A DNA stretch of 60,591 bases, counting the filler. It is 5 parts of 5 records of this genome, joined end to end, with 100 filler letters (N's around TTAATTAATTAA, not from the genome) between each part and the next. Parts side by side here need not be neighbours in the genome. Positions count along the whole stretch, not along the records: positions 36,636 to 55,186 come from DRR723986_21794; 4 more parts are not named here. The stretch is one strand, 5' to 3'. Below the pieces are notes generated by a model, which did no database searches, was not told the origin of the DNA, and saw only the letters and a list, made by a program, of their open reading frames with translations. This document shows positions 1-60,591 of the stretch, in pieces (position 1 is the stretch's first letter; each line of letters opens with the position of its first letter). The translations under genes were made by a program, and so were the position numbers.

Positions 1-394
1 ATACTGCTAGAAGGGCAACCACCGAAGCTATTCCAGCGGAAATCAAATTTACTTGAGCTGCAGCTAGTACTCCAATGAGGATAAGCGTAAAAGACATCCA
101 TGCGGCTCTGCTTTTAGATACTCTACCACTAGGAATGGGTCTTTCCGGCCTCTCAATTGCATCAAGTTCGGCATCGAATACATCATTGAAGGCAACACCT
201 CCAGCATACAATCCAATTGTACTCAATGAAAGCCAAGCTAGTTTGGTAAGTAGTATGTTTCCTCCTTGCCCACCTTCCAATAGATAAAACCAAGTGCCTG
301 AGATAGCAAAACCCGCCCAAATGTCAGCTATTGCTGTGACTACATTTGCTGGGCGGGTAAGTTGTAAATAGGCGAAAAGCCGAGTAGTTCGCAT
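1..394 (-). CDS. eboC: UbiA-family prenyltransferase EboC (3' truncated by window edge)
   Basis: Not in ORF track. Manual translation MRTTRLFAYLQLTRPANVVTAIADIWAGFA... with a later NDVFDAELDAIERPERPIPSG UbiA motif; follows eboB. Confidence 0.85.
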   Translation of the reverse strand, partial: MRTTRLFAYLQLTRPANVVTAIADIWAGFAISGTWFYLLEGGQGGNILLTKLAWLSLSTIGLYAGGVAFNDVFDAELDAIERPERPIPSGRVSKSRAAWMSFTLILIGVLAAAQVNLISAGIASVVALLAV

Positions 395-397
395 TTA

Positions 398-1303
398 TTA
401 ATTTTCTACAATATTTGATTTACCTTCCACTCGTGGAGTTTGTCCACCACGAAGAACAGAATTACCACTCATTTTTTTGGTTTGGTCCAGCGGTGCAGCA
501 TTCAACCAATCTTGCTCATCCATTTGTCCACTTTGCCCAAAAGCAGTTAATGCATTTTGATAAGTTACCAATTTGATATGTTCTTCTGGGATTCCAGATT
601 TACGCATGAGGTCAGCTGTTTTTGGCACAGCCAAAGGGTCTGAAATTCCCCAATCTGCAGCGGAATTGACGATTATTCTTTCTGGCCCGTATTGCTTCAC
701 GATTTCTACCATGCGCTCAGAACCCATTTTGGTATGTGGATAAATGGTAAATCCAGCGTAATAGCCCCGATCCAACACTTCCTTTACGGTCTCTTCATTG
801 TTATGATCTACGATCACCATTTTCGGATCCAACCCATGCTCTTCGGATACATCCATACTGCGAATGGTACCTTTTCTTTTGTCTCTGTGAGGAGTGTGGA
901 TAAGCACAGGGAGATCCACTTCTTTTGCCAGTTCCAACTGAAGTCTATAAAACTTGTCCTCCGCTTCAGTCTGATCATCGTACCCTATTTCGCCTATTGC
1001 CACCACACCTTCTTTGCCCACATATAAAGGCAAAAGCTCCATTACTTGTTCAGCTAATGGTTCATTGTTCGCTTCCTTAGAGTTTAACCCCATCGTGCAG
1101 TAATGCACAATACCGAACTGACTGGCACGAAAACGCTCCCAACCTACGAGGGTGCTGAAGTAATCTTTGAAGCTTCCAACTTCTGTTCTTGGCTGTCCTA
1201 GCCAAAATGCTGGCTCAATGACGGCAACGATTCCAGCTTTTTGCATGGCTTCATAGTCGTCAGTAGTACGGGATACGACGTGGATATGTGGATCTATATA
1301 CAT
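398..1303 (-). CDS. eboB: TatD-family hydrolase EboB
   Basis: DPHIH, GEIG, HTPH motifs; lies between eboA and eboC. Confidence 0.85.
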   Translation of the reverse strand: MYIDPHIHVVSRTTDDYEAMQKAGIVAVIEPAFWLGQPRTEVGSFKDYFSTLVGWERFRASQFGIVHYCTMGLNSKEANNEPLAEQVMELLPLYVGKEGVVAIGEIGYDDQTEAEDKFYRLQLELAKEVDLPVLIHTPHRDKRKGTIRSMDVSEEHGLDPKMVIVDHNNEETVKEVLDRGYYAGFTIYPHTKMGSERMVEIVKQYGPERIIVNSAADWGISDPLAVPKTADLMRKSGIPEEHIKLVTYQNALTAFGQSGQMDEQDWLNAAPLDQTKKMSGNSVLRGGQTPRVEGKSNIVEN

Positions 1304-1341
1304 GATTATTTATTTTAGAAAGGGTAATGTAAAATTAGGGA

Positions 1342-2223
1342 TTAAACGCGAGTTCGCTGAAACTCCGAGCCAATGCTTTCCCAAGCTATGGCATCCATAT
1401 CAAGAGCGGCAAATTGGTCAGGGTAAGATTTGAGCAAAGACTTTGCCTCTGTAAACGCCGATTCCCTTAAGGTCAATAATGCTGCTTTTACTTGAAGATC
1501 ATCTCCAGTTGCCAAAGTTTTTTTCAGATCCTCTAAATACATTTCATTGACAAAGGGAGCAACTAGTCTCCATATTTCTGGCATCACCTCTCTGCCTGCT
1601 GCCCAGCGCTCATGAGCAAAATCCCTTGCAATCGCTGCCAAAGCTAGGTTTCTTCTCCCCTCTAATCCTTGAATTCTATAAAGTGGGCGCTGCATAAATA
1701 TTGCTTTAAGAACCATTTGATTCCAATTGGCTTCCGGGAAATACTTTGCTGGAAAAGGATTGTTTAAAGCAATCGCATCAAAAACAAGGGAAATATTAGT
1801 ACGAAGGCCATCAATGGCTCTAGGAATTAAATCCTCCTGAAAAGGCATAAGTGGTAAAGCAGCGAAAAGTGCTTGGTGCTCATGCATGTCAGCCGTTTCA
1901 AAAAGCTGATTCATTGCTGCAAACCAAGCTACTTTTTCCTGTGGATAACTTAACATCAATACAGTTCTGGCAGTTTGTAATTCATCCCAATGCTCAGGTT
2001 GAAACCCTGTGGCCAGCTCGTTTGCTTGAGCAAGTTTATCCTGTGATAGCGTGAGTTTTTCCTTTTTGAAGAATCTGGATGCTTGGCTGAAAGCGAGAAA
2101 AAACTTCGAAGGAGTTCCTTCAGAGCTGATCTTTTCAACTTGTTTATTGAGCCAATCCAAGCCTTTATGATTAGCTGAGGTATCTAGCAGTTGGGTTAGA
2201 TAGCTGATTAATTGATTTTTCAT
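1342..2223 (-). CDS. eboA: EboA domain protein
   Basis: GLRTN...FDAIA..NPFP..YF...WNQMVLKAIF and ERWAAGR motifs; start moved to ATG of MKNQL. Confidence 0.85.
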   Translation of the reverse strand: MKNQLISYLTQLLDTSANHKGLDWLNKQVEKISSEGTPSKFFLAFSQASRFFKKEKLTLSQDKLAQANELATGFQPEHWDELQTARTVLMLSYPQEKVAWFAAMNQLFETADMHEHQALFAALPLMPFQEDLIPRAIDGLRTNISLVFDAIALNNPFPAKYFPEANWNQMVLKAIFMQRPLYRIQGLEGRRNLALAAIARDFAHERWAAGREVMPEIWRLVAPFVNEMYLEDLKKTLATGDDLQVKAALLTLRESAFTEAKSLLKSYPDQFAALDMDAIAWESIGSEFQRTRV

Positions 2224-2516
2224 AATGAAGAGTTGCCGTTTAGGGCTTAGCGTCAACTTTGCTTTTATTTTATAAAATACGCTGAAATCTACCAGAATAT
2301 CCACTTAGATAATGCTCAGCGGTAGGAAAAAGTGCCCTACCTGACAAAAATCACTTTCTTACATAATCAACCCTCAGATATTTTCTTTTTCCTTAACTTG
2401 CCAGCCTTTTAGAAGGAGATTTGCCCGTCAAAAAGTAGCTTGGGGCATTATTTCGAAGGTATTCATCGTCAATTTCTACCTAGAATGAGTTTCATGTTCG
2501 TGATTAATAATTCTTT

Positions 2517-3173
2517 ATGACAACTAGTACCATCCTGCTTTCTATCTGTGGAATAGGCTGGATTATTACATATATAGAGGCTTTAAGGGTAGGGTATAAG
2601 GACAAGTCCTATGGTATTCCTTTTATAGCACTTGGTCTTAATTTTACTTGGGAGCTGTACTATACTGTTCCTGGCTTCTTTGAGTTTGGGACCCATGTGT
2701 CTAGCTTTTTCAATGCCTTCTGGTTACTTCTGGACTGTGGTATTCTGTACATGTATTTTAAATATGGAATTAAGGAAGTATTTACCAAAAAGAGCACTTT
2801 TTATATTCAGGCAATAGTATACCTAATAGGCTGCCTAGTCTTACAGCATTTCGTTTTTCAATGGGTTGGAATAGTACTTGGAGCACTTTACATGGGTTTT
2901 CTTCAGTGTATTTTAATGTCCTTCCTATTCATTAGAATGTATTACCGAAGACCTGGTTTGCAGGGGCAATCCTTAACCTTGGCGATTGCAAAATTTATTG
3001 GAACCCTGCCATTAACCATATTATTTGGAATAATCGGTTCTAATAGAGGCGGAGGCGTACATGAACCAATTCTTTATATAGGTTCAGTCATTTTTGTTTT
3101 GGATGTGGCTTATATCTACCTAGTGGCGAAAAGGAGAAAGAGTATAAAAGCGATTCGGTCAAATATATCTTAG
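2517..3173 (+). CDS. Integral-membrane protein, PaxB/Pyr4-type terpene cyclase-like
   Basis: 218 aa, about 7 TM; W..TY...R....DKSYGIP..AL.LNFTWE pattern and C-terminal LDVAY. Confidence 0.55.
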   Translation: MTTSTILLSICGIGWIITYIEALRVGYKDKSYGIPFIALGLNFTWELYYTVPGFFEFGTHVSSFFNAFWLLLDCGILYMYFKYGIKEVFTKKSTFYIQAIVYLIGCLVLQHFVFQWVGIVLGALYMGFLQCILMSFLFIRMYYRRPGLQGQSLTLAIAKFIGTLPLTILFGIIGSNRGGGVHEPILYIGSVIFVLDVAYIYLVAKRRKSIKAIRSNIS

Positions 3174-3210
3174 TCCTTTTTTATATCCTCTTATTAAAAA
3201 ATTAACAACC

Positions 3211-4224
3211 TCATCCCCCAATCGCAATCATACTTCTATTATCAGAATGAAGTGTTGGGTCGGAGATTTTTTCCATACTATCCATTCCTGCACGCACAGC
3301 CTTTTTATTTAGGATGGATTCTAAAATCAGCGTTTCCACATCTTCCCCAGCTCGCATCGCAGCTAGCAAGTCAGTTTCTTGATTGGAAAAAAGACAGTTT
3401 TTGATTCTGCCATTTGCCGTTAATCTGATTCGGTTGCAACTTCCGCAGAAGGGATTGGTCACCGAAGAGATGATCCCGAAATCTCCTTTATAGCCATCGA
3501 TCTTGAATTTTCGGGCGGTGAAGTTTTCTTCATTAGGCAGGGAAGAAATTTGCTCTGTCCCAAAGTGAGAGCCCAATTGACCTAGCACTTCTTTCTCCGA
3601 GACCATTTTTGAGCGATCCCATTGATTGCCATCAAATGGCATGAATTCTATAAAACGAACCGAAACCTGATAGTCTTTGGTAATTTCCACAAAATCAATC
3701 AACTCATCATTATTGATGCCTTTGATCAGTACTGCATTAATTTTCAGATCGAAGTTATTGTCATGAAGTAGTTCAAAGTTGTCTAGGGTTTTTTGGAAAC
3801 CTGTTCTTCTGGTAAGTTCTTGAAAGCGTTCTTCCTTCAGTGTATCCAGACTGAAATTGATCTTTTTAATAGCTAGTTTTTGGAAGTTATCCACATGCCT
3901 GTCAATCAGCAAACCATTGGTGGTAATCGAAAGATCTACCGGCAATTTTGAAAGTCCATCGAGTATCACGCCAATATCTTTCCGAAGCAGAGGCTCTCCG
4001 CCAGTGAGTCGAATTTTATTCACTCCTAAGCTCACAAAGATCCGGGCAAATTCCAGCACCTCATCAGCACTCATCAAGTGAGCTTTTGGACTTAAGGGAA
4101 TTCCTTCAGCGGGCATGCAGTAGCTACAGCGCAAATTGCACTTCTCAATTAAGGAGATCCGCAGGTAATTGTGGATCCTCCCAAATTTGTCTTTTAGCTC
4201 CTGAATATTACCCGATTGGGTCAT
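3211..4224 (-). CDS. moaA: GTP 3',8-cyclase
   Basis: CNLRCSYC radical SAM motif, FCGSCNRIRLT, C-terminal IGG. Confidence 0.95.
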   Translation of the reverse strand: MTQSGNIQELKDKFGRIHNYLRISLIEKCNLRCSYCMPAEGIPLSPKAHLMSADEVLEFARIFVSLGVNKIRLTGGEPLLRKDIGVILDGLSKLPVDLSITTNGLLIDRHVDNFQKLAIKKINFSLDTLKEERFQELTRRTGFQKTLDNFELLHDNNFDLKINAVLIKGINNDELIDFVEITKDYQVSVRFIEFMPFDGNQWDRSKMVSEKEVLGQLGSHFGTEQISSLPNEENFTARKFKIDGYKGDFGIISSVTNPFCGSCNRIRLTANGRIKNCLFSNQETDLLAAMRAGEDVETLILESILNKKAVRAGMDSMEKISDPTLHSDNRSMIAIGG

Positions 4225-5125
4225 GATTAGCTCCTTTTAATATTTTAAAAACATGCAATAAATGAGGGAAAACTGCATCCATTGATTCTTTTGCTCCATT
4301 CGTAGATCCTGGTAAAGCCAAGACTATGCTATCCCCAATAGTGCCAGCCACCGATCTAGAGAGCATAGCAAATGGCATAATCCTCTGTCCATAGCTACGA
4401 ATTGCTTCCTCCACACCTGGTATTCTTCTCTCCAAAATCGGCTCTAAGGCTTCAGGAGTAACGTCTCTTTGTGAAAGTCCAGTTCCCCCAGTAAAAATCA
4501 CTAATTGATTACTCTCTGTAAGTTCAAAAGTCCGGGCCCGGATCAGTTCCAACTCATCAGGAATTACCTCATAAGAAGTCACGTTCACACCATGCGTCTT
4601 CAACTTATCCACAATAACTTTTCCTGCTTTATCTTCCTTGATTCCCTTAGAAATGGAGTCAGAGCAAACCACGACAGCAGCTTGGATTTCTTTCGGGTTT
4701 TTGTCTTTGAAACTTGATTTTCCACCCGTCTTTTCCACCAAACCAATTTCCCGAATTACAATTCCCTTGTCAATGGGCTTCAACATATCATACATAGTAA
4801 GTGCAATCACTGAAGCTCCATGCATGGCTTCTACCTCTACTCCTGTTTTATATACAGTCTTTACCGTGATAAAAATCCGTATTTCCAATCCATCAATCTC
4901 GTATTCCACTGCGGTATATTCCACAGGTAGTGGATGACAATCAGGAATAGTAATGTGGGTGTTTTTCACTGCGAAAAGCCCCGCCACCTTAGCCATTTCG
5001 AACACATTGCCTTTTGGTACTCTGTTTTCCACCACAGCTGCAATGGTCTCAGCTGAACTGACATGTACAATCGCCTGAGCTTTTGCCGTGCGAAGTGTGG
5101 TGACTTTATGTGTGATATCTACCAT
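4208..5125 (-). CDS. moaCB: Bifunctional MoaC/MoaB
   Basis: MVDIT.K, IPDCHP, TGVEVEA (MoaC) fused to TGGTG..RDVTPEA, LPGS (MoaB). Confidence 0.9.
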   Translation of the reverse strand: MVDITHKVTTLRTAKAQAIVHVSSAETIAAVVENRVPKGNVFEMAKVAGLFAVKNTHITIPDCHPLPVEYTAVEYEIDGLEIRIFITVKTVYKTGVEVEAMHGASVIALTMYDMLKPIDKGIVIREIGLVEKTGGKSSFKDKNPKEIQAAVVVCSDSISKGIKEDKAGKVIVDKLKTHGVNVTSYEVIPDELELIRARTFELTESNQLVIFTGGTGLSQRDVTPEALEPILERRIPGVEEAIRSYGQRIMPFAMLSRSVAGTIGDSIVLALPGSTNGAKESMDAVFPHLLHVFKILKGANHDPIG

Positions 5126-5290
5126 TTGTTTACCTAATTATCTGCAAATATGCCCCTTGACATACTTTCATTGTTTACTTTGCTGGAAGACCGAAGACCG
5201 GTGACCGAAGTTGCCTAAATGATAACTTTCACCGTACTATAAGTCGCTTTAGTCTTTTTCTTGATGGAGTTGCAGATTTACCTGTTTTGT

Positions 5291-5719
5291 TCAACTATTT
5301 ACCTTCCACTGATGATCGGCATTATCAAGAATCTCCTTGCCGAAGATTGGAACATGCTCTTTCACTTGATTCACGAGCCATTCTGTGGCTTCATAGACCT
5401 GCTTCCTTCTCGGTGAGGAAACGAAAACAAAAATGCAAATCTCTCCTACTTTCACTTCACCCAAACTATGATAAATGTGTAGGCAAGTCAAATTGAATTT
5501 CTCGAAAGCAGCTTCACGGATTTCATGCAGTTTTTCATTCGCCATTTCCTCATAAGTCGTGTATTCTATGGCTACGACTTTATTTTCACCAACTTCATCT
5601 GCACGAACCTGACCAAGGAAAATGTTATGTGCACCAATGCTATGCTTGCCTTGATGCTTCGCAATAGAATCAGCTATAAATTCAGGAGAAATCGCTCCTT
5701 CAAGAAATACTTTTTTCAT
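5291..5719 (-). CDS. moaE: Molybdopterin synthase large subunit
   Basis: GA..IFLG.VR, VPIFGKE. Confidence 0.9.
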   Translation of the reverse strand: MKKVFLEGAISPEFIADSIAKHQGKHSIGAHNIFLGQVRADEVGENKVVAIEYTTYEEMANEKLHEIREAAFEKFNLTCLHIYHSLGEVKVGEICIFVFVSSPRRKQVYEATEWLVNQVKEHVPIFGKEILDNADHQWKVNS

Positions 5720-6743
5720 CTTCTACTTGTATTAAGTCTTTTGCTCCACCGCGAATAAGCTTCAACTTCTTAAATCCTTTTTGGGAAAGTAACTCAGCCG
5801 CTTTTCTACTTCTTGCTCCAGATTTACAATAGATCCGAAATTCCTCAGTTTTATCCAAGCGATCCGCTTCTTTTTCTAATACTGAAAGCGGAATCTGAAT
5901 TCCATTGTCCAACTTCACCTCGGGCATTTCTCCGAACTCCCGCACATCCAATACTATTGATTCTCCTAATAGGGCTTCCTCTGCAGAAATCATATCAAAG
6001 GAAATAGAAAGATCAGGCTTTTTCGCTTCGGCTACCTTACCAAATTCAAACACTTGCTGCAAATTGCTGAGCAAATCGTAAATCAGAATTTTGCCAGATA
6101 GCACTTCCCCGATTCCCAAAATAATCTTCATCGCTTCATTTGCCTGAAGCATTCCTATCAATCCGACAGTCGTTCCCAGCACTCCAGCTTCGGCGCAATT
6201 CGGAGCGGATAGATTTTCCTCTGGGAAAATATCTCTATAACTCGGCCCACCTTGGAAATTGAACACCGAAATCTGCCCTTGAAATTGATGGATTGAGCCA
6301 TAGATGAAAGGCTTTCCACTGTCCTCGCAGGTATCATTAATGACATATCGAATAAAGAGATTGTCCGTAGCATCAATGATCAAATCGAAATGCTGGAAGA
6401 TTTCAGAAGCATTCTTTTCTGTCAAAAACTCCTCGAAAACCAATACTTCCACACCAGGATTTTTCTTGATTATAGTATCGGCAGCCTCTTTAACTTTGTA
6501 AAGCCCGATCTGATCAGCAGAATAAAGTACTTGCCGGTGAAGGTTCGACTCTTCGATTTTATCACCGTCAATAATTCCAATTTTTCCTATTCCAGCTGCT
6601 GCCAAATACGGTAAAACAGCACAGCCCAACCCACCAGCTCCCACCACCAAAACGCTACTTGACTTAAGCTTTTGCTGACCGGAAGTTCCGATACCTGGAA
6701 GAATGATTTGTCGCTGATATCTTTCCATTTTATCCTCCTGCAA
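5700..6743 (-). CDS. moeB: MoeB/ThiF adenylyltransferase with C-terminal rhodanese domain
   Basis: RYQRQ, GAGGLG, SNLHRQ; rhodanese YCKSGARS. Confidence 0.9.
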   Translation of the reverse strand: MQEDKMERYQRQIILPGIGTSGQQKLKSSSVLVVGAGGLGCAVLPYLAAAGIGKIGIIDGDKIEESNLHRQVLYSADQIGLYKVKEAADTIIKKNPGVEVLVFEEFLTEKNASEIFQHFDLIIDATDNLFIRYVINDTCEDSGKPFIYGSIHQFQGQISVFNFQGGPSYRDIFPEENLSAPNCAEAGVLGTTVGLIGMLQANEAMKIILGIGEVLSGKILIYDLLSNLQQVFEFGKVAEAKKPDLSISFDMISAEEALLGESIVLDVREFGEMPEVKLDNGIQIPLSVLEKEADRLDKTEEFRIYCKSGARSRKAAELLSQKGFKKLKLIRGGAKDLIQVEDEKSIS

Positions 6744-6966
6744 ATGGTGGAAGTAGTGCTACTTCGTCTGAATCAGAAATATTCAGAGCTTGTTGCTTCG
6801 AGACAATTTTTCTATTGACTGCTACCTGAAAAGGGAATTGGGCTATAGCATATTTAGAGTCTAACAGATCAAGCAGATCAGCCAAACTCATGGATTTACT
6901 GTCCAAAGTTTCTGAATTGCTTCGCGCAGCTTCTGCGATATTTCCAAAATAATTCACTGTAATCAT
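6730..6966 (-). CDS. moaD: Molybdopterin synthase sulfur carrier
   Basis: 78 aa ending PPFAGG. Confidence 0.9.
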   Translation of the reverse strand: MITVNYFGNIAEAARSNSETLDSKSMSLADLLDLLDSKYAIAQFPFQVAVNRKIVSKQQALNISDSDEVALLPPFAGG

Positions 6967-6994
6967 AGCTTCAAGTTAATACAGATCGATCGTA

Positions 6995-7807
6995 TTAATT
7001 ACTAAACGGCAAGGTATTCAGGTTTTGGAAAATAAATTCGTCTTCTAAAACCCAGTCTTCTTTCAATTGTTTTTTCACTCGTGCCAGATGCACCACTTCG
7101 CCAATGACAATAACGGCAGGCGCTGCTATTCGTTGGTTCTCGCTGATTTCTACGATGTTTTGAATAGTTCCTACCACTTCTTTTTGCTCCGATTTGGTAC
7201 CGTTTTGTATGATGGCTATAGGTAAATCCTGTTTTCCTAAGGAAGCATAAATCGCTGCTATTTCCTTCAGCTTGCTCATACCCATAAGTACTACCACTGT
7301 TGCTGAGGATTGGGCTGCTAAGGTCAAATCATTTGAAAGCTCCCGATTGCTAGTGGTACCAGTGATCACCCAGAAACTTTCGGCCACTCCACGCGCTGTT
7401 ACAGGAATTCCCACCGAGGCAGGAACGGCCACGCTGGAAGAAATTCCTGGAATCACTTCTACTTCAATTCCATGTGCCAAAGCATAGTTTTCTTCCTCTT
7501 TTCCTCTTCCAAAAACAAATGGGTCTCCACCTTTTACCCGGACTACATGTCCAAATTCAGTTGCGTAATTCACCATGAGCTCATTGATCTCGTCCTGTGT
7601 ATGGCTGTGATTACCTTTCCTTTTTCCCACAAAAACCAACAATGCCCGATTGGCATGCTGTAGGATTTCCTCATTAACCAGCGAATCATATAGCACCACA
7701 TCTGCATGGCATAGCGCTTTGACGGCTTTTAACGTAAGTAGCTCTGGATCGCCAGGGCCAGCACCAATTAGAGTAAGTTTCGGCGATTTGCCAGTGATAG
7801 TTTTCAT
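6995..7807 (-). CDS. cobA: Uroporphyrinogen-III C-methyltransferase
   Basis: GAGPGDPELLTLKA, KGGDPFVFGRG. Confidence 0.92.
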   Translation of the reverse strand: MKTITGKSPKLTLIGAGPGDPELLTLKAVKALCHADVVLYDSLVNEEILQHANRALLVFVGKRKGNHSHTQDEINELMVNYATEFGHVVRVKGGDPFVFGRGKEEENYALAHGIEVEVIPGISSSVAVPASVGIPVTARGVAESFWVITGTTSNRELSNDLTLAAQSSATVVVLMGMSKLKEIAAIYASLGKQDLPIAIIQNGTKSEQKEVVGTIQNIVEISENQRIAAPAVIVIGEVVHLARVKKQLKEDWVLEDEFIFQNLNTLPFSN

Positions 7808-8388
7808 AGGTCTAGTAGGTTGAGCGCATGTAATTCTGCTTTACTATTGATATTCTGAACGAGTGACTTTTCTTCAGTATTGATTATGATTTTATGATGC
7901 GAGATCGAATTCACCAGCGGACAGAGCTTCAATTTTTCTGATGAAATAGCATCAGAAAATGTTTTTAAGGCCTTTTTTTTATAAACACCAATCAAAGGAT
8001 AATCATTTTTGTCATCGCTAAGAAAGGTGATCAGTGCATCTTTTTGTTTTGATTCTGTGGTTAGTTTTGCGAGAAGGCTAGTTGTAATCTTCGGTACGTC
8101 ACAGCTGAGAATTAGATTTTGCTCGGTATCTGTATGATTGAGAGCGGTAAAAATCCCTCCAACAGGGCCTTTGTCTGCATAGGTATCTTCTATCATCGGC
8201 AATCCCATAAAGGTATAATCCCCATTACTCGTGACTAAGATGATATTGGACGTGATCGGCAGGATTGCTTCGACTATCCATCGTATAAAAGGTTTCCCTT
8301 TGTAGAGGACGAGTCCTTTTTCAGACTGCATTCTTGTACTTTTTCCTCCACAGAGTACGTAAGCCGATATGTTTGCTGAATTTTTCAT
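7804..8388 (-). CDS. mobA: Molybdenum cofactor guanylyltransferase
   Basis: LCGGKSTRM..EKG, GPVGGI, CDVP, NINS. Confidence 0.88.
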   Translation of the reverse strand: MKNSANISAYVLCGGKSTRMQSEKGLVLYKGKPFIRWIVEAILPITSNIILVTSNGDYTFMGLPMIEDTYADKGPVGGIFTALNHTDTEQNLILSCDVPKITTSLLAKLTTESKQKDALITFLSDDKNDYPLIGVYKKKALKTFSDAISSEKLKLCPLVNSISHHKIIINTEEKSLVQNINSKAELHALNLLDL

Positions 8389-8413
8389 TCCTCGATTCTC
8401 TATAAATCCCTTG

Positions 8414-9589
8414 CTAATGTCTGTTTATCGGTAAGTAAAGAACAGACTCTCCAGCTTCAAGGATTTCTTTTTCTGCCGGGACAAGTACCAACGCATTTCC
8501 CAAAGCATAGGAAATCAACATGCTAGAGGCTTGTTTTGGATAAATATCCAATTCCCCATTTTTCTCTGTTCCAAGTATAAAAAGAGTCTTTCCAAACTTG
8601 TTATACGTACGATGCTGTAGCACTCCAGACTGGAAGTTTAAGTCATAATCAGGGTCGCCTGACATGATTTTCAGCGCCGAAAGAGCATAAATCAAAAAGC
8701 AAGTCAGTGAAGAAGCAGGATTTCCCGGCAAAGCAAAAACCAATGTTTTATCTGACCGGCCAAACCATAGTGGTTTTCCTGGCTTTTGGTTGATTTTATA
8801 GAAAATTTTCTGAACTCCATTTGCCTGCAAGGCCTCTTCGACAAAATCGTAATCACCAACTGATATACCTCCTGAGATCAACAACAGGTCACTCTCGAGC
8901 CCAGACTTAGTGGCTCGTTTGGTCGCCTCCAGGTCATCAACGACTTTTAAAAGCTGCACTGAATCATATCCTCTTGATTTCAGTGCAGCTTCAAGCATGA
9001 TCGCATTGCTCTCGTAAATGGCCCCGGGCCTGAGAGGAGTTCCTGCCTCCTGAAGCTCGTTTCCCGTAACGATCAGCGTAATTTTGGGTTTGTTAGTGAC
9101 TAAAACCTCTGTGATTCCAAAACTGGTCAAAAAACCAATGATGGATTCGGTGATTCTGGTCCCGGCTGGCAATACTTGTTCGCCAGCTTGAATTTGTTCG
9201 CCTATTTCCCTCACATTTGTGGATTTCTCAGGCATTTTTTGAATGGCTATTTTATGTCCATTCACTACCACATGCTCTTGCATGATTACTGTATCTGCTT
9301 GGTCAGGCACACGAGCTCCAGTGAAAATGCGCACGGCTTGATCTGCTAAAATCTCAAAATCGGTCGCATCTCCTGCCTTGCACTCACCTACCACTTCTAG
9401 CTCTTCTATTTCTCCTCTTCGAAAGGCATATCCATCCATGGCAGACTGCCGAAATGTAGGCAAACTGATCGGAGCTAAAATTTTCTCTGCCAAATAGCAG
9501 CCATAAGAATCCCTAAGGTGCCTTTTTACACTAGGCAACTGGCTAGTGTGAGTTTTGATTAATTCTAAAGCTTCAGAAACTGAAATCAT
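8414..9589 (-). CDS. moeA: Molybdopterin molybdotransferase
   Basis: SAMDGYA, TGNEL, SGGISVGDYDFV, LPGNP. Confidence 0.93.
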   Translation of the reverse strand: MISVSEALELIKTHTSQLPSVKRHLRDSYGCYLAEKILAPISLPTFRQSAMDGYAFRRGEIEELEVVGECKAGDATDFEILADQAVRIFTGARVPDQADTVIMQEHVVVNGHKIAIQKMPEKSTNVREIGEQIQAGEQVLPAGTRITESIIGFLTSFGITEVLVTNKPKITLIVTGNELQEAGTPLRPGAIYESNAIMLEAALKSRGYDSVQLLKVVDDLEATKRATKSGLESDLLLISGGISVGDYDFVEEALQANGVQKIFYKINQKPGKPLWFGRSDKTLVFALPGNPASSLTCFLIYALSALKIMSGDPDYDLNFQSGVLQHRTYNKFGKTLFILGTEKNGELDIYPKQASSMLISYALGNALVLVPAEKEILEAGESVLYLPINRH

Positions 9590-9771
9590 CTTGCTGTGGT
9601 ATCTTGGCTAAACTTATGAAAAAATACGTATTAATACTTACTTTACTACGTAATTTATTCTCTTGTTAAGTGTTTTTATGATCAAAAGCACTTTCTTCGA
9701 TGAAGCTCTGCCATTTTTGGCGCAAAAAAAAACGCTAATCAAAGCGTTTTTTAAAATCTCAATTTTTATCC

Positions 9772-10578
9772 TTACCAGCTTCCTCCAGCTCCACCGCCGC
9801 CGAATCCGCCTCCTCCGAAGCCGCCGAAGCCTCCGCCTCCGCCGCCTCCTCCTCCTCCACCGCCGCCAAAGCCGCCAGAAGATCTACCACCACCGCCTAG
9901 CATGTTAGCAAGCATAATCGTAGTCCACAGGTCTACTCCTCCTCCTCTGCCTCCCATATGATTGTTATTGTCGTTGCGATTTTTCAACATTGGAAGAATT
10001 ACAAAAATGAAAATGAGGAATAAAATCATAAAAATTGCTCCTCCGCCATTTCCAGTCGATTCAATATCCTCAGCCTTATATTCTCCTGAGGCGAGTTTGA
10101 AAATCATATCTGTAGCCTCATTGAGACCTTCATAATAGGCTTCCTTCCGGAAATTGGGAAGGATCAAGTTTTCCACAATTCGCTTTGCCAATGCATCAGG
10201 AACTGCTCCTTCCATTCCATATCCAGTAGCTATGAAGACTTTTCGATCGTCCATAGCAGCAAGAATCAAAATCCCATTGTCATTTTCTCCTCCGCCAATT
10301 CCCCAAGCTTGTCCAAGGCGAAAAGCATAATCAGAAATGTCATATTGCCCCACAGATCGCATCATCACGATGGCTATCTGCGTGGAAGTGCTGTCATTGT
10401 ATGCGACTAGTTTACTCTCTAACTGTCCTAGTTCGGAAGCAGAAAGTGTGTTGGTGAAGTCGGTCACTAACCTAGGCGGGTTAGGTACAGGAGGGAAGTC
10501 CTGCGCCTGAAGGCCAAGTGCGAATAAAAGATAAAGTAAGGTGATAGGTGGGATCTTATGATCCAAAAGAAATCTCAT
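9772..10578 (-). CDS. TPM-domain protein with Gly-rich tail (YgcG-like)
   Basis: WGIG..DNGILI, TGYGMEG, tail ending GGGGAGGSW. Confidence 0.88.
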   Translation of the reverse strand: MRFLLDHKIPPITLLYLLFALGLQAQDFPPVPNPPRLVTDFTNTLSASELGQLESKLVAYNDSTSTQIAIVMMRSVGQYDISDYAFRLGQAWGIGGGENDNGILILAAMDDRKVFIATGYGMEGAVPDALAKRIVENLILPNFRKEAYYEGLNEATDMIFKLASGEYKAEDIESTGNGGGAIFMILFLIFIFVILPMLKNRNDNNNHMGGRGGGVDLWTTIMLANMLGGGGRSSGGFGGGGGGGGGGGGGFGGFGGGGFGGGGAGGSW

Positions 10579-10993
10579 CAGGAAGTTCGTTTATGTCTGA
10601 ATCCCCCTGATAGGGGAAATGCGCTCCAAGTTGCTCACCGGCCATGTGGATGCCGTCGATCAGACCTTGTGTAAATTGACCTTGCTTGAATAAGCCGGTC
10701 ATGTGTTCTTTTATTTTTTCCCAGAAATCCTCCGGAACTACTTCGTTGATGCCTTTGTCACCGAGAATGGCAAAGCGCTTATCGACAACAGCCAAGTAAA
10801 ATAGTACGCCGTTTCGATCTTTGGTCTGGTGCATTTTGAGGGTGTCAAATACCTTCACCGCGCGATCGAGTACCTCGCCTTTGCATCGACTTTCTATATG
10901 CACTTGAATTTCTCCAGAGGTGGAAACTTCAGCAGACCGGATCGCATTAACTATCGCTTCCCGATCTGCTGTTGAGAATAATTTCTCAGCCAT
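10556..10993 (-). CDS. TPM-domain protein
   Basis: AE..TSGEI, NGVLFY, GDKGI, NELPDEISF. Confidence 0.85.
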   Translation of the reverse strand: MAEKLFSTADREAIVNAIRSAEVSTSGEIQVHIESRCKGEVLDRAVKVFDTLKMHQTKDRNGVLFYLAVVDKRFAILGDKGINEVVPEDFWEKIKEHMTGLFKQGQFTQGLIDGIHMAGEQLGAHFPYQGDSDINELPDEISFGS

Positions 10994-11004
10994 GATGAGT
11001 TGTA

Positions 11005-11595
11005 TTAAAATTGAACGGAAGGTGCATTCTCAGCTCCTGCGGATGCCTCGAAGTAACCTTTTTGCTCAAACCCGTACCAACCTGCAAAGATGTTGTTCGG
11101 GAAGGTTCGAAGATTTGAATTGTAATCCTGAACGGACTGATTGAAATTACGTCTGGCGACAGCAATTCTATTTTCTGTGCCTTCCAGCTGAGCCTGAAGC
11201 TCTAAGAAATTTTGGTTTGCCTTTAATTCAGGATAGCGCTCCACACTTACGAGCAATCTGCCCAATGCGCCGGAAAGGTTGTCCTGTGCTCCTTGGAATT
11301 CAGCAAGTTTTTCAGGAGTAAGATTAGAAGCATCCACATTCATAGAAGTTGCTTTAGCTCTTGCTTCGATAACTGCTGTCAAGGTTTCCTGCTCAAAATC
11401 TGCATAGCCTTTTACCGTATTTACCAGGTTAGGAATCAAGTCAGAACGACGCTGATATTGAGTCTCTACCTCAGCCCATTGGCCGTTGATCACTTCCTCT
11501 GTTTGCACAAAAGTATTATAGGTTCCTACAGCCTTGGTGTAAATGAAAATACCGAGCACCAACAGGATACCAATAGGAATAAGAAATTTTTTCAT
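11005..11595 (-). CDS. lemA: LemA family protein
   Basis: YQRRSDLIPNLV, YPELKA, LEGTENRI. Confidence 0.93.
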   Translation of the reverse strand: MKKFLIPIGILLVLGIFIYTKAVGTYNTFVQTEEVINGQWAEVETQYQRRSDLIPNLVNTVKGYADFEQETLTAVIEARAKATSMNVDASNLTPEKLAEFQGAQDNLSGALGRLLVSVERYPELKANQNFLELQAQLEGTENRIAVARRNFNQSVQDYNSNLRTFPNNIFAGWYGFEQKGYFEASAGAENAPSVQF

Positions 11596-11713
11596 GTGTT
11601 TATATTGATTTTTAAAACTAGAATACTCACGTAATTGTGACTGGGAGGTTTGACTTTTTCACCTTCCTTCTCTCAAAATTACCGCTTTTATCTTAATGGA
11701 ACCAATTAGGACC

Positions 11714-12947
11714 TTAAATCTGCTGCCTGAGAATCAGACTGAACTTTAGATCTTTGTATTTAGTAAGGTCATCTGACTCATATCTACGAATCTCCAGTTC
11801 GATTTTCTTCCCAGGTACAGACCTGAGCAATTTGTTAATTTCTGACAGTTCCCAGATGAACGTTGGAACTTTATTAATAACAAGTATTTCATCATAGGCT
11901 TGTAAGCCAGCCCGACCTGCAGGAGACCCTGCACGTATCTCAGAAATATAAATCCTATTATCATCATCTATTATTTTTTTCAAAGACATCCCGCTCATAT
12001 CAAATTGGAAGGGAGCGTAAAAATTATCTGCCTTCCGAACGAGTAAACGGTTTCTTTGATAATCAAAAATAAGTCTGGTGCGTCCTAGCACCTCTGCACC
12101 CAAGCTTCCCGAACGTCCGGATTCTTTGATCACATAGCTGTAGGGGGTTTCATTTGGATAGGATGTGAGCACTTCGTCTAGTTTGAAATTTGCCAGCTTC
12201 ATGTAATCTACCCGACCAATGAAGCCGTAGAGTACTCCCCCGAGACTTTGCCCCAATGCAGATTCTATAAAAAGCGGAGGCATGGTAATGTTTTCGGACG
12301 TTTCACGGTTTAGCAAAAGACCGTGATTTGCCCCCGTATCGATGAGTAGTTTTGGTTCCAGTATAGAGCCGTCCTTTTGTTTTACCATTACATTGATGTA
12401 GGGCTTATTATCTTGAACTTCCATGTTTAGCTTTCGGTAGAAAAGCGGTCTCCACTTGAGTGCGCCGGGCTCATAAAAAATTATTTTTCCGTCGTCGTAA
12501 TTAATTTTCACTGGGTTATACTTGAAAAACTCGTAACCCAAGATCCCGTAAACCGGTACTCCGATCACAGACTCCAGCTCCAAAAACTCCTGTTCAAGCA
12601 CAAGTAAACTTTGAAAAATTCCTTCAATTGGGCCTAAATCAAAGTTGTTTATTGGAGATACTGAAGCCATCAAATCTTCAGCCCCGTCAGCACCAACCAG
12701 TTTTATCCTACGTGTATATTCCAGATTAAGCGCGTCTCCAAGGGTTTTGCTAAATAGAATATTAGATCGTACCCCAGTATCTACCAAGAAATTTAATGGT
12801 GTATTTCCATTGATTGATACAGGGATTATGATCAGGCTATTTGAAGAATAGAAAGGTAAGGTCACCTTGCGTTTATCCTCTTTCATGAAAAAACCAGGCA
12901 CCTGACCATTACACAGAAGCTGCGCAGCTAGCAAAAATATAAGGAGT
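11714..12947 (-). CDS. Aspartyl protease with PDZ domain (5' truncated)
   Basis: Two DTG motifs (LVDTG, LIDTGA); PDZ SPA.RAGL..D. Confidence 0.8.
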
Positions 12948-13047
12948 NNNNNNNNNNNNNNNNNNNNNNNNNNNNNNNNNNNNNNNNNNNNTTAATTAAT
13001 TAANNNNNNNNNNNNNNNNNNNNNNNNNNNNNNNNNNNNNNNNNNNN
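12948..13047. other. Artificial contig linker
   Basis: N-run, TTAATTAATTAA, N-run; composition changes across it. Confidence 0.97.
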
Positions 13048-13215
13048 ACTGGCAGTGAGCCGTGACGCGTCAGCGGCTGGGCGAGAGGTGATGTGAGCCG
13101 TGACGTGTGAGCGGCCGGGCAACTGGAGAGCGTCGGTACATGCGCGAGCTTCCCCGCGTCCGCGGTGGCTGTTCGATACGGGGTGCACTGGGCTTTGGCG
13201 GCGATTGGTTGGCAA

Positions 13216-13563
13216 TCAGACGGCGCCCGGGCCGCGGGAAGCGTCAGTTAACGAAATGGCTTGCTCAGTTGGCAAGACGAAAATCTTTCCGTCGCCAATA
13301 TTGCCTGATGTTCCTGTGCGGGCGATGCGAGCAATGGTGTCGATCGTCTTGTCGACGAAATCGTCGTTGACCCAAACCTCCAACGCGACTTTGCGAAGCA
13401 TGTTGACCTTGTATTCGATGCCGCGATAAGTTGCCGTTTGCCCCTTTTGGCGTCCGTAGCCCTGAGCGTCACAGACAGTCATTCTTTGTACTCCGATGCT
13501 CTCAAGCGCATCATGAACGGCTCGAATCTTGGTTGGCTGAATGATGGCGAGGATTAGCTTCAT
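13216..13563 (-). CDS. P-II nitrogen regulatory protein (GlnB/GlnK family)
   Basis: GYGRQKG, T-loop YRG.EY, GDGKIFVLP. Confidence 0.93.
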   Translation of the reverse strand: MKLILAIIQPTKIRAVHDALESIGVQRMTVCDAQGYGRQKGQTATYRGIEYKVNMLRKVALEVWVNDDFVDKTIDTIARIARTGTSGNIGDGKIFVLPTEQAISLTDASRGPGAV

Positions 13564-13634
13564 GGCAATGGCTCAGGGGCTTTGAAAGTTTGGCCGAGGC
13601 GCTTTTGAGATGCTGTGGGAATTCGTGATGCTGT

Positions 13635-14699
13635 CTATTTGGTTGTCTTGCCACGCCGAGGTTTCCGGGCGGCTGGCTCGACCGCTTCGGGATGGTAGGC
13701 CGCCAAGTCAACGTTCGCGGAATCGACGCCTTCGTCGGGAACATCGCGCCCAGCAGTCCAAACGATGGCATTCAGAATTGATTTGCGAAGATCGTCATTA
13801 GCCCAATTGCGGTAAAAGTGCGGCATAACAATTCCCACACCTCGTCCGCCGCCGGCTCGCTGGACAGCCCAAGCGATCACTTCCGGCTTGGGGCTCTCCG
13901 GCGGCAGCATGCTTGTCATCAAAGGCGTGACGTTCTTTTCGATTCCGTTTGGGCCAAAGTAATTGTTGATGTATGGTTCGTCATGGACGGTGAACGGATG
14001 AACACCGTTAAGTACCGGATGCTTGCGGTTGATCTCGACTTCGGCTTTTTCAAAAATCCTGGCCGTGCTTTGGTGGTGGACGCATCGCGTTGCAAAGTAC
14101 CCGCCCATCCACTGTAGCAACGGATGTTCGCCAGAGTCTGGCATTTGGCCCTTTGTGAGTCCGGTTGCGTAGTGGTAACAGACCAGTCCACAGCCGCGGT
14201 CCATTGCCTCAGCTAGTTGCCTCATGTTCTCTTCGGTGTTTGACATTTCCGCCAGCGGGAATCGGTCGCCGGAAAAAACGATCGTGTCCGCTTGGGCGAT
14301 AAGTTCCTGCGACTTTGGCCAGCCCTCAGATACATCGCAGTGGATAGTTCCCGCTCGAGTCGATTTCTCGAGCAGGTCAGCAAGGAGTCGGCAGCCAGCG
14401 CCGACTTCATGGGTACCAGGTTTGTGCGTTGATGGACCAACGACAAACAGGACGCGTTTCGCCTTGGCATTCGTGCGTTTTGTCGCGTGAGCTTCGGACT
14501 GGGCTTCGGGCTGGGCTTCAGACTGAGCCTGGGCGTTGCCGCTAGCGGTAGCGAACAGAAGGGAACAAGCCACTAGCGCGAATAGGAACTTTGCACAGCG
14601 GATCGGACTGGCTGGGCGGAGTTTCGCCGGAGCGCTGTGAACTGCGTCGGGGTGACGTGTCACTTGAGGCAGTATTGTGTCTGGAGACATCAGTGGCAC
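13635..14699 (-). CDS. ThuA-like domain protein (exported)
   Basis: GP..H..GTHE..AG, HPVL.GV..F...DE.Y, R..GGRG...H pattern typical of planctomycete ThuA proteins. Confidence 0.7.
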   Translation of the reverse strand: MPLMSPDTILPQVTRHPDAVHSAPAKLRPASPIRCAKFLFALVACSLLFATASGNAQAQSEAQPEAQSEAHATKRTNAKAKRVLFVVGPSTHKPGTHEVGAGCRLLADLLEKSTRAGTIHCDVSEGWPKSQELIAQADTIVFSGDRFPLAEMSNTEENMRQLAEAMDRGCGLVCYHYATGLTKGQMPDSGEHPLLQWMGGYFATRCVHHQSTARIFEKAEVEINRKHPVLNGVHPFTVHDEPYINNYFGPNGIEKNVTPLMTSMLPPESPKPEVIAWAVQRAGGGRGVGIVMPHFYRNWANDDLRKSILNAIVWTAGRDVPDEGVDSANVDLAAYHPEAVEPAARKPRRGKTTK

Positions 14700-15105
14700 T
14701 CCATGGTGGGCGGACTTTCGAGATTGTGACTGTGTACGGGATCTTGCGGCTTAGCCGCGGGCGGGCATTCTAATGCGGCGGCGGACTGCCCGCAAAATGC
14801 AGTTTGGCGTACTTTCCCACACAATTCTACCAGCGACGGAGTCCAAACGCGGGAAGCTGAAGCATCGTGGCTTCACGTTTCCCTTGCTTGGTGCAACAAT
14901 CCTCGCAGGTGCGAACTATGTTCCGCCAAAATCTCTTGCCCGAATCAGCGATGAAAACACTACTTTTGGTGGCAATTTCACTCAAAAGAGCCGTCTGTGC
15001 GCACTTGCGCAATAAACGTGAGAGTGTTTTTTCGGGTCGACGTTAGGCTTAAAGCTGAATGGGTCGATCGCACGCTGAGTTCACAACTTTGTTTTTCCCA
15101 TTCTA

Positions 15106-15780
15106 ATGACGCCCAAGCCCGAACCAGTCAGCCTGCCCACTGACGAAGAACTGTGGGGACTTTTCGTTGTTGGATTGCGACGCAACGTGCAATCCAAACT
15201 TGCCGGATTGTATGCCGACACTGCAGGAATTCCCAGGGAATCGAAATCACGTGGTTCGGTTAGTGTTGCATTACTGATTCACCTGGTGCGATTTGAATCA
15301 GTTGGTCGGATAGTTCAAAAACTGAAGGATCCAACCTGCAACAGTGAGAAGCAGGGGGCTGCATTGATTCACGACTTGGCCCTTGCGTTTGTGTTGGTAG
15401 AAGTGGCTTTGCACATGAAGGGAATTGTTCACGAACGACCGGAAAGCACGCTTGCCAGTAGTGCTTTGTTGGGCGACGCCATTCCGCTGCTACGGAGAGC
15501 TTGGCACCGACTGGCCGAATACTATCCTGAAAAAGTAATTGGCGACCTGACGGCAGATGAAGTGAACGGCGCGCTTGGCAGCTTGGCGGTGCAAATCCAA
15601 GAGAAAATGGATTGGGGAATTAGCAAAGAAGGAAAAGCGAGGCGACTGAAGCAAGTTCGCGAATTCCTGACAGTGTTTGAATCCCTAAAGATTTTCAATT
15701 TCCTCGTCCTCAAAGGGTTAGACGAGCGAAAATTTGAGGACTTCCTCGGACAACCGGGAAGTGACGGAGATCTCCAATGA
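15106..15780 (+). CDS. Hypothetical protein
   Basis: 224-aa ORF, ATGA overlap with next ORF. Confidence 0.55.
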   Translation: MTPKPEPVSLPTDEELWGLFVVGLRRNVQSKLAGLYADTAGIPRESKSRGSVSVALLIHLVRFESVGRIVQKLKDPTCNSEKQGAALIHDLALAFVLVEVALHMKGIVHERPESTLASSALLGDAIPLLRRAWHRLAEYYPEKVIGDLTADEVNGALGSLAVQIQEKMDWGISKEGKARRLKQVREFLTVFESLKIFNFLVLKGLDERKFEDFLGQPGSDGDLQ

Positions 15781-17366
15781 TTACGGATGAACAACGAAAA
15801 CGTATTGAGCAGCACCTGCTGGGGTTCAGTCCCCGTGATGAAGACATGCACCCCGAGCAAATTGAGCTCGTGCGAAAAGAGCTTTTGCGAAAGCGAAATC
15901 AACGGCTGGCCGGTGCAACCTCCGCGGCAACAGCTCCTGCCTCGAGCCAAGCCCCGCGTCTTGGGCTACGCCTGGGAATATTGTTGGCCATCATCGCCCT
16001 ACCCATTGCCGGTTCACTCTGGTTGGGACAGGCGCAAGCGACTCAGCGGACAAAGAACAATCAATACGCCGCAAAGTTCCTCGAAGCTTACAAAGACCTG
16101 TACTCCGAGGACCTTTTGACGGCAGACCGCCTCGCTCGTGAGGCTGAAGAGTTGCTGCCGGGACGCAGTTGGATTGGTGCCGACTCCGTCCAAACCGAAC
16201 AGGTGTTTGCCACAGCCCGGGCCATGCGTTGTCTCTTTACCGCTCGACTAGGCAACGCCGACGCAGCCATGTCGATACTGCGACAGGCCCAGGTGACTCC
16301 CCGTGGCGATGACCGTGATGCCGAGGCACAGTTGCTGTTCGATATTTGCTTGGGAAAAGCCACTCAGGTTGCCATCGAAACACTCAACGGGAAACGTCGG
16401 CCACAGGAAGCATCGACGATTCGAGCAACCGGATTGGAGTTCTTGCAATCGGCGATCAAACACACCATTACTTCTGAGTATCTTGGCAGTGATGATAAAC
16501 ACTTGCTCGCCGCTGCATTGTCGCTGGATGCAGCACGCATCTATGCGAAAGCATACCCCGGTATAAACGATGTGTATGACGTGGCCAAGGACCGAACCTC
16601 GATCGCCCAGTTGCTTGATGACGCGGCGGCTCATCTAGAGAAGAGCGAGAATCGAGATGCCGCCTGGTGGACCCAACGCGTTCGCCTCGAGAGCACTAGG
16701 ATTATGCTGCAAGAACGCCAAGAGGGTGCCGCTGGGACTCAATCGGCAAATCGCGACAGGAACGACGCGACGTATAGCGCTTTCTACAGCGAAATACCTG
16801 AGTTTGAGTTAGCGGAAGACTACGCCAGCGGTCTGCGATTTCAACGTGGCGTTTTCCTCAGCAACCTAGCCGACCTACTCTCGGACTACTATTACGATGA
16901 AGAAAGTGTTTCCGACGATGTACGGCTGCTTCAGCGTTCGATTCAGTTGCGTTCAATGGCGATCAGCAACCTGTCGTTGGTCCCCCTAGAGTCACGGACA
17001 GAACGGCAGAGTGTCAATACGATCATTAACCACTCGCGCCGCATGGAACTGTTCTGCCGCTTAGCAATGGCCGATCGCCAGAACGCAGAAGCTCACATGC
17101 TTTCAGCAAGCCTGGATGCGGCGGTTCTGGAGTCGTTCTTGGGCGACATCCTTCGTAGAGACATTGGTCAACTTCTGCTACCGCGACAGATGCTCGCAGC
17201 AGCACTAGTTGGAGTGCCTGAAGAAGAGGTGCTGGCTAGGTTGGACGCGGCTTCGGAAGCCAATCGTAACGCCTCACGCAACTTGTTGCACTTTGCCATC
17301 GATTGGAAAAACGCTGCCATCGACGCTCCACCGGGTGATGCGTCGGATGACGAGAACGATGACTAG
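15777..17366 (+). CDS. Hypothetical single-TM protein with helical C-terminal region
   Basis: 529 aa, one hydrophobic segment near residues 63-83. Confidence 0.65.
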   Translation: MITDEQRKRIEQHLLGFSPRDEDMHPEQIELVRKELLRKRNQRLAGATSAATAPASSQAPRLGLRLGILLAIIALPIAGSLWLGQAQATQRTKNNQYAAKFLEAYKDLYSEDLLTADRLAREAEELLPGRSWIGADSVQTEQVFATARAMRCLFTARLGNADAAMSILRQAQVTPRGDDRDAEAQLLFDICLGKATQVAIETLNGKRRPQEASTIRATGLEFLQSAIKHTITSEYLGSDDKHLLAAALSLDAARIYAKAYPGINDVYDVAKDRTSIAQLLDDAAAHLEKSENRDAAWWTQRVRLESTRIMLQERQEGAAGTQSANRDRNDATYSAFYSEIPEFELAEDYASGLRFQRGVFLSNLADLLSDYYYDEESVSDDVRLLQRSIQLRSMAISNLSLVPLESRTERQSVNTIINHSRRMELFCRLAMADRQNAEAHMLSASLDAAVLESFLGDILRRDIGQLLLPRQMLAAALVGVPEEEVLARLDAASEANRNASRNLLHFAIDWKNAAIDAPPGDASDDENDD

Positions 17367-17405
17367 TCCGCCGTCACGCCTGAATTCGGTGCGTGAAGTC
17401 TTGGT

Positions 17406-19124
17406 TTACGAGCGTGTCAGCCCCATGAAGAAGCTGAACACCTGTCGATCGTCGGTATCCGCCGAATTCACTGGGAATGCGAAGTCGAACGCGAGCGGCG
17501 CGGGGCCAAGGGCTGGGACAGCGATCCGGAAGCCGAATCCAGGAGCCACGCGGAAATTCTCCGAGTTGATTTCCAGATCGCGTTCTACGGTACCGTAATC
17601 CACAAAGAAGATCCCTCGCAGCATTTCGTCCGCGGTAATGGGGAAGACGTACTCCAGGCTGCCCAGGAACATTAGCTCACCACCGACTTGGACGTCTCCG
17701 ACGACTGGACTAGCACCACGGAAACTGAATCCCCGCATTGTGCTGTAACCACCGGCGAAGAAATTTTCAAATACGGGCGTCTGAGAACCGGTTACTCCAA
17801 CACGCCATGTGCTAGCAAGTGTGTGGCGTCCGCCGCCGTCCGCTCGCTCTCGCATGAGGAAGTAGCGGCTCAAGTTAAACTGCACTCGTTGGTAATCGTA
17901 CTCGCCAAAGACCTGATCAAAGATGACCTCGGTCAAACCACCTTGAGTCGACATGAAGGGATTGTCACGAGTATCGTGAGCCAGGCGGAATCGTCCGCGG
18001 TACAAGTCATTGCTTCCGAGCGCGCGATCCAGTTCGTCAACACCGGAGACCCGCGCGTCGAAGAGCTTGACGTCTTCCATTCGGATTTCACTACTGATGG
18101 ACAAATCCTTGGTGATCTCGTATCCCAAGGCAACTCGACCACCGAGACGTTGTTCGGTCCAGTCTCGGAACTGGCGAGTGAAGAGAAAGCCACCGACGGA
18201 CAAACTGTAGGGCAGATCTCGAAAATGAGGGTCCGTCCAGCTCACCGTATACCGCTGAACCAGGTTACCTGGCATAAGCTCTGCTCGGAAGTTCTGCCCA
18301 CCACCTCGGAAGGCTCGCCCGCTCCAAATATCAGCCATCGAACGAGGTGTCCGACGAATGTCGAAGTTACGTTCTTCGATGATTAATTGTCCGGAGACGC
18401 CCAAGTCACTGTTGACGGCACCGCCCAAGATTACTCGGCCAGTGCGAGCCTCTTGTACATAGACATCAATCGGAGCGATTCGTTCTTGTGGTTGATAGCC
18501 ACCAACGTCTGGCGCGCTGATGTCGATATCGTCGAATCCAGGTCCTGGAGTTGGCAACGCACCGGGCGCGATGGCTGACTGGGACGCATATGGGGATATG
18601 GTCGCCCCAGGAGCAACGGCTGATTCGTAGCCGAATCCGTCGTATTGTCCCTGTGGCTGCGGGTAAGCGGGAGGGGCGCTTCCGTAGCCGTTCTGCCGCT
18701 GAGCAGGCGCGGTTGGTGTCGTGGTGGGTGGCGGCTGGTATGCTGGAACTTGGTAGCTGGGCGGTGACTGAGGCGTTCGAGTTTGAACTGGTTCCCCTAG
18801 TCCTGGATAGGTGGGATCGCCAGACTGAGCTCGAACGACTCCGCTCGGGCCGCTTGTGGTGCGAGTTTGATCGTCTGTGTTTTGCCGGTAGGCGACCGTT
18901 GTTAGGCTGTTCTGCAATCCAGAGTCAGAAGGATCCGTGAATTCGATGTCGGCGTCGGTTTCAGAATCGTCGACGGCAAGCTGTCCCAGCGATTCACCGG
19001 AGACTCCGGAAATCACGAAGGGCTTGTTCATTGCCTGGCATCCAACGAACACGCTCGCAAGCACACATGCTAGTGGCATGGTGGCGATTGCGTGGTTGCT
19101 ATGTTGTGTTTTGGCTTTCACCAT
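17406..19124 (-). CDS. Omp85/BamA-family beta-barrel with Pro/Gln-rich N-terminus
   Basis: FFAGG.STMRGF, FRGGGQ, APGFGFR..VP..GP. Confidence 0.85.
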   Translation of the reverse strand: MVKAKTQHSNHAIATMPLACVLASVFVGCQAMNKPFVISGVSGESLGQLAVDDSETDADIEFTDPSDSGLQNSLTTVAYRQNTDDQTRTTSGPSGVVRAQSGDPTYPGLGEPVQTRTPQSPPSYQVPAYQPPPTTTPTAPAQRQNGYGSAPPAYPQPQGQYDGFGYESAVAPGATISPYASQSAIAPGALPTPGPGFDDIDISAPDVGGYQPQERIAPIDVYVQEARTGRVILGGAVNSDLGVSGQLIIEERNFDIRRTPRSMADIWSGRAFRGGGQNFRAELMPGNLVQRYTVSWTDPHFRDLPYSLSVGGFLFTRQFRDWTEQRLGGRVALGYEITKDLSISSEIRMEDVKLFDARVSGVDELDRALGSNDLYRGRFRLAHDTRDNPFMSTQGGLTEVIFDQVFGEYDYQRVQFNLSRYFLMRERADGGGRHTLASTWRVGVTGSQTPVFENFFAGGYSTMRGFSFRGASPVVGDVQVGGELMFLGSLEYVFPITADEMLRGIFFVDYGTVERDLEINSENFRVAPGFGFRIAVPALGPAPLAFDFAFPVNSADTDDRQVFSFFMGLTRS

Positions 19125-19214
19125 GCGTTTGATCCAGGTCAGACTAAGTCGCCCGGAAACCGCCCGAGTGGGCCGGTTTGGGGCATTTGTGTGAAGTGCT
19201 TCAGTGGTGAATGT

Positions 19215-20642
19215 CTAATATGCGCCCGAGGGTGCATTGCTTTCGTCCGGTGCCCGAACAACCACTCGGGGCGGTTCGCCAACTGAAGGCTGCGTTTCGA
19301 AGATTTGTGAAAACTGCAGCCGCCGCTCAGAAGCTTCAAGCTCTGCCAAGTCGATGTAGTCACCTGGCCGAATTCCCAGCCGATTGAGCACCACCGACCG
19401 CTTTGTGTGGCTAGAATCGCCAGCGATGTGAACGTTAATGTCACCAGCCCGGTAACGAGCTCCCTCGGTGATCTTGTATACCAAGTCAACTTGGCCCGGT
19501 TCCTCAAGGAAGCTCAACTGTGGCAAGATCTCAACGTAGACAAAACCTTCGCGCCCGTAGTACTCGTTGCGTAGAGTGCGAACATCGTTATCCATCGTAG
19601 CAAGGTTAAAGGGTTGTCCTGCACGCGTTTTGGTCGCAGCCATCAAGACTTCGTTGGTAAACGGTTGGTACTGGTTGCCGACGATCGTGACCTTCCGAAC
19701 AACCGATTGCACTCCCTCGTAGATGACAAACGTCAAATCGAGAAAGTCACCGCCTTCGTAGTAGCGTTTGAAGTAGTCGACGCGAGCCTGAAAGTACCCG
19801 AGGCTCCGGTAGTAGGCCATCAACGCTTCTTTGTCCGCTTCGATCTGCTGGTTATTGGCAACGTTTCCGATGTGCGAAGTAACTCCACCGCGGGCGTCAC
19901 GGCATCGAATCTTGGTTTTCAGCAGGGCTGTGCTGAAAATCTGGTTGCCTTCGAACTTGATGTTCCAGATGCGTTCAACTGGTCCTTCATAGATTTCGAA
20001 GAACACACGTCGATCGTTTGGGTTGTTGCCTTCACGGACTTTGATCGCGGCTTGGTTTAGGCCTTTCTCGTGGTACAGATCAATCAGGTGTTGCCGAGCC
20101 ATGTCAACGGAGAATGGGTTTGCTGGATCACCGACCTCGATACCGCAGTGCTTTTGTAGCATGTTGTCTTCGAGGCGAGTATTACCGTGGAAAATGACTT
20201 CGGAAACGGTTGGATTTTCTTTTACATTCAGCCGAACGACGATGCCGTCTGGGTGTTCGATGATTGATTGTGTAATACGTCCGAACAAATCTGTGTTGTA
20301 AAGCTCGTGAATGTCGCTGAGCAGTTGGCGTTCGTCGTATACGCGGTCGACGCGTGTTTGCATGTGCGATTCGATTTTGTGAGCACTGATTGTTTCGTTG
20401 CCTACAATCTCAATCGCTTTCACGGTTTTTCCGCGGCGAACGGCGCTCAGTCGGGGCCCGCCAGCTTCCCAAACACGATCGCTGAACTTGGGTTGATCAA
20501 AGGCAGGCATGTTGCCTTGACCGGCACCGCCCATTCCTGGCCCTTGCGCCACAGCATGGGAGGAGGTCATTACAGCCCCGATCGTACAGGCGACGTAGGT
20601 GACTGCAAAAAGCACGGATCGCGTGAGACGGTTGGCTCTCAT
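19215..20642 (-). CDS. Multi-POTRA domain protein
   Basis: Repeated I...GN POTRA motifs and YY...GY; start set at MRANRL. Confidence 0.8.
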   Translation of the reverse strand: MRANRLTRSVLFAVTYVACTIGAVMTSSHAVAQGPGMGGAGQGNMPAFDQPKFSDRVWEAGGPRLSAVRRGKTVKAIEIVGNETISAHKIESHMQTRVDRVYDERQLLSDIHELYNTDLFGRITQSIIEHPDGIVVRLNVKENPTVSEVIFHGNTRLEDNMLQKHCGIEVGDPANPFSVDMARQHLIDLYHEKGLNQAAIKVREGNNPNDRRVFFEIYEGPVERIWNIKFEGNQIFSTALLKTKIRCRDARGGVTSHIGNVANNQQIEADKEALMAYYRSLGYFQARVDYFKRYYEGGDFLDLTFVIYEGVQSVVRKVTIVGNQYQPFTNEVLMAATKTRAGQPFNLATMDNDVRTLRNEYYGREGFVYVEILPQLSFLEEPGQVDLVYKITEGARYRAGDINVHIAGDSSHTKRSVVLNRLGIRPGDYIDLAELEASERRLQFSQIFETQPSVGEPPRVVVRAPDESNAPSGAY

Positions 20643-21053
20643 TGTCTCGACCTCCTTGGCGATGTTTCTGTTGAACCCAAACGGACTAGGTGAACGTGGG
20701 GACCTTGCAGACAAACGCTCCGAATCCTTGCAGCGCTGCCTTGATAGCAATCCATCTAACGTCACCTATTGGGTACTTAGCGGATAAAGTGACTTGTCTC
20801 AAGATGGATTTGTCACTCGGCACTCTCGTCTTCTAAGTCATTGGTCGTTCGGTTACTGCCTCAACGTCGCAGAACATTCTCGCACCGGCCTGTTTTGCAG
20901 TTTGCGCAGGAACGCCGGAAGAAATCAGGCGGAGGATCGCAAGGCTCAGGATTCTTGCGACAAGTGCAGGCTAAAGATCGGCGAGCTCCAATGACCTGAT
21001 CACTTGGTCTTGCCAGTTGCATGACACGGTGACGAACGTGTCAGGCTTCGGTG

Positions 21054-21153
21054 NNNNNNNNNNNNNNNNNNNNNNNNNNNNNNNNNNNNNNNNNNNNTTA
21101 ATTAATTAANNNNNNNNNNNNNNNNNNNNNNNNNNNNNNNNNNNNNNNNNNNN
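21054..21153. other. Artificial contig linker
   Basis: N-run with TTAATTAATTAA. Confidence 0.97.
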
Positions 21154-21606
21154 GGGTCGAGCCCTTAGGGCTCGACCCGGGTGCCGGAAAATTAGCCTTC
21201 CAACTTCAAGCCCTCTCCCCACCTGAAAAAGACACTTAACACCTCCCCACCAGACACTCAACTGTTTTACCTTGTGCCTTTGCGTGGCGCGACAGTACCC
21301 CATCAGAAGCTCTCTATCAGAAAAACCTCTTCAATCCCGCATAATGAATCAGCATATTAACTCTAATTATTTGATTCTTTTTTGGCTCGAAACTGACGCG
21401 CCGCTCAGTAGCTGGTGATTGCGCCACCACTGTCACATCTAATGGCCAACAGGCCGGCAGCTGGAAAACCACCTACCGGTGATCTCCACTCACATGTTTC
21501 TGACTTGTGTCCCAGAGCGGTCCACACTAGCAAATGGGTGGATTCAGCCCGTGACGCTGATCTCCGGCCGCGGGCCAAACAAAAGCGGAATTGGTATTAT
21601 CATTTG

Positions 21607-23061
21607 TCAGGTGCTTTTGGGAGTGCCGTCGGAATGTAAAGAGACCTCGCCGACGAGGCGGTCCATGACCACACTTGCAGTGATATCACCACCGACGTTG
21701 ACTGCCGTGCGCGACATGTCCAGAATGCGATCCACGCCCAAAATCAGCGCTATGCCCGCAGCCGGAATGCCGAGGCCCTCCAGAATTGTAGCCAGAATCA
21801 CAATCCCGACACCCGGTGTACTCGGCGCACCAATTGAGGCTCCCACGGTTGTAACCGTAAGTAAAATCAGGGCTGTGCCGGTTAACTCCAGGCCAAAAAC
21901 CTGTGAGAGAAACAGAGCTGCGGACACCTGATACAGCGCCGTGCCATCCATGTTGATCGTAGCGCCCACGGGTAGAACGACCTGCGCAATGCCGCCCGTT
22001 ACACCCAGTTCACGCTGCGCAACCTGCATGGAAACCGGCAGAACGGCGGCACTGGACGAAGTTGAAAATGCCAGGAGCAGGACGTTGCGAATTTTAGAAA
22101 CGAAGCTGATGGGAGAACGCCGCCCCACCGCCCAAATCATAAAGAGGTAGACGCCAAAGAGCAGAATCAGGCCCAGGAGCACAGTAAATACGTAGGCCGA
22201 CATTGAGACAATAGCGTCAAAACCAACCTGAATGGTGATTTGCGCGAGCAAGCCAAAGACGGCCAGTGGTGCGATCCGCATCGCCCAGCCGACGACCTGC
22301 ATCGAGACTTCCTGCACGGAAACCGCCAGTGTGACGAGTGCGCGCGAACGCTCAGCCGGAATCAGGAGCAGCGCAACACCCATCAGAATCGCAAATATTA
22401 CAATCTGCAGCATCGATTCATCAATCGCCGCCGCCAGGGGATTTGAGGGGATCAGGTCGATGATTTGCTGCGGAACTGACTGGGGCTCCAGAACTTCAAT
22501 CGGCGGCGCGGCGGCACTAGTGCCGGTAAGCTCCTGTACCAGCTCTCGCGGTATAAATGCGCCCGGCTCAATTACGGTTGTGACGGCTATGCCAATCGCT
22601 ACGGCCACGACTGTGGTAAACACAAAGTAGGGCAAGAGGCGCACACCCACGCGCCGCAGAAACACGACGTCGCTGCCGGATGTGATCCCGCTGACGATTG
22701 ACGCTATCACGAGCGGAATTACCATCATGCGGATCAGTGCCAGGAACAAGTGCCCCGGCAGCGCCAGCCAGCCGGCGATTTCTCCCGCCGCATGTGTAGA
22801 GACAATGCCCAGGCCTTTGGGTGAAAAAATCAGGCCGACCGAGACGCCGAGCAGCATCGCCACCAGAATCTGCAGCCAGAGGCGCGACTTCTGCGGCTTG
22901 CCGGGCAATTCGACTGTTTTTACAGCGGCAGGATTAGCGGGGTCGGCAGGCGCCGGCGCGCCCGGCGCGGACTCCGGTTCCGGTTCCGGTTCCGGTTTTT
23001 GGGCGCTACGATTGTCTGGATTGTTTGCCGGATTGTTTGCCGGATCATCTGCAGTATTCAT
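21607..23061 (-). CDS. Dicarboxylate/amino acid:cation symporter (DAACS)
   Basis: FSTSSSAAVLP, GATINMDGTA, DRILDMSRTAVN. Confidence 0.93.
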   Translation of the reverse strand: MNTADDPANNPANNPDNRSAQKPEPEPEPESAPGAPAPADPANPAAVKTVELPGKPQKSRLWLQILVAMLLGVSVGLIFSPKGLGIVSTHAAGEIAGWLALPGHLFLALIRMMVIPLVIASIVSGITSGSDVVFLRRVGVRLLPYFVFTTVVAVAIGIAVTTVIEPGAFIPRELVQELTGTSAAAPPIEVLEPQSVPQQIIDLIPSNPLAAAIDESMLQIVIFAILMGVALLLIPAERSRALVTLAVSVQEVSMQVVGWAMRIAPLAVFGLLAQITIQVGFDAIVSMSAYVFTVLLGLILLFGVYLFMIWAVGRRSPISFVSKIRNVLLLAFSTSSSAAVLPVSMQVAQRELGVTGGIAQVVLPVGATINMDGTALYQVSAALFLSQVFGLELTGTALILLTVTTVGASIGAPSTPGVGIVILATILEGLGIPAAGIALILGVDRILDMSRTAVNVGGDITASVVMDRLVGEVSLHSDGTPKST

Positions 23062-23259
23062 CTTCTTCAGACCTTGGAAGTGTAGTGTGCGAACATCCTT
23101 CAATAAGGCATTTTGCTCGTGAAGAATCAATGATAAACACCCATGTTCCAGGTCGGCATACCGCTCGATTCCAAAAAAATTCCATAAGCCGGCCGGCGGC
23201 GCGAATCATAGGACAGTCTCGGAGCACAACAGAATCTTAACCGAATTCCCGGAGCACAA

Positions 23260-24726
23260 ATGCACGGCCCCAAATATCTGATCCTCATGTCTGCCGTCCT
23301 GCTTGGCGGCATCATCCTGATAGCCAACAGCACACAAAGCAGCAGCGACCAACCGAATGCCTTTCTGCCTAAAGTCAAAAACAGTAGTGAGATTCCAAGC
23401 CTAAACCTGCAGGCGCAGCGCGAGCGCGGCATCCTCAGCAGCGACAACACTGCCGAAAATGTGAGCGAGACCTTCACAGAAGTCGACGTTGTTGAACCGG
23501 TGCAGGAGGAACACCTTCCCGACAACATCATCCCACCCGCTCCGCGAATTGATCCACCCGACGAGCCCAAACCGGAAACGCAGGACCTGATTCAGCTGGC
23601 TTTGCTGCTCGACTGCAGCGGCAGTATGCAGGGCCTGATCACACAGGCGCAGGCTTACCTCTGGAACATCGTCAACGAATTGGCGGCGATGCAACGCGAC
23701 CAGCGCCCGGCGCGCCTGGAACTGGCGCTCTACGCCTACGGCCTGGAACATGGTAAGCTGAGCGGTAATACGCTCTCCAACCAGGCACCCAGCCAGCCTG
23801 GCAGCCCGACGGCCTCAACGCGTTCGGCGCGGCGCCAGGCGATTCTGGACCGCGTGGGTGGCGGCGGCAACGAATACATGCAGCAGATTTCCGGCTTTAC
23901 GACAGATCTGGAAGACCTGGCCGACAAACTCTTTGCGCTGACGACTTCCGGCTCCGAAGAATACTGCGGCACCGTGATTGCACGTTCGCTGCAAAACCTT
24001 GAGTGGAACATGAATCCGGAAACGCTGCGCCTGATCGTTATTGCCGGTAACGAGACATTTGACCAGGGGCCTTTTGACTACCGCGAAGTCTGTACTCAGG
24101 CCGCCGCCGACGGTGCTTTCATCAACACGGTTTTTTGTGGCGTCTGTGAACAGGGCATCCAGCTGCACTGGCGTGATGCCGCGCTGCGCGGTGGCGGCAG
24201 TTACAATTGCATCAACCACGACGACGCAATTCAGGATGTGGCGACGCCCTACGACGCCGAACTGGAAGTCCTCAATCAAGAACTCAACGACACCTACATG
24301 GCTTACAGCCCGGCGGGTGCCGGCAAAAAAATGCAGCAGCTGACTAATGACGAAAACACGCGGCGCCTCAGCGGTGAACAGGCGCTCAACCGCGCCATGG
24401 TCAAATCCTCCCGCGCATACGATAACTCCAGCTGGGACCTGGTAGACGCCGTCACCAATGACAAACTGGAACTGAGCGCCCAAAAACCTGAACAGCTGCC
24501 GGATACGCTCAAAAACATGAGCGCCGCACAGCGCCAGGCCTTTGTAGACACGCTCAGCAGCAAACGCGCAGCCGCACAACAAGCCATCCGCGATCTGGGC
24601 GAACAGCGCCGCAGCTACCTGAGTTCAGTACGGGCCGAAAGTGCCCAGGAGAGCAATAACCTGAGTGATGCGCTGCTCAACAGCCTGCGCGCACAAGCCG
24701 CCGAACGCGGATACAATCGCAAATAA
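23260..24726 (+). CDS. vWA-domain exported protein
   Basis: MIDAS motif DCSGSM, EYCG, IAGNE. Confidence 0.8.
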   Translation: MHGPKYLILMSAVLLGGIILIANSTQSSSDQPNAFLPKVKNSSEIPSLNLQAQRERGILSSDNTAENVSETFTEVDVVEPVQEEHLPDNIIPPAPRIDPPDEPKPETQDLIQLALLLDCSGSMQGLITQAQAYLWNIVNELAAMQRDQRPARLELALYAYGLEHGKLSGNTLSNQAPSQPGSPTASTRSARRQAILDRVGGGGNEYMQQISGFTTDLEDLADKLFALTTSGSEEYCGTVIARSLQNLEWNMNPETLRLIVIAGNETFDQGPFDYREVCTQAAADGAFINTVFCGVCEQGIQLHWRDAALRGGGSYNCINHDDAIQDVATPYDAELEVLNQELNDTYMAYSPAGAGKKMQQLTNDENTRRLSGEQALNRAMVKSSRAYDNSSWDLVDAVTNDKLELSAQKPEQLPDTLKNMSAAQRQAFVDTLSSKRAAAQQAIRDLGEQRRSYLSSVRAESAQESNNLSDALLNSLRAQAAERGYNRK

Positions 24727-24990
24727 GCATACATAATCGCGCCTGGAATTGCGCAACGACCGGCCCCGCAACCGACAAACCATGGGTGAAATCAGCATAA
24801 TTATGCCTGGTGAATTCCCTGACCCGCAAATAGTTTGTACTTTGGATGAGACCTATGGCATCAATCTTGTGTCTTAGCTCCTGTCACAATCCATGTCGCA
24901 GACGGCTCACCTGCGGCATGTCTCTGAACTCAGAGACTGTGATGCACTGCGCTCACTCCTGAAACCAAAGTTCCAAACGGGGATTCGATT

Positions 24991-26244
24991 ATGCAGCGTC
25001 CACTATTTGCGCTCGTATTTGCTCTGGCTATGACCGGCCTTCTGCTCATTTCGGGCTGTTGGTCAACCAACACCTACACGTACATCGCTTATGATCCGAT
25101 TTACCTGCCGCTCGAAGAGCTGCGGGCAGGCGTGCAAACCGAGCCGGCACGTGAACTGCAAAACCCCGGCCGGATCTGGGTGTACAATGACTACCTGCTG
25201 ATTAACGAAGTCAACGAAGGCATTCACATCGTCGATAACTCCGCGCCGGAAGCGCCGCAGTTTATCTCCTTCGTAGCGATTCCAGGCAATGGTAATATGT
25301 CGGTGCGCGATAATATCATGTACGTTGACAGTTACATCGATCTGGTGGCACTTGACATCAGCAATCCAACAGCAGCACGTGAAGTTGGCCGCGTTGAGAA
25401 CATATTCCCGTACCTGCTGGATGACTTTGGCGAGGGTGTTGATCCCGAGCGCGGCGTCATCATCGGCTGGAACGAGCGTGAAGTAACGGTCGAGGAAGAT
25501 GTAGACCTGTTTAATCCGGTTGACCGGCCGACAAGTGGCGGCAGAGATTTTAACAGTGCGGGTAACGAATCTTCACCGGGTACTTCCAATGACAGCCGCG
25601 GTGGTTCCATGGCGCGTTTTACGATTGTGGGTGACGCGCTTTACGTGGTCAGTCAATCCGAGCTGCAACTCTTCACACTTACGGATCCAAGCCAACCGGC
25701 CACCTGGGCCAAAGTTGATTTAGGCTGGGGCATCGAAACAATTTTCCCCTACGACGATAAACTGTTTATCGGTTCACGCACCGGTATGTTTATTTACGAC
25801 AACAGCAATCCACTTAACCCGCGCCGCCTCTCCGAATTCCTGCACGTGCGATCCTGTGACCCTGTCGTAGCCGACGACAATTTTGCATACGTAACGTTGC
25901 GGACGGGCAATACCTGCGATGGTACGGCTAATCAACTTGACATTATTGATATAAGTGATATCCGCAATCCGCGTTTGTTAACAACCTATGCCATGCAGAA
26001 TCCACACGGCCTGGCAATTGTTGGCAACACACTTTTTATCTGTGATGGTGAGGCGGGCCTCAAGGTGTTTGACGCCGACAATCGCGCGGACATTCAGCTC
26101 CAGTCACACGACAGCTCCCTGCAGACCTACGATATTATTCCGGTCGGCACACGTGCGATTGTCATTGGCCCCGATGGTTTGTTTCAGTACGACTGTGCAG
26201 ACCCGACCAACATTCGTATGTTAAGTGTTATTCGCAGCAATTAA
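24991..26244 (+). CDS. LVIVD-repeat lipoprotein
   Basis: Lipobox ISGC; GIHIVDNS, GGSMARF, SCDPVV. Confidence 0.8.
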   Translation: MQRPLFALVFALAMTGLLLISGCWSTNTYTYIAYDPIYLPLEELRAGVQTEPARELQNPGRIWVYNDYLLINEVNEGIHIVDNSAPEAPQFISFVAIPGNGNMSVRDNIMYVDSYIDLVALDISNPTAAREVGRVENIFPYLLDDFGEGVDPERGVIIGWNEREVTVEEDVDLFNPVDRPTSGGRDFNSAGNESSPGTSNDSRGGSMARFTIVGDALYVVSQSELQLFTLTDPSQPATWAKVDLGWGIETIFPYDDKLFIGSRTGMFIYDNSNPLNPRRLSEFLHVRSCDPVVADDNFAYVTLRTGNTCDGTANQLDIIDISDIRNPRLLTTYAMQNPHGLAIVGNTLFICDGEAGLKVFDADNRADIQLQSHDSSLQTYDIIPVGTRAIVIGPDGLFQYDCADPTNIRMLSVIRSN

Positions 26245-26677
26245 TCGGGGATACAAACTCAGCGATCTAACAAGAATGTTAAGTGAGGAATTCACGTTAC
26301 ATTTGGCGCGCGACTTCCGGACTTAAACAAGCAATATTACAACACTCCACTTTTAAAGTGGAAAAACATTTGGTTCATACGCAGGGGGGCATTCTTGCGT
26401 TAGCATGTCATGTTTTGAACCAAATTCAGGGAGGTGATCCGCAAGGGTTACCTCTTCTGCTTTTAAAGCCCGGGCATGAGCGCTTTGAGCTCTCTCTATC
26501 GTTCGGCTCAGGCTTTTTTGATTTTTTTGTTTGGCGCGGAGTCCAGAGTAAAGATGCTAACAGAGAGTCCTCAGCGGGCGTGTTGAGAAAGAAGCCGGCC
26601 GCAGCAATAAGAGCCAAACACTAAACAGGCGTAAACAAATCCGTCAACATAAGACCTACACAATGACTTGAGATTCA

Positions 26678-28867
26678 ATGTTGTTTTTTATTATATTACG
26701 CGCCCCCAAGATCACATGCCATTTCGGCAAAACAACGGAGATCAATTTGCAGAATATCACATCGAAGTTTGCAGGTATGCTTCTCATAGGAGCTGCACTC
26801 GTATTAGGTCTACATCCTCTGGCAGCTCAGGACATATCACAGCCCTGGAGTCAGGAAACATGGGAATCAAGCGCAGAAATAACAGTCCTGGAAGAGTCTG
26901 ATGGTCGTGTGTTTGCAGGCACCGCCAAATCGGGTCTATTCTACAGTGATGACAGTGGCGATAACTGGATCAGCCTCCGCCCAGGCCTGCCATTGCGCAC
27001 AATTCATAGTTGGACAAAAATCGCAAACACGATCATCGTGACCGGCGCGGCGGGAGCGTTCCGCTCTGAGGACAACGGTACAAGCTGGGAAACTTCAGAG
27101 ATTGCGCCGGGCGTAGCTCTAACGTCCGCCTGGGATGTAGCGCAGCATGAAACAAGTATTTTTGCAGCGCGATTGGATGCAATATTCCAGAGCGATGACC
27201 AGGGTAAATCCTGGCAGCAAGTGGAATTTGAAAGCGAACAGGACAATGAGTTAAGCAATATCTACAAAATTGAGAGCCACGATGGCCGGCTGTATTTAGG
27301 CAACAATAGTAATCTCTATCGCCTGGATGTACGGACGAACGAACTTCAACCTATCGGCACGCCCTTCTGGAGCGGAGCCATTCACCTGATAAAAAATGTT
27401 CGTGAGCAACTGTTTACTTCGGGTCGTTTCAACGACCTCACTGAAGTCAACTTGTATCGCTTAAATTCCAGCACCGATACGTGGGTACCGTCGACTGTCG
27501 GCGATTTCGGCGACAACACAGTCAATGACATAATTTCCAGTGGTGACCGCAGTTATGTGGCCACTGACAGAGGAGTCTTTGAGAGTACGGACGCAGGTAA
27601 CTGGTCGAGCATCCACACACGCGAAAATAGGCTGCGCGCCAATCGTATAACACTGTCCGGTGCTTTCCTGCTGATAGGCACTGCTTCACACGGTGTTTCG
27701 CGCTATAACATCGATGCGCCTGCAGAAGGGCTTGTAGAGGTCAACAAAGGTCTCAACAGCTGGGCTCCAACGCGGGTTTGGCAATTCTCGGAGAGGCTGT
27801 ATGTTCAGTCTCCCAGCCACACGCTACTTAGTAAAACTCGCGGTACAAGCGAAGAATGGCAAGAAGTCATCATCAATAACAGCTTATCACGCGCTATGGA
27901 TATGGTGCAATTCAAGGACGAGTTGCTCTATCTTTCCCTGAACCTGTATACTTCGGCGGATGAGGGCCGCACCTGGCAGCCGCGTTCATCCAAAAGAGCA
28001 CAGGGGCCCAACCGTTTACTTGTTACCGAAGACGAAATTTATGGGTTCAGCACAGCCAGCACCTATCGATTCACCACACCCACGAATGTTAGCCGGGCCG
28101 GCTTTCCAAACGCACAGAACTTCGTTGCACTGGCCACTCAGGACAACTTCATCTTTGGATCGCGCAGAGATGGACGCGTTTTGCGCAGCGACGACCATGG
28201 CAAGAACTGGCAGGATGTGAGCACAGGTTTGCCGGACGAGTTGATCTATACAATGTGGGCAAATTCTGATGTCATTCTGGGTGCAACGGCCTTTAAGCTC
28301 TATCAATCACGTAATTCCGGCCAAACCTGGCAGGATGTTGACATCCAGGACTTATCTGCGGATACACGAATACTGCAAATCTCCGAAAACAATGGGACCG
28401 TGTATGTGTTAAAAGTCGACGGGATCTGGTTCGCAGATGTTAACGAGCTTGCCTGGACGAAGCTGAGCCTGGAAGGTGTTCCAGACTACGCCCAGCTAAA
28501 CTCAATGTCAGTTCGCGGTGATCAAATCTACATTACCACCAACGGCAGCGGAGTTTTCACGACAACTTTAGATTTGCGCATCTCAAGTGTTAGTGACGAG
28601 CCGAAGGACATTCTCGAATTAACAATCAGCCCGAATCCCGTGCTACAAACATCCACGGTTTCGTTCACGCTTGCACAAGCGGCGACAGTAGAGATCAGTG
28701 TTTTTGACGCTCAAGGCAAACAAGTTCTGCCGTCAACACAGAGTTTTCAGCCGGCCGGCAGTTCCGCACAAAATCTTAAGCTTACGGGCCTGTCCTCCGG
28801 CCAATACACGCTAGTTCTGCGCAGCGGCGCAGAAACGACAACACAACAATTTGCAGTTGTGAAGTGA
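26678..28867 (+). CDS. T9SS type A cargo, Asp-box/BNR beta-propeller (paralog 1; true start probably later)
   Basis: Repeated SxDxGxxW; C-terminal SPNP...SSGQY.L CTD. Confidence 0.8.
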   Translation: MLFFIILRAPKITCHFGKTTEINLQNITSKFAGMLLIGAALVLGLHPLAAQDISQPWSQETWESSAEITVLEESDGRVFAGTAKSGLFYSDDSGDNWISLRPGLPLRTIHSWTKIANTIIVTGAAGAFRSEDNGTSWETSEIAPGVALTSAWDVAQHETSIFAARLDAIFQSDDQGKSWQQVEFESEQDNELSNIYKIESHDGRLYLGNNSNLYRLDVRTNELQPIGTPFWSGAIHLIKNVREQLFTSGRFNDLTEVNLYRLNSSTDTWVPSTVGDFGDNTVNDIISSGDRSYVATDRGVFESTDAGNWSSIHTRENRLRANRITLSGAFLLIGTASHGVSRYNIDAPAEGLVEVNKGLNSWAPTRVWQFSERLYVQSPSHTLLSKTRGTSEEWQEVIINNSLSRAMDMVQFKDELLYLSLNLYTSADEGRTWQPRSSKRAQGPNRLLVTEDEIYGFSTASTYRFTTPTNVSRAGFPNAQNFVALATQDNFIFGSRRDGRVLRSDDHGKNWQDVSTGLPDELIYTMWANSDVILGATAFKLYQSRNSGQTWQDVDIQDLSADTRILQISENNGTVYVLKVDGIWFADVNELAWTKLSLEGVPDYAQLNSMSVRGDQIYITTNGSGVFTTTLDLRISSVSDEPKDILELTISPNPVLQTSTVSFTLAQAATVEISVFDAQGKQVLPSTQSFQPAGSSAQNLKLTGLSSGQYTLVLRSGAETTTQQFAVVK

Positions 28868-28921
28868 GGCACAAGACTGACCTGTTTGCAGTTAACATGT
28901 GACTAAACAACTGAAGATTGA

Positions 28922-28970
28922 GCCTGAGTCTCTACGCTTCTCGGCTTGAGACTTGGGCCTTGTCTTTTTT
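28922..28970 (+). terminator. Probable intrinsic terminator
   Basis: GCCTGAGTCTC...GAGACTTGGGC stem followed by T-tract after paralog 1. Confidence 0.5.
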
Positions 28971-29302
28971 GGACCGTGGGCCTGATGGCTGAATGTTTGG
29001 CGCTCACGATACTGCCATCTGATTTTTTTGAGGTTCAGGAACAGGATTGAAAATCTCAGCGCAAATTCATTTTAGACTGGCCGGCACCGACCGTAAGCAA
29101 AAGCACTTGTTTGCCCCCCTTACTTAACCGCCTGCCGGCCACGGCGCGACAAAAAACGCTTAAACAGACTCATTGCCCAGGGAGATTCTCCCAATTCGAC
29201 TTATCTTTCGACGTTAGAAACTGACACCACTACTGTTGATGTTTGCAGTGGGGCCCGCAAACCGCAGGTCAATGTCATCCGCACATTCAGGAGCACAGCA
29301 GC

Positions 29303-31801
29303 ATGCGCACGCCATATTCGGCTGCCAAAACCATCTGGATAACAGTCATCCTAAGCATGCTCGTCCCGACCCTGGGTTGGGCGCAAGACTGGAAAGTAAC
29401 TGAACCGCATGAGATCGAACGCTCGGTCGCCGATCCCTGTAGCAATATAGTTTTGCACCTGACTGAGGTCAGCGGCTTCTATGTTCTAAAGTGCCACTCC
29501 AGCCGGGCCGGCAGACCACTGTGGCATAAAACTTTTGAAGATTTTGAAGTCGATACGTCCCCAATGTTCGTTTCAGCACGCGGCGATGTAGTCATAGGCG
29601 CCAATGATTCGCTCTACTTTTTCGATGGCCGCAGCGGAGCGTCACTTGCACAGCTGGGAATCTGCGATGGCGACTGGGACAATTTGATTAACAGACATCA
29701 TCAGTCACACGCCGACTTCCGTTGGCTGGACAAACAGCCTTCGTCCACTTCACTTGATAAGGACCAGGTCAATTCGCTGCTCGAAACACATATTGATGAC
29801 AGCCTGCTGATTCTCTACTTTGATGGCTGCATTCAGTTTGTAGATCTTATCGACCGCCGCACAATCTTGCGCTCTTCCGAATCACCGGATCGTCCGCTGC
29901 TCGTACGTGACGGCCGCTACGCGATGCTGGTTAACGGCGAGGATGGCAAAAAAATGTATGTAATTGACTACAAAACACGTGAAGTGATTTACCGCCACAC
30001 CTATGCAGTCGATACCTATGTGCAGCGCGACTACTTTGAAGTGTTTAAGTCACACTTAAACCGCATAGTCTATTTTACCGAGAACTCTGCTGTATTACTC
30101 GCTCTGGATTCAGCTTGCAGGCGCATGGACTTTGAGTACAAGCCGAATGTCAAAAAAAACACATCGCGCCGACGCAGGAGCAAGGCTAAGAAACGCCTCC
30201 CAAACTTCCGGACAGTCTGTACCCCGCGGGACTTTTGGCTCATACGCGAAGTGGCGGAAGGCAACCTCGTATATGACCTGCAGACGGGTCGCGAACTTTG
30301 GCAAGTAGATAAGGGTGCCGGCGCAGCAACCCTGGACACAGTCATTGTGCTTGATGATGGAGTCGACGCGTTATGGTGTACACATGACAAGTCCGGCTGG
30401 ATGCATCTAACGCGGCTAAACATGAGCACAGGTGATGTTAAGTGGACCAAACGAATGACGCGCCAGGAAGAACCCTACCGCTCATTGTTCAGTCGCAAAG
30501 TTCCATACTACCAATTTGCACCCAGTGCTCTTGAGTTCGGCATTTTTGTGAATCTGGTTGGACAAATGCGCGTGGACGGGAGTGTGGGAGTGAGTGCCGT
30601 TCCCGGTGTGGGTGTGAAACCACCAGTTCCGCACTACATGACCGACACCGCGCGCTACTTCGACGCCGAAACTGAAGCTGTATTCAAACCTCTGTTTTTC
30701 GATTCAAAGCAGTTAACGGGTTTAATAGCCGGCCGTGTGTATGGCGGAACAGAATCCAAGAGCCGAGACGTAGAGTATGATGGCGAACGAATCTTCACGA
30801 TAGACCTGGAAAATGGCAAACTACTCAACGAACACCAGACAGAGATCCTCGCTAATCGCGAGTACGAGGGCATTGAGTTTAATCAGGTCGAAACTCCGGA
30901 AGAGCCATTAACATTCACGTCAAGTAGTCCCTTCAGGCCGGGAGCCTTTAATGCTCAGGTCCTGTTATCGATGCGCCAAACGCTGGATTATGCACTAATT
31001 GTGGCTTCGCAGAAAGTGATTGTTGTGCGCTCCGACGGCACAATAGAAGAACAGGATTACTTTGAACCACAGGCCGAAGGTCACTTAACAAGCGTTGTAC
31101 ACAATCATCTGGATGGTGGCATGATCGTGCGCGCGCGCATGCCTGGCTTTAAGATGGCGTACTGGACGGTTAATCCCGGCAGCATCCCCTTCACAACCCA
31201 TCTGAACGCTGTTTCTGATCTTTCGCTCAGGAACTTGACTGACTCCACCAGAAGTCAGTTCAGCTATCACCTGAAGGCCGACAAGGTGTCGGCTTTCCCG
31301 CTACAAACGGACCCGCTCAATCTAACTCTGAACACTGATGCTCTCTGGGCCCTGAATGCAGAGGGGCAGCCGACGAACACCAGCGCCGCTGAGTGGGAGC
31401 AGCAGACAACACAAGTACTTTCTAAACGCTTACGGGCTAAGCGCAAACATACCCTGGAACAACTACCCAGAAGCAGTCTGGAGTTTAGCGCCACAGGTGA
31501 GCTACTCTACTTCACCCCGAGCGGCGTGTATTTGTTAAGTCCACAGGGAGAAATAATATCGCAGCTGGTTCCCGACAATTATTCACGGGAAACACAGTTG
31601 GGCATCTTTGAATTTGAGAATTCATTTGTGGTTAACCGCGGCGACTTCACGTACGTCCTTAAGCGCAAAGGCGGCAAGACCAATTCCAGCTTCCACGAAG
31701 TTGATTCCAGTGCGCTCCTGAGTTTTATTTGTCCGCAGCAAGGCATGCTGATCCTCATTAATAAGGACAAAAATGAGATCAGCGGAATTGAGCTTGAGTA
31801 A
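29303..31801 (+). CDS. Exported hypothetical protein, possible PQQ-like beta-propeller
   Basis: Signal peptide; YDLQTGRELW and LNMSTGDVKW repeats. Confidence 0.6.
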   Translation: MRTPYSAAKTIWITVILSMLVPTLGWAQDWKVTEPHEIERSVADPCSNIVLHLTEVSGFYVLKCHSSRAGRPLWHKTFEDFEVDTSPMFVSARGDVVIGANDSLYFFDGRSGASLAQLGICDGDWDNLINRHHQSHADFRWLDKQPSSTSLDKDQVNSLLETHIDDSLLILYFDGCIQFVDLIDRRTILRSSESPDRPLLVRDGRYAMLVNGEDGKKMYVIDYKTREVIYRHTYAVDTYVQRDYFEVFKSHLNRIVYFTENSAVLLALDSACRRMDFEYKPNVKKNTSRRRRSKAKKRLPNFRTVCTPRDFWLIREVAEGNLVYDLQTGRELWQVDKGAGAATLDTVIVLDDGVDALWCTHDKSGWMHLTRLNMSTGDVKWTKRMTRQEEPYRSLFSRKVPYYQFAPSALEFGIFVNLVGQMRVDGSVGVSAVPGVGVKPPVPHYMTDTARYFDAETEAVFKPLFFDSKQLTGLIAGRVYGGTESKSRDVEYDGERIFTIDLENGKLLNEHQTEILANREYEGIEFNQVETPEEPLTFTSSSPFRPGAFNAQVLLSMRQTLDYALIVASQKVIVVRSDGTIEEQDYFEPQAEGHLTSVVHNHLDGGMIVRARMPGFKMAYWTVNPGSIPFTTHLNAVSDLSLRNLTDSTRSQFSYHLKADKVSAFPLQTDPLNLTLNTDALWALNAEGQPTNTSAAEWEQQTTQVLSKRLRAKRKHTLEQLPRSSLEFSATGELLYFTPSGVYLLSPQGEIISQLVPDNYSRETQLGIFEFENSFVVNRGDFTYVLKRKGGKTNSSFHEVDSSALLSFICPQQGMLILINKDKNEISGIELE

Positions 31802-32115
31802 TTCGCGTGCAGGATATGGTTTGGCGCGCAGGGGCAACACGTTCGGGGAAATCGTATCTTCGGCATAGTCCGGCTGCCATGAAACACTAAAACTCTCCGC
31901 AATCTCACGGGGAATAGGCTGAGATAACGTTTCATCTTTTGGCTTTGGAGAGGAGGCAGTTTTTGCAGCTCCCCGCGATTGCGTCTTCGCAAGCGACAGC
32001 GCCCCCTGTCCAAGCATTAATAACAATGAGACCTGTGACCATTCTCGTGCACGGCGGTCACTAGTATAGCCGCTCCTAAAGCGTCCCCGCGCAACACATC
32101 ATTCCAGAGGTCTCC

Positions 32116-34248
32116 GTGCACAAACTTGATACGCTGTTTTTACGTTCTCTTCTGGCTTTCGCCCTCTGCTGCATGTGTTCCCTTCCCGTTTCAGCACAGG
32201 ATATTGCGGCGGCATGGACACAGGATACCTGGGCGTCTAATGCCGATATAGTCGTTTTGGAGGAGTTTGATGGCCGGATCTTCGCGGGCATCAGCAACAC
32301 AGGCCTATTCTATAGTGATGATAATGGTGACAGCTGGCGCAGCCTCATCGACAAACTACCCATGCAGCGCATATTTTGCCTGCTAAAAACGGACATGGCA
32401 TTGTATGTTGGTGGCCTCAATGGGATATTCCGCTCCATTGACAAGGGCGAAAGCTGGCTGCCTCTGCGCACTGAATCGGGAGAAGCACTGCCCCTGATTA
32501 TTGATATGGCACAACTTGGTTCAACGATCATTGCGGCAAACAGTTCAGCTCTCTACACCAGCGATGAATTGAGTGAGGCCTGGCAGAAACTGGAGCTGGC
32601 AGAAAACGAAACGCTTAACGCCGTCAATTACATAGAAACCCACAATGACCTTCTCTACCTGGAAGAGAATGGCATGACACACAGTCTGGACATTCTGCAA
32701 GACCTGGAGTCACGCAGACTGCAGAGAGTCAATACTGAAGCTCATATTTCCAGCATGTTAAAGACAGTGGATGGCAGCTTGTATAATGCCGATCATTATT
32801 CAAGCGCAGGACGTATAATTTTCCGTTTAAACGACGCGGACCAGAGCTGGCAAGACATCAGCAATAACATTCCCCATGGAACTGTTGTTTACGATCTTGT
32901 AGCTAGTCAGGACCGCCATTACATTGCAAGTAGTAACGGAGTTTTCGAGAGTAAGGATGCGCGCAACTGGCAGAGCATTCACACGAATTCGCCGGCCTTT
33001 GCCTGTAAACGTTTAACACTTGCGGATGGATACCTGTTAATCGGCGCTTTTGCAAGCGGAGTGCATCGTTTTGAGCCGGGGAGCCCATCTGCAGATATTA
33101 CACCAGTGAACCTGGGCCTTAACAGTTGGGAACCCTTGCAAGTGTGGCAATCTGAACATATGGTCTTTGCGCAGCACATTAGCTCGGGCTCATTAACCAA
33201 AGAGCGTGGGACAAGTGACGAATGGACCGACCTGCAAACCGACAACGAAAATGCACAATCACTAACAATCAGCGATATTGTCGAATCTGAGGGGCAGCTG
33301 CACATGTTGGCAGGCTCCCTCTATAATTCAACCGACGGTGGCCGCACCTGGCAAGTGCGGGATCCAAGAGTTCTGCACTCACTTGGTGAGAAAAAGCTGA
33401 TTGCCGCCGGCGCAGACGTTTTTGGATTTGAAGACTCTCGGACCGTTTATATCAGGGCTGACAACAGCATCGAGTATTTGAGAACTCCCGAAGACATTGA
33501 CTTCACTTCCGCAGTTGCTCAGAACGGCGCAATTTTTGGCGCGGCGATCGACGGTCGCGTATTCCAGAGTACAGACCAGGCACGCAGCTGGCTGGATATA
33601 GGCACGGGTCTGCACAATTCCCCCATACTTAACATGTGGGCCGACGATGAGAGGATTCTGGGTGTAACATCCACCAGCCTTCTGGAATCGCGCGACGCCG
33701 GAGGAACCTGGACTGAAATCAATATCGATGCACTCGGCGAAGGCGGGCCACTCCTCGATGTCACCGTCGAGCAAGGTACTATTTACCTCCTGCAAGACCG
33801 TGGAATCTGGTTTCAACGCAGCACAAGCGATGACTGGACGGCCTTAAGCCTTGAGGGCTTGCCGCCTGAGTTCATCCTGAGCGCAATGTCGATTCGCAAC
33901 GACCGTATTTACGTCGGCGGCAATGGCGGCAGCATCTTCACAACAACCTTGCAAAGGCGGGCCTCAAGTGTCGCTGAAGTCTCTGTTAACATTCACGATC
34001 TGCAGTTCAGCCCCAATCCAGTTAAACAGAATTCGAGCATGACGTTCACACTCGCGCAGGCAAGTGACATTGAAATCAGCATCTACGACTTGCTGGGCAA
34101 CTCCGTCCACAAGCCAATGCGCAGCTTCCGCAGCGCCGGTAGTTTCACACAGGATATCAATACCAGGGGTTTAACATCCGGTCAATATATCCTGGTGATT
34201 CGCGCAGGCGCAGAGACGCTATCGCAGCAATTCAGCGTCCTTCGCTAA
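32116..34248 (+). CDS. T9SS type A cargo, Asp-box beta-propeller (paralog 2)
   Basis: GLFYSDDNGDSW, LNSW.P..VWQ, CTD SPNP...TSGQY. Confidence 0.82.
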   Translation: MHKLDTLFLRSLLAFALCCMCSLPVSAQDIAAAWTQDTWASNADIVVLEEFDGRIFAGISNTGLFYSDDNGDSWRSLIDKLPMQRIFCLLKTDMALYVGGLNGIFRSIDKGESWLPLRTESGEALPLIIDMAQLGSTIIAANSSALYTSDELSEAWQKLELAENETLNAVNYIETHNDLLYLEENGMTHSLDILQDLESRRLQRVNTEAHISSMLKTVDGSLYNADHYSSAGRIIFRLNDADQSWQDISNNIPHGTVVYDLVASQDRHYIASSNGVFESKDARNWQSIHTNSPAFACKRLTLADGYLLIGAFASGVHRFEPGSPSADITPVNLGLNSWEPLQVWQSEHMVFAQHISSGSLTKERGTSDEWTDLQTDNENAQSLTISDIVESEGQLHMLAGSLYNSTDGGRTWQVRDPRVLHSLGEKKLIAAGADVFGFEDSRTVYIRADNSIEYLRTPEDIDFTSAVAQNGAIFGAAIDGRVFQSTDQARSWLDIGTGLHNSPILNMWADDERILGVTSTSLLESRDAGGTWTEINIDALGEGGPLLDVTVEQGTIYLLQDRGIWFQRSTSDDWTALSLEGLPPEFILSAMSIRNDRIYVGGNGGSIFTTTLQRRASSVAEVSVNIHDLQFSPNPVKQNSSMTFTLAQASDIEISIYDLLGNSVHKPMRSFRSAGSFTQDINTRGLTSGQYILVIRAGAETLSQQFSVLR

Positions 34249-34521
34249 GACTGAAGCCTTTTAACCCAGAGATAACTTGAGACTTAGTTAATAACAAATC
34301 ACGCCTTGAGGTTCAAGCTCTGAAGGCTTTGAGTCTTGAGGTTTTGTGATTTCCGGCTTGAGACTCAGGCACAGGCTCAAAGACGGACGGCGCCGGACAC
34401 AGTGACGAGCAAAAGGCCTCTAATAAATATGAGACAAATCATTGCTAAAACTGTTCTCCGACTGTCTTTGAGACATATGTCGTAATCGTGCCACGCCGGC
34501 ACTCAAATCAGGGAAGATTTT

Positions 34522-36535
34522 ATGCCGGATTCTACAACATTCTCTTTGCGGGCCGCACTCACCGGCATCCTCCTCGTTGTTGTTTTAACATCACTATCGG
34601 CGCAAGAAATTTCCAGCCCCTGGACGCAGGAGACCTGGGACAGAAATCCACAGGTCGGGACCATACAGGAGCACAATGGACGCGTGTTTGCGGGCACAGA
34701 TAATGCCGGTTTGTTTTACAGCGACGACAATGGCGACAGCTGGATAAACCTGCGTCACAAACTTCCAATGCGAAGAATTTACCACATCCTGAATACAGAA
34801 AACACACTGTTTGCCGGCGGACCAGATGGGGTTTTTCAATCCACGGATGCCGGAGAGACCTGGACCGAAAGCCCGGCAGAACGCGGTATCGCACTCCGGG
34901 AAATTCTCGATATGGTGCAATTTGAGTCCAGCTACTTTGCTGTTAACAACACTTCTCTTTACCGCAGCCAGGGCGAAGACAAGACCTGGCAGAAAGTGGA
35001 ATTATCGGGAATACCAAACGCCGAATATTTGAATAATCTGGAAACACTTAACGACAACATCTATGTGTCCACCAACAAATCTCTGTTCAGGATGGACATC
35101 CCAAGCTCCACCCTCATAGAAATTGAAGCGCCGCTTGACAATGAAATTATCAGCATGCTGAAAGTTGTAAACGGACAGGTATTTTTCGCAGTTACAAGTA
35201 GCGGACCGGCCCTGTATCGTCTGAATATAGCCGCCAATACCTGGGAGAATGTCGGCGATGGTCTACCGGAAGGCGTCTCAGTTTTTGATATGCTTGCGAG
35301 TGACGGCAGATATTTCATTTCCAGCAGCAAAGGGCTGTTTACAAGTCCGGACGCGCTTAACTGGCAAGCGGCTTCCAATTCACTGGATGAGACCGTTTAC
35401 TTAAATGCCACTCTGGCGCAAGACTTTTTGTTGATAGGCACTTTTGGCAATGGCGTACATCGTTATGCAGTTAACGAGCCACAAAATGGATTCACCATAG
35501 TTAACAACAACTTAAACAGCTGGTCCCCAAGTCGCGTTTGGCAGACATCCGAGCGCCTGCTTGTTACAACGCCGGCCCTTGGCACACGCAGCAAGACGCC
35601 CGGCACAAATGAAGCCTGGACGAACATCACCGTTGATGGCACTGAGGCACGGCTGTTCGCCGCGGAAATCTTACCATTCAAAGACGAATGGTTGATGGCT
35701 GCCAGGTATCTGTACAGTTCAACAGATGGAGGACGCAGCTGGCAGTTACCGCAGCCAATTGAAGAGCAGGAGTATATTCAGCATCTACTTGTCACCAATG
35801 ATCACATTATTGGAATGAACAATATGCACGTCATAGAATACGCTGCCGACAAAAGTATTAGCACCCATGCTTTACCAACACAAGGTGTGGCGACTGCAAT
35901 TTCTTCCGTGCTCGCACAAGGCAATGCTATTTTTGTTGGCGATAGCCGGGGAGAACTTTACGTCAGCCATGACCAGGGCCGCAACTGGCAAACGATCGGC
36001 GCGGGACTACCGCGGTTCGCGATCCGGTTCATGTGGGCTAATGCCGACATGATGTTCACCGTGACACAATCGGGCAGTTACCACTCGCGCGACGGCGGAT
36101 TAAACTGGACTGACGCCAACTCTGCAGAACTGGGCTCCGGCAATTTTGTGCGAGATGTTACTGGCTACAAGAACCATGTTTATGTGTTAAGGCGCGACTC
36201 AATATTTGTCTCTGATTCCAGCTTCGATAGCTGGACTAAGCTAAGCAAGGACGGCCTTCCAGATGATGTCAGCCTGACGTCTATTGAAATTTACGAAGGA
36301 CAAGTCTACCTTGCTACCACAGGTGACGGCGTTTTTACGACGAGTCTGCAAGAGGTGACGTCGAGTGTCGAGACTGCACAACTTAAGATTCACAACCTTC
36401 AGATCAGGCCCAACCCTGCCAAACAGAACTCGAAGCTTGTTTACACACTGGAGCAAGCGACACCAGTCGAAATCAATGTCTTTGATCTGCTGGGTAATTC
36501 TGTGCTTGAGCCGATACGCGGCTATCGTGATGCCG
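34522..36535 (+). CDS. T9SS type A cargo, Asp-box beta-propeller (paralog 3, 3' truncated)
   Basis: Same motifs; runs into linker within the CTD. Confidence 0.8.
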
Positions 36536-36635
36536 NNNNNNNNNNNNNNNNNNNNNNNNNNNNNNNNNNNNNNNNNNNNTTAATTAATTAANNNNNNNNN
36601 NNNNNNNNNNNNNNNNNNNNNNNNNNNNNNNNNNN
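36536..36635. other. Artificial contig linker
   Basis: N-run with TTAATTAATTAA. Confidence 0.97.
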
Positions 36636-36647
36636 CACCATCGAGCC
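36636..36647 (-). tRNA. Probable 5' fragment of a further tRNA cut by contig end
   Basis: GGCTCGATGGTG.. resembles acceptor 5' strand plus D-arm start at array spacing. Confidence 0.4.
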
Positions 36648-36661
36648 ATTTTGCAAACAAG

Positions 36662-36748
36662 CGGAAGGCAAGGGATTTGAACCCTCATCACCTCTGTGGT
36701 GGCACGCATTAGCAGTGCGGCCCGGCAAACCGTATCCGGCTACCTTCC
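36662..36748 (-). tRNA. tRNA-Ser(GCT)
   Basis: Acceptor GGAAGGT/GCCTTCC, G73, loop CT-GCT-AA, long V arm. Confidence 0.85.
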
Positions 36749-36759
36749 GTAAAGTTGAG

Positions 36760-36832
36760 TGGACCGAAAGGGAATCGAACCCTTCTCACCGATCTTGCAA
36801 GGATCAGTCGCCCCCTTGGAACATGCCAGCCC
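36760..36832 (-). tRNA. tRNA-Ala(TGC) copy 1
   Basis: G3:U70, loop CT-TGC-AA, A73. Confidence 0.85.
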
Positions 36833-36855
36833 ATTCGTCATCAAACATCACCCAG

Positions 36856-36926
36856 AGGTCCGTCCGGGAATTGAACCCGGTCTTCGTCCATACCACAGAC
36901 GCGTGCTGCCGCAACACTTACAGACC
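36856..36926 (-). tRNA. tRNA-Thr(GGT), atypical acceptor
   Basis: Loop GT-GGT-AT; acceptor GGTCTGT/ACGGACC. Confidence 0.65.
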
Positions 36927-36937
36927 TTGTTAGTCAG

Positions 36938-37010
36938 TGATCGCGGATGGAATCGAACCATCGATCTTCTGGTTGTCACCCAGACGTCTTCGCCGCTGGA
37001 CCACGCGATC
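36938..37010 (-). tRNA. tRNA-Val(GAC)
   Basis: Stem TCTGG/CCAGA, loop GT-GAC-AA. Confidence 0.88.
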
Positions 37011-37023
37011 GCTTTCTAACCAG

Positions 37024-37098
37024 TAGTCGAGATACGAGTCGAACCTACAAAATCACTTGGCTCTCGACCAAGTCGCTTTTCCGTTTGCGTACTCGACC
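37024..37098 (-). tRNA. tRNA-Leu(GAG), short V arm, C33
   Basis: Loop TC-GAG-AG; 7-nt variable region; imperfect T stem. Confidence 0.7.
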
Positions 37099-37105
37099 AT
37101 CGAAG

Positions 37106-37174
37106 TAGCGGATCCGGGGGTCGCACCCGGCGGTCCTGGCTTATGAGGCCTGGCTGAGCACTGGCCCATCCGCG
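37106..37174 (-). tRNA. tRNA-Met(CAT), initiator-like, short D arm
   Basis: C1xU72 mismatch, loop CT-CAT-AA, T-loop TGCGACC. Confidence 0.7.
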
Positions 37175-37192
37175 GTGTTGTTTGAACTGAAG

Positions 37193-37262
37193 TTGCAGGT
37201 CTCGGTATCGAGCCGAGCACACCGACCTCATGACGGTCAGTTGGACACCTGTCGCACCTGCA
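37193..37262 (-). tRNA. tRNA with CAT anticodon (Met or Ile2), atypical
   Basis: Acceptor TGCAGGT/ACCTGCA, loop GT-CAT-GA, T-loop CTCGATA. Confidence 0.65.
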
Positions 37263-37279
37263 AGGTTGTTTTTGAAAAG

Positions 37280-37377
37280 TAGCCAAGGCGAGAGTTGAAC
37301 TCGCACGCCACACTGTCTTCCAATTGCAGTGCACGACATTCTGGTGCCTGCGTGTCTACCGGTTCCACCACTTGGCT
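37280..37377 (-). tRNA. tRNA-Leu(CAG), degenerate anticodon arm and very long V arm (possible pseudogene)
   Basis: Leu-type D arm GTGGTGGAACCGGTAGACAC; 6-nt loop CCAGAA; about 29-nt variable region. Confidence 0.55.
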
Positions 37378-37396
37378 GTTTGGTGTTTGCAAGAAG

Positions 37397-37475
37397 TAGC
37401 GCGGGAGGGAGTCGAACCCACAGACATGTCACGGAGGTTTGAGCTCCGTCGCTTTACCGGTTTGCGTACCGCGCC
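37397..37475 (-). tRNA. tRNA-Leu(CAA), short V arm
   Basis: Stem CGGAG/CTCCG, loop CT-CAA-AC, A73. Confidence 0.85.
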
Positions 37476-37490
37476 GTTTGGATTGAAAGG

Positions 37491-37563
37491 CGTCCCCGAT
37501 CGGATTTGAACCGACGACCTCTTGCGTGACAGGCAAGCGAGCACTCCGCTGCTCCACGAGGAC
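37491..37563 (-). tRNA. tRNA-Asp(GTC)
   Basis: Loop CT-GTC-AC, G73. Confidence 0.9.
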
Positions 37564-37580
37564 TTGTTGTTTGCAAAAAG

Positions 37581-37654
37581 TACGGGCACTCGGATTCGAA
37601 CCGAGACTAACTGGTTGGAAGCCAATCGTGCTAGCCGTTGGACACTACACCCGC
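37581..37654 (-). tRNA. tRNA-Gly(TCC)
   Basis: Loop CT-TCC-AA; G1:U72, A73. Confidence 0.8.
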
Positions 37655-37666
37655 ATATGGTTTGAG

Positions 37667-37740
37667 TAGCTCAGGTGGGACTCGAACCCACAGCATCTCT
37701 GGTTCTAAGCCAAAGTGGTCTGCTAATTGCCTACCGAGCC
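37667..37740 (-). tRNA. tRNA-Leu(TAG), short V arm
   Basis: Loop CT-TAG-AA; 6-nt variable region. Confidence 0.85.
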
Positions 37741-37757
37741 ATGTTGATTGAACTGAG

Positions 37758-37828
37758 TGGAGCACCAGGGAATCGAACCCTGATCTTCTGCTTGCAACAC
37801 AGACGTCTTCCCGTTGGACGAGCGCCCC
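37758..37828 (-). tRNA. tRNA-Ala(TGC) copy 2
   Basis: G3:U70, loop GT-TGC-AA. Confidence 0.85.
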
Positions 37829-37891
37829 ATTTGTTTCGTGTAAGAAGAGAAAGTTGCAGCGTTGCTGGTTCGCCGCTTTCCAACTTTTCAG

Positions 37892-37965
37892 TACCCAGAG
37901 CAGGGATCGAACCTGCAAACACTCGGGTTTAAGCCGAGTCGCTCTGCCGATTGGCGTACCTGGGC
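37892..37965 (-). tRNA. tRNA-Leu(TAA), short V arm
   Basis: Stem CTCGG/CCGAG, loop CT-TAA-AC; 5-nt variable region. Confidence 0.85.
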
Positions 37966-37977
37966 GTTTTCAATAAG

Positions 37978-38049
37978 TAGTCCTGGATGGAATCGAACCA
38001 TCGTTTCCTGCGTGTAAAACAGGTGTCGTAGCCGTTGGACCACAGGACT
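37978..38049 (-). tRNA. tRNA-Val(TAC)
   Basis: Loop TT-TAC-AC. Confidence 0.88.
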
Positions 38050-38069
38050 GTGTTTGTCGATCCGGAGAG

Positions 38070-38140
38070 CACGTCCCCAAGGATTTGAACCCTGACTTAC
38101 TGGTTTGGAATCAGCAGTGCTACCGTTACACCAAGGACGT
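38070..38140 (-). tRNA. tRNA-Trp(CCA)
   Basis: Loop TT-CCA-AA, G73. Confidence 0.88.
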
Positions 38141-38148
38141 GTTTGAAG

Positions 38149-38233
38149 TGGGAACGCAAGGAATCGCACCTCTCGCCGACTACCACACAATTAAAGGCAG
38201 AAGGGTTACAACCTCCCGTGTGGAAACGCTCCC
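38149..38233 (-). tRNA. tRNA-Tyr(GTA)-like, lacking a D arm
   Basis: Acceptor GGGAGCG/CGTTCCC, A73, loop TT-GTA-AC; only 10 nt in place of D arm; long V arm. Confidence 0.7.
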
Positions 38234-38261
38234 AAGTTGTCAGTCAAAACTGACGTTGAGG

Positions 38262-38344
38262 CGGAAGCCGTGGGACTCGAACCCACAACGGTTTGACCCG
38301 CAGCTGTTTTCAAGACAGTGTCCTCATCCGGCCGGGTGACTTCC
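38262..38344 (-). tRNA. tRNA-Ser(TGA)
   Basis: Loop CT-TGA-AA, G73, long V arm. Confidence 0.85.
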
Positions 38345-38365
38345 GAGTGTTGCGATTGCTCGCAG

Positions 38366-38440
38366 TGACGTGAGCGGGAATCGAACCCGCGAACTCCTGG
38401 CTGAGAACCAAGCGATTCTGCCATCAGAATCTACCACGCC
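38366..38440 (-). tRNA. tRNA-Glu(CTC)
   Basis: Loop TT-CTC-AG. Confidence 0.8.
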
Positions 38441-38465
38441 ATAAAGTTGCTTCGTTTGAAGCGAG

Positions 38466-38537
38466 TACCGCATGGGAGTTTCGATCTCCCTCCTGCTGTT
38501 CGAAAGACAGCCGACCTAGCCAGTAGTCGAATGCGGC
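38466..38537 (-). tRNA. tRNA-Glu(TTC)
   Basis: Stem GCTGT/ACAGC, loop CT-TTC-GA, T-loop ATCGAAA. Confidence 0.8.
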
Positions 38538-38545
38538 ATGTAAAG

Positions 38546-38621
38546 GGTGACCAACCGGAATTGAACCGGCGACGAACTCATTCACAGTGAGTCTCTGGAA
38601 ACCAGCACCAGATCTGGCCAC
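38546..38621 (-). tRNA. tRNA-His(GTG), no encoded G-1
   Basis: Loop CT-GTG-AA, C73, acceptor GTGGCCA/TGGTCAC. Confidence 0.85.
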
Positions 38622-38623
38622 AG

Positions 38624-38694
38624 TCGGGTATCAGTGAGTCGCACACTGTCCATGCGTGGTCCCAAACCACACCGCTTACTCCAAGCTATACCCG
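38624..38694 (-). tRNA. tRNA-Pro(TGG)
   Basis: C1:G72, A73, loop TT-TGG-GA; T-loop TGCGACT. Confidence 0.85.
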
Positions 38695-38708
38695 CAATTT
38701 TCATTCAG

Positions 38709-38783
38709 CGCCGAGGACAGGAATCGAACCTGTGTTTGCCTGGTTCAGAGCCAGGTGCAACGACCAGCAGTTGCCGCCTCGGT
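38709..38783 (-). tRNA. tRNA-Gln(CTG)
   Basis: Stem CCTGG/CCAGG, loop CT-CTG-AA, A1xC72, G73. Confidence 0.82.
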
Positions 38784-38801
38784 GTTTCAACTTCCAAGAA
38801 G

Positions 38802-38869
38802 CACTCCGTCCGGGAATCGCACCCGATCAGCGGGCTTCAAAGGCCCACGTCGCGTCTACGCGCCGGAGA
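38802..38869 (-). tRNA. tRNA-Gln(TTG), short/degenerate
   Basis: Loop CT-TTG-AA, 68 nt, two acceptor mismatches, T-loop TGCGATT. Confidence 0.6.
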
Positions 38870-38890
38870 GAATTGAATTGAAAGAACAAG

Positions 38891-38965
38891 CTCCGGCGGC
38901 AGGGATCGAACCTGCGACTAAGCGATTAACAGTCGCCCTCCCGTACCAACACAGGACCCACCGGA
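38891..38965 (-). tRNA. tRNA-Asn(GTT)
   Basis: U1:A72, G73, loop CT-GTT-AA. Confidence 0.88.
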
Positions 38966-38973
38966 ATGTAAAG

Positions 38974-39046
38974 TGGCGGGAGACGGACTCGAACCATCGA
39001 CCTCCAGGGTATGAACCTGGCGAGCTACCAACTGCTCCATCCCGCA
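38974..39046 (-). tRNA. tRNA-Met(CAT), initiator-like
   Basis: TGCGGGATGGAGCAGTTGGTAGCTCG, U1xC72 mismatch, loop TT-CAT-AC. Confidence 0.88.
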
Positions 39047-39047
39047 A

Positions 39048-39118
39048 AGCGCCCAGCGAGAATTGAACTCGCGTCTTCTGCATGGCAAGCAGATGGGTTA
39101 CCACTACACCATGGGCGC
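39048..39118 (-). tRNA. tRNA-Gly(GCC)
   Basis: GCGCCCA/TGGGCGC, U73, loop TT-GCC-AT. Confidence 0.92.
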
Positions 39119-39134
39119 AAAATTGCATCACAAC

Positions 39135-39152
39135 CAAATTGTCAAAGATCAG
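39135..39152 (-). promoter_or_regulatory. boxA-like antitermination element
   Basis: CTGATCTTTGACAATTTG resembles rrn boxA (TGCTCTTTAACAATT). Confidence 0.6.
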
Positions 39153-39173
39153 GGATGCACAAGGCATCTAAAG

Positions 39174-39266
39174 AGCACCGAGTCGGAATTGAACCGACGT
39201 CCCCTCGTTACGACGGAGCGGGCACCGACACGTAGTGTTGGTCGATTGCCGCTAGACGATCAGTGC
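39174..39266 (-). tRNA. tRNA-Thr(CGT) carrying an extra ~20-nt hairpin (possible pseudogene)
   Basis: GCACTGA/TCGGTGC acceptor, loop GT-CGT-AA, 93 nt. Confidence 0.6.
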
Positions 39267-39280
39267 TTGTTGTATTTCAG

Positions 39281-39353
39281 TGGGACCGGTGAGAATCGAA
39301 CTCACATCGTTCGGTTTAAGAGACCGATGCATTACCTTGTCTGCCACAATCCC
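39281..39353 (-). tRNA. tRNA-Lys(CTT)
   Basis: Stem TCGGT/ACCGA, loop CT-CTT-AA. Confidence 0.88.
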
Positions 39354-39380
39354 AAATTGTGTTTTCGTTGTTTCGTTCAG

Positions 39381-39453
39381 TCGGCGTGGCGGGAATCGAA
39401 CCCGCGACCGTCGCCTTATAAGGACGCCGCTCTTACCCCTGAGCTACACGCCG
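39381..39453 (-). tRNA. tRNA-Ile(TAT)
   Basis: Perfect acceptor CGGCGTG/CACGCCG, canonical D and T arms, loop CT-TAT-AA. Confidence 0.88.
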
Positions 39454-39465
39454 ATGCGTAGCAAG

Positions 39466-39538
39466 TGGGGCCGGAGAGATTCGAACTCTCGCCGAACGGA
39501 TTAAAAGTCCGTCATGCTGCCAGTTACACCACAACCCC
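39466..39538 (-). tRNA. tRNA-Lys(TTT)
   Basis: Stem ACGGA/TCCGT, loop CT-TTT-AA. Confidence 0.9.
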
Positions 39539-39577
39539 AAGAATGATCTGGGGTATGCGTTTCAATCGCTGAAGCAT
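39524..39577 (-). CDS. Putative 17-aa peptide MLQRLKRIPQIILGVVV inside the array
   Basis: AAGGAGA SD 8 nt upstream of ATG; ORF ends inside tRNA-Lys(TTT). Confidence 0.4.
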   Translation of the reverse strand: MLQRLKRIPQIILGVVV

Positions 39578-39610
39578 GTTTGGGTTCTCCTTCGTGTTCG
39601 TTGTCGTAAG

Positions 39611-39682
39611 TGGTAGCCCCGAGGATCGAACTCGGCACAACCTCGTTATCAGCAAGGCCTGGACAACCAGCCCTCGACTACC
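39611..39682 (-). tRNA. tRNA-Ile(GAT)
   Basis: Loop CT-GAT-AA, A73. Confidence 0.85.
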
Positions 39683-39735
39683 ATTTGTTTCGTGACGCCG
39701 ACCGTCGTTCCGTCGGCGCATATCTTCCTTGTCAG

Positions 39736-39807
39736 TGGGCCGGGAGGCGCTCGAATCCTCGTCTGCGGTTCTTCAGACCGCCGCTAGACCGTCTCAGCTA
39801 CCAGCCC
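39736..39807 (-). tRNA. tRNA-Phe(GAA), first gene of array
   Basis: Stem GCGGT/ACCGC, loop CT-GAA-GA. Confidence 0.88.
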
Positions 39808-39843
39808 ATGTTGGGTTGTTGGGGTTGTCTCGATTTGGACACG

Positions 39844-39878
39844 AAAAAAGGCTCGATGCCTGCGTGACACCGAGCCTT
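39844..39878 (-). terminator. Intrinsic terminator (attenuator) upstream of array
   Basis: AAGGCTCGGTGTC-ACGCA-GGCATCGAGCCTT 13-bp stem ending in a T6 tract. Confidence 0.8.
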
Positions 39879-39909
39879 CATGTAGAAAGCAATTCGCTTG
39901 AAGCGAGTG

Positions 39910-40068
39910 TCACGTGAGCAATTTCGTACCCATCGAATACATTTCCGGGGAATTACCGGGCAGAAACGTACTGGCTAAGTGTTCATTCACACTGCACCAA
40001 TCGCTACCGCCGAAGGTATGCCCTTCGTGTATCCGTTCGATTCGCGTTTGTTGCTGTTTGGTAAACAT
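39910..40068 (-). CDS. Putative 52-aa leader peptide of the tRNA array
   Basis: MFTKQQQTRIERIHEGHTFGGSDWCSVNEHLASTFLPGNSPEMYSMGTKLLT*; below ORF-track cutoff; stop lies within antiterminator CGTGACAC. Confidence 0.55.
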   Translation of the reverse strand: MFTKQQQTRIERIHEGHTFGGSDWCSVNEHLASTFLPGNSPEMYSMGTKLLT

Positions 40069-40130
40069 CAGAAAGCTCTTACTCGCATTGCTAATTCAAA
40101 ATTGGGTATGACTTGTTGCGTCGGAGGTAA

Positions 40131-40157
40131 TAGACGCTCCTCATTCGGAATGGTTCA
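40131..40157 (-). promoter_or_regulatory. Candidate ECF-sigma promoter
   Basis: TGAACC-N15-CGTCTA about 60 nt upstream of leader ATG. Confidence 0.45.
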
Positions 40158-40374
40158 CGAAGAATCTGGTTTCTTCGGTAGTGGACGAGGCAACGAGTCC
40201 GTTTGGTAATTTCGCGATCATCAGGGACTCGTCACCTCGTCCACTACCCTTTCACACGGAAGTCAAACGAATCCGCCGCCGCATTTGTACTCGCATGATT
40301 TCAGAGACGCCCGAGATCGTACAATGCAATTACGAAGAACCAGACGCAAGACGCAATCCATTGATCAACTCGCG

Positions 40375-40502
40375 ATGAACATGAATCCAAATGAAACGGC
40401 CTTTCGTTCGGCCACGACGGAAGACCGCGACCAGATCCTCTCCGTACACCGTGACGCTTTCGATGAAGAAGGCGAGATCATTTCCTCACTCGTAGCCGAG
40501 AT
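40375..40502 (+). pseudogene. GNAT acetyltransferase 5' fragment
   Basis: MNMNPNETAFRSATTEDRDQILSVHRDAF..., duplicates start of 45158 gene, then diverges. Confidence 0.75.
40397..40502 (+). repeat. 106-bp direct repeat, copy 1
   Basis: 6 mismatches versus 45158-45263. Confidence 0.92.
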
Positions 40503-40538
40503 CCGACGGTACCGTACTCGGCAATGGGGCGACAGCCT

Positions 40539-41453
40539 TCAAGAAACAATTGCGGCAGCGTTTCTGAGCCAGTCGCAAAAGATGCGATTAGCTTCATGGA
40601 ATGCATTTTCTGGACTACAGACAAAATAGTATGCGCGTTCCGACTGAATTGCATCTCGTCCAAGACGAACAAGGCGACCTTGATCTAAATCTGCGCGCAC
40701 AAATGCGAGTGGAACAAGCGCCACTCCTATGCCTGCCTTGGCAGCATCGACCAGCATGTGGAAGTGTTCGAATGTCGGGCCATCCGGGCGTCTCCGTTCT
40801 TGGTCTCTTGCATGAAACCACTCTTCCCAACCCTGCGGACGGGTTGAGTGCTGTAGCAACGGCAGCTCTCCGATAATCGCGTCGGCATCGAAATCCGTTT
40901 CAGCTCCTGCAATTCGATCTGGTGAGACGACCGGGACCAGCTGCTCGTCCATGAACTTTTCCGATTTCAGCCCTGGCCAGTGTCCGTCGCCGAAAAAGAG
41001 TCCAGCATCAATCCAACCGCCTTGCAGATTTGGCGATCTTTCTGGTGACGCAAAATCCAGATCCAAGGTAACAACGTGGAGACTAGTCTTGGGGTGCTGC
41101 TCGATGAAACTTGGTAGCCGAGGAATCAACCAGTAGGTTGCCAAGGAGGGGAGTGCACCAATTCGCAATCGGTGAACTCCTTTATTGCTTATCAGATCCG
41201 TAGTCGCTGATTCAATCCGGTCTAGCGCTGCCGAGAGCGAGTCGCGATACTGAAGTCCTGCATCGGTAAGTTTCAATCTTTGTTTGACGCGTTGGAAAAG
41301 TATCACGCCAAGATCGGATTCAAGCTGAGCCACCTGCTGACTAATTGCACTGGCCGATACGGACAACTCATTTGCAGCCGCGGAAAAGCTCTCATGCCGA
41401 CCCGCAGACTCAAAGGCTCGGATCGCATTTAGGGAAGGTGTCGCTCTTCTCAT
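40539..41453 (-). CDS. LysR-family regulator (GcvA-like)
   Basis: PSLNAIRAFE..RHESFS.AA.EL.VS.SAISQQV; substrate-binding domain. Confidence 0.93.
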   Translation of the reverse strand: MRRATPSLNAIRAFESAGRHESFSAAANELSVSASAISQQVAQLESDLGVILFQRVKQRLKLTDAGLQYRDSLSAALDRIESATTDLISNKGVHRLRIGALPSLATYWLIPRLPSFIEQHPKTSLHVVTLDLDFASPERSPNLQGGWIDAGLFFGDGHWPGLKSEKFMDEQLVPVVSPDRIAGAETDFDADAIIGELPLLQHSTRPQGWEEWFHARDQERRRPDGPTFEHFHMLVDAAKAGIGVALVPLAFVRADLDQGRLVRLGRDAIQSERAYYFVCSPENAFHEANRIFCDWLRNAAAIVS

Positions 41454-41610
41454 CCGTTGCGATTTTCGATCGAGGGAGTCGTTTGTGAGTCAGCAAGGAC
41501 AGCTCCCCCTCTGGCGACCGTGCGAGCAGTATCGCAGCCAGAAAAAGGCGAGGCGGTATCAGGAGATACCACCTATGTTTATCTTGCAGGATTGGCGGAG
41601 TTGCAACCTG

Positions 41611-43179
41611 TCATTGGCTTATACTACGGGACTTTAAGTCATACGTTTCGCCAGCTTTTAAGATCACCGGCTTAAAGCCGTTCTTCCCGGGCTCCAGGTC
41701 GTAAAACGAAACGGCGTTTGGGCCAAGGACTCGGCCGGTGTGGCCTTTTACAACCAGCGCCGTTCGCTCATCAATTCCGATCCCAAGCATCTGTGGATAC
41801 TGTTTCATCAGCTCAAGAAACGGTCCATGTCGATCGCGTTGCAGGAAGTGAGCGTCGATGATAACTCCCTTCAGCAACCCCATGCCACGTGTGTAGCCCG
41901 CGTGGACTATATCCTTGTTGGTAAGCGGGTTACCACGAACCAGAAAATCGCTGGGAACCTGGCAACCGGCGGAACTGCCGCCGACCACGCCGCCTCGCTT
42001 GAGAACTTCCGCGATCAGTTCTTCAACTCGTGTGCCCTCGTAACTGTCCATGAAACGATAGGTGCGACCACCGTCAATCCAAACGCCGGTTGCTGCGTTT
42101 AGCGTCCGAGCGAATTCTTCGCTCTCGTCTGCGATAAGTGGATCATCGGTGTGGAGAGTTGTGTAGTTTGAGTGACCGAGTTCGTGAAGAAGCCCAGCTG
42201 CATACGAGTCCGGTAAATCAGGTAGTTCAAACCGTTGCGCGCTGGGGATACAAACGATATAAGCTTCTTTGCCGCCTGCGATATTGACGAATTCACGCAT
42301 GATGTCTTTGGGGATTCCGGAGCCACCGTGGAGGAATAGCGTCCCGGTAGCAACCTCAGGCGTTGGCGCTGTCATCGGCGGGAACACAGGACGACTGCGT
42401 TCATTCGCCGACCGAACCCAGGAAAACAGGTCGAGTCCGTAAGACGGATAGCTACCTCCGTTGAAGACATCTGGGCATTCGAATGTTCCTCGCTGCTCCG
42501 GCCATCCACCAGCCTCTTGCACTATTGCACTGATGTCCGCGTCACCATAACCCGCGACTCGTCGACCGCTGTGAAAGACTGCTACTGATGAATCAGGAAT
42601 GAGCCAGTGGACCTTCTGAAATGAAGCATCGGATCTGGGCGACGGATTCTTCCCGAAGTGAAAATCTGATTTTACAAATGGTGATTCAAGTCTTCTGGCC
42701 GGGTCATTCTCATCAAGCTCCTTCAGCACTGAAACGGATGATGAGCCAACAGCAATCACACCATTTCGCTGAGTGACATTCTTGAGCAAAGCTAACAGTA
42801 GACGCCTCTGCGCGAGTCCGTTCAACTTCCCTTCGATCCAGATACCACTGGTATTGAGCAGTTGCAGTGACAGCGATTCTGCATCAGTTGGTATCGCCTC
42901 AACGACCGCAACCGAACCTGCTCCGTTTTTCTTCAACCGAGTTTCGGTAACCCTAGCGGCCCCATCGAGATCAATGACAACGACGTTTGGCGAACTTTCC
43001 CCGCACAAATGCAAGAAACACTTTACAGTGTATGTGGCCACGTCTCCGTCGCCGACAACCATTCGCGAACCAACAATTGGTCGTAGATGAGCACTCTTCT
43101 CTGGCAGTTGGGCACTGGCTGTCGCTGCGACAATCGCAAGAAGGATAATGGTAAACAGATTCTGAATTTTGGGGTACAT
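41611..43179 (-). CDS. Exported cyanophycinase-like peptidase (S51)
   Basis: GGSSAG nucleophile, IDAHF.QRDR, GIDERTA; signal peptide. Confidence 0.85.
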   Translation of the reverse strand: MYPKIQNLFTIILLAIVAATASAQLPEKSAHLRPIVGSRMVVGDGDVATYTVKCFLHLCGESSPNVVVIDLDGAARVTETRLKKNGAGSVAVVEAIPTDAESLSLQLLNTSGIWIEGKLNGLAQRRLLLALLKNVTQRNGVIAVGSSSVSVLKELDENDPARRLESPFVKSDFHFGKNPSPRSDASFQKVHWLIPDSSVAVFHSGRRVAGYGDADISAIVQEAGGWPEQRGTFECPDVFNGGSYPSYGLDLFSWVRSANERSRPVFPPMTAPTPEVATGTLFLHGGSGIPKDIMREFVNIAGGKEAYIVCIPSAQRFELPDLPDSYAAGLLHELGHSNYTTLHTDDPLIADESEEFARTLNAATGVWIDGGRTYRFMDSYEGTRVEELIAEVLKRGGVVGGSSAGCQVPSDFLVRGNPLTNKDIVHAGYTRGMGLLKGVIIDAHFLQRDRHGPFLELMKQYPQMLGIGIDERTALVVKGHTGRVLGPNAVSFYDLEPGKNGFKPVILKAGETYDLKSRSISQ

Positions 43180-43244
43180 AAGAACTTTCAATCAGTTGCG
43201 TCAAAATGTAATGGAGAGAATCGAAGAGTTATCCAGCAAAGTGA

Positions 43245-43676
43245 TCAAGTCGCAACAGCCGCGACGAGGGCAATCTCAACCGGCGCATCACGAGGTAAAC
43301 TGGCTACACCAATTGCCGCACGAGCCCCCAGGCAACATTCCCCCAAACGTTCAGTGACCAAGTTCCAGGCGAAGTTGGCCAATGCCGCATGGGAGGTAAA
43401 GCCTCTTGAGGTATTGATGAACACATTAAGCTGTAGGACCAATGAGATGCGTTCGTCTTTTCGAAGGCAATTTCCGGCGGCAACTAGCACGTTGGTTGCG
43501 GCCAGTTCGACGGGCTCGCGATGCAATTCAAGGTCGTCGTCCACGCTCAAAGGGCCGGTGTATTTCAGCTCCACCGCTTCGCGTGGCGTCATCCCGGATG
43601 TGTAGGTGACGTCAGCATGACGAACGGCCGTAATGTACCGGACTTGCGGATTCGGTTGCGCGGTGATGCCGGTCAT
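43245..43676 (-). CDS. RidA/YjgF-like (Atu1372-type) protein
   Basis: YTSGMTP, ARAAIGVASLP.DAPVEI; ATGA overlap with aminotransferase stop. Confidence 0.82.
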   Translation of the reverse strand: MTGITAQPNPQVRYITAVRHADVTYTSGMTPREAVELKYTGPLSVDDDLELHREPVELAATNVLVAAGNCLRKDERISLVLQLNVFINTSRGFTSHAALANFAWNLVTERLGECCLGARAAIGVASLPRDAPVEIALVAAVAT

Positions 43677-44884
43677 GCTCTGTAGAACTCCACCATTTGA
43701 ACGATGCGTTCGGTTGCAGCGACCGCAGCTTTGCGATCTTGCGAATAGTTCAGTCGGAAGCAACTGTTCATTGCCGGAGCGAACTCGGTTCCTGGTGTGA
43801 CCGTCACGCCGGCTTGGTGCCTTAGCAAGCTGACAAACAATTGAAGATCGACTGTCAGTTCAGGCAACTGCGGAAACAAGTAACTTCCGGCTTGCGGCGT
43901 TGCCGTCAAAAATCCCGCATTGCGAAACACGGTCAGCAGGTCGTCGCGAATCTCTTCATGCTCGTTGATACGTTGTTGAATCCAGCCATCAGGTTCGTTG
44001 AACCACGTCTCCAAAGCGGCCTGACTGTACCCCGCAGCTCGCAGAGACACGATCGCCTGAAGACGCTCCATGCGTTCAATCAAAGTTGGCGAACCGATCG
44101 CTACCCCCAAACGAAAACCGCTGAGTGATTCGGTTTTGGATGGCCCCATGATGGTAATCATGCTTTCCGGAGCATGTTCGCTGGCTCGCAGATGCCAATA
44201 CGTCTCACCCGAATACAGCAACCGCGAATACAGTTGATCTACGACCAGAGCCACGCCGTATTGATTTGCCAGCCGAGCGATGGCGTTGATCTTCCCTTGC
44301 GGATAGATTACCCCCGTCGGGTTATTGGGGTTTGAGAATACGAAGACTTTCACGCCCTGCTTGAATGCGTCTTCCAGTCGCTGCATATCGGGGCCGACGT
44401 CCGATGCCTGGCTTTGATACTGAAGCGGAATCGGCACTATTTCACCGCCGAAGAACTGAACCAGTTTACGATTGGCAAAGTAGTCTGGTTCCATAACGGC
44501 CGCCCTGGTGCCGGTGGTCACCGTGGTTCCCAAAGCTAGAAAAAGAGCTCCCTGAGTTCCCGGCGTCAGAATCAGTTCGTCCGTCGCATCAATCGTTCGG
44601 CCCGTGAACTCAGCCAGTCGTGATGCTACCCCATCACGGATTGCCGCAGATCCTCGGTACTCGGTGTAGGCCTGCTGACCGCCGCGGTGAAAGCCTCTCT
44701 GCCATGCTTCCAGCGTTCCCGGCGTCGGCTTAAATGCATCGATATTGCCGTGTGAGAAATCGACGGGCACACCGCCCAAGTATTCGCCCTGCTTGGCGTG
44801 TTCAAAATCTGTCGTGCCGATTCGCACTTCTTGGCCGGGAGCATTCTTGACGCCCAACAATTCAAACTTCTGTTCGAGGTTCAT
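43673..44884 (-). CDS. PLP-dependent class I/II aminotransferase
   Basis: SNPNNPTG, DQLY, GPSKTESLSGFRLG. Confidence 0.9.
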   Translation of the reverse strand: MNLEQKFELLGVKNAPGQEVRIGTTDFEHAKQGEYLGGVPVDFSHGNIDAFKPTPGTLEAWQRGFHRGGQQAYTEYRGSAAIRDGVASRLAEFTGRTIDATDELILTPGTQGALFLALGTTVTTGTRAAVMEPDYFANRKLVQFFGGEIVPIPLQYQSQASDVGPDMQRLEDAFKQGVKVFVFSNPNNPTGVIYPQGKINAIARLANQYGVALVVDQLYSRLLYSGETYWHLRASEHAPESMITIMGPSKTESLSGFRLGVAIGSPTLIERMERLQAIVSLRAAGYSQAALETWFNEPDGWIQQRINEHEEIRDDLLTVFRNAGFLTATPQAGSYLFPQLPELTVDLQLFVSLLRHQAGVTVTPGTEFAPAMNSCFRLNYSQDRKAAVAATERIVQMVEFYRA

Positions 44885-45157
44885 TGGTGTACATCCCCAA
44901 GGACGCTAAATAACCTTTTTGCATTTCCGTCATTTGCTTCATCTTAATGAAACAGTCCGGCGAACCTACTCCCTGAAGAACTTCAAGCTTGATTAGCCCA
45001 GCTTTCGAAGCTCAAGTTGAAAGAGTTAGAGAATCGTCCAATTCTGCTCTCTACTGTTCGTTGCCGAGTACGGTTATGCGACTAGTGGGCGTGTCGTCTG
45101 CAACCAAAAAAACAAGGAACTGTTCGCTGCTGCACCGCTCTCGATCATCCCCAGTAT

Positions 45158-45263
45158 CGGCCCTTCGTTCGGCCACGCCGGAAGACCGCGACCAGATCCT
45201 CTCCGTCCACCGTGACGCTTTCGGTGAAGAAGGCGGGATCATTTCCTCGCTCGTAGCCGAGAT
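45158..45263 (+). repeat. 106-bp direct repeat, copy 2
   Basis: Matches 40397-40502. Confidence 0.92.
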
Positions 45264-45693
45264 GCTCGACGATCCAACGGCAGAACCAATCCATTCATTC
45301 GTTGCCGAGCAAGGCGATGCGATTGTTGCACACGTGCTCTTCACAGCAGTGCGGATCGAAACGCGTGAAGTGTCCGCACAGATACTCGCTCCACTGGCGG
45401 TCGCGTTCGATCACCAAAGAAGCCGGCTCGGCACGAAGCTAGTCAACGAGGCGCTTACTCAACTCGAATCGAAGGGCGTCGCCTTGGTCTTTGTCCTTGG
45501 CTACCCTGACTACTACACACGCTTCGGCTTTGCTCCGGCCGGTACGCAGGGCTTCGACGCTCCGTATCCCATTGCGCCCAAGAATGCGGACGCATGGATG
45601 GTCAAGGAACTACAACCGGGAGCGATCGAAAGCAACGCAGGGACCGTCCGCTGTTGCACCGCTCTCGACCAACCTCAATATTGGCAAGAGTAG
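45158..45693 (+). CDS. GNAT acetyltransferase (YhbS-like), native start apparently lost
   Basis: LAPLAV...Q...LG, VLG.PDYY.RFGF; upstream in-frame extension looks non-homologous. Confidence 0.75.
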
Positions 45694-45718
45694 ACAGGCC
45701 GTAACGGTTAGTTTTCGT

Positions 45719-47542
45719 CTAGTTCCAATAAATCAACGCTTTCTTGAGCGTCCCCTCGCCACGCGAAGAAATGTGGTCCGACATGTACATTCGCCGAACT
45801 TCGGTGAAACCTGATATGACGGGAATACTCTTGTCGGTTACCTGCGTATCCATGAAGCTGAAATCACGCAATCGTGTCAGCTCCGCAAGTTCAGCTATAC
45901 CCGCGTCAGTCACCTGAGTTTCACTGAGACTTAAGTCCGAGAGATTTGTGAGCTTGCCAATAAACTTCATCGCGAGGTCCCCAACCGCGGTTTCATAAAG
46001 AGACAGCGAATCTAGCTTCTTGAGCGGCAAGAGTTTCTCAAAGGCTTCGTCGGTTACCATCGTGCTGTCGAGCACGAGACTTCTAAGCGCAGTCAGCTTG
46101 GCGATTGATGCGAAACAACCACTGGTGACTCTTGTTGAGTCAAGGTCGAGGCATTCTAGCCTATTTAGGTTCTCCAGATGGTTCAGCCCGGCATCGGCGA
46201 TGCCTGTGTATCGCAACCCCAAGCTCTTGAGTTTGTGCAAGCCAGATAAGGCAGCCAAACCAGAATTCGAGATCGGACATGATTCTAAGTCAAGAGACTC
46301 GAGGTTCTCCAAACCGCCAACAAGCATCAGTCCCTCATCAGACACTTGGCTGCGACTAAGGTTCAGAGTTCGAAGCGATGACAATGTCACAAGCTGTTTC
46401 AAATTTTCGTCGGAAAGCAGCTTTGTTGGTAAATCAACTCTTCGCAATTCAGGCAAGTTGGCGAGCATTTTCACACATTCAATTGTCACCTCAGTCCGCG
46501 TAAGGTCGAGTGACTGCAGCTTGGGCATTGACGCAAGATAGGCCACTCCTTCGTCAGAGATTTGTGTACCGGCCAATGAAAGTTCTATCAGAGGCAGTTT
46601 CGAAATTCCTGCGAGATCGTGATTCTTGATTTTCGTTTGCGAAAGATCGACGCATCGAAGCGCTCGCAGATTCGCAAGGTCGCCTAACATTGCCTCTGAA
46701 AACTCGCAATTCTGAAAGCTGACGGTTGCAAGAGTGTCGTTTATTGAAGTGACTTTTGAAAGATGCGACAGTGTCGTTGCATTATCAGTCCGCGTATCCG
46801 GAAGTCCCACTTCCGTAATGACAACGTCGCCTTTTGGAATTGGGGAATGCAGGCTGTTAAAGAATTGAATCTCGCCATCAATATCCGGGAACTGAACATG
46901 TCCCCCCAGACCAAGAATCCACAATGCAACTTCTCGGGGGTCTGCATCAGCGTCAGGCAACGGTCGCAGGTTTTCAACATATTCACGCGCAACCCATCCC
47001 GCCTCTAGGCCATTAAAGGAATCGGCGTGGGAGCGAGCATACTTGCCAAGTATTCTCAGTAGTTCCTTGTCAGCAGCATAGAACGCATTGGTCGCTGAAT
47101 TGATCACCTGATTCTTCTCATTGCTTAACGCATCGAGATAGTCTCCACGGTCAACCCAGTCTGATTGGGTCTCTGAGTTGGGAAAGACCGAAATCGCTTG
47201 CCTTATTGCTGCAACAGAAGCAATCGCCCCAATCTCCTCGAGGGCAACCATCAGTTCCTCAGTATCCAGATCGGATCGGAAGAACGCCCATAGGCCGCCG
47301 TTTCCAATGAGCCCAGAAGCATTCCAAACTGTACGTACTACTTGCTGAGGCCTGGGAAGCTCGTCTTCCGAGGAGTCTGGAATCGCGCCGGCTAGTGCAT
47401 TCACCAGACTGAAATCGTCGCTGTCGTCAAAAAGTTTTCTTAAGACTGGATCCATGGCCTCATCATCAGCTTTACCGGGGGTGTTCGAACATCCTGCGAA
47501 CACCACAGTCACAATCGCTACGAAAGAACAGACACTATGCAT
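45719..47542 (-). CDS. Lipoprotein with DMP19/DUF4375-like domain and leucine-rich repeats
   Basis: FAGC lipobox; NGG...FF...ALEEIGA; LxxLxLxxTxIxD repeats. Confidence 0.78.
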   Translation of the reverse strand: MHSVCSFVAIVTVVFAGCSNTPGKADDEAMDPVLRKLFDDSDDFSLVNALAGAIPDSSEDELPRPQQVVRTVWNASGLIGNGGLWAFFRSDLDTEELMVALEEIGAIASVAAIRQAISVFPNSETQSDWVDRGDYLDALSNEKNQVINSATNAFYAADKELLRILGKYARSHADSFNGLEAGWVAREYVENLRPLPDADADPREVALWILGLGGHVQFPDIDGEIQFFNSLHSPIPKGDVVITEVGLPDTRTDNATTLSHLSKVTSINDTLATVSFQNCEFSEAMLGDLANLRALRCVDLSQTKIKNHDLAGISKLPLIELSLAGTQISDEGVAYLASMPKLQSLDLTRTEVTIECVKMLANLPELRRVDLPTKLLSDENLKQLVTLSSLRTLNLSRSQVSDEGLMLVGGLENLESLDLESCPISNSGLAALSGLHKLKSLGLRYTGIADAGLNHLENLNRLECLDLDSTRVTSGCFASIAKLTALRSLVLDSTMVTDEAFEKLLPLKKLDSLSLYETAVGDLAMKFIGKLTNLSDLSLSETQVTDAGIAELAELTRLRDFSFMDTQVTDKSIPVISGFTEVRRMYMSDHISSRGEGTLKKALIYWN

Positions 47543-48033
47543 GACGGATGCTCTCCAAACAGACAGTCGACAGAAAAGATCTTAGGAGTTCAAAGTCCTG
47601 GACTCAACTAGACACAAATCAGCTCACTACTGAGCCAAAAATAATTAGCAAGAATCCGGAGTCCAGAACACAATCTATCAGTCTCCAATGGAAGCCTCGA
47701 CAAGACAGCCACCACTGCAATCGCCGTTGCTAAGAATCTCACCTTTGCTTTCCGGCGCACAAGCGCTGGCCACCGAGGTAGGCCACCCCCAAACAGTCGG
47801 TAAATCGTCGATGAACCCATCTAGTTGTTCTGCGAAGTCTTCGGCAAACCCAGCGTCATCTTCAAACACTACGAACGAATCAATCCGCGCCAAGTGCCTG
47901 CGATGCTCGCCCAGCCAAAGCCAACGGAGAAGAAGTTAACAGCCAGCGAGTCTTACCTACCCGGTTCACACCCGGACCGACGAAAGAAATCAGTTGGGTA
48001 GGCCGAGAGTCTACGAGTAGCTCCGCACCGAAC

Positions 48034-49497
48034 TCAACTGTCTGCGGGCGGCTTGAAAGATGTTCTAAGTGGAATGATCCGATCGTGTAGCGCTTGCATC
48101 TCATATTGAATGCGGCTGTCGTTTCTCTGCTGAGCTAGCTCGCCAATTGTTGGAAACGGATCGCTTGAGGGCTCATGCGGATTGCGAGATTCCCAGTCGG
48201 TCACGATTGCTTGAGCTTCAGCGTCACGCGACTCACAAAGTGCCGATCGGAGGTCGGTTGTCATCTCTTGGTCATCGCTTTCACTAAGCGCTACAGCAAG
48301 CTCTTTTCTAGACCACGGCAGATCAATTACAGCAAGGGCGGCAGCCATCTCAATTCGATTGATTGGAATATGCGATCTGAGCGATCGGCGAATCAACTTC
48401 ATCGCGGCTGGATGCTGCAACTCCATCGCCAGGAAAGCCGCCTCACTAAGTGAACTGCCCTGGATTACCTCGAATCCTGGTGCTACCGAATCTGTCTCTC
48501 CAATTGAGCACAGCAGCTTTGCCGTCCGAACCCAAATGTATGGCGAAGGAGGCTGTTCATTGGGGTCAATTCGATCAATCAGCGCGAGCAAACTTGGCTT
48601 CCAGTCGTGTATTGCGCTTCTTTGTTCAATAACGTCCAAGGCTACTGACAATGCTCCGCACGGAGGCCCAGACAGTGGGAGCTTGATGCAAGAATCGAGT
48701 TGCGGTGAGCCAAGATCTGCGAGTAGCAACAATGCTTCGGCAGCGTTCTTACCGGAATGGAAAGCGTCTGATAGTTGCTCAGACTTCGTCGCCAGTAGGG
48801 AATCGGCATCAGAACAATAAGTTCCGTCAAACTCACTCAGCATCTGCCAATCTGAGAGGGCGGCAGCGAACAAGGCTTGAACCCCTCGGAATTCCCACTG
48901 TTTGCCAATCCCGTCGAGAACACTAGTCAGTTCCTCAATGGGGCCACGTAAACGAAATTCGCTGTACTCGCCGGACTCTATTAACCCCAATTCCTTGAGC
49001 TCATCGATTCCAATCAATACGCATCGACGAGATGAATACAACTGGCAAATTCGTTTCTCAATAAAGCTAGGCTTCTCAAGCGAATCGAGGTAGTTGATGA
49101 AAAAGTAGGGAGTAAACCAGTCTGCGGTTTCATCAAAAAAATCAACATCGATCTCTTCACCCGTCAGTCGGTGCGTCATGCAGCAACCACGGCCATGGAA
49201 GCGATACTCCCAATTCGAGTTGCCTGGAACCAAGCCGAAGCGAGCCCCTTGGGGATGCCCGAGAGCACCGGCTGCAGCGATCACAGTGGGATCCCCGTTC
49301 AGGCGGAGCTTCATGCTGTCCAACACAAACTTCTGACGTGTCCGATGGCGCACAAGGCACAAATACAGCCAACTCGCCCATGGCGAAAGGTCGAGCGGTC
49401 GATCAACGAAATGCGGTAAATAACGCGTCCATCTATCCTGGCCCCGCAAAACGGCGTTTAACCGTTGCAAAATTTCAGTTGCCGCATCCGAATTCAT
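48034..49497 (-). CDS. Hypothetical protein with W.Y.FHG.GC (DUF6896-like) domain and helical C-terminus
   Basis: WEYRFHGRGCC...GEEIDVDF. Confidence 0.6.
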   Translation of the reverse strand: MNSDAATEILQRLNAVLRGQDRWTRYLPHFVDRPLDLSPWASWLYLCLVRHRTRQKFVLDSMKLRLNGDPTVIAAAGALGHPQGARFGLVPGNSNWEYRFHGRGCCMTHRLTGEEIDVDFFDETADWFTPYFFINYLDSLEKPSFIEKRICQLYSSRRCVLIGIDELKELGLIESGEYSEFRLRGPIEELTSVLDGIGKQWEFRGVQALFAAALSDWQMLSEFDGTYCSDADSLLATKSEQLSDAFHSGKNAAEALLLLADLGSPQLDSCIKLPLSGPPCGALSVALDVIEQRSAIHDWKPSLLALIDRIDPNEQPPSPYIWVRTAKLLCSIGETDSVAPGFEVIQGSSLSEAAFLAMELQHPAAMKLIRRSLRSHIPINRIEMAAALAVIDLPWSRKELAVALSESDDQEMTTDLRSALCESRDAEAQAIVTDWESRNPHEPSSDPFPTIGELAQQRNDSRIQYEMQALHDRIIPLRTSFKPPADS

Positions 49498-49548
49498 CTA
49501 CACAGGATTCCAACAGTCGATACGAAGTAATTTCAACCTCCTCAAATT

Positions 49549-49842
49549 CTAGCGAGAAGCCAGCCGAACAATCGATTCGATGCCAAGTTCCATCTTTTTG
49601 CGGGCGGAGATATTGGCTAAGTGAACCTTGATCTTGGGCGGAACAAAATTGCTGGTTGCAACTTGCTCTTCAATCCACTTGATCACGTCGTAGCCTGTTC
49701 CGCGATTGTCATCTCCCAAGTCGTGGTCGAGGCTGAGCTCAGTCACACGCTCTGACTGAAGCAATTGAATAGCTTCATCCGGCCAATAAACTCGGACCCA
49801 ACCTCTCGGCGATTCTCTCTCGTCGTCAAGATAAACCTTCAT
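49549..49842 (-). CDS. Cyclic-phosphate processing receiver (cREC)-like domain protein
   Basis: YLDDER..P.GW, SLDHDLG, TGYD, VH.AN. Confidence 0.8.
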   Translation of the reverse strand: MKVYLDDERESPRGWVRVYWPDEAIQLLQSERVTELSLDHDLGDDNRGTGYDVIKWIEEQVATSNFVPPKIKVHLANISARKKMELGIESIVRLASR

Positions 49843-50663
49843 GCTTTTTCACTTGTGAGAATCACGACTCTTGCGTCGACATTGAGCACCTGGGTTCCGT
49901 TCGAGAGCATCGCCAGTGGCTCTTTCCAGTGTGAATGCCCTCGGACAATGAGTGCTGACTCTGCTTGTTCGACGACTTGCCTGATCCTTGGTGATCCCCG
50001 ATGCCCAGAGTCTGGCACGTCGGGGCCATCATGCATATTGACAATAGCCGGAGAGTCACAGAGTAGCAGTTCGAGTGTTTCAACGAAGTCGTCTTCCGTT
50101 CGTCGCCATGGGCGTCTTGGATTGCCGGGGATACCACTCAATCCAGCGATCGAGAGCCCTTCCATCGTCACAGTGTCGTTGTCGAGAAAGTGCATTGGCT
50201 TTGGGAAGCGAGGACGAGTTGCAGCGTCACCGAAAAGGTCATGATTACCAGCAACCCCAACGACCCAATCGAAGGTTCTAAAGAACGCGTGCCAGACAGA
50301 AGTCACGTCGCCAGATCCACCGCGTTTGTCGAGTGTAGGCACTGTGTAGAAGTCGCCCGCCAAAAGAACTCCGATTCGTCCTTCGCCTATGCTGAGATTC
50401 GGAATGATCTCTTCGGCGAGAAGCTTTGGCAGCACTTCACCGAGTAGACGGATCGGTTTTCCGACCGACGACTTAAAGGTCTCGCGTCCTTGCAGATCTG
50501 CGGTCGCGATGATCGCTGACACTCCCTCCGGCAGCTCATCCACAAATCCACGGTGGACCGGCAGCGTATCTCGGTAGAAACCGCCCGGCCCTCGGCCAGC
50601 ATTCAGGAATGGAATCTCCCGAATCAGTTCAGGTTGAATCGATGTAATCCTCATTCCGGCCAA
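49839..50663 (-). CDS. Calcineurin-like metallophosphoesterase
   Basis: ADLQG, AGD, GNHD, HDGP, GHSH; 4-nt overlap with cREC gene. Confidence 0.85.
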   Translation of the reverse strand: MAGMRITSIQPELIREIPFLNAGRGPGGFYRDTLPVHRGFVDELPEGVSAIIATADLQGRETFKSSVGKPIRLLGEVLPKLLAEEIIPNLSIGEGRIGVLLAGDFYTVPTLDKRGGSGDVTSVWHAFFRTFDWVVGVAGNHDLFGDAATRPRFPKPMHFLDNDTVTMEGLSIAGLSGIPGNPRRPWRRTEDDFVETLELLLCDSPAIVNMHDGPDVPDSGHRGSPRIRQVVEQAESALIVRGHSHWKEPLAMLSNGTQVLNVDARVVILTSEKA

Positions 50664-50898
50664 GACACATCAACGAACCACCTGGTTCAAGCAAAGGGAC
50701 TTGGAACGCAAGCTTGGATCGTCTCTCTGGCGTCTCTCAATTGGCAAGGGGAGATTGTGAGATGTTCTGGCGATATCTCACAGGATTGAAACGCGATCTT
50801 GGGAGTCACGCTTGTTTTCGAGAGAAAACGTCTCAGAGGCGCGAGACTTCGTCGGCCAAGAGAAAGTGCCGCGAGGCCCGGAAATCAGGGGCCAAACT

Positions 50899-50937
50899 AA
50901 AAAACGCCCGACGGCCTGATCTCGGCTTCCGGGCGTT
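50899..50937 (-). terminator. Probable terminator of tRNA-Asn
   Basis: AACGCCCG...CGGGCGTT then T-tract. Confidence 0.55.
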
Positions 50938-50974
50938 AACTGTACGGTCGGTAATTCCGTAGTACTTACAAAAG

Positions 50975-51047
50975 CTCCTCCGGCAGGGCTCGAACCTGCG
51001 ACAAGGCGGTTAACAGCCGCCTGCTCTACCAACTGAGCTACAGAGGA
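50975..51047 (-). tRNA. tRNA-Asn(GTT), canonical housekeeping
   Basis: TCCTCTGTAGCTCAGTTGGTAGAGC...CTGTTAA...GGTTCGAGCCC. Confidence 0.95.
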
Positions 51048-51414
51048 TTGTGATCAGGCTTCAACGCCCAACCGCAAGAAATTTACTCGGTGGTTGAGAT
51101 GGTTGCAAGCCCAGAAAGGTTCACTTCTACACCCAAAAGCAATTGCCGTAACAATCAGGTAGGATACAACAGTCTTGGCGGTATTCAGGGCAAATTCGGC
51201 TCCCCAGTCAACCACCAAACGAGCGCTTAGGGCCAAGAATACGCCGCAAAGTCTGGTCGACGATTCGCGACTTCGTCTGCTCCAGCATTAGCACTCGCAA
51301 TTTCGCACAAAACAGAATTAGAACTCGAGCCCCGACCGCTTGAGCACGGAACTCGGGATCGCGTCCTCTGCATGACTTAACGATTGCATTTCCGAAGAAC
51401 TCGCCCCCAGGTGC

Positions 51415-52554
51415 CTAGAGCGGTCGCCAAAGATTGCGATTGAGCTTGCTTTTGGGGAGGCGGCGGCCGTGGGGCTGTGCGGGGTCGACGATATAGTGCG
51501 GCGACGAACCAAGGTCGACGGCTTCTTTGGATGAATGAAGTCGGACGATGGGCCGAAGATAGTCCTCTTTTTTGCTCCGCAACACGGTGCCAGTTTCGTT
51601 GTTGCTCAACTTCACTTCACTGCCAACCGGGTAAACGGCAGAGGAACGAACAAGTGCTTGCACACAAGCCCGATCAAAGGTCCCATAGAGCGAGTGATTG
51701 ACGAGATAAGCGAGTGCATCGGCCGCTACGTACCCTCCACCACCACATGAAGCATCGTCAGTAAGCGTTACAAACGCGTCGACAACATTGATCAACCGGC
51801 TCAGAGGGTGAAGCAAATGGCCCTTAATACCGCGCGGGTAGCCGCTACCATCGGACTGTTCGTGAACCTGAACAACGAGCGACAACTCGAGCTCGGTGAT
51901 TGAGGCGAATCCACTTTTCAGGAGATCCGCACTGTGGAACGGATGCTGAAGAAACTCCTGCATACTCTGCGACTGGGGATCATCACGCAGCTTGGCAAGT
52001 AGCTGCGTCCAGTTCGGCGGCAAACAAATGTCGTGCAGCAGGGCTGCTCTGGCAGCGGACCGACGATCTCGCTCCGCAAATCCCAGTTGGTATGCGGCGA
52101 CGACGGTTGCAGCCGCCATACGAAGGCTGCGAACATAACTGTCTTGTGAATGCTCGTTCAGCGAGTGAAAATGCGCAAGAACAACATCAGCATCGTCGCG
52201 CACAATTTTCTCGTAGTCGTCGATAACGGCATCGATGCTGTCCTTCTCGACTCGCTCACCATCGAAAAGCCTGGCTCGAAGATCCCCAAGCACGGCGGGC
52301 ACGTCTTCGGCTAGGGAGCTCAACGCCCGCTGGTGCGTTGGGTTGTATTCTTTCACCGCGGGCGGAGAGGACGACACCGGTGCATCATCCGCATCTGCGG
52401 CGTAGAGCTTCGTGCAACCGGTCTTCTGTAGATGTTCTAGCAGCTCGTGCGAAACATACGTTCCGGCCGTCAGCACGACCGCGCCGTAGCCGTCCAGCAG
52501 GTCAGCCTCAAAGACTTCGCCAATGGCCAGTGAGGAACTATACTTTCGTTTCAT
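51415..52554 (-). CDS. HD-GYP domain protein
   Basis: LLHD, HEQSDGSGYPRG. Confidence 0.85.
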   Translation of the reverse strand: MKRKYSSSLAIGEVFEADLLDGYGAVVLTAGTYVSHELLEHLQKTGCTKLYAADADDAPVSSSPPAVKEYNPTHQRALSSLAEDVPAVLGDLRARLFDGERVEKDSIDAVIDDYEKIVRDDADVVLAHFHSLNEHSQDSYVRSLRMAAATVVAAYQLGFAERDRRSAARAALLHDICLPPNWTQLLAKLRDDPQSQSMQEFLQHPFHSADLLKSGFASITELELSLVVQVHEQSDGSGYPRGIKGHLLHPLSRLINVVDAFVTLTDDASCGGGGYVAADALAYLVNHSLYGTFDRACVQALVRSSAVYPVGSEVKLSNNETGTVLRSKKEDYLRPIVRLHSSKEAVDLGSSPHYIVDPAQPHGRRLPKSKLNRNLWRPL

Positions 52555-52617
52555 GCTGATTTCTCCAGCGCAAGAGCATTCACGAGAGCAGTTTTTGGCC
52601 GACTTAGGCGATGAATA

Positions 52618-53769
52618 TCAACGTTGCGTTCGAGCGGCATTTTCCAAGTGGTTGAGCATGGCGGTCCGCGAATTGCGAAGGCCAGCCAAGTGCACAAGCC
52701 ATTGATTCAGCTCACCCTGACTGGGCTGCTTGCCCACGATCTCCTGAAATACCGCTTGCACCCACACTTGGCTGTTGTTGCCGGTTCGGTCGAAAAATTC
52801 TTGCGACGCCATCAACTCATTTGCCATCGAATCGAGCTGATCGGCGTGCTGCCGCCACGCCAACTGCTCCATGATGCGAGGCGGCCGCCCCAAAAGTTTG
52901 TTGTATGTATCGGCGATCACGCGATCGACATCGATCTCATTTTGAAAAGACGCGGTAACCGTTCCAGGATCACGCGCGGTGATGTATCGCTCAAGAGGCA
53001 CCAGTTCAAGGCGAACCGTGCGAGGGTTGTTGCGAGTAATGACTCGCTGCGGAGCGATAGACTCCATGATGGTCCGACCTTGGCTTGTTACCGTGGCACG
53101 AACCGCATAGATATCTTCTGGGTAGATGTAACTGGGGTCGTATGGCAGTTGTATTGAGCGATTCGCAATGTTGCTTGCCGCAAATGTGTTGTTTTGAATG
53201 TACGGCCGGAAGTGGGGTCGCGAGAGATTCTCGACATTCACTGTTACAACGGCGTCCGCCGGAACCTGCGAACTTCTAGCAATCATGGTTTCCACGGTGA
53301 TGTAGTCATTTCGCTTCTCAAGCTGCAATTGCAGCGTGGCGAGTTGCCCCGTTCGCCCGTTTTGCATGAGCACCGAAATGCGTCCATCAGCGCTTGCAAG
53401 ACGCTGCGCCTCATCTTCGACGGAGAAGACCTGCGAACCAACCATGCCAACTTGGTATCCATTGATCGCGATCACCATATCACCCGCACGCAACTGAGCA
53501 CGTGCGGCAGCCGAATTCGGAGCGACATTGGTCAGGCGAACGCCAGTGCTGGTGACTTGGCCCTCGACCCCGAGTTCCCATTGCGAGGCACTTCCCGTGG
53601 GTTGTGCCAGCCAGTCACTTGCCTGTGCACTGCCTGGATTCTGGAACAACAAGCCGCTTCGCGATCTCGCGACACGTGACATGCTGTCTTGGGCGTTTGC
53701 AGAAGTGAGCACTACGGAAAGAACCGACGCTGCGATGGAGAGCGTCTTTGTTACGTTTCGAGTAAACAA
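52618..53769 (-). CDS. Exported PDZ + YbaY-like domain protein
   Basis: LGV...GV...SAAARA.L..GD (PDZ); LPYDP..I....YAVRA (YbaY-like). Confidence 0.65.
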   Translation of the reverse strand: MFTRNVTKTLSIAASVLSVVLTSANAQDSMSRVARSRSGLLFQNPGSAQASDWLAQPTGSASQWELGVEGQVTSTGVRLTNVAPNSAAARAQLRAGDMVIAINGYQVGMVGSQVFSVEDEAQRLASADGRISVLMQNGRTGQLATLQLQLEKRNDYITVETMIARSSQVPADAVVTVNVENLSRPHFRPYIQNNTFAASNIANRSIQLPYDPSYIYPEDIYAVRATVTSQGRTIMESIAPQRVITRNNPRTVRLELVPLERYITARDPGTVTASFQNEIDVDRVIADTYNKLLGRPPRIMEQLAWRQHADQLDSMANELMASQEFFDRTGNNSQVWVQAVFQEIVGKQPSQGELNQWLVHLAGLRNSRTAMLNHLENAARTQR

Positions 53770-53844
53770 GAGAATGCACCTCAGAGAAGAAAAGCTATAA
53801 TATTTTTGAGTCTCAGTATGCGAGCAATCACTGGCTAGCGTACG

Positions 53845-54849
53845 CTACCGCACTAGGACTGAGTCGAGCTTTGCAATGCCGGCTTCCATGAGCGGCGGTT
53901 CGACGGGGAAAAACCCGTCAATGACCGTGTGAGTTTGCCCTGAGTATCCGAGTGCAAACCGAATAAATTCCTTGCTCGCCAAGGCCTCTTGATCAGTTCG
54001 GGCTACATCAATCACCATCGTGAGGGGGCGGGTGAGCGGGTACTGTCCGGTGAGAACAGCGTGATCGTCGCTACGGATGACTTTTCCACCGGAGACAAGC
54101 TGGAGCATCTTGACGTTATCTCCAACAGATCTCATGCCGCAGATTGCAATCGCATCCGCTTGCTTTCCAACCTCCTGTAGAACTAGGGAATTGGAAACAT
54201 GGGTCGTCTCGCCAGCTCTTAACTGTGCAGAACCGAAAACAAACTCTTTCAAGTATTTTTGCGTTCCGCATTTTTCAGTTCGCGAAACCAGGCGAATAGG
54301 TTTGTTTTGCCAAGCTCCAGTGCCGTTGAGCAGACTCCAAGTGGGTTGCTTAACTTGGGGATTCTCGGTGAAGACGCTCTTAAGCTGATTGCCACTGACC
54401 GTCTGAACTGGGTTTGCCTTGTTCACAAAAACAGCCAATGCTTCGCGTGCAACGACGATTGCAACGGGTTGCTTCAGACCGCTGGACTTTAAGCTCGCAA
54501 GCTCCTTCTCTTTGACTGGTCGCGAGAGCATCGCGATCGAAGAGGGCGATTTGACCAACTGTGCGAATGCTTCTTCGCTGCTGCTGCCGTGAACGAGCAC
54601 GTTTACGTTTGGCTGAAACTTAACGAACCCCTTCTTCCAACCATTCGCGAGCGAGTCCATGCTTGAGGAACCAAACACCTTCAGCGTTGCCGTTGGCGTG
54701 GCTCGAGGACTGTACGGTGGAAAGGAACTGAACAAACGCTGAATCTGCTGTTCCTCTGTTGGCTCTTCCGCAAATGTTGGCCGCGATTCGGCCACTTGAA
54801 TAAGGAAGACTGCAGCAAGCATGAGGAATCGCCGAACGAGCGTTGGCAT
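53845..54849 (-). CDS. PstS-family substrate-binding protein
   Basis: GSSSM, SRP, AVFVNKANP, YPLTRPL. Confidence 0.8.
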   Translation of the reverse strand: MPTLVRRFLMLAAVFLIQVAESRPTFAEEPTEEQQIQRLFSSFPPYSPRATPTATLKVFGSSSMDSLANGWKKGFVKFQPNVNVLVHGSSSEEAFAQLVKSPSSIAMLSRPVKEKELASLKSSGLKQPVAIVVAREALAVFVNKANPVQTVSGNQLKSVFTENPQVKQPTWSLLNGTGAWQNKPIRLVSRTEKCGTQKYLKEFVFGSAQLRAGETTHVSNSLVLQEVGKQADAIAICGMRSVGDNVKMLQLVSGGKVIRSDDHAVLTGQYPLTRPLTMVIDVARTDQEALASKEFIRFALGYSGQTHTVIDGFFPVEPPLMEAGIAKLDSVLVR

Positions 54850-55186
54850 GGTCGCACTCCGTTGCGTGTATTGGTTCTAAAGTACTTTTACTGGCTATTC
54901 GGCCGAAGCTCCTGGTCAGAGAACTGATCGAGAGAGCTTGGAGGCTTTGTGGAAGCTAGCACGTTTGTGGTGTTTGCGTCTACATCAGTTGCGATTGCTG
55001 GCTTAGCGGGCGTCCACCCTGCGGTTTTCGATTGGCAGGTTTTTCAGGCTTGATTGTTCGCAGAAGCTGGATTTGGTTGTTGGGCTTTGGGGGGGATGGG
55101 AAGGCTAGGATGGCCAATTCGGCCAACAATCGGACGCCCGGCTGCGGTTCCGCACGATCAGCCGCAACGCGCTAGCGTGCGGTTCC

Positions 55187-55286
55187 NNNNNNNNNNNNNN
55201 NNNNNNNNNNNNNNNNNNNNNNNNNNNNNNTTAATTAATTAANNNNNNNNNNNNNNNNNNNNNNNNNNNNNNNNNNNNNNNNNNNN
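55187..55286. other. Artificial contig linker
   Basis: N-run with TTAATTAATTAA; GC content jumps after it. Confidence 0.97.
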
Positions 55287-55287
55287 C

Positions 55288-55764
<477 letters not shown>

Positions 55765-55784
55765 GGGTCTCGGACCTCGAGCAG

Positions 55785-55818
55785 AAAGGGCGCCATCCGC
55801 GAGGGTGGCGCCCTTTTT
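55785..55818 (+). terminator. Intrinsic terminator
   Basis: AAAGGGCGCCATCC-GCGA-GGGTGGCGCCCTTT followed by TT. Confidence 0.8.
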
Positions 55819-55909
55819 CGTGCCGGGTCCTGTGGGGCGGGGCGAATTCCGCGACGGAATTCGGCCCGTTTTCCTTGCAGGAAAACGGGCGCTCCGGTGG
55901 TGACGGGGT

Positions 55910-57325
55910 TTACTGGGTGGCGGCGGCGCGGGCGGCGGAGTTCAGGAACACCGGGAAGGCCTGCTGCAGCGCACGGTTCCACTTGGTGATCGGCTGTTCC
56001 TCGATGAAGACGATGTCGTTCGGCCGCATCTCGAAGCGGGTCGCGAGGATCATGTTCGCCGCGTTGCGGGCGTTCAGGTGATAGGCCACGATCTCGCCCG
56101 CCCGCGCCGGGTCCGCGCTTCCGCGCAAGACGTAGATTTCCGACGGATCGCCGGTGGTGGTGTCGAAACCGCCCTCGCCATAAAGCACGTCCGCCAGCGT
56201 CGCCTGCTGGCCGTAGGGCAGGGCAAAGCGGCTTTGCGCGTTCACCTCGCCCGAGAGGTAGACGTAGTCGCGCTTCTCGGCGCCAAGCTCGGCGCGCGAG
56301 CGGAAGTTGTCGCGCTGCTCGCCAAGGGCGGCGCGGCGCAGGCCGATCTCGGTCGCCAGCGCGTTCAGCGCCTGCGTCCGCGCACCAGAGCGCAACGAGA
56401 TGACGTCGATCCGCGCCCGGTAGAACTCCAGCGCGCGGTCGAGGTCATAGGTCGTGTCGACGAAGACCGCGTCGCCGTTCAGCAGGATCTTGTTCTGCAG
56501 GTCGGTCCGTTCGAGATAGTCGCGGACCGGGATCTGGTAGAGCGTGCCCTCGCGGTAGATGCGGATGGAGGCGAACTCCTCGTCCCGGGTCTGCACGCCA
56601 CCGGCGGCGACCAGCGCCTCGCCCAGCGTCAGGGTCACGGGAGAGATGGGGATCAGCTTGGGCGCGTTCACGGCGCCGCCCACGGCGACCTTCTGGGAGT
56701 TGAACTCGGACACTTCGAGGCTGAAGGCCGGGTCGATCTGGTTCTGCACCAGCGCCTGAAAGAGACGGTCCTCGGCCTCTTGCACGGTCAGCCCGGCCAG
56801 CTGCACCGAGCCGACCTCGGGGATGGCGATGCTGCCGTCGTCGCGCACGGTGTAGCCCTGACGCCGGTTCTGCGCCGCCAGCAGGCCGGTCAGTTGCTCG
56901 ACCGTGGTGCCGCCGCCGCGCGTGGCCAGAAGCAGCACGTCGCCCACGCCGATCCGGTAGGGCGGGGGCGTGACGTCGGGCAGGGGCCGCAGGGTCAGCG
57001 TCTCGCGGCGTTCGCTGGGCAGGTAGGGTTCCGCCGGAAGCGCGCCCGCGCCGGTGACGCTGCCATAGCCGCCGGCCACGGCGTAGAAGGCTTCGGGCAG
57101 CGCGCGGGGGGTGTAATGCGAGGCATTGGCGTAGGTGACCGAGCGGATGTTCATCTCGACCACGGAGACCGGAAGGTCGTCCTTGCGCGACATGACCGAG
57201 GGGCTGTTGTAGGTCACGCCGCATCCCGCCAGAACCATCGCCGCGCCCAGAGCAAGCCCAAGATGAAGGCGCGATGCCGGCGCGATTCTGCGAAGTGCGT
57301 TACCCATGACGTCCCCTTGGTCCAT
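55910..57325 (-). CDS. Polysaccharide export lipoprotein (Wza-like)
   Basis: LAGC lipobox, YRIGVGDVL, DGSI..P.VG, SLBB repeats. Confidence 0.88.
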   Translation of the reverse strand: MDQGDVMGNALRRIAPASRLHLGLALGAAMVLAGCGVTYNSPSVMSRKDDLPVSVVEMNIRSVTYANASHYTPRALPEAFYAVAGGYGSVTGAGALPAEPYLPSERRETLTLRPLPDVTPPPYRIGVGDVLLLATRGGGTTVEQLTGLLAAQNRRQGYTVRDDGSIAIPEVGSVQLAGLTVQEAEDRLFQALVQNQIDPAFSLEVSEFNSQKVAVGGAVNAPKLIPISPVTLTLGEALVAAGGVQTRDEEFASIRIYREGTLYQIPVRDYLERTDLQNKILLNGDAVFVDTTYDLDRALEFYRARIDVISLRSGARTQALNALATEIGLRRAALGEQRDNFRSRAELGAEKRDYVYLSGEVNAQSRFALPYGQQATLADVLYGEGGFDTTTGDPSEIYVLRGSADPARAGEIVAYHLNARNAANMILATRFEMRPNDIVFIEEQPITKWNRALQQAFPVFLNSAARAAATQ

Positions 57326-57512
57326 GCCCAGAGCCCCCCGCTTGCGAGGGTGCGTTTGGGTATTTTCTACACGGATCAGGGTCTGTGGCGATAGCGCAGC
57401 GCCCGGTCCGGCCCGGCCCCGCGCCGGGACAGCGTCAAATCTGCAACATCACACCAGCCAAAGCAGGCGCGGCATTTCGCGCACTGCGCGAGCCCGCGCC
57501 CCTTGTGACCCG

Positions 57513-58271
57513 TCAGGCGGTCATGAATGCCACCGACCCGGTCTCGATCAGGGCGGCCGTCAACCGGCCCGTCGCAAAGGCGCCGGTGTCGACGGAGATT
57601 CGGCCGTCCCGCCAGACGGGCTCGTCGACGATGGTGTGGCCGTGCACGACCCAAAGCCCGTCCTCGCGCAGGACCTTCCCGAAATCCGCATGGCCCCACA
57701 GCAGGGTGGATTCGCTCTGCTCCGGCACCGGGCGCAGCGGATCGGCCCCGGCGTGGACGGCGACCACATTGCCGGTCTGCCAGAACAGCGGCAGCCCCCG
57801 GAGCCAGTCTTCGAGGTCCTCGCCCAGAGCCGCCCGCAGAGCGTCGCGCATCTCCAGCCACGCGCTTTCCGGAGCATCCCGCCCCGGCGCCCTGATGCGA
57901 AAGCTGGCAAGGGTCTGCAACCCGCCGTGGCGCAGCCAGCGCGGCCCGTCCAAGGCCGGGCTGTCCAGCGCATCCAGCATCATCCGCTCGTGGTTGCCCA
58001 TCAGGCAGACCATCAGGTCTCCGGCGTTGCGGGCCAGCGTGTGCAGGCGCTTCAGCACCATGCGGCTGTCATCGCCGCGATCGACGTAATCCCCCATGCA
58101 GACCAGCCGCGCGGTCGGATGGGCCATGGCGTCGAGTTGCCCCAGAAGCCGGTGGAACAGCGCATCGCACCCATGCAGGTCGCCGATCGCGAAGAACGGC
58201 ACCTCGGGGTCGACGGGCGTTTCGAAACGAGGCTTGCCGGACAGGCGCGACAGGTGAGAAAAAAGCTTCAT
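57513..58271 (-). CDS. Metallophosphoesterase (PPP/ApaH-like)
   Basis: GDLHG, GDYVDRG, GNHE, HAG, HGHT, DTGA. Confidence 0.9.
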   Translation of the reverse strand: MKLFSHLSRLSGKPRFETPVDPEVPFFAIGDLHGCDALFHRLLGQLDAMAHPTARLVCMGDYVDRGDDSRMVLKRLHTLARNAGDLMVCLMGNHERMMLDALDSPALDGPRWLRHGGLQTLASFRIRAPGRDAPESAWLEMRDALRAALGEDLEDWLRGLPLFWQTGNVVAVHAGADPLRPVPEQSESTLLWGHADFGKVLREDGLWVVHGHTIVDEPVWRDGRISVDTGAFATGRLTAALIETGSVAFMTA

Positions 58272-58390
58272 GCCATGGAGATAAGCGCTTTCGCGGGCCA
58301 CGCAAAGCCGCAATTCGGTTCAATCGCGCCATTGCCCTGAGCGGCCTGTCCCACTAGGTCGGGACACAGCACAGCGTGAAGGACAGGACC

Positions 58391-59482
58391 ATGCAGACGC
58401 CCTATTACCTGATCGACAAGGCCCGCCTGCTGCCGAACATGGAAAAGATCGCATGGCTGCGCGAGCAATCCGGCGCCAAGGCATTGCTGGCGCTGAAATG
58501 CTTCGCGACGTGGTCGGTCTTCGACATGATGAGCGAGTACATGGACGGCACGACCTCCTCCTCGCTCTTCGAGGTCAAGCTGGGGCGCGAGAAGTTTCCC
58601 GGCGAAACCCACGCCTATTCCGTCGCATGGGCGCCCGGGGAAATCGACGAGGTTCTGGCCTCTTCGGACAAGATCATCTTCAACACCGCCCAGCAGCTGA
58701 CCCGCTTCGAAGAGGTCTCGCGGGGGCACACCCGCGGGTTGCGCGTGAACCCGGGCGTGTCGACCAGCGGCTTCGACCTCGCCGACCCGGCGCGTCCCTT
58801 CTCGCGGCTTGGCGAACACGCCCCCGAGGACATCGAGCCGGTGGCCGACCTCATCAGCGGCTTCATGTTCCACAACAACTGCGAGAACGCGGATTTCGAA
58901 CGTTTCGACGCGATGCTGGGGATGATCGAGCAACGCTTCGGGTCCCTGATCCGCCGCATGGACTGGATCTCGCTCGGCGGCGGCATCCACTTCACCGGCG
59001 AGGGCTACCCGCTCGACAAGCTGGCCGAACGCCTGAAACGCTTCGCCGGCACGAACGAGGTGCAGGTCTATCTGGAGCCGGGCGAGGCCGCGATCACCAA
59101 CTCCACCACGCTCGAGGTGACGGTGCTCGACACGCTCTACAACGGCAAGAACCTCGCCATCGTGGACAGCTCGATCGAGGCGCATATGCTCGACCTGCTG
59201 ATCTACCGCGAAAGCGCCAAGATGGCCGAGGCGGGTGAACAGGAATGGATGATCTGCGGCAAAAGCTGCCTTGCGGGCGATATCTTCGGAGAGTTCCGCT
59301 TTCCCGAGCCCCTGAAGCCCGGCGACCGCCTGTCCATCGACGACGCCGCCGGTTACACGATGGTCAAGAAGAACTGGTTCAACGGGGTGCAGATGCCGTC
59401 CATCGCGATCCGGGAACTTGACGGAACGGAACGCCTCGTGCGCTCTTTCGACTACCAGGATTTCGCGGCGGCCCTGTCGTGA
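58391..59482 (+). CDS. nspC: Carboxynorspermidine decarboxylase
   Basis: LLALKCF, SRLG, SLGGG, LEPGEA, SCLAGD, YTMVK..WFNG. Confidence 0.92.
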   Translation: MQTPYYLIDKARLLPNMEKIAWLREQSGAKALLALKCFATWSVFDMMSEYMDGTTSSSLFEVKLGREKFPGETHAYSVAWAPGEIDEVLASSDKIIFNTAQQLTRFEEVSRGHTRGLRVNPGVSTSGFDLADPARPFSRLGEHAPEDIEPVADLISGFMFHNNCENADFERFDAMLGMIEQRFGSLIRRMDWISLGGGIHFTGEGYPLDKLAERLKRFAGTNEVQVYLEPGEAAITNSTTLEVTVLDTLYNGKNLAIVDSSIEAHMLDLLIYRESAKMAEAGEQEWMICGKSCLAGDIFGEFRFPEPLKPGDRLSIDDAAGYTMVKKNWFNGVQMPSIAIRELDGTERLVRSFDYQDFAAALS

Positions 59483-59532
59483 TGAAGCCGCGCCCCCCGG
59501 GGCGCATGACTTACAGCCAAGGAGGGACCGGC

Positions 59533-60591
59533 GTGAAGAAGACCGTTCTCATCATCGGCGCCGGTGGCGTCGCTCAGGTGGTCGCCCATAAATGCGCCCA
59601 GAACAACGACGTGCTGGGCGACCTGCACATTGCCAGCCGGACGAAGTCGAAATGCGACGACATCATCGCCAGCGTCCATGACAAGGGCGCGATGAAGGTC
59701 GAGGGCACCTTCGAGGCCCATGCGGTGGACGCCACCGACAGCGCCGCCGTGGCCGCGCTGATCCGCCAGACCGGTGCGCAGATCTGCATCAACGTGGGCA
59801 CCGCCTTCGTGAACATGCACGTCCTCGACGGCTGCATCGAAACCGGCTGCGCCTATATCGACACGGCGATCCACGAAGAGCCCGACAAGATCTGCGAGAC
59901 CCCGCCGTGGTATGCCAACTACGAGTGGAAGAAGCGCGACCTCTGCGCGGAAAAGGGCGTGACCGCGATCCTCGGCGCGGGCTTCGACCCGGGCGTGGTG
60001 AACGCCTACGCCCGCTTCGCCATCGACCAGATGGACGAGGTCAAAAGCATCGACATCGTCGACATCAATGCGGGCTCGCACGGCAAGTACTTCGCCACCA
60101 ACTTCGACCCCGAGATCAACTTCCGCGAATTCACCGGCGTGGTCTACTACTGGGAAGACAAGCAGTGGAAAGAGACGACGATGTTCGCCTCGGGCCACGA
60201 ATGGGACCTGCCGGTCGTCGGACCCTCCAAGGCCTACCAGTCCGGCCATGACGAGGTGCACTCGCTCGCCACCAACTACCCCGACGCGGACGTGCGCTTC
60301 TGGATGGGCTTCGGCGACCACTACATCAACGTCTTCACGGTGCTGAAGAACATCGGCCTGCTGTCGGAACAGCCCGTCAAACTCGCCGACGGCGGAGAGG
60401 TCGTGCCGCTCAAGGTCGTCAAGGCCTGCCTGCCCGACCCTGCCAGCCTCGCGCCCGACTACACCGGCAAGACCTGCATCGGCGACCTCGTGAAGGGCAC
60501 GAAGGACGGTCAGCCGGTCGAATACTTCGTCTACAACGTGGCCGACCACAAGGACGCCTACGAGGAAGTCGGCAGCCAGGGCATTTCCTAC
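59533..60591 (+). CDS. Carboxynorspermidine dehydrogenase (saccharopine dehydrogenase family), 3' truncated
   Basis: Not in ORF track. GTG start after GGAGG; VLIIGAGGV, GFDPG, FATNFDPEINFRE. Confidence 0.9.
   Translation, partial: MKKTVLIIGAGGVAQVVAHKCAQNNDVLGDLHIASRTKSKCDDIIASVHDKGAMKVEGTFEAHAVDATDSAAVAALIRQTGAQICINVGTAFVNMHVLDGCIETGCAYIDTAIHEEPDKICETPPWYANYEWKKRDLCAEKGVTAILGAGFDPGVVNAYARFAIDQMDEVKSIDIVDINAGSHGKYFATNFDPEINFREFTGVVYYWEDKQWKETTMFASGHEWDLPVVGPSKAYQSGHDEVHSLATNYPDADVRFWMGFGDHYINVFTVLKNIGLLSEQPVKLADGGEVVPLKVVKACLPDPASLAPDYTGKTCIGDLVKGTKDGQPVEYFVYNVADHKDAYEEVGSQGISY

What the first reader, a model, noticed from the sequence alone, without database searches (positions are those of the whole stretch)
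38149..38233. D-armless tRNA-Tyr whose D-replacement strand is complementary to its variable-arm loop
Seen: GGGAGCG-TTTCCACACG-GGAGG-TTGTAAC-CCTTC-TGCC-TTTAATTGTGTGGTAGTC-GGC-G-AGAGG-TGCGATT-CCTTG-CGTTCCC-A. Only 10 nt link the acceptor and anticodon stems, against about 19 normally. CCACACG can form 7 bp with TGTGTGG in the V-arm loop. Acceptor, A73 and anticodon loop are intact, arguing against random decay. Established: D-armless tRNAs are typical of mitochondria, not bacteria. Inference: an alternative tRNA architecture or a tRNA-mimic/decoy RNA.
Basis: partly seen in the sequence, partly recalled or inferred. Interest (0 to 1): 0.72.

Follow-up and report, generated by a model that had tools for sequence, protein, structure and literature searches.

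The report
Rewired tRNA-Tyr lacking a D hairpin
This is a conserved bacterial tRNA-Tyr-like gene that has no D hairpin and instead pairs its 5' strand with its variable region, a tRNA shape previously reported only from mitochondria, and standard tRNA finders miss it.

Summary
The 85-nt element at 38149-38233 (minus strand) is real. It sits between tRNA-Ser(UGA) and tRNA-Trp in a tRNA array of about 31 genes. ARAGORN and Rfam both miss it.

It belongs to a conserved family. I found near-identical copies in 16 metagenome contigs, 21 genome loci and one provirus. Covariance-model searches then found divergent copies across Planctomycetota and in two Verrucomicrobiota genomes. Every copy lies in a tRNA array.

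On 25 distinct sequences, 99% of pair cells are standard pairs and 16 of 26 pairs show compensatory changes. The supported fold is:
- an 8-bp acceptor stem and a 4-bp T stem;
- a 6-bp helix between the D-replacement strand and the variable region;
- a normal anticodon arm carrying GUA;
- a 3-bp pseudoknotted variable stem.

The discriminator is A in 33 of 33 sequences, and G1-C72 is present in 31 of 33. The five host genomes checked also carry a canonical housekeeping tRNA-Tyr and a single tyrS.

The element appears in contigs from three metatranscriptomes. This does not prove transcription.

Best reading (about 0.6): an accessory tyrosine tRNA with a rewired core, spread on mobile long tRNA arrays. 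Charging and decoding are untested. I found no prior description.

The parts
38149..38233 (-). Whole gene of the rewired tRNA-Tyr-like RNA (85 nt; no CCA encoded)
   Evidence: Sequence. Covariance-model hit at 112.1 bits. Not called by ARAGORN. No Rfam match at E<=1.
38226..38233 (-). Acceptor stem, 5' strand (positions 1-8)
   Evidence: 8 pairs with 38150-38157. 7 of the 8 pairs show changes on both sides in the family. RNAalifold predicts the eighth pair independently.
38224..38225 (-). Two-nucleotide linker (positions 9-10)
   Evidence: Unpaired in the consensus structure.
38218..38223 (-). D-replacement strand CCACAC (positions 11-16), 5' strand of the D/V helix
   Evidence: Pairs with 38183-38188. 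3 of 6 pairs covary. 14 sequence versions, all 5-6 of 6 paired.
38200..38216 (-). Anticodon arm: 5-bp stem and 7-nt loop TTGTAAC, anticodon GTA at 38207-38209
   Evidence: 4 of 5 stem pairs covary. GTA is present in 32 of 33 family sequences.
38196..38198 (-). Variable stem, 5' strand GCC (positions 36-38)
   Evidence: Pairs with 38175-38177 across the D/V helix, forming a pseudoknot. 6 sequence versions, all 3 of 3 paired. One pair covaries in A4.
38189..38195 (-). A/T-rich loop L1 (positions 39-45)
   Evidence: Variable in length (4-10 nt) and sequence across the family.
38183..38188 (-). GTGTGG (positions 46-51), 3' strand of the D/V helix
38178..38182 (-). Loop L2, TAGTC (positions 52-56); proposed stand-in for the D loop
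   Evidence: L2 reads TGG in all 14 members with a TTCGATT or TTCAATT T loop (one of them with an extra leading G). Its second base is A in 16 of the 17 members with a TGCGATT T loop. The contact with the T loop is inferred.
38175..38177 (-). Variable stem, 3' strand GGC (positions 57-59)
38158..38172 (-). T arm: 4-bp stem and 7-nt loop TGCGATT (G where canonical tRNAs have U55)
38150..38157 (-). Acceptor stem, 3' strand (positions 77-84)
38149..38149 (-). Discriminator A
   Evidence: A in 33 of 33 family sequences.
36661..39807 (-). The long tRNA array that holds the gene. It starts at a contig break (N linker at 36536-36635).
   Evidence: 29 ARAGORN genes lie in the array, with a thirtieth window gene at 50974 outside it. 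N runs.

Best explanation
The element is a gene for an accessory tyrosine tRNA with a rewired core.

Shown:
- It is a conserved structured RNA.
- It has an 8-bp acceptor stem stacked on a 4-bp T stem, a 12-bp acceptor branch as in other tRNAs.
- It has a standard anticodon arm with GUA.
- It has no D hairpin. Six bases that directly precede the anticodon stem pair with six bases inside the variable region. A 3-bp variable stem closes over this helix as a pseudoknot.

Inferred:
- The 6-bp helix stacks on the anticodon stem in place of a D stem.
- The short loop after it (UGG or UAG) touches the T loop as the D loop does, so the RNA still forms an L shape.
- The RNA is cut out of the array transcript, receives CCA, is charged by the host's single TyrRS and reads UAY codons.
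- It is an extra tRNA-Tyr carried by a horizontally mobile long tRNA array. At least one such array lies at the end of a prophage.

More speculative: the altered core may let it escape enzymes that attack or need the normal tRNA-Tyr core.
For: Conservation. The element outside the search-pattern blocks is 98.2% identical to the window in 37 loci. The 40 nt upstream and downstream are 33.5% and 54.7% identical in an ungapped comparison.

Covariation in all five helices. RNAalifold recovers the nested fold on its own.

Tyrosine identity. GTA is present in 32 of 33 sequences, discriminator A in 33 of 33 and G1-C72 in 31 of 33. These match the bacterial tyrosine identity set described in PMC9976931 (passages read).

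Position. All 47 loci scanned with ARAGORN hold the element inside a tRNA array.

Filling the Tyr slot. In the arrays of G002-G005, ARAGORN calls no other Tyr gene in the stretches fetched.

Host background. The hosts keep a canonical tRNA-Tyr in a Thr-Tyr-Gly-Thr cluster. Each of the five genomes has one tyrS, far from the array in the three genomes where both lie on one chromosome.

RNA libraries. 14 metatranscriptome runs hold 46% or more of the sampled words. Contigs of three of them span the element at depths 78, 41 and 10.

Precedent. [quoted passage not shown]
Against: - There is no direct evidence of mature ends, CCA addition, charging or decoding.
- Contigs from RNA libraries cannot show strand or ends, and DNA carry-over was not excluded. 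The one raw-read run laid nothing.
- The main subtype has G at T-loop position 55, and one member has C33.
- Five arrays also hold a canonical tRNA-Tyr (L009, L013, L023, L042, L066). The rewired copy is therefore not always the only array Tyr and may do something else.
- Decayed copies exist (L070 truncated, L076 with a broken anticodon loop, L118).
- L002 has a U-U mismatch in the acceptor stem.
- For the window sequence, the nested model (-24.5 kcal/mol, pseudoknot not counted) is less stable than an alternative minimum-energy fold (-30.3).
Confidence: 0.6

Rival explanations
1. It is a tRNA mimic that is made and folded but not used for decoding. It could be a decoy that soaks up a tRNA-Tyr-directed defence nuclease, or an RNA that binds TyrRS or another tRNA-binding protein for the benefit of the mobile element.
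For: It coexists with a canonical tRNA-Tyr in five arrays. The T loop of the main subtype is non-standard. One array lies at the end of a CheckV-complete provirus with integrase, terminase, portal and tape-measure genes. Retron-Eco7 degrades host tRNA-Tyr and phage tRNAs rescue infection (PMC11555353, abstract and passages; PMC12673091, abstract only).
Against: Everything needed for translation is kept under selection: a 12-bp acceptor branch, a 7-nt anticodon loop with GUA, the discriminator and G1-C72. A nuclease decoy would need only the part the nuclease recognises. In several arrays it is the only Tyr-type gene among an otherwise near-complete set.
Confidence: 0.25
2. It is a decaying tRNA-Tyr pseudogene produced by a local deletion of the D arm.
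For: It is missed by ARAGORN and Rfam. Single-sequence folding is unremarkable. Some copies are clearly broken (L070, L076, L118).
Against: 16 of 26 pairs show compensatory changes, including the new helix. The architecture is kept in Planctomycetota and Verrucomicrobiota. The gene is 98% conserved while the spacers diverge.
Confidence: 0.03
3. It is a structured RNA of another kind whose true fold is the alternative minimum-energy structure, and the anticodon-like loop is incidental.
For: The MFE fold of the window sequence pairs part of the anticodon stem differently and is 5.8 kcal/mol more stable than the nested model.
Against: 4 of 5 anticodon-stem pairs covary. The loop keeps YUGUAAN in nearly all members. 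The consensus fold of 25 sequences is the tRNA-like one.
Confidence: 0.04

Closest known systems
Mitochondrial D-armless tRNAs (mammalian and nematode mt-tRNA-Ser)
   Same: There is no D hairpin. [quoted passage not shown]
   Different: In those tRNAs the connector is unpaired, the variable region is short and the shape is a floppy Y. Here the connector forms a covarying 6-bp helix with a long variable region, plus a pseudoknot stem. The host here is a bacterium or prophage, not an organelle. PMC11551756 states that natural armless tRNAs are known only from mitochondria.
(8/4) tRNAs and allo-tRNAs of phage tRNA gene clusters; tRNA-Sec
   Same: An 8-bp acceptor stem with a 4-bp T stem gives a 12-bp branch, and these tRNAs occur in tRNA gene clusters (PMC5389517, abstract and passages). 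The 6-bp D-like helix resembles the 6-bp D stem with a 4-nt loop described for tRNA-Sec (PMC7609411, passages).
   Different: Those tRNAs keep a D hairpin and have Ser, His or Sec identity. No Tyr species and no D/V pseudoknot appear in the passages I read. I did not read that paper's supplements.
Long tRNA arrays (L-arrays) of bacteria
   Same: These are long, dense, one-strand arrays of supernumerary tRNA genes, spread by horizontal transfer and reported in Planctomycetes and Verrucomicrobia among seven phyla (PMC8421152, passages).
   Different: That work describes arrays of ordinary tRNAs plus some pseudogenes. No armless member appears in the passages I read.
Engineered mini HisT in E. 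coli
   Same: It is a D-arm-less tRNA accepted by a bacterial synthetase, EF-Tu and the ribosome (PMC11551756).
   Different: It is man-made, with a 4-nt connector and no replacement helix.
Bromovirus tRNA-like structure with tyrosine identity
   Same: It is a non-cloverleaf RNA with A73 and Tyr anticodon mimicry that TyrRS charges (PMC9976931, passages).
   Different: It is part of a plant viral 3' UTR, has eukaryotic C1-G72 identity and is not used in translation. There is no sequence or architectural homology.

Membership tests
Canonical tRNA (Rfam RF00005) | Match to the tRNA covariance model | tested here: not met
   No RF00005 match over 38149-38233 at E<=1, while 21 neighbouring genes match (20 of them at or above the 29-bit gathering score). 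ARAGORN called none of the elements in 46 of 47 loci. L116 received an odd 100-nt call.
Canonical tRNA (Rfam RF00005) | D hairpin between the acceptor and anticodon stems | tested here: not met
   Only 9-10 nt lie there. They pair with the variable region.
Canonical tRNA (Rfam RF00005) | 12-bp acceptor branch, 5-bp anticodon stem, 7-nt anticodon and T loops, single discriminator base | tested here: met
   8+4 bp, 5 bp, 7 nt, 7 nt and discriminator A.
Bacterial tRNA-Tyr identity | A73, G1-C72 and a GUA anticodon | tested here: met
   33 of 33, 31 of 33 and 32 of 33 sequences. The identity set is taken from PMC9976931.
Bacterial tRNA-Tyr identity | Charged by TyrRS | not testable with these tools
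   Needs an aminoacylation assay. Each of the 5 genomes has one tyrS.
Mitochondrial-type D-armless tRNA | Unpaired D-replacement connector, short variable region, organellar genome | tested here: not met
   The connector is paired. The variable region is 25 nt or more. The hosts are bacterial chromosomes and a provirus.
(8/4) allo-tRNA / tRNA-Sec-like | 8-bp acceptor stem and 4-bp T stem | tested here: met
   The eighth pair is U-G in 15 and G-C in 10 of 25 sequences.
(8/4) allo-tRNA / tRNA-Sec-like | D hairpin present; Ser/Sec (or His) identity | tested here: not met
   There is no D hairpin, and the RNA has a GUA anticodon with A73. No RF01852 match on the element.
L-array tRNA gene | Lies in an array of 20 or more tRNA genes at 2 or more per kb on one strand | tested here: met
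   29 ARAGORN genes lie in 3.15 kb on the minus strand. The definition is from the abstract of PMC4758250.

The most novel reading that the evidence does not exclude
This is the first natural tRNA outside organelles that works without a D hairpin. It would be a pseudoknot-rewired tyrosine tRNA in which a helix built from the variable region replaces the D stem and a UGG loop replaces the D loop. It would still be charged by the ordinary TyrRS and used by bacterial ribosomes. Prophage-linked long tRNA arrays would maintain and spread it because its core escapes nucleases or modification enzymes that act on normal tRNA-Tyr.
Probability: 0.4. Interest if true: 0.9.

Novelty: new variant of a known kind. 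Interest (0 to 1): 0.8.

Why it matters
Papers I read state that all known bacterial tRNAs are cloverleaves and that armless tRNAs occur only in mitochondria (PMC11551756). A selected, widespread bacterial tRNA gene with a different core would break that rule.

It would show that the L shape can be reached by another strand topology. It would also offer a natural scaffold for orthogonal tRNA/synthetase pairs.

It exposes an annotation gap as well. ARAGORN and the Rfam models miss it, so these arrays look as if they lack tyrosine.

It gives a concrete object for testing why mobile tRNA arrays carry structurally odd tRNAs.

Tried and rejected
- Own-genome search: no genome is held for the window.
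- IMG/VR scans with the element, the two-block pattern and a tRNA-Trp word all returned the same single contig.
- blastn of the element against GenBank phages and PLSDB plasmids: no match.
- blastn of the whole array against phages: only ordinary tRNA-level hits, none over the element among the 30 rows listed of 139.
- Model R2 in 151 genomes of the Richelia locus's phylum (taken as Cyanobacteria) and 151 of the Mariniflexile locus's phylum (taken as Bacteroidota): 0 and 0 at E<=1e-6. Not found in those sampled.
- Model R1 in a phylum-wide Verrucomicrobiota sample: only the seed genome, 1 of 151.
- Raw-read RNA run X23: 0 reads laid, so it is no test.
- Earlier-findings look-ups: nothing.
- Sigma-70 promoter scan of the array: 0 sites. 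One strong terminator-like hairpin lies just upstream of the array.
- Rejected: the seventh D/V pair, the 5-bp T stem with an A-G mismatch, and the minimum-energy fold of the single sequence. None is kept in the family.
- Rejected: recent deletion from the canonical array tRNA-Tyr. That gene has an unrelated sequence.
- A weak-pattern search for housekeeping tRNA-Tyr mostly hit other tRNAs. A blastn seed found the real genes.

Full report
**What is in the window.** The window is five contigs joined by N linkers. The contig at 36636-55186 opens with a dense minus-strand tRNA array. ARAGORN genes between 36661 and 39807.

The finding lies in a gap between tRNA-Trp(CCA) (38069-38140) and a tRNA-Ser(UGA) that ARAGORN also misses (38263-38344). 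ARAGORN does not call the 85-nt element at 38149-38233. No Rfam family matches it at E<=1, although 21 neighbours match the tRNA model. Folded alone it is unremarkable: z-score -1.85.

**Homologues.** An exact 24-mer found one IMG/VR contig. A two-block pattern (anticodon loop plus T loop) found the following:
- 20 metagenome loci, 16 of them true copies;
- 26 genome loci, 21 of them true copies.

The genome loci are from named Pirellulaceae (Stieleria, Rubripirellula, Rhodopirellula, Aporhodopirellula, Roseiconus, Neorhodopirellula, Bythopirellula) and related MAGs. They include complete chromosomes. One locus is from a Verrucomicrobiota MAG.

Thirteen distinct sequences occur among the 39 occurrences counted (the window plus 38 loci). 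In 37 loci the element outside the pattern blocks is 98.2% identical to the window. The flanking 40 nt are only 33.5% and 54.7% identical in a crude ungapped comparison. The gene is therefore conserved while the spacers drift.

**Divergent members and covariation.** The Verrucomicrobiota copy (L035) differs at 10 pairs on both sides and keeps every pair.

A covariance model built from these sequences (R1) gave these results:
- 21 of 151 sampled genomes of the Pirellulaceae family matched, with bit scores from 46 to 112.
- 2 of 151 genomes in the family of the Verrucomicrobiota MAG matched.
- 1 of 151 genomes in a phylum-wide Verrucomicrobiota sample matched.

A second model (R2) matched 23 of 151 sampled Planctomycetota at E<=1e-3. 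Only 8 of these scored 40 bits or more. Those weaker hits that I inspected are ordinary housekeeping tRNA-Tyr aligned in part.

R2 found nothing at E<=1e-6 in two further phylum samples of 151 genomes each, centred on a Richelia locus and a Mariniflexile locus and taken as Cyanobacteria and Bacteroidota.

**The fold.** On 25 distinct sequences (alignment A4), 99.1% of 650 pair cells are standard pairs and 16 of 26 pairs change on both sides. No shuffle out of 500 reaches any measure, and slid partners give 44-58% paired. RNAalifold predicts the nested part without guidance and adds an eighth acceptor pair.

The structure, from 5' to 3', is:
1. an 8-bp acceptor stem;
2. a 2-nt linker;
3. the 5' strand of a 6-bp helix (here called H2);
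4. one nucleotide;
5. a 5-bp anticodon stem with a 7-nt loop;
6. one nucleotide;
7. the 5' strand of a 3-bp variable stem;
8. an A-rich loop of 4-10 nt;
9. the 3' strand of H2;
10. a 4-6 nt loop (L2);
11. the 3' strand of the variable stem;
12. two nucleotides;
13. a 4-bp T stem with a 7-nt loop, which runs straight into the acceptor 3' strand;
14. the discriminator.

H2 and the variable stem cross, so the core is a pseudoknot. A position-by-position parse of 33 sequences gave 14 versions of H2, all with 5-6 of 6 pairs. It also gave 6 versions of the variable stem, all with 3 of 3 pairs.

**tRNA features.**
- The anticodon is GTA in 32 of 33 sequences. L119 has TAT and a 5-bp H2.
- The discriminator is A in 33 of 33.
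- The first pair is G-C in 31 of 33.

This matches the bacterial tyrosine identity set in the review I read (PMC9976931, passages). No CCA is encoded.

L2 reads TGG in all 14 members whose T loop is TTCGATT or TTCAATT. Its second base is A in 16 of the 17 members whose T loop is TGCGATT. This is the pattern expected if L2 plays the part of G18-G19 against T-loop positions 55-56. It may, however, reflect only two lineages, so I treat it as a hint.

An 8-bp acceptor stem, a 2-nt linker and a 6-bp D-like helix resemble tRNA-Sec and the (8/4) tRNAs found in phage tRNA clusters (PMC5389517 and PMC7609411, passages). That this RNA forms an L shape is inference.

**Context.** All 47 loci scanned hold the element inside a tRNA array. 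It occupies one of two slots: before tRNA-Trp (the window type and the Verrucomicrobiota type), or after tRNA-Leu(CAA) (several divergent types).

Five arrays also carry a canonical tRNA-Tyr of unrelated sequence. In the arrays of four Pirellulaceae genomes, ARAGORN finds 17 amino-acid specificities (counted for G002) but no Tyr in the stretches fetched.

The same four genomes have a canonical tRNA-Tyr in a Thr-Tyr-Gly-Thr cluster elsewhere. The Verrucomicrobiota MAG has one too. Each of the five genomes has one tyrS.

The IMG/VR contig is a provirus that CheckV rates complete. It carries a serine integrase, helicase, primase, large terminase, portal, head protease/capsid and tape-measure genes, with the array at its far end. 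I could not tell whether the array belongs to the phage or merely adjoins it.

These arrays fit the long arrays ('L-arrays') described as horizontally spread and present in Planctomycetes and Verrucomicrobia (PMC8421152, passages).

**Expression.** Fourteen metatranscriptome runs hold 46-63% of the sampled words of a 277-nt stretch around the element. They come from marine, salt-marsh, biofloc, hypersaline, leaf-litter and seawater samples in 11 coded studies.

Contigs from three runs in three studies span the element:

| Run | Window span | Depth |
|---|---|---|
| X1 | 38068-38391 | 78 |
| X8 | 38068-38239 | 41 |
| X2 | 38144-38440 | 10 |

Contigs show neither strand nor ends. The tool warns that DNA may be present in such libraries, and I had no second lay for a silent control. 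The raw-read run X23 laid nothing. This is presence in RNA libraries, not proof of a mature tRNA.

**Interpretation.** The family is certainly a selected, structured, tRNA-like RNA with tyrosine identity marks. I judge a working accessory tRNA-Tyr the most likely function (about 0.6). The reasons are:
- every part needed for charging, EF-Tu binding and decoding is kept;
- it fills the Tyr slot of otherwise near-complete arrays;
- bacterial translation is known to tolerate a D-arm-less tRNA (PMC11551756).

A non-decoding mimic or decoy (about 0.25) remains open, because canonical Tyr genes coexist in some arrays and the arrays are linked to a prophage. Phage tRNAs are known to counter tRNA-Tyr-degrading defence (PMC11555353). 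A pseudogene and an alternative fold are both contradicted by the covariation.

**Novelty.** Eight literature searches found no description of a bacterial or phage tRNA without a D hairpin or of this Tyr family. They covered tRNA arrays in Planctomycetes, D-armless tRNAs in bacteria, novel cloverleaf structures, tRNAs lacking the D arm in tRNA gene clusters and in bacteriophage, Rhodopirellula tRNA arrays, non-canonical tRNA-Tyr, and phage tRNA-Tyr with retrons.

A 2024 paper states that natural armless tRNAs exist only in mitochondria. I did not read the supplements of PMC5389517 or PMC8421152, and they might list such genes.

I file this as a new variant of a known kind: a tRNA with a new core topology.

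Noticed in passing
window 12948-13047, 21054-21153, 36536-36635, 55187-55286: The window is five contigs joined by N runs around a TTAATTAATTAA linker. GC content ranges from 41% to 66% across the pieces, and one neighbouring contig carries type IX secretion sorting domains. The bin may therefore be mixed.
   Followed up: partly
window 38263-38344 (-): A tRNA-Ser(UGA)-like gene that ARAGORN misses here. It scores 30 bits against the tRNA-Sec model. Its homologues are called Ser(tga) in L019, L042 and L064. blastn finds 80-84% matches at unannotated spots in Streptomyces phage tRNA clusters.
   Followed up: partly
window 37023-37098, 37396-37475, 37666-37740, 37891-37965 (-): The array's tRNA-Leu genes are only 75-80 nt long, too short for the long variable arm expected of bacterial tRNA-Leu. 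The same lengths recur in the related arrays.
   Followed up: no
window 39173-39266 (-): ARAGORN's 94-nt 'Val(tac)' looks like the 72-nt Thr(cgt) gene of related arrays (for example L002 910-981) with an insertion of about 22 nt. This was judged by eye.
   Followed up: partly
window 37099-37278 (-) and 37279-37377 (-): A 180-nt gap holds two uncalled tRNA-like elements with CAT in an anticodon-like loop. One is at 37193-37262, 70 nt, and folds with a 3-bp mini D arm. The other overlaps a 29-bit Tymo_tRNA-like hit at 37088-37172. Next to them is an odd 99-nt 'Ile(aat)' call.
   Followed up: partly
L119 1501-1584 (+): A Planctomycetota array holds an RNA with the same rewired architecture: an acceptor stem, a 5-bp D/V helix, a 3-bp variable stem (UCC with GGA) and a 4-bp T stem. 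Its anticodon is TAT, and a canonical tRNA-Tyr lies in the same array.
   Followed up: partly
L070 1501-1584, L076 1501-1590, L118 1501-1577: Decayed copies of the family: one replaced from the T arm onward, one with an insertion that destroys the GTA loop, and one lacking the 5' strand of the D/V helix.
   Followed up: no
L140-L142 (IMG/VR provirus, 55119 bp): The prophage next to the array encodes a serine integrase, a Sak4-like protein, a ParB-methyltransferase fusion and a queuine tRNA-ribosyltransferase-like protein, besides head and tail genes.
   Followed up: partly
window 39380-39453 (-): The array carries a tRNA with anticodon TAT (called Ile). From my own recall this anticodon is uncommon in bacteria. 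It is present in most related arrays.
   Followed up: no
window 38545-38621 (-): The 77-nt tRNA-His scores 24 bits against the tRNA-Sec model. (8/4) tRNA-His species were reported from phage tRNA clusters (PMC5389517). I did not check whether this gene is one.
   Followed up: no
window 39847-39879 (-): A strong terminator-like hairpin (14 pairs followed by a T run) lies about 40 nt upstream of the first array gene. It is conserved in the provirus copy.
   Followed up: no

What the first reader, a model, noticed from the sequence alone, without database searches (positions are those of the whole stretch)
39844..40068. Candidate pan-codon ribosome-sensing attenuator controlling a backup tRNA array
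Seen on the minus strand, in transcription order: a 52-codon ORF (40068-39910); its stop TGA inside CGTGACAC (39914-39907); then a 13-bp terminator with T6 tract (39878-39844) whose 5' arm and loop contain the exact complement GTGTCACG; then tRNA-Phe 36 nt later. The ORF uses all 20 amino acids and 35 distinct codons, including CGA, CGG, ATA and TTA. Established: in trp/his-type attenuators ribosome position on the leader selects terminator versus antiterminator, and the Anabaena PCC 7120 trn array is induced by translational stress through a protein repressor. Inference: a ribosome reaching the stop masks the antiterminator and the array stays off, while stalling upstream, or no translation, frees it and the array is read. 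This would sense loss of almost any tRNA rather than one amino acid. I do not know of this mechanism being described for tRNA arrays. Caveat: 35 distinct codons in 52 is about what unbiased sequence gives, and the SD is weak.
Basis: partly seen in the sequence, partly recalled or inferred. Interest (0 to 1): 0.9.

Follow-up and report, generated by a model that had tools for sequence, protein, structure and literature searches.

The report
Translation-sensing terminator switch before tRNA array
A short translated reading frame wired to an on/off transcription stop sits in front of a block of 29 spare tRNA genes, here and in dozens of related planctomycete genomes, so these bacteria probably make the spare tRNAs only when ribosomes run slowly.

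Summary
On the minus strand lie a promoter-like motif (40158-40129) and a 52-codon ORF (40068-39910). The ORF's TGA sits in an antiterminator strand (39914-39904). A 14-pair terminator with T6 (39879-44) follows, then tRNA-Phe, the first of 29 tRNA genes.

The same layout heads tRNA arrays in two planctomycete families. I analysed 54 leaders, the window's included.
- The terminator is 95.6% paired and the antiterminator 84.7% paired (20-45% in slid controls). Both show compensatory changes.
- One column covaries with both of its partners.
- A stop codon (46 TGA, 6 TAA, 2 TAG) always lies 50-67 nt before the T-tract.
- 47 of 54 leaders have an in-frame ATG 26-44 codons upstream; about 3 are expected and the other frames give 1 and 2.
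- Three of four solitary tRNA-Phe genes have no comparable hairpin.
- In one relative, all 20 array anticodons are duplicated elsewhere in the genome.

Best reading: a trp-type, ribosome-mediated attenuator gating a supernumerary tRNA array.

Selection for a "pan-codon" leader is not supported. Amino-acid diversity is 15.9 against 15.1 expected, and 12 of the window's 52 leader codons have no array tRNA. There are no decisive expression data.

I found no published description. Earlier notes of this scan report similar leaders on other DNA, mostly phages.

The parts
40129..40158 (-). Promoter-like motif: GTGAACC (40158-40152), a 15-nt spacer, then CGTCTATT (40136-40129). The inferred transcription start is about 7 nt downstream.
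   Evidence: It is the only strict match in the 60.6-kb window. GAAC[CA]-N14-18-TCT lies within 130 nt upstream of the ATG in 46 of 54 leaders, against 1.1 expected from shuffles. Homology with metagenome contig L135 begins just upstream of it. Promoter function is inferred, not shown.
40076..40080 (-). Shine-Dalgarno-like AAGAG, 7 nt before the ATG.
   Evidence: Read. An SD-like tetramer lies at -18..-4 in 25 of 48 family leaders, against 4 of 48 in a control window at -48..-34.
39910..40068 (-). Leader ORF of 52 codons plus TGA.
   Evidence: No Pfam family matches. The relative L135 keeps the frame through a 15-nt insertion plus three substitution sites that I read as non-synonymous, giving 57 codons. 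The family mode is 32-33 codons.
39904..39914 (-). Segment 2: the 5' strand of the antiterminator (CGTGACAC, a bulged T, then CG). It contains the stop codon at 39912-39910.
   Evidence: Alignment A2 columns 28-40 pair with columns 75-85: 84.7% of cells paired, 7 of 11 pairs changed on both sides, 0 of 500 shuffles reach the score.
39894..39906 (-). Small 5-bp spacer hairpin that lies inside the antiterminator loop.
   Evidence: Other leaders also carry a short hairpin, of variable sequence, in this spacer.
39861..39879 (-). Segment 3: the terminator's 5' arm (39879-39866) and loop (39865-39861). Bases 39872-39863 pair alternatively with segment 2.
39844..39860 (-). Segment 4: the terminator's 3' arm (39860-39847) and the T6 tract (39849-39844).
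   Evidence: In the family the terminator helix is 95.6% paired, with 9 of 11 pairs changed on both sides.
36661..39807 (-). Array of 29 tRNA genes headed by tRNA-Phe(GAA) at 39807-39735. This is the regulated unit.
   Evidence: Only 36 nt separate the T-tract from tRNA-Phe here and 7-30 nt do so in many relatives, which leaves no room for a separate promoter.

Best explanation
This is a ribosome-mediated (leader-peptide, trp-type) transcription attenuator that gates a supernumerary tRNA array.

Transcription starts at a tRNA-type promoter about 55 nt before a short ORF. RNA polymerase then meets an intrinsic terminator just before tRNA-Phe.

The terminator's 5' arm can pair instead with an upstream strand that contains the ORF's stop codon.

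- If the lead ribosome keeps pace and reaches the stop codon, it covers that strand. The terminator then folds and the array stays off.
- If ribosomes lag or stall earlier in the ORF, the strand is free and the antiterminator forms. Possible causes are tRNA shortage, a translation inhibitor or tRNA cleavage. Transcription then runs into the tRNA genes.
- In most family members a third pairing, between ORF codons 5-7 and the antiterminator strand, should give termination when the leader is not translated at all.

The sensor reads general translation speed. There is no sign that it was tuned to particular codons or to all of them.

Shown here: the anatomy, its conservation, the covariation of three helices, maintenance of the ORF and its stop, and redundancy of the array in one relative.

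Inferred: the promoter, translation of the ORF, the ribosome's choice between folds, and the inducing conditions.
For: 1. Position. The hairpin plus T6 lies 36 nt before tRNA-Phe. In relatives the T-tract starts as little as 7-30 nt before tRNA-Phe. The first tRNA can therefore only be made by read-through.

2. Recurrence.
- Arrays headed by tRNA-Phe carry the same leader in 22 of 26 loci scanned from the family of G002.
- They carry it in 26 of the 27 array loci among the 30 from the family of G001.
- The 4 remaining G002-family loci carry it as well.
- Of four solitary tRNA-Phe loci, L062, L069 and L079 have only weak hairpins (dG -4.7 to -8.1) and L083 has none found.

3. Helices.
- Terminator: 95.6% of cells paired, 9 of 11 pairs compensatory, 0 of 500 shuffles.
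- Antiterminator: 84.7% paired against 20-45% when slid, 25 compensatory cells, 0 of 500 shuffles.
- Column 79 changes together with both of its partners. It reads G-C-G in L059 and L063, and U-A-U in L065 and L070; in L073 only the antiterminator partner follows.
- The 1:2 helix is 74.4% paired against 32-41% when slid, with 18 compensatory cells.

4. ORF.
- 54 of the 55 hairpin-bearing leaders have an ATG ORF whose stop lies 50-67 nt before the T-tract.
- The stop is kept as TGA in 46, TAA in 6 and TAG in 2, although the helix sequence around it differs between subfamilies.
- L059 lost the TGA and stops two codons later.
- An in-frame ATG 26-44 codons upstream with no stop between occurs in 47 of 54, against 1 and 2 in the other frames and 3.0 expected.
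- SD-like motifs occur in 25 of 48 against 4 of 48 in the control window.

5. The window's own lineage. L135 keeps the frame through a 15-nt insertion.

6. Peptide sequence is barely constrained. Variability by codon position is 0.52, 0.47 and 0.55, as expected for a leader that is translated but has no function as a protein.

7. The two folds are nearly isoenergetic in the window.

8. The array is redundant in G558. 56 dispersed tRNAs cover all 20 amino acids, and all 20 array anticodons are duplicated among them.

9. Rfam lists no riboswitch or T-box match in the leader.
Against: - There is no direct evidence of translation, termination or read-through.
- RNA-library contigs bridge the terminator and tRNA-Phe. 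They cannot show strand, ends or level, and carry-over of DNA is not excluded.
- The window's ORF is an outlier at 52 codons against a family mode of 32-33.
- Its body has no DNA homologue in the 301 + 401 + 3 genomes searched.
- A 1:2 helix is not established for the window. Its candidate lies in the 5' UTR, and the one change in L135 there is not compensated.
- Seven of 54 leaders fail the 26-44-codon test. These are L019, L029, L070, L073, L082, L084 and the window. L067 has an open frame but no ATG.
- The frame was taken as the one giving the longest ATG ORF among stops 44-72 nt before the T-tract. That favours frame 0 slightly.
- The leaders are related, so the counts are not independent events.
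- Codon periodicity is weak.
Confidence: 0.7

Rival explanations
1. The terminator/antiterminator switch is real but is set by something other than the ribosome, such as a metabolite, ppGpp, uncharged tRNA or an RNA-binding protein acting on the rod-like leader. The ORF would then be incidental or secondary.
For: - Conservation is mostly at the nucleotide and structure level and codon periodicity is weak.
- In the four main-family leaders folded, the naked leader forms a long rod that could be a binding platform.
- Leader-peptide attenuators normally show regulatory codon runs, which are absent here.
Against: - An RNA-only switch does not explain an open frame with an ATG at 26-44 codons in 47 of 54 leaders, against 1-2 in the other frames.
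- It does not explain retention of a stop codon as TGA, TAA or TAG at the antiterminator.
- It does not explain SD-like motifs before the ATG or the in-frame 15-nt indel in L135.
- No Rfam family reaches E<=1 in the leader apart from a spurious miRNA hit on the upstream inverted repeat.
Confidence: 0.12
2. One reading: the leader is selected to sample all or nearly all codons, so that loss of any tRNA is sensed (a pan-codon design).
For: - The window leader has 20 of 20 amino acids in 52 codons, with P about 0.016-0.035 against windows of real protein or random draws.
- Family peptides are slightly more diverse than expected, 15.9 against 15.1 distinct residues (Wilcoxon p=0.003, rows not independent).
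- Earlier notes of this scan describe all-20-amino-acid leaders before phage tRNA arrays. Those notes are unchecked here.
Against: - The effect is under one residue per peptide.
- Family members range from 11 to 19 distinct amino acids, with the window at 20.
- The composition resembles translation of unconstrained GC-rich sequence, with Cys, Met, Pro and Arg in excess.
- 12 of the window's 52 leader codons cannot be read by any array tRNA under conservative wobble rules.
- Any ORF without codon bias senses many tRNAs by default.
Confidence: 0.1
3. The leader is an independent small gene or small RNA with its own terminator. The array is expressed only by leak-through, and the alternative pairing has no regulatory role.
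For: - In L135 the module precedes a single tRNA-Phe with no further tRNA in 750 nt.
- In L020, L054 and L024 the gap between the T-tract and tRNA-Phe is 82-130 nt, enough for a promoter.
Against: - The antiterminator covaries, including three-way covariation at one column.
- The gap is 7-36 nt in most leaders.
- The peptide is not conserved as a protein and matches no Pfam family.
- The module is found with arrays and not before three of four solitary tRNA-Phe genes.
Confidence: 0.06
4. Chance: an ordinary terminator of the upstream LysR transcription unit, with a fortuitous ORF and 8-mer.
For: Taken alone, the 8-mer complement arises in 54 of 5000 shuffles, and a 52-codon ORF is unremarkable.
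Against: - The LysR gene ends 660 nt upstream.
- Relatives of that LysR gene have no array beside them.
- The whole module recurs next to arrays in dozens of genomes in different contexts.
Confidence: 0.02

Closest known systems
Leader-peptide transcription attenuators of amino-acid biosynthetic operons (trpL, hisL, pheL, leuL, thrL, ilvL of enterobacteria). Named from established knowledge, not from a call.
   Same: A promoter-proximal short ORF, an intrinsic terminator before the first regulated gene, a mutually exclusive antiterminator (2:3), and a stop codon placed so that a terminating ribosome masks segment 2. In most family members there is also a 1:2 pairing that should cause termination without translation.
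   Different: The regulated genes are tRNAs, not enzymes. There is no run of regulatory codons, so the signal would be overall translation speed and not one amino acid. The ORF is longer (about 33 codons; 52 in the window). The element lies in Planctomycetes.
Ribosome-mediated attenuators that respond to translation inhibitors (B. subtilis bmrB-bmrCD, PMC4191407, and vmlR, PMC9226507; I saw only their titles and abstract openings in search listings).
   Same: A leader ORF without amino-acid-specific codon runs. A stalled or slowed ribosome prevents terminator formation. The output helps the cell cope with impaired translation.
   Different: Those systems control resistance proteins, and several depend on drug-specific arrest peptides. 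Here the output is a tRNA set, and no arrest motif has been shown.
The long tRNA array (trn operon) of Anabaena sp. PCC 7120, controlled by the repressor TrcR (PMC8421152 and PMC10272220; passages read).
   Same: A long, supernumerary array that is silent by default. In Anabaena it is induced by translational stress. That is the physiological logic this attenuator would implement.
   Different: Control in Anabaena is by a protein repressor acting on direct repeats at the promoter. The words 'attenuat', 'terminator' and 'leader' occur 0 times in PMC10272220, and 'terminator' and 'leader' 0 times in PMC8421152. The Anabaena repeat motif gives one chance-level match in the window, inside the array on the other strand and not at the promoter.
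T-box riboswitches
   Same: A terminator/antiterminator decision tied to tRNA status.
   Different: No Rfam T-box match at E<=1. The antiterminator has a 1-nt bulge and not the T-box bulge (recalled feature). A conserved ORF is present.
Leader-peptide attenuators before tRNA arrays noted earlier by this scan on other DNA, mostly phages (AI notes).
   Same: A promoter, a 29-43-codon ORF and a switchable terminator directly before tRNA genes.
   Different: They lie on other genomes and share no sequence with this window. Several are described as codon-matched to their array, which this family is not. I did not test those claims.

Membership tests
Leader-peptide (ribosome-mediated) transcription attenuator | A short ORF lies between the promoter and the first regulated gene. 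| tested here: met
   The window ORF is 40068-39910. 54 of 55 hairpin-bearing array leaders have an ATG ORF ending 50-67 nt before the T-tract. 47 of 54 have the ATG 26-44 codons upstream, against 3.0 expected.
Leader-peptide (ribosome-mediated) transcription attenuator | An intrinsic terminator lies inside the transcription unit, before the first regulated gene. | tested here: met
   The hairpin plus T6 lies 36 nt before tRNA-Phe. The helix is 95.6% paired with 9 of 11 compensatory pairs. Terminator activity itself was not measured.
Leader-peptide (ribosome-mediated) transcription attenuator | A mutually exclusive antiterminator shares a strand with the terminator. | tested here: met
   84.7% of cells paired against 20-45% when slid, and 0 of 500 shuffles. 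One column covaries with both partners. The two folds are -28.3 and -27.7 kcal/mol in the window.
Leader-peptide (ribosome-mediated) transcription attenuator | The ORF is placed so that a ribosome at its end masks the antiterminator strand. | tested here: met
   The stop codon lies inside or at the 5' edge of the antiterminator strand in alignment A2. In the window it is at 39912-39910, within 39914-39904. The size of the ribosome footprint is from established knowledge.
Leader-peptide (ribosome-mediated) transcription attenuator | An anti-antiterminator (1:2 pairing) gives termination without translation. | tested here: inconclusive
   Supported in 20 main-family leaders: 74.4% paired, 18 compensatory cells. 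In L026, L044, L076 and L023 the naked truncated transcript sequesters segment 2. In L064, L037 and the window it folds the antiterminator instead.
Leader-peptide (ribosome-mediated) transcription attenuator | A run of regulatory codons is cognate to the controlled pathway. | tested here: not met
   No amino acid is enriched in a way tied to the array; Phe is 4.6% against 4.2% in the background. 12 of 52 window codons have no array tRNA. The element therefore works like these attenuators but is not a codon-specific one.
Leader-peptide (ribosome-mediated) transcription attenuator | Read-through depends on translation of the leader. | not testable with these tools
   Only contigs of public runs were available. 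They cannot show RNA ends, strand or level.
Long supernumerary tRNA array (L-array in the sense of PMC8421152) | A long, dense run of tRNA genes that duplicates the housekeeping set. | tested here: met
   The window has 29 tRNAs in 3.1 kb. In relative G558, 20 of 20 array anticodons also occur among 56 dispersed tRNAs. The window holds a second tRNA-Asn(GTT) outside the array. The window's own genome is not held.
Long supernumerary tRNA array (L-array in the sense of PMC8421152) | Patchy distribution suggesting horizontal movement. | tested here: inconclusive
   A relative with a 97% identical LysR shares 45078-40358 with the window and then diverges, with no array in the 414 nt held. The module was found in 4 of 401 genomes sampled across the phylum with a strict pattern. 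No mobility genes were looked for.
TrcR-type promoter repression (Anabaena trn operon) | [quoted passage not shown] | tested here: not met
   The published motif, copied from a passage seen, gives one match in the window at 37267-37286 on the + strand, with 0.61 expected by chance. It is not at the leader promoter.
T-box riboswitch | A match to the Rfam T-box model. | tested here: not met
   No such match at E<=1 in 36000-42000.

The most novel reading that the evidence does not exclude
The cassette of promoter, translated sensor, switchable terminator and tRNA set is a self-correcting tRNA-supply circuit.

- Any fall in decoding speed opens the array. Causes could be starvation, antibiotics, or tRNA cleavage by anticodon nucleases of phages or competitors.
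- The new tRNAs then restore ribosome speed on the leader and close the array again.

This would be the first attenuator known to control tRNA genes.

Because it can only work if ribosomes follow RNA polymerase closely, its conservation would also be genetic evidence for coupled transcription and translation in Planctomycetes.
Probability: 0.3. Interest if true: 0.9.

Novelty: new variant of a known kind. Interest (0 to 1): 0.8.

Why it matters
How spare tRNA arrays are kept silent and then switched on is known for one organism only. That is Anabaena, which uses a promoter repressor. No attenuator of tRNA genes turned up in my searches.

Here a classical mechanism is applied to a new class of target. 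It rests on more than 50 diverged natural examples with covariation in three helices.

That makes three things directly testable:
- How bacteria sense a general shortfall in decoding capacity.
- Whether spare arrays act as insurance against tRNA-targeting toxins and translation inhibitors.
- Whether transcription and translation are coupled in Planctomycetes.

The family also offers a compact natural part that reports translation speed.

Tried and rejected
- Whole genome of the window: not held. Redundancy of the array could therefore be tested only in relative G558.
- Synteny through the adjacent LysR gene: relatives of that gene have no array next to them.
- DNA homologues of the window's ORF body: none in 3 + 401 + 301 genomes. 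One near-identical metagenome contig was found with the peptide.
- RNAalifold on 20 full leaders returned only the terminator and a 4-bp helix. It did not find the antiterminator or the 1:2 helix, so I tested those with named structures.
- The sigma-70 consensus scan found 0 promoter-like sites in 36000-42000.
- An ECF-sigma reading of the GAACC...CGTCTAA motif was considered and set aside. The same motif stands before solitary tRNA genes.
- A Phe-specific attenuator was considered and rejected, because Phe codons are not enriched.
- I suspected that the array's tRNA-Phe is the cell's only one, because BLAST found a single copy in 4 of 5 genomes. A full tRNA census of G558 found a divergent dispersed tRNA-Phe, which rejects this.
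- Public runs: 22 runs hold 24-46% of the sampled words. In the laid contigs, RNA-library contigs stop at 40080-40105 while a DNA contig runs on to 40146. They do not stop at one place, so this is not evidence of a start site. Parts without cover say nothing.
- The strict pattern across the phylum matched 4 of 401 genomes (control 0). I read their handles as belonging to the family of G001. The pattern covers only the main sequence type, so this does not show absence elsewhere.
- Earlier notes near this place or resembling this sequence: none.
- A literature search containing the term '-35' was not accepted and I did not repeat it.
- Supplementary tables of the tRNA-array surveys, which list planctomycete arrays, could not be seen.
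Full report
**1. What is in the window.**

All of the following lies on the minus strand.
- A LysR-family gene (41453-40539; Pfam HTH_1 and LysR_substrate) is followed by 730 nt without a called gene.
- Then come 29 tRNA genes from tRNA-Phe(GAA) at 39807-39735 down to 36661.
- Its TGA (39912-39910) sits inside CGTGACAC at 39914-39907.
- A hairpin at 39879-39847 has 14 pairs including G-U and a 5-nt loop. It runs into T6 at 39849-39844 and is listed first of the 13 terminator-like sites in 36000-42000.
- Its 5' arm and loop contain GTGTCACG (39870-39863), the exact complement of the stop-codon octamer.
- tRNA-Phe starts 36 nt after the T-tract.

Taken alone it is only suggestive. A perfect complement of 8 nt or more within 111 nt upstream arose in 54 of 5000 shuffles. 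The terminator fold (-28.3 kcal/mol) and the fold with the antiterminator enforced (-27.7) are almost equal, as expected of a switch.

Rfam at E<=1 shows no riboswitch, T-box or known leader. Its only hit in the leader region is a spurious miRNA match on an inverted repeat further upstream. The ORF matches no Pfam family.

**2. Finding relatives.**

No genome is held for the window.

Relatives of the LysR gene have no tRNA genes beside them. The closest, at 97% protein identity, shares 45078-40358 with the window and then diverges. The array with its leader is therefore a variable insert.

The same three genomes do hold arrays elsewhere, each beginning with tRNA-Phe. Each has a hairpin plus T-tract shortly before that tRNA.

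Search of the family of G002:
- I searched 401 genomes with one such leader, and 48 genomes matched.
- About 30 of the matched places were the roughly 38-nt hairpin itself, at 81-93% identity.
- Of 26 loci scanned, 22 had tRNA-Phe heading a run of tRNA genes right after the hairpin.
- The other four also carry the leader. Three of them carry a tRNA-Phe-like gene with an insertion that ARAGORN did not call.

Search of the family of G001:
- I searched 301 genomes with the window's leader plus tRNA-Phe, and 130 genomes matched.
- The matches were to the tRNA and, in nine genomes, to the terminator. None was to the body of the ORF.
- Of the 30 loci returned, 27 are arrays headed by tRNA-Phe and 3 are solitary tRNA-Phe genes.
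- Of the 27 arrays, 26 have the hairpin. The exception is L081, where the stop-codon motif is fused directly to the T-tract.
- The three solitary loci, L062, L069 and L079, have only weak hairpins (dG -4.7 to -8.1). A fourth solitary locus fetched separately, L083, had none found.

A strict pattern for the main sequence type matched 4 of 401 genomes sampled across the phylum, with 0 control matches. By their handles I read all four as belonging to the family of G001.

**3. The two alternative helices are maintained by selection.**

I aligned 54 distinct leaders from 21 nt before the stop to 9 nt into the T-tract (alignment A2).

Rows dropped beforehand:
- The four solitary loci.
- L081, which has no hairpin.
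- L067, which has an open frame but no ATG.

L034, L038, L045 and L049 were looked at separately.

| Helix | Cells paired | Pairs changed on both sides | Shuffles reaching the covariation score | Slid controls |
|---|---|---|---|---|
| Terminator | 95.6% | 9 of 11 | 0 of 500 | 23-58% |
| Antiterminator (columns 28-40 with 75-85) | 84.7% | 7 of 11 (25 cells) | 0 of 500 | 20-45% |

Column 79 pairs with column 34 in the antiterminator and with column 96 in the terminator. All three columns change together. They read G-C-G in L059 and L063, and U-A-U in L065 and L070; in L073 only the antiterminator partner follows. Covariation of one strand with two alternative partners is the signature of a real switch.

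The window fits the pattern, with 8 pairs, a bulged T and then 2 more pairs.

**4. A translated ORF is part of the design.**

- In 54 of the 55 hairpin-bearing leaders an ATG ORF ends at a stop codon 50-67 nt before the T-tract. That places the stop in, or at the 5' edge of, the antiterminator strand.
- The stop is TGA in 46 leaders, TAA in 6 and TAG in 2.
- It persists in subfamilies whose helix sequence is quite different, for example L021, L054, L056, L057 and L078.
- L059 lost the TGA and stops two codons later.
- With the frame anchored on that stop, 47 of 54 leaders have an in-frame ATG 26-44 codons upstream with no stop between. The other two frames give 1 and 2, and shuffles give 3.0. 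The mode is 32-33 codons.
- An SD-like tetramer lies at -18..-4 in 25 of 48 leaders, against 4 of 48 in a control window.

The peptide itself is hardly constrained.
- Mean pairwise difference by codon position is 0.52, 0.47 and 0.55 over 33 columns of 35 ORFs. Position 3 exceeds position 2 with p=0.006.
- The composition looks like translated GC-rich sequence.

This is the pattern expected when the act of translation matters and the product does not.

Caveats:
- The rows are related.
- The frame was taken as the one giving the longest ATG ORF among stops in a 28-nt window.
- Seven leaders, the window included, fall outside 26-44 codons.

For the window's own lineage, a metagenome contig (L135) is nearly identical from the promoter to tRNA-Phe. 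It differs in the ORF by a 15-nt insertion and three substitution sites that I read as non-synonymous. The frame is kept, giving 57 codons, while the peptide changes.

**5. A third helix and the promoter.**

In 20 main-family leaders (alignment A3), ORF nucleotides 14-21 pair with the 3' half of the antiterminator strand. Pairing is 74.4% against 32-41% when slid, with 18 compensatory cells and 0 of 500 shuffles reaching the score.

I folded naked transcripts cut just before the terminator's 3' arm.
- In L026, L044, L076 and L023, 17-21 of the 22 nucleotides around the stop pair with the ORF's 5' part.
- In L064, L037 and the window, the antiterminator forms instead.

Most members therefore have the full four-segment logic of the trp leader. 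For the window this point is open.

Upstream, GAAC[CA]-N14-18-TCT (typically GTGAACC-N15/16-CGTCTAA) lies within 130 nt of the ATG in 46 of 54 leaders, against 1.1 expected. In the window it is at 40158-40129 and is the only strict match in 60.6 kb. Homology with L135 begins just before it.

The same motif precedes the window's solitary tRNA-Asn (51123-51095) and two solitary tRNA-Phe genes. I therefore read it as a tRNA-type promoter and not as a stress-specific one. This is inference.

**6. Is the array a spare set?**

I did a full census in G558: an Rfam tRNA search gave 74 matches, and I fetched the regions and ran ARAGORN on them.
- 56 dispersed tRNAs cover all 20 amino acids, including a divergent tRNA-Phe.
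- The array has 20 tRNAs.
- All 20 array anticodons also occur outside the array.

The window holds a second tRNA-Asn(GTT) outside the array. "Backup" is thus supported in one relative and is plausible here.

**7. Pan-codon sensing.**

The window leader does use 20 of 20 amino acids (P about 0.02-0.035). The family as a whole averages 15.9 distinct residues against 15.1 expected, with a range of 11-20. Under conservative wobble rules, 12 of the window's 52 codons have no array tRNA.

I conclude that the leader senses translation speed in general. Any unbiased ORF does this. I see no evidence of selection for completeness.

**8. Expression.**

Twenty-two public runs hold 24-46% of the sampled words, and six of them are RNA libraries.

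Contigs of three metatranscriptomes cover the leader, and some bridge the terminator into tRNA-Phe:
- X18: 39740-39889.
- X17: 39780-39889.
- X22: 39747-40175.

This is compatible with read-through transcripts. But contigs cannot show ends, strand or level, and DNA may be present in these libraries. I count this as no more than compatible.

**9. Mechanism.**

I commit, with confidence 0.7, to ribosome-mediated attenuation.
- A ribosome that reaches the stop codon covers 39914-39904. The terminator folds, and the array stays off.
- A ribosome delayed earlier in the ORF leaves that strand free to capture the terminator's 5' arm, and polymerase reads into the tRNA genes.

Rivals are given with their odds in the Rival explanations section: a non-ribosomal effector, a pan-codon design, an independent small gene, and chance.

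**10. Comparison and novelty.**

The element works like the trp/his-type leaders. It meets their structural criteria but not the criterion of regulatory codon runs, and its targets are tRNA genes.

In its signal it is closest to attenuators that respond to translation inhibitors. In physiology it is closest to the Anabaena trn array, which is controlled by a promoter repressor. The words 'terminator' and 'leader' are absent from both Anabaena papers, and 'attenuat' from the one checked for it. The Anabaena operator motif is not at this promoter.

Three full-text searches and word look-ups in a survey of tRNA arrays gave no description of an attenuator before tRNA genes. I could not see the supplements of those surveys.

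Earlier AI notes of this scan report leader-peptide attenuators before tRNA arrays on other DNA, mostly phages. I did not test them.

Verdict: a new variant of a known kind, well supported by comparison but not yet by experiment.

Noticed in passing
window 51095-51123 (-), window 40129-40158 (-); L069, L079: The motif TGAACC-N16/18-(C/A)TCT(A/C)A stands before the array leader. It also stands before the solitary tRNA-Asn of the window and before two solitary tRNA-Phe genes. Only 3 loose matches occur in 60.6 kb. It resembles ECF-sigma promoters but may be the tRNA promoter type of these planctomycetes.
   Followed up: partly
window 40174-40251: A long imperfect inverted repeat of about 24 pairs lies directly upstream of the leader promoter. 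It is absent from L135 and from the L001 relative. Rfam gives only a spurious miRNA hit there (28.8 bits against a cut-off of 56). It could be an insulating terminator of the LysR unit or the edge of an insertion.
   Followed up: no
window 40358 and 45078; window 1-12000 and 56000-60591: A relative with a 97% identical LysR shares only 45078-40358 with the window and differs on both sides. GC content ranges from 0.39-0.43 (1-12 kb) to 0.64-0.69 (56-60 kb). The contig is either mosaic or carries islands.
   Followed up: partly
window 39173-39266, 37279-37377; L034 about 1560-1650, L045 about 1570-1660: Some array tRNAs are 94-99 nt long by ARAGORN. In L034 and L045 the tRNA-Phe after the leader carries an insertion of about 26 nt in the D-arm region, and ARAGORN does not call it. 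These may be small inserted elements in array tRNAs.
   Followed up: no
L081, about 67 nt upstream of tRNA-Phe: The stop-codon motif (CTGACAC) is joined directly to CGGG plus the T-tract. It looks as if the terminator's 5' arm and loop were deleted, giving a natural variant without a terminator.
   Followed up: no
L135 1-1256; runs: The near-identical promoter-leader-terminator-tRNA-Phe module occurs on a metagenome contig with no further tRNA in the next 750 nt. Parts of it occur in 22 public runs from 18 studies. I did not examine the habitats.
   Followed up: partly
window 38263-38344, 37088-37172: The gaps in the array give weak sub-threshold tRNA-like Rfam hits (tRNA-Sec model 30 bits; Tymo_tRNA-like 29 bits). 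These may be decayed tRNA genes.
   Followed up: no
G269:C20:108935-108974, G057:C48 (two places): Some genomes hold the leader hairpin at two places, which suggests more than one leader-headed array per genome.
   Followed up: no
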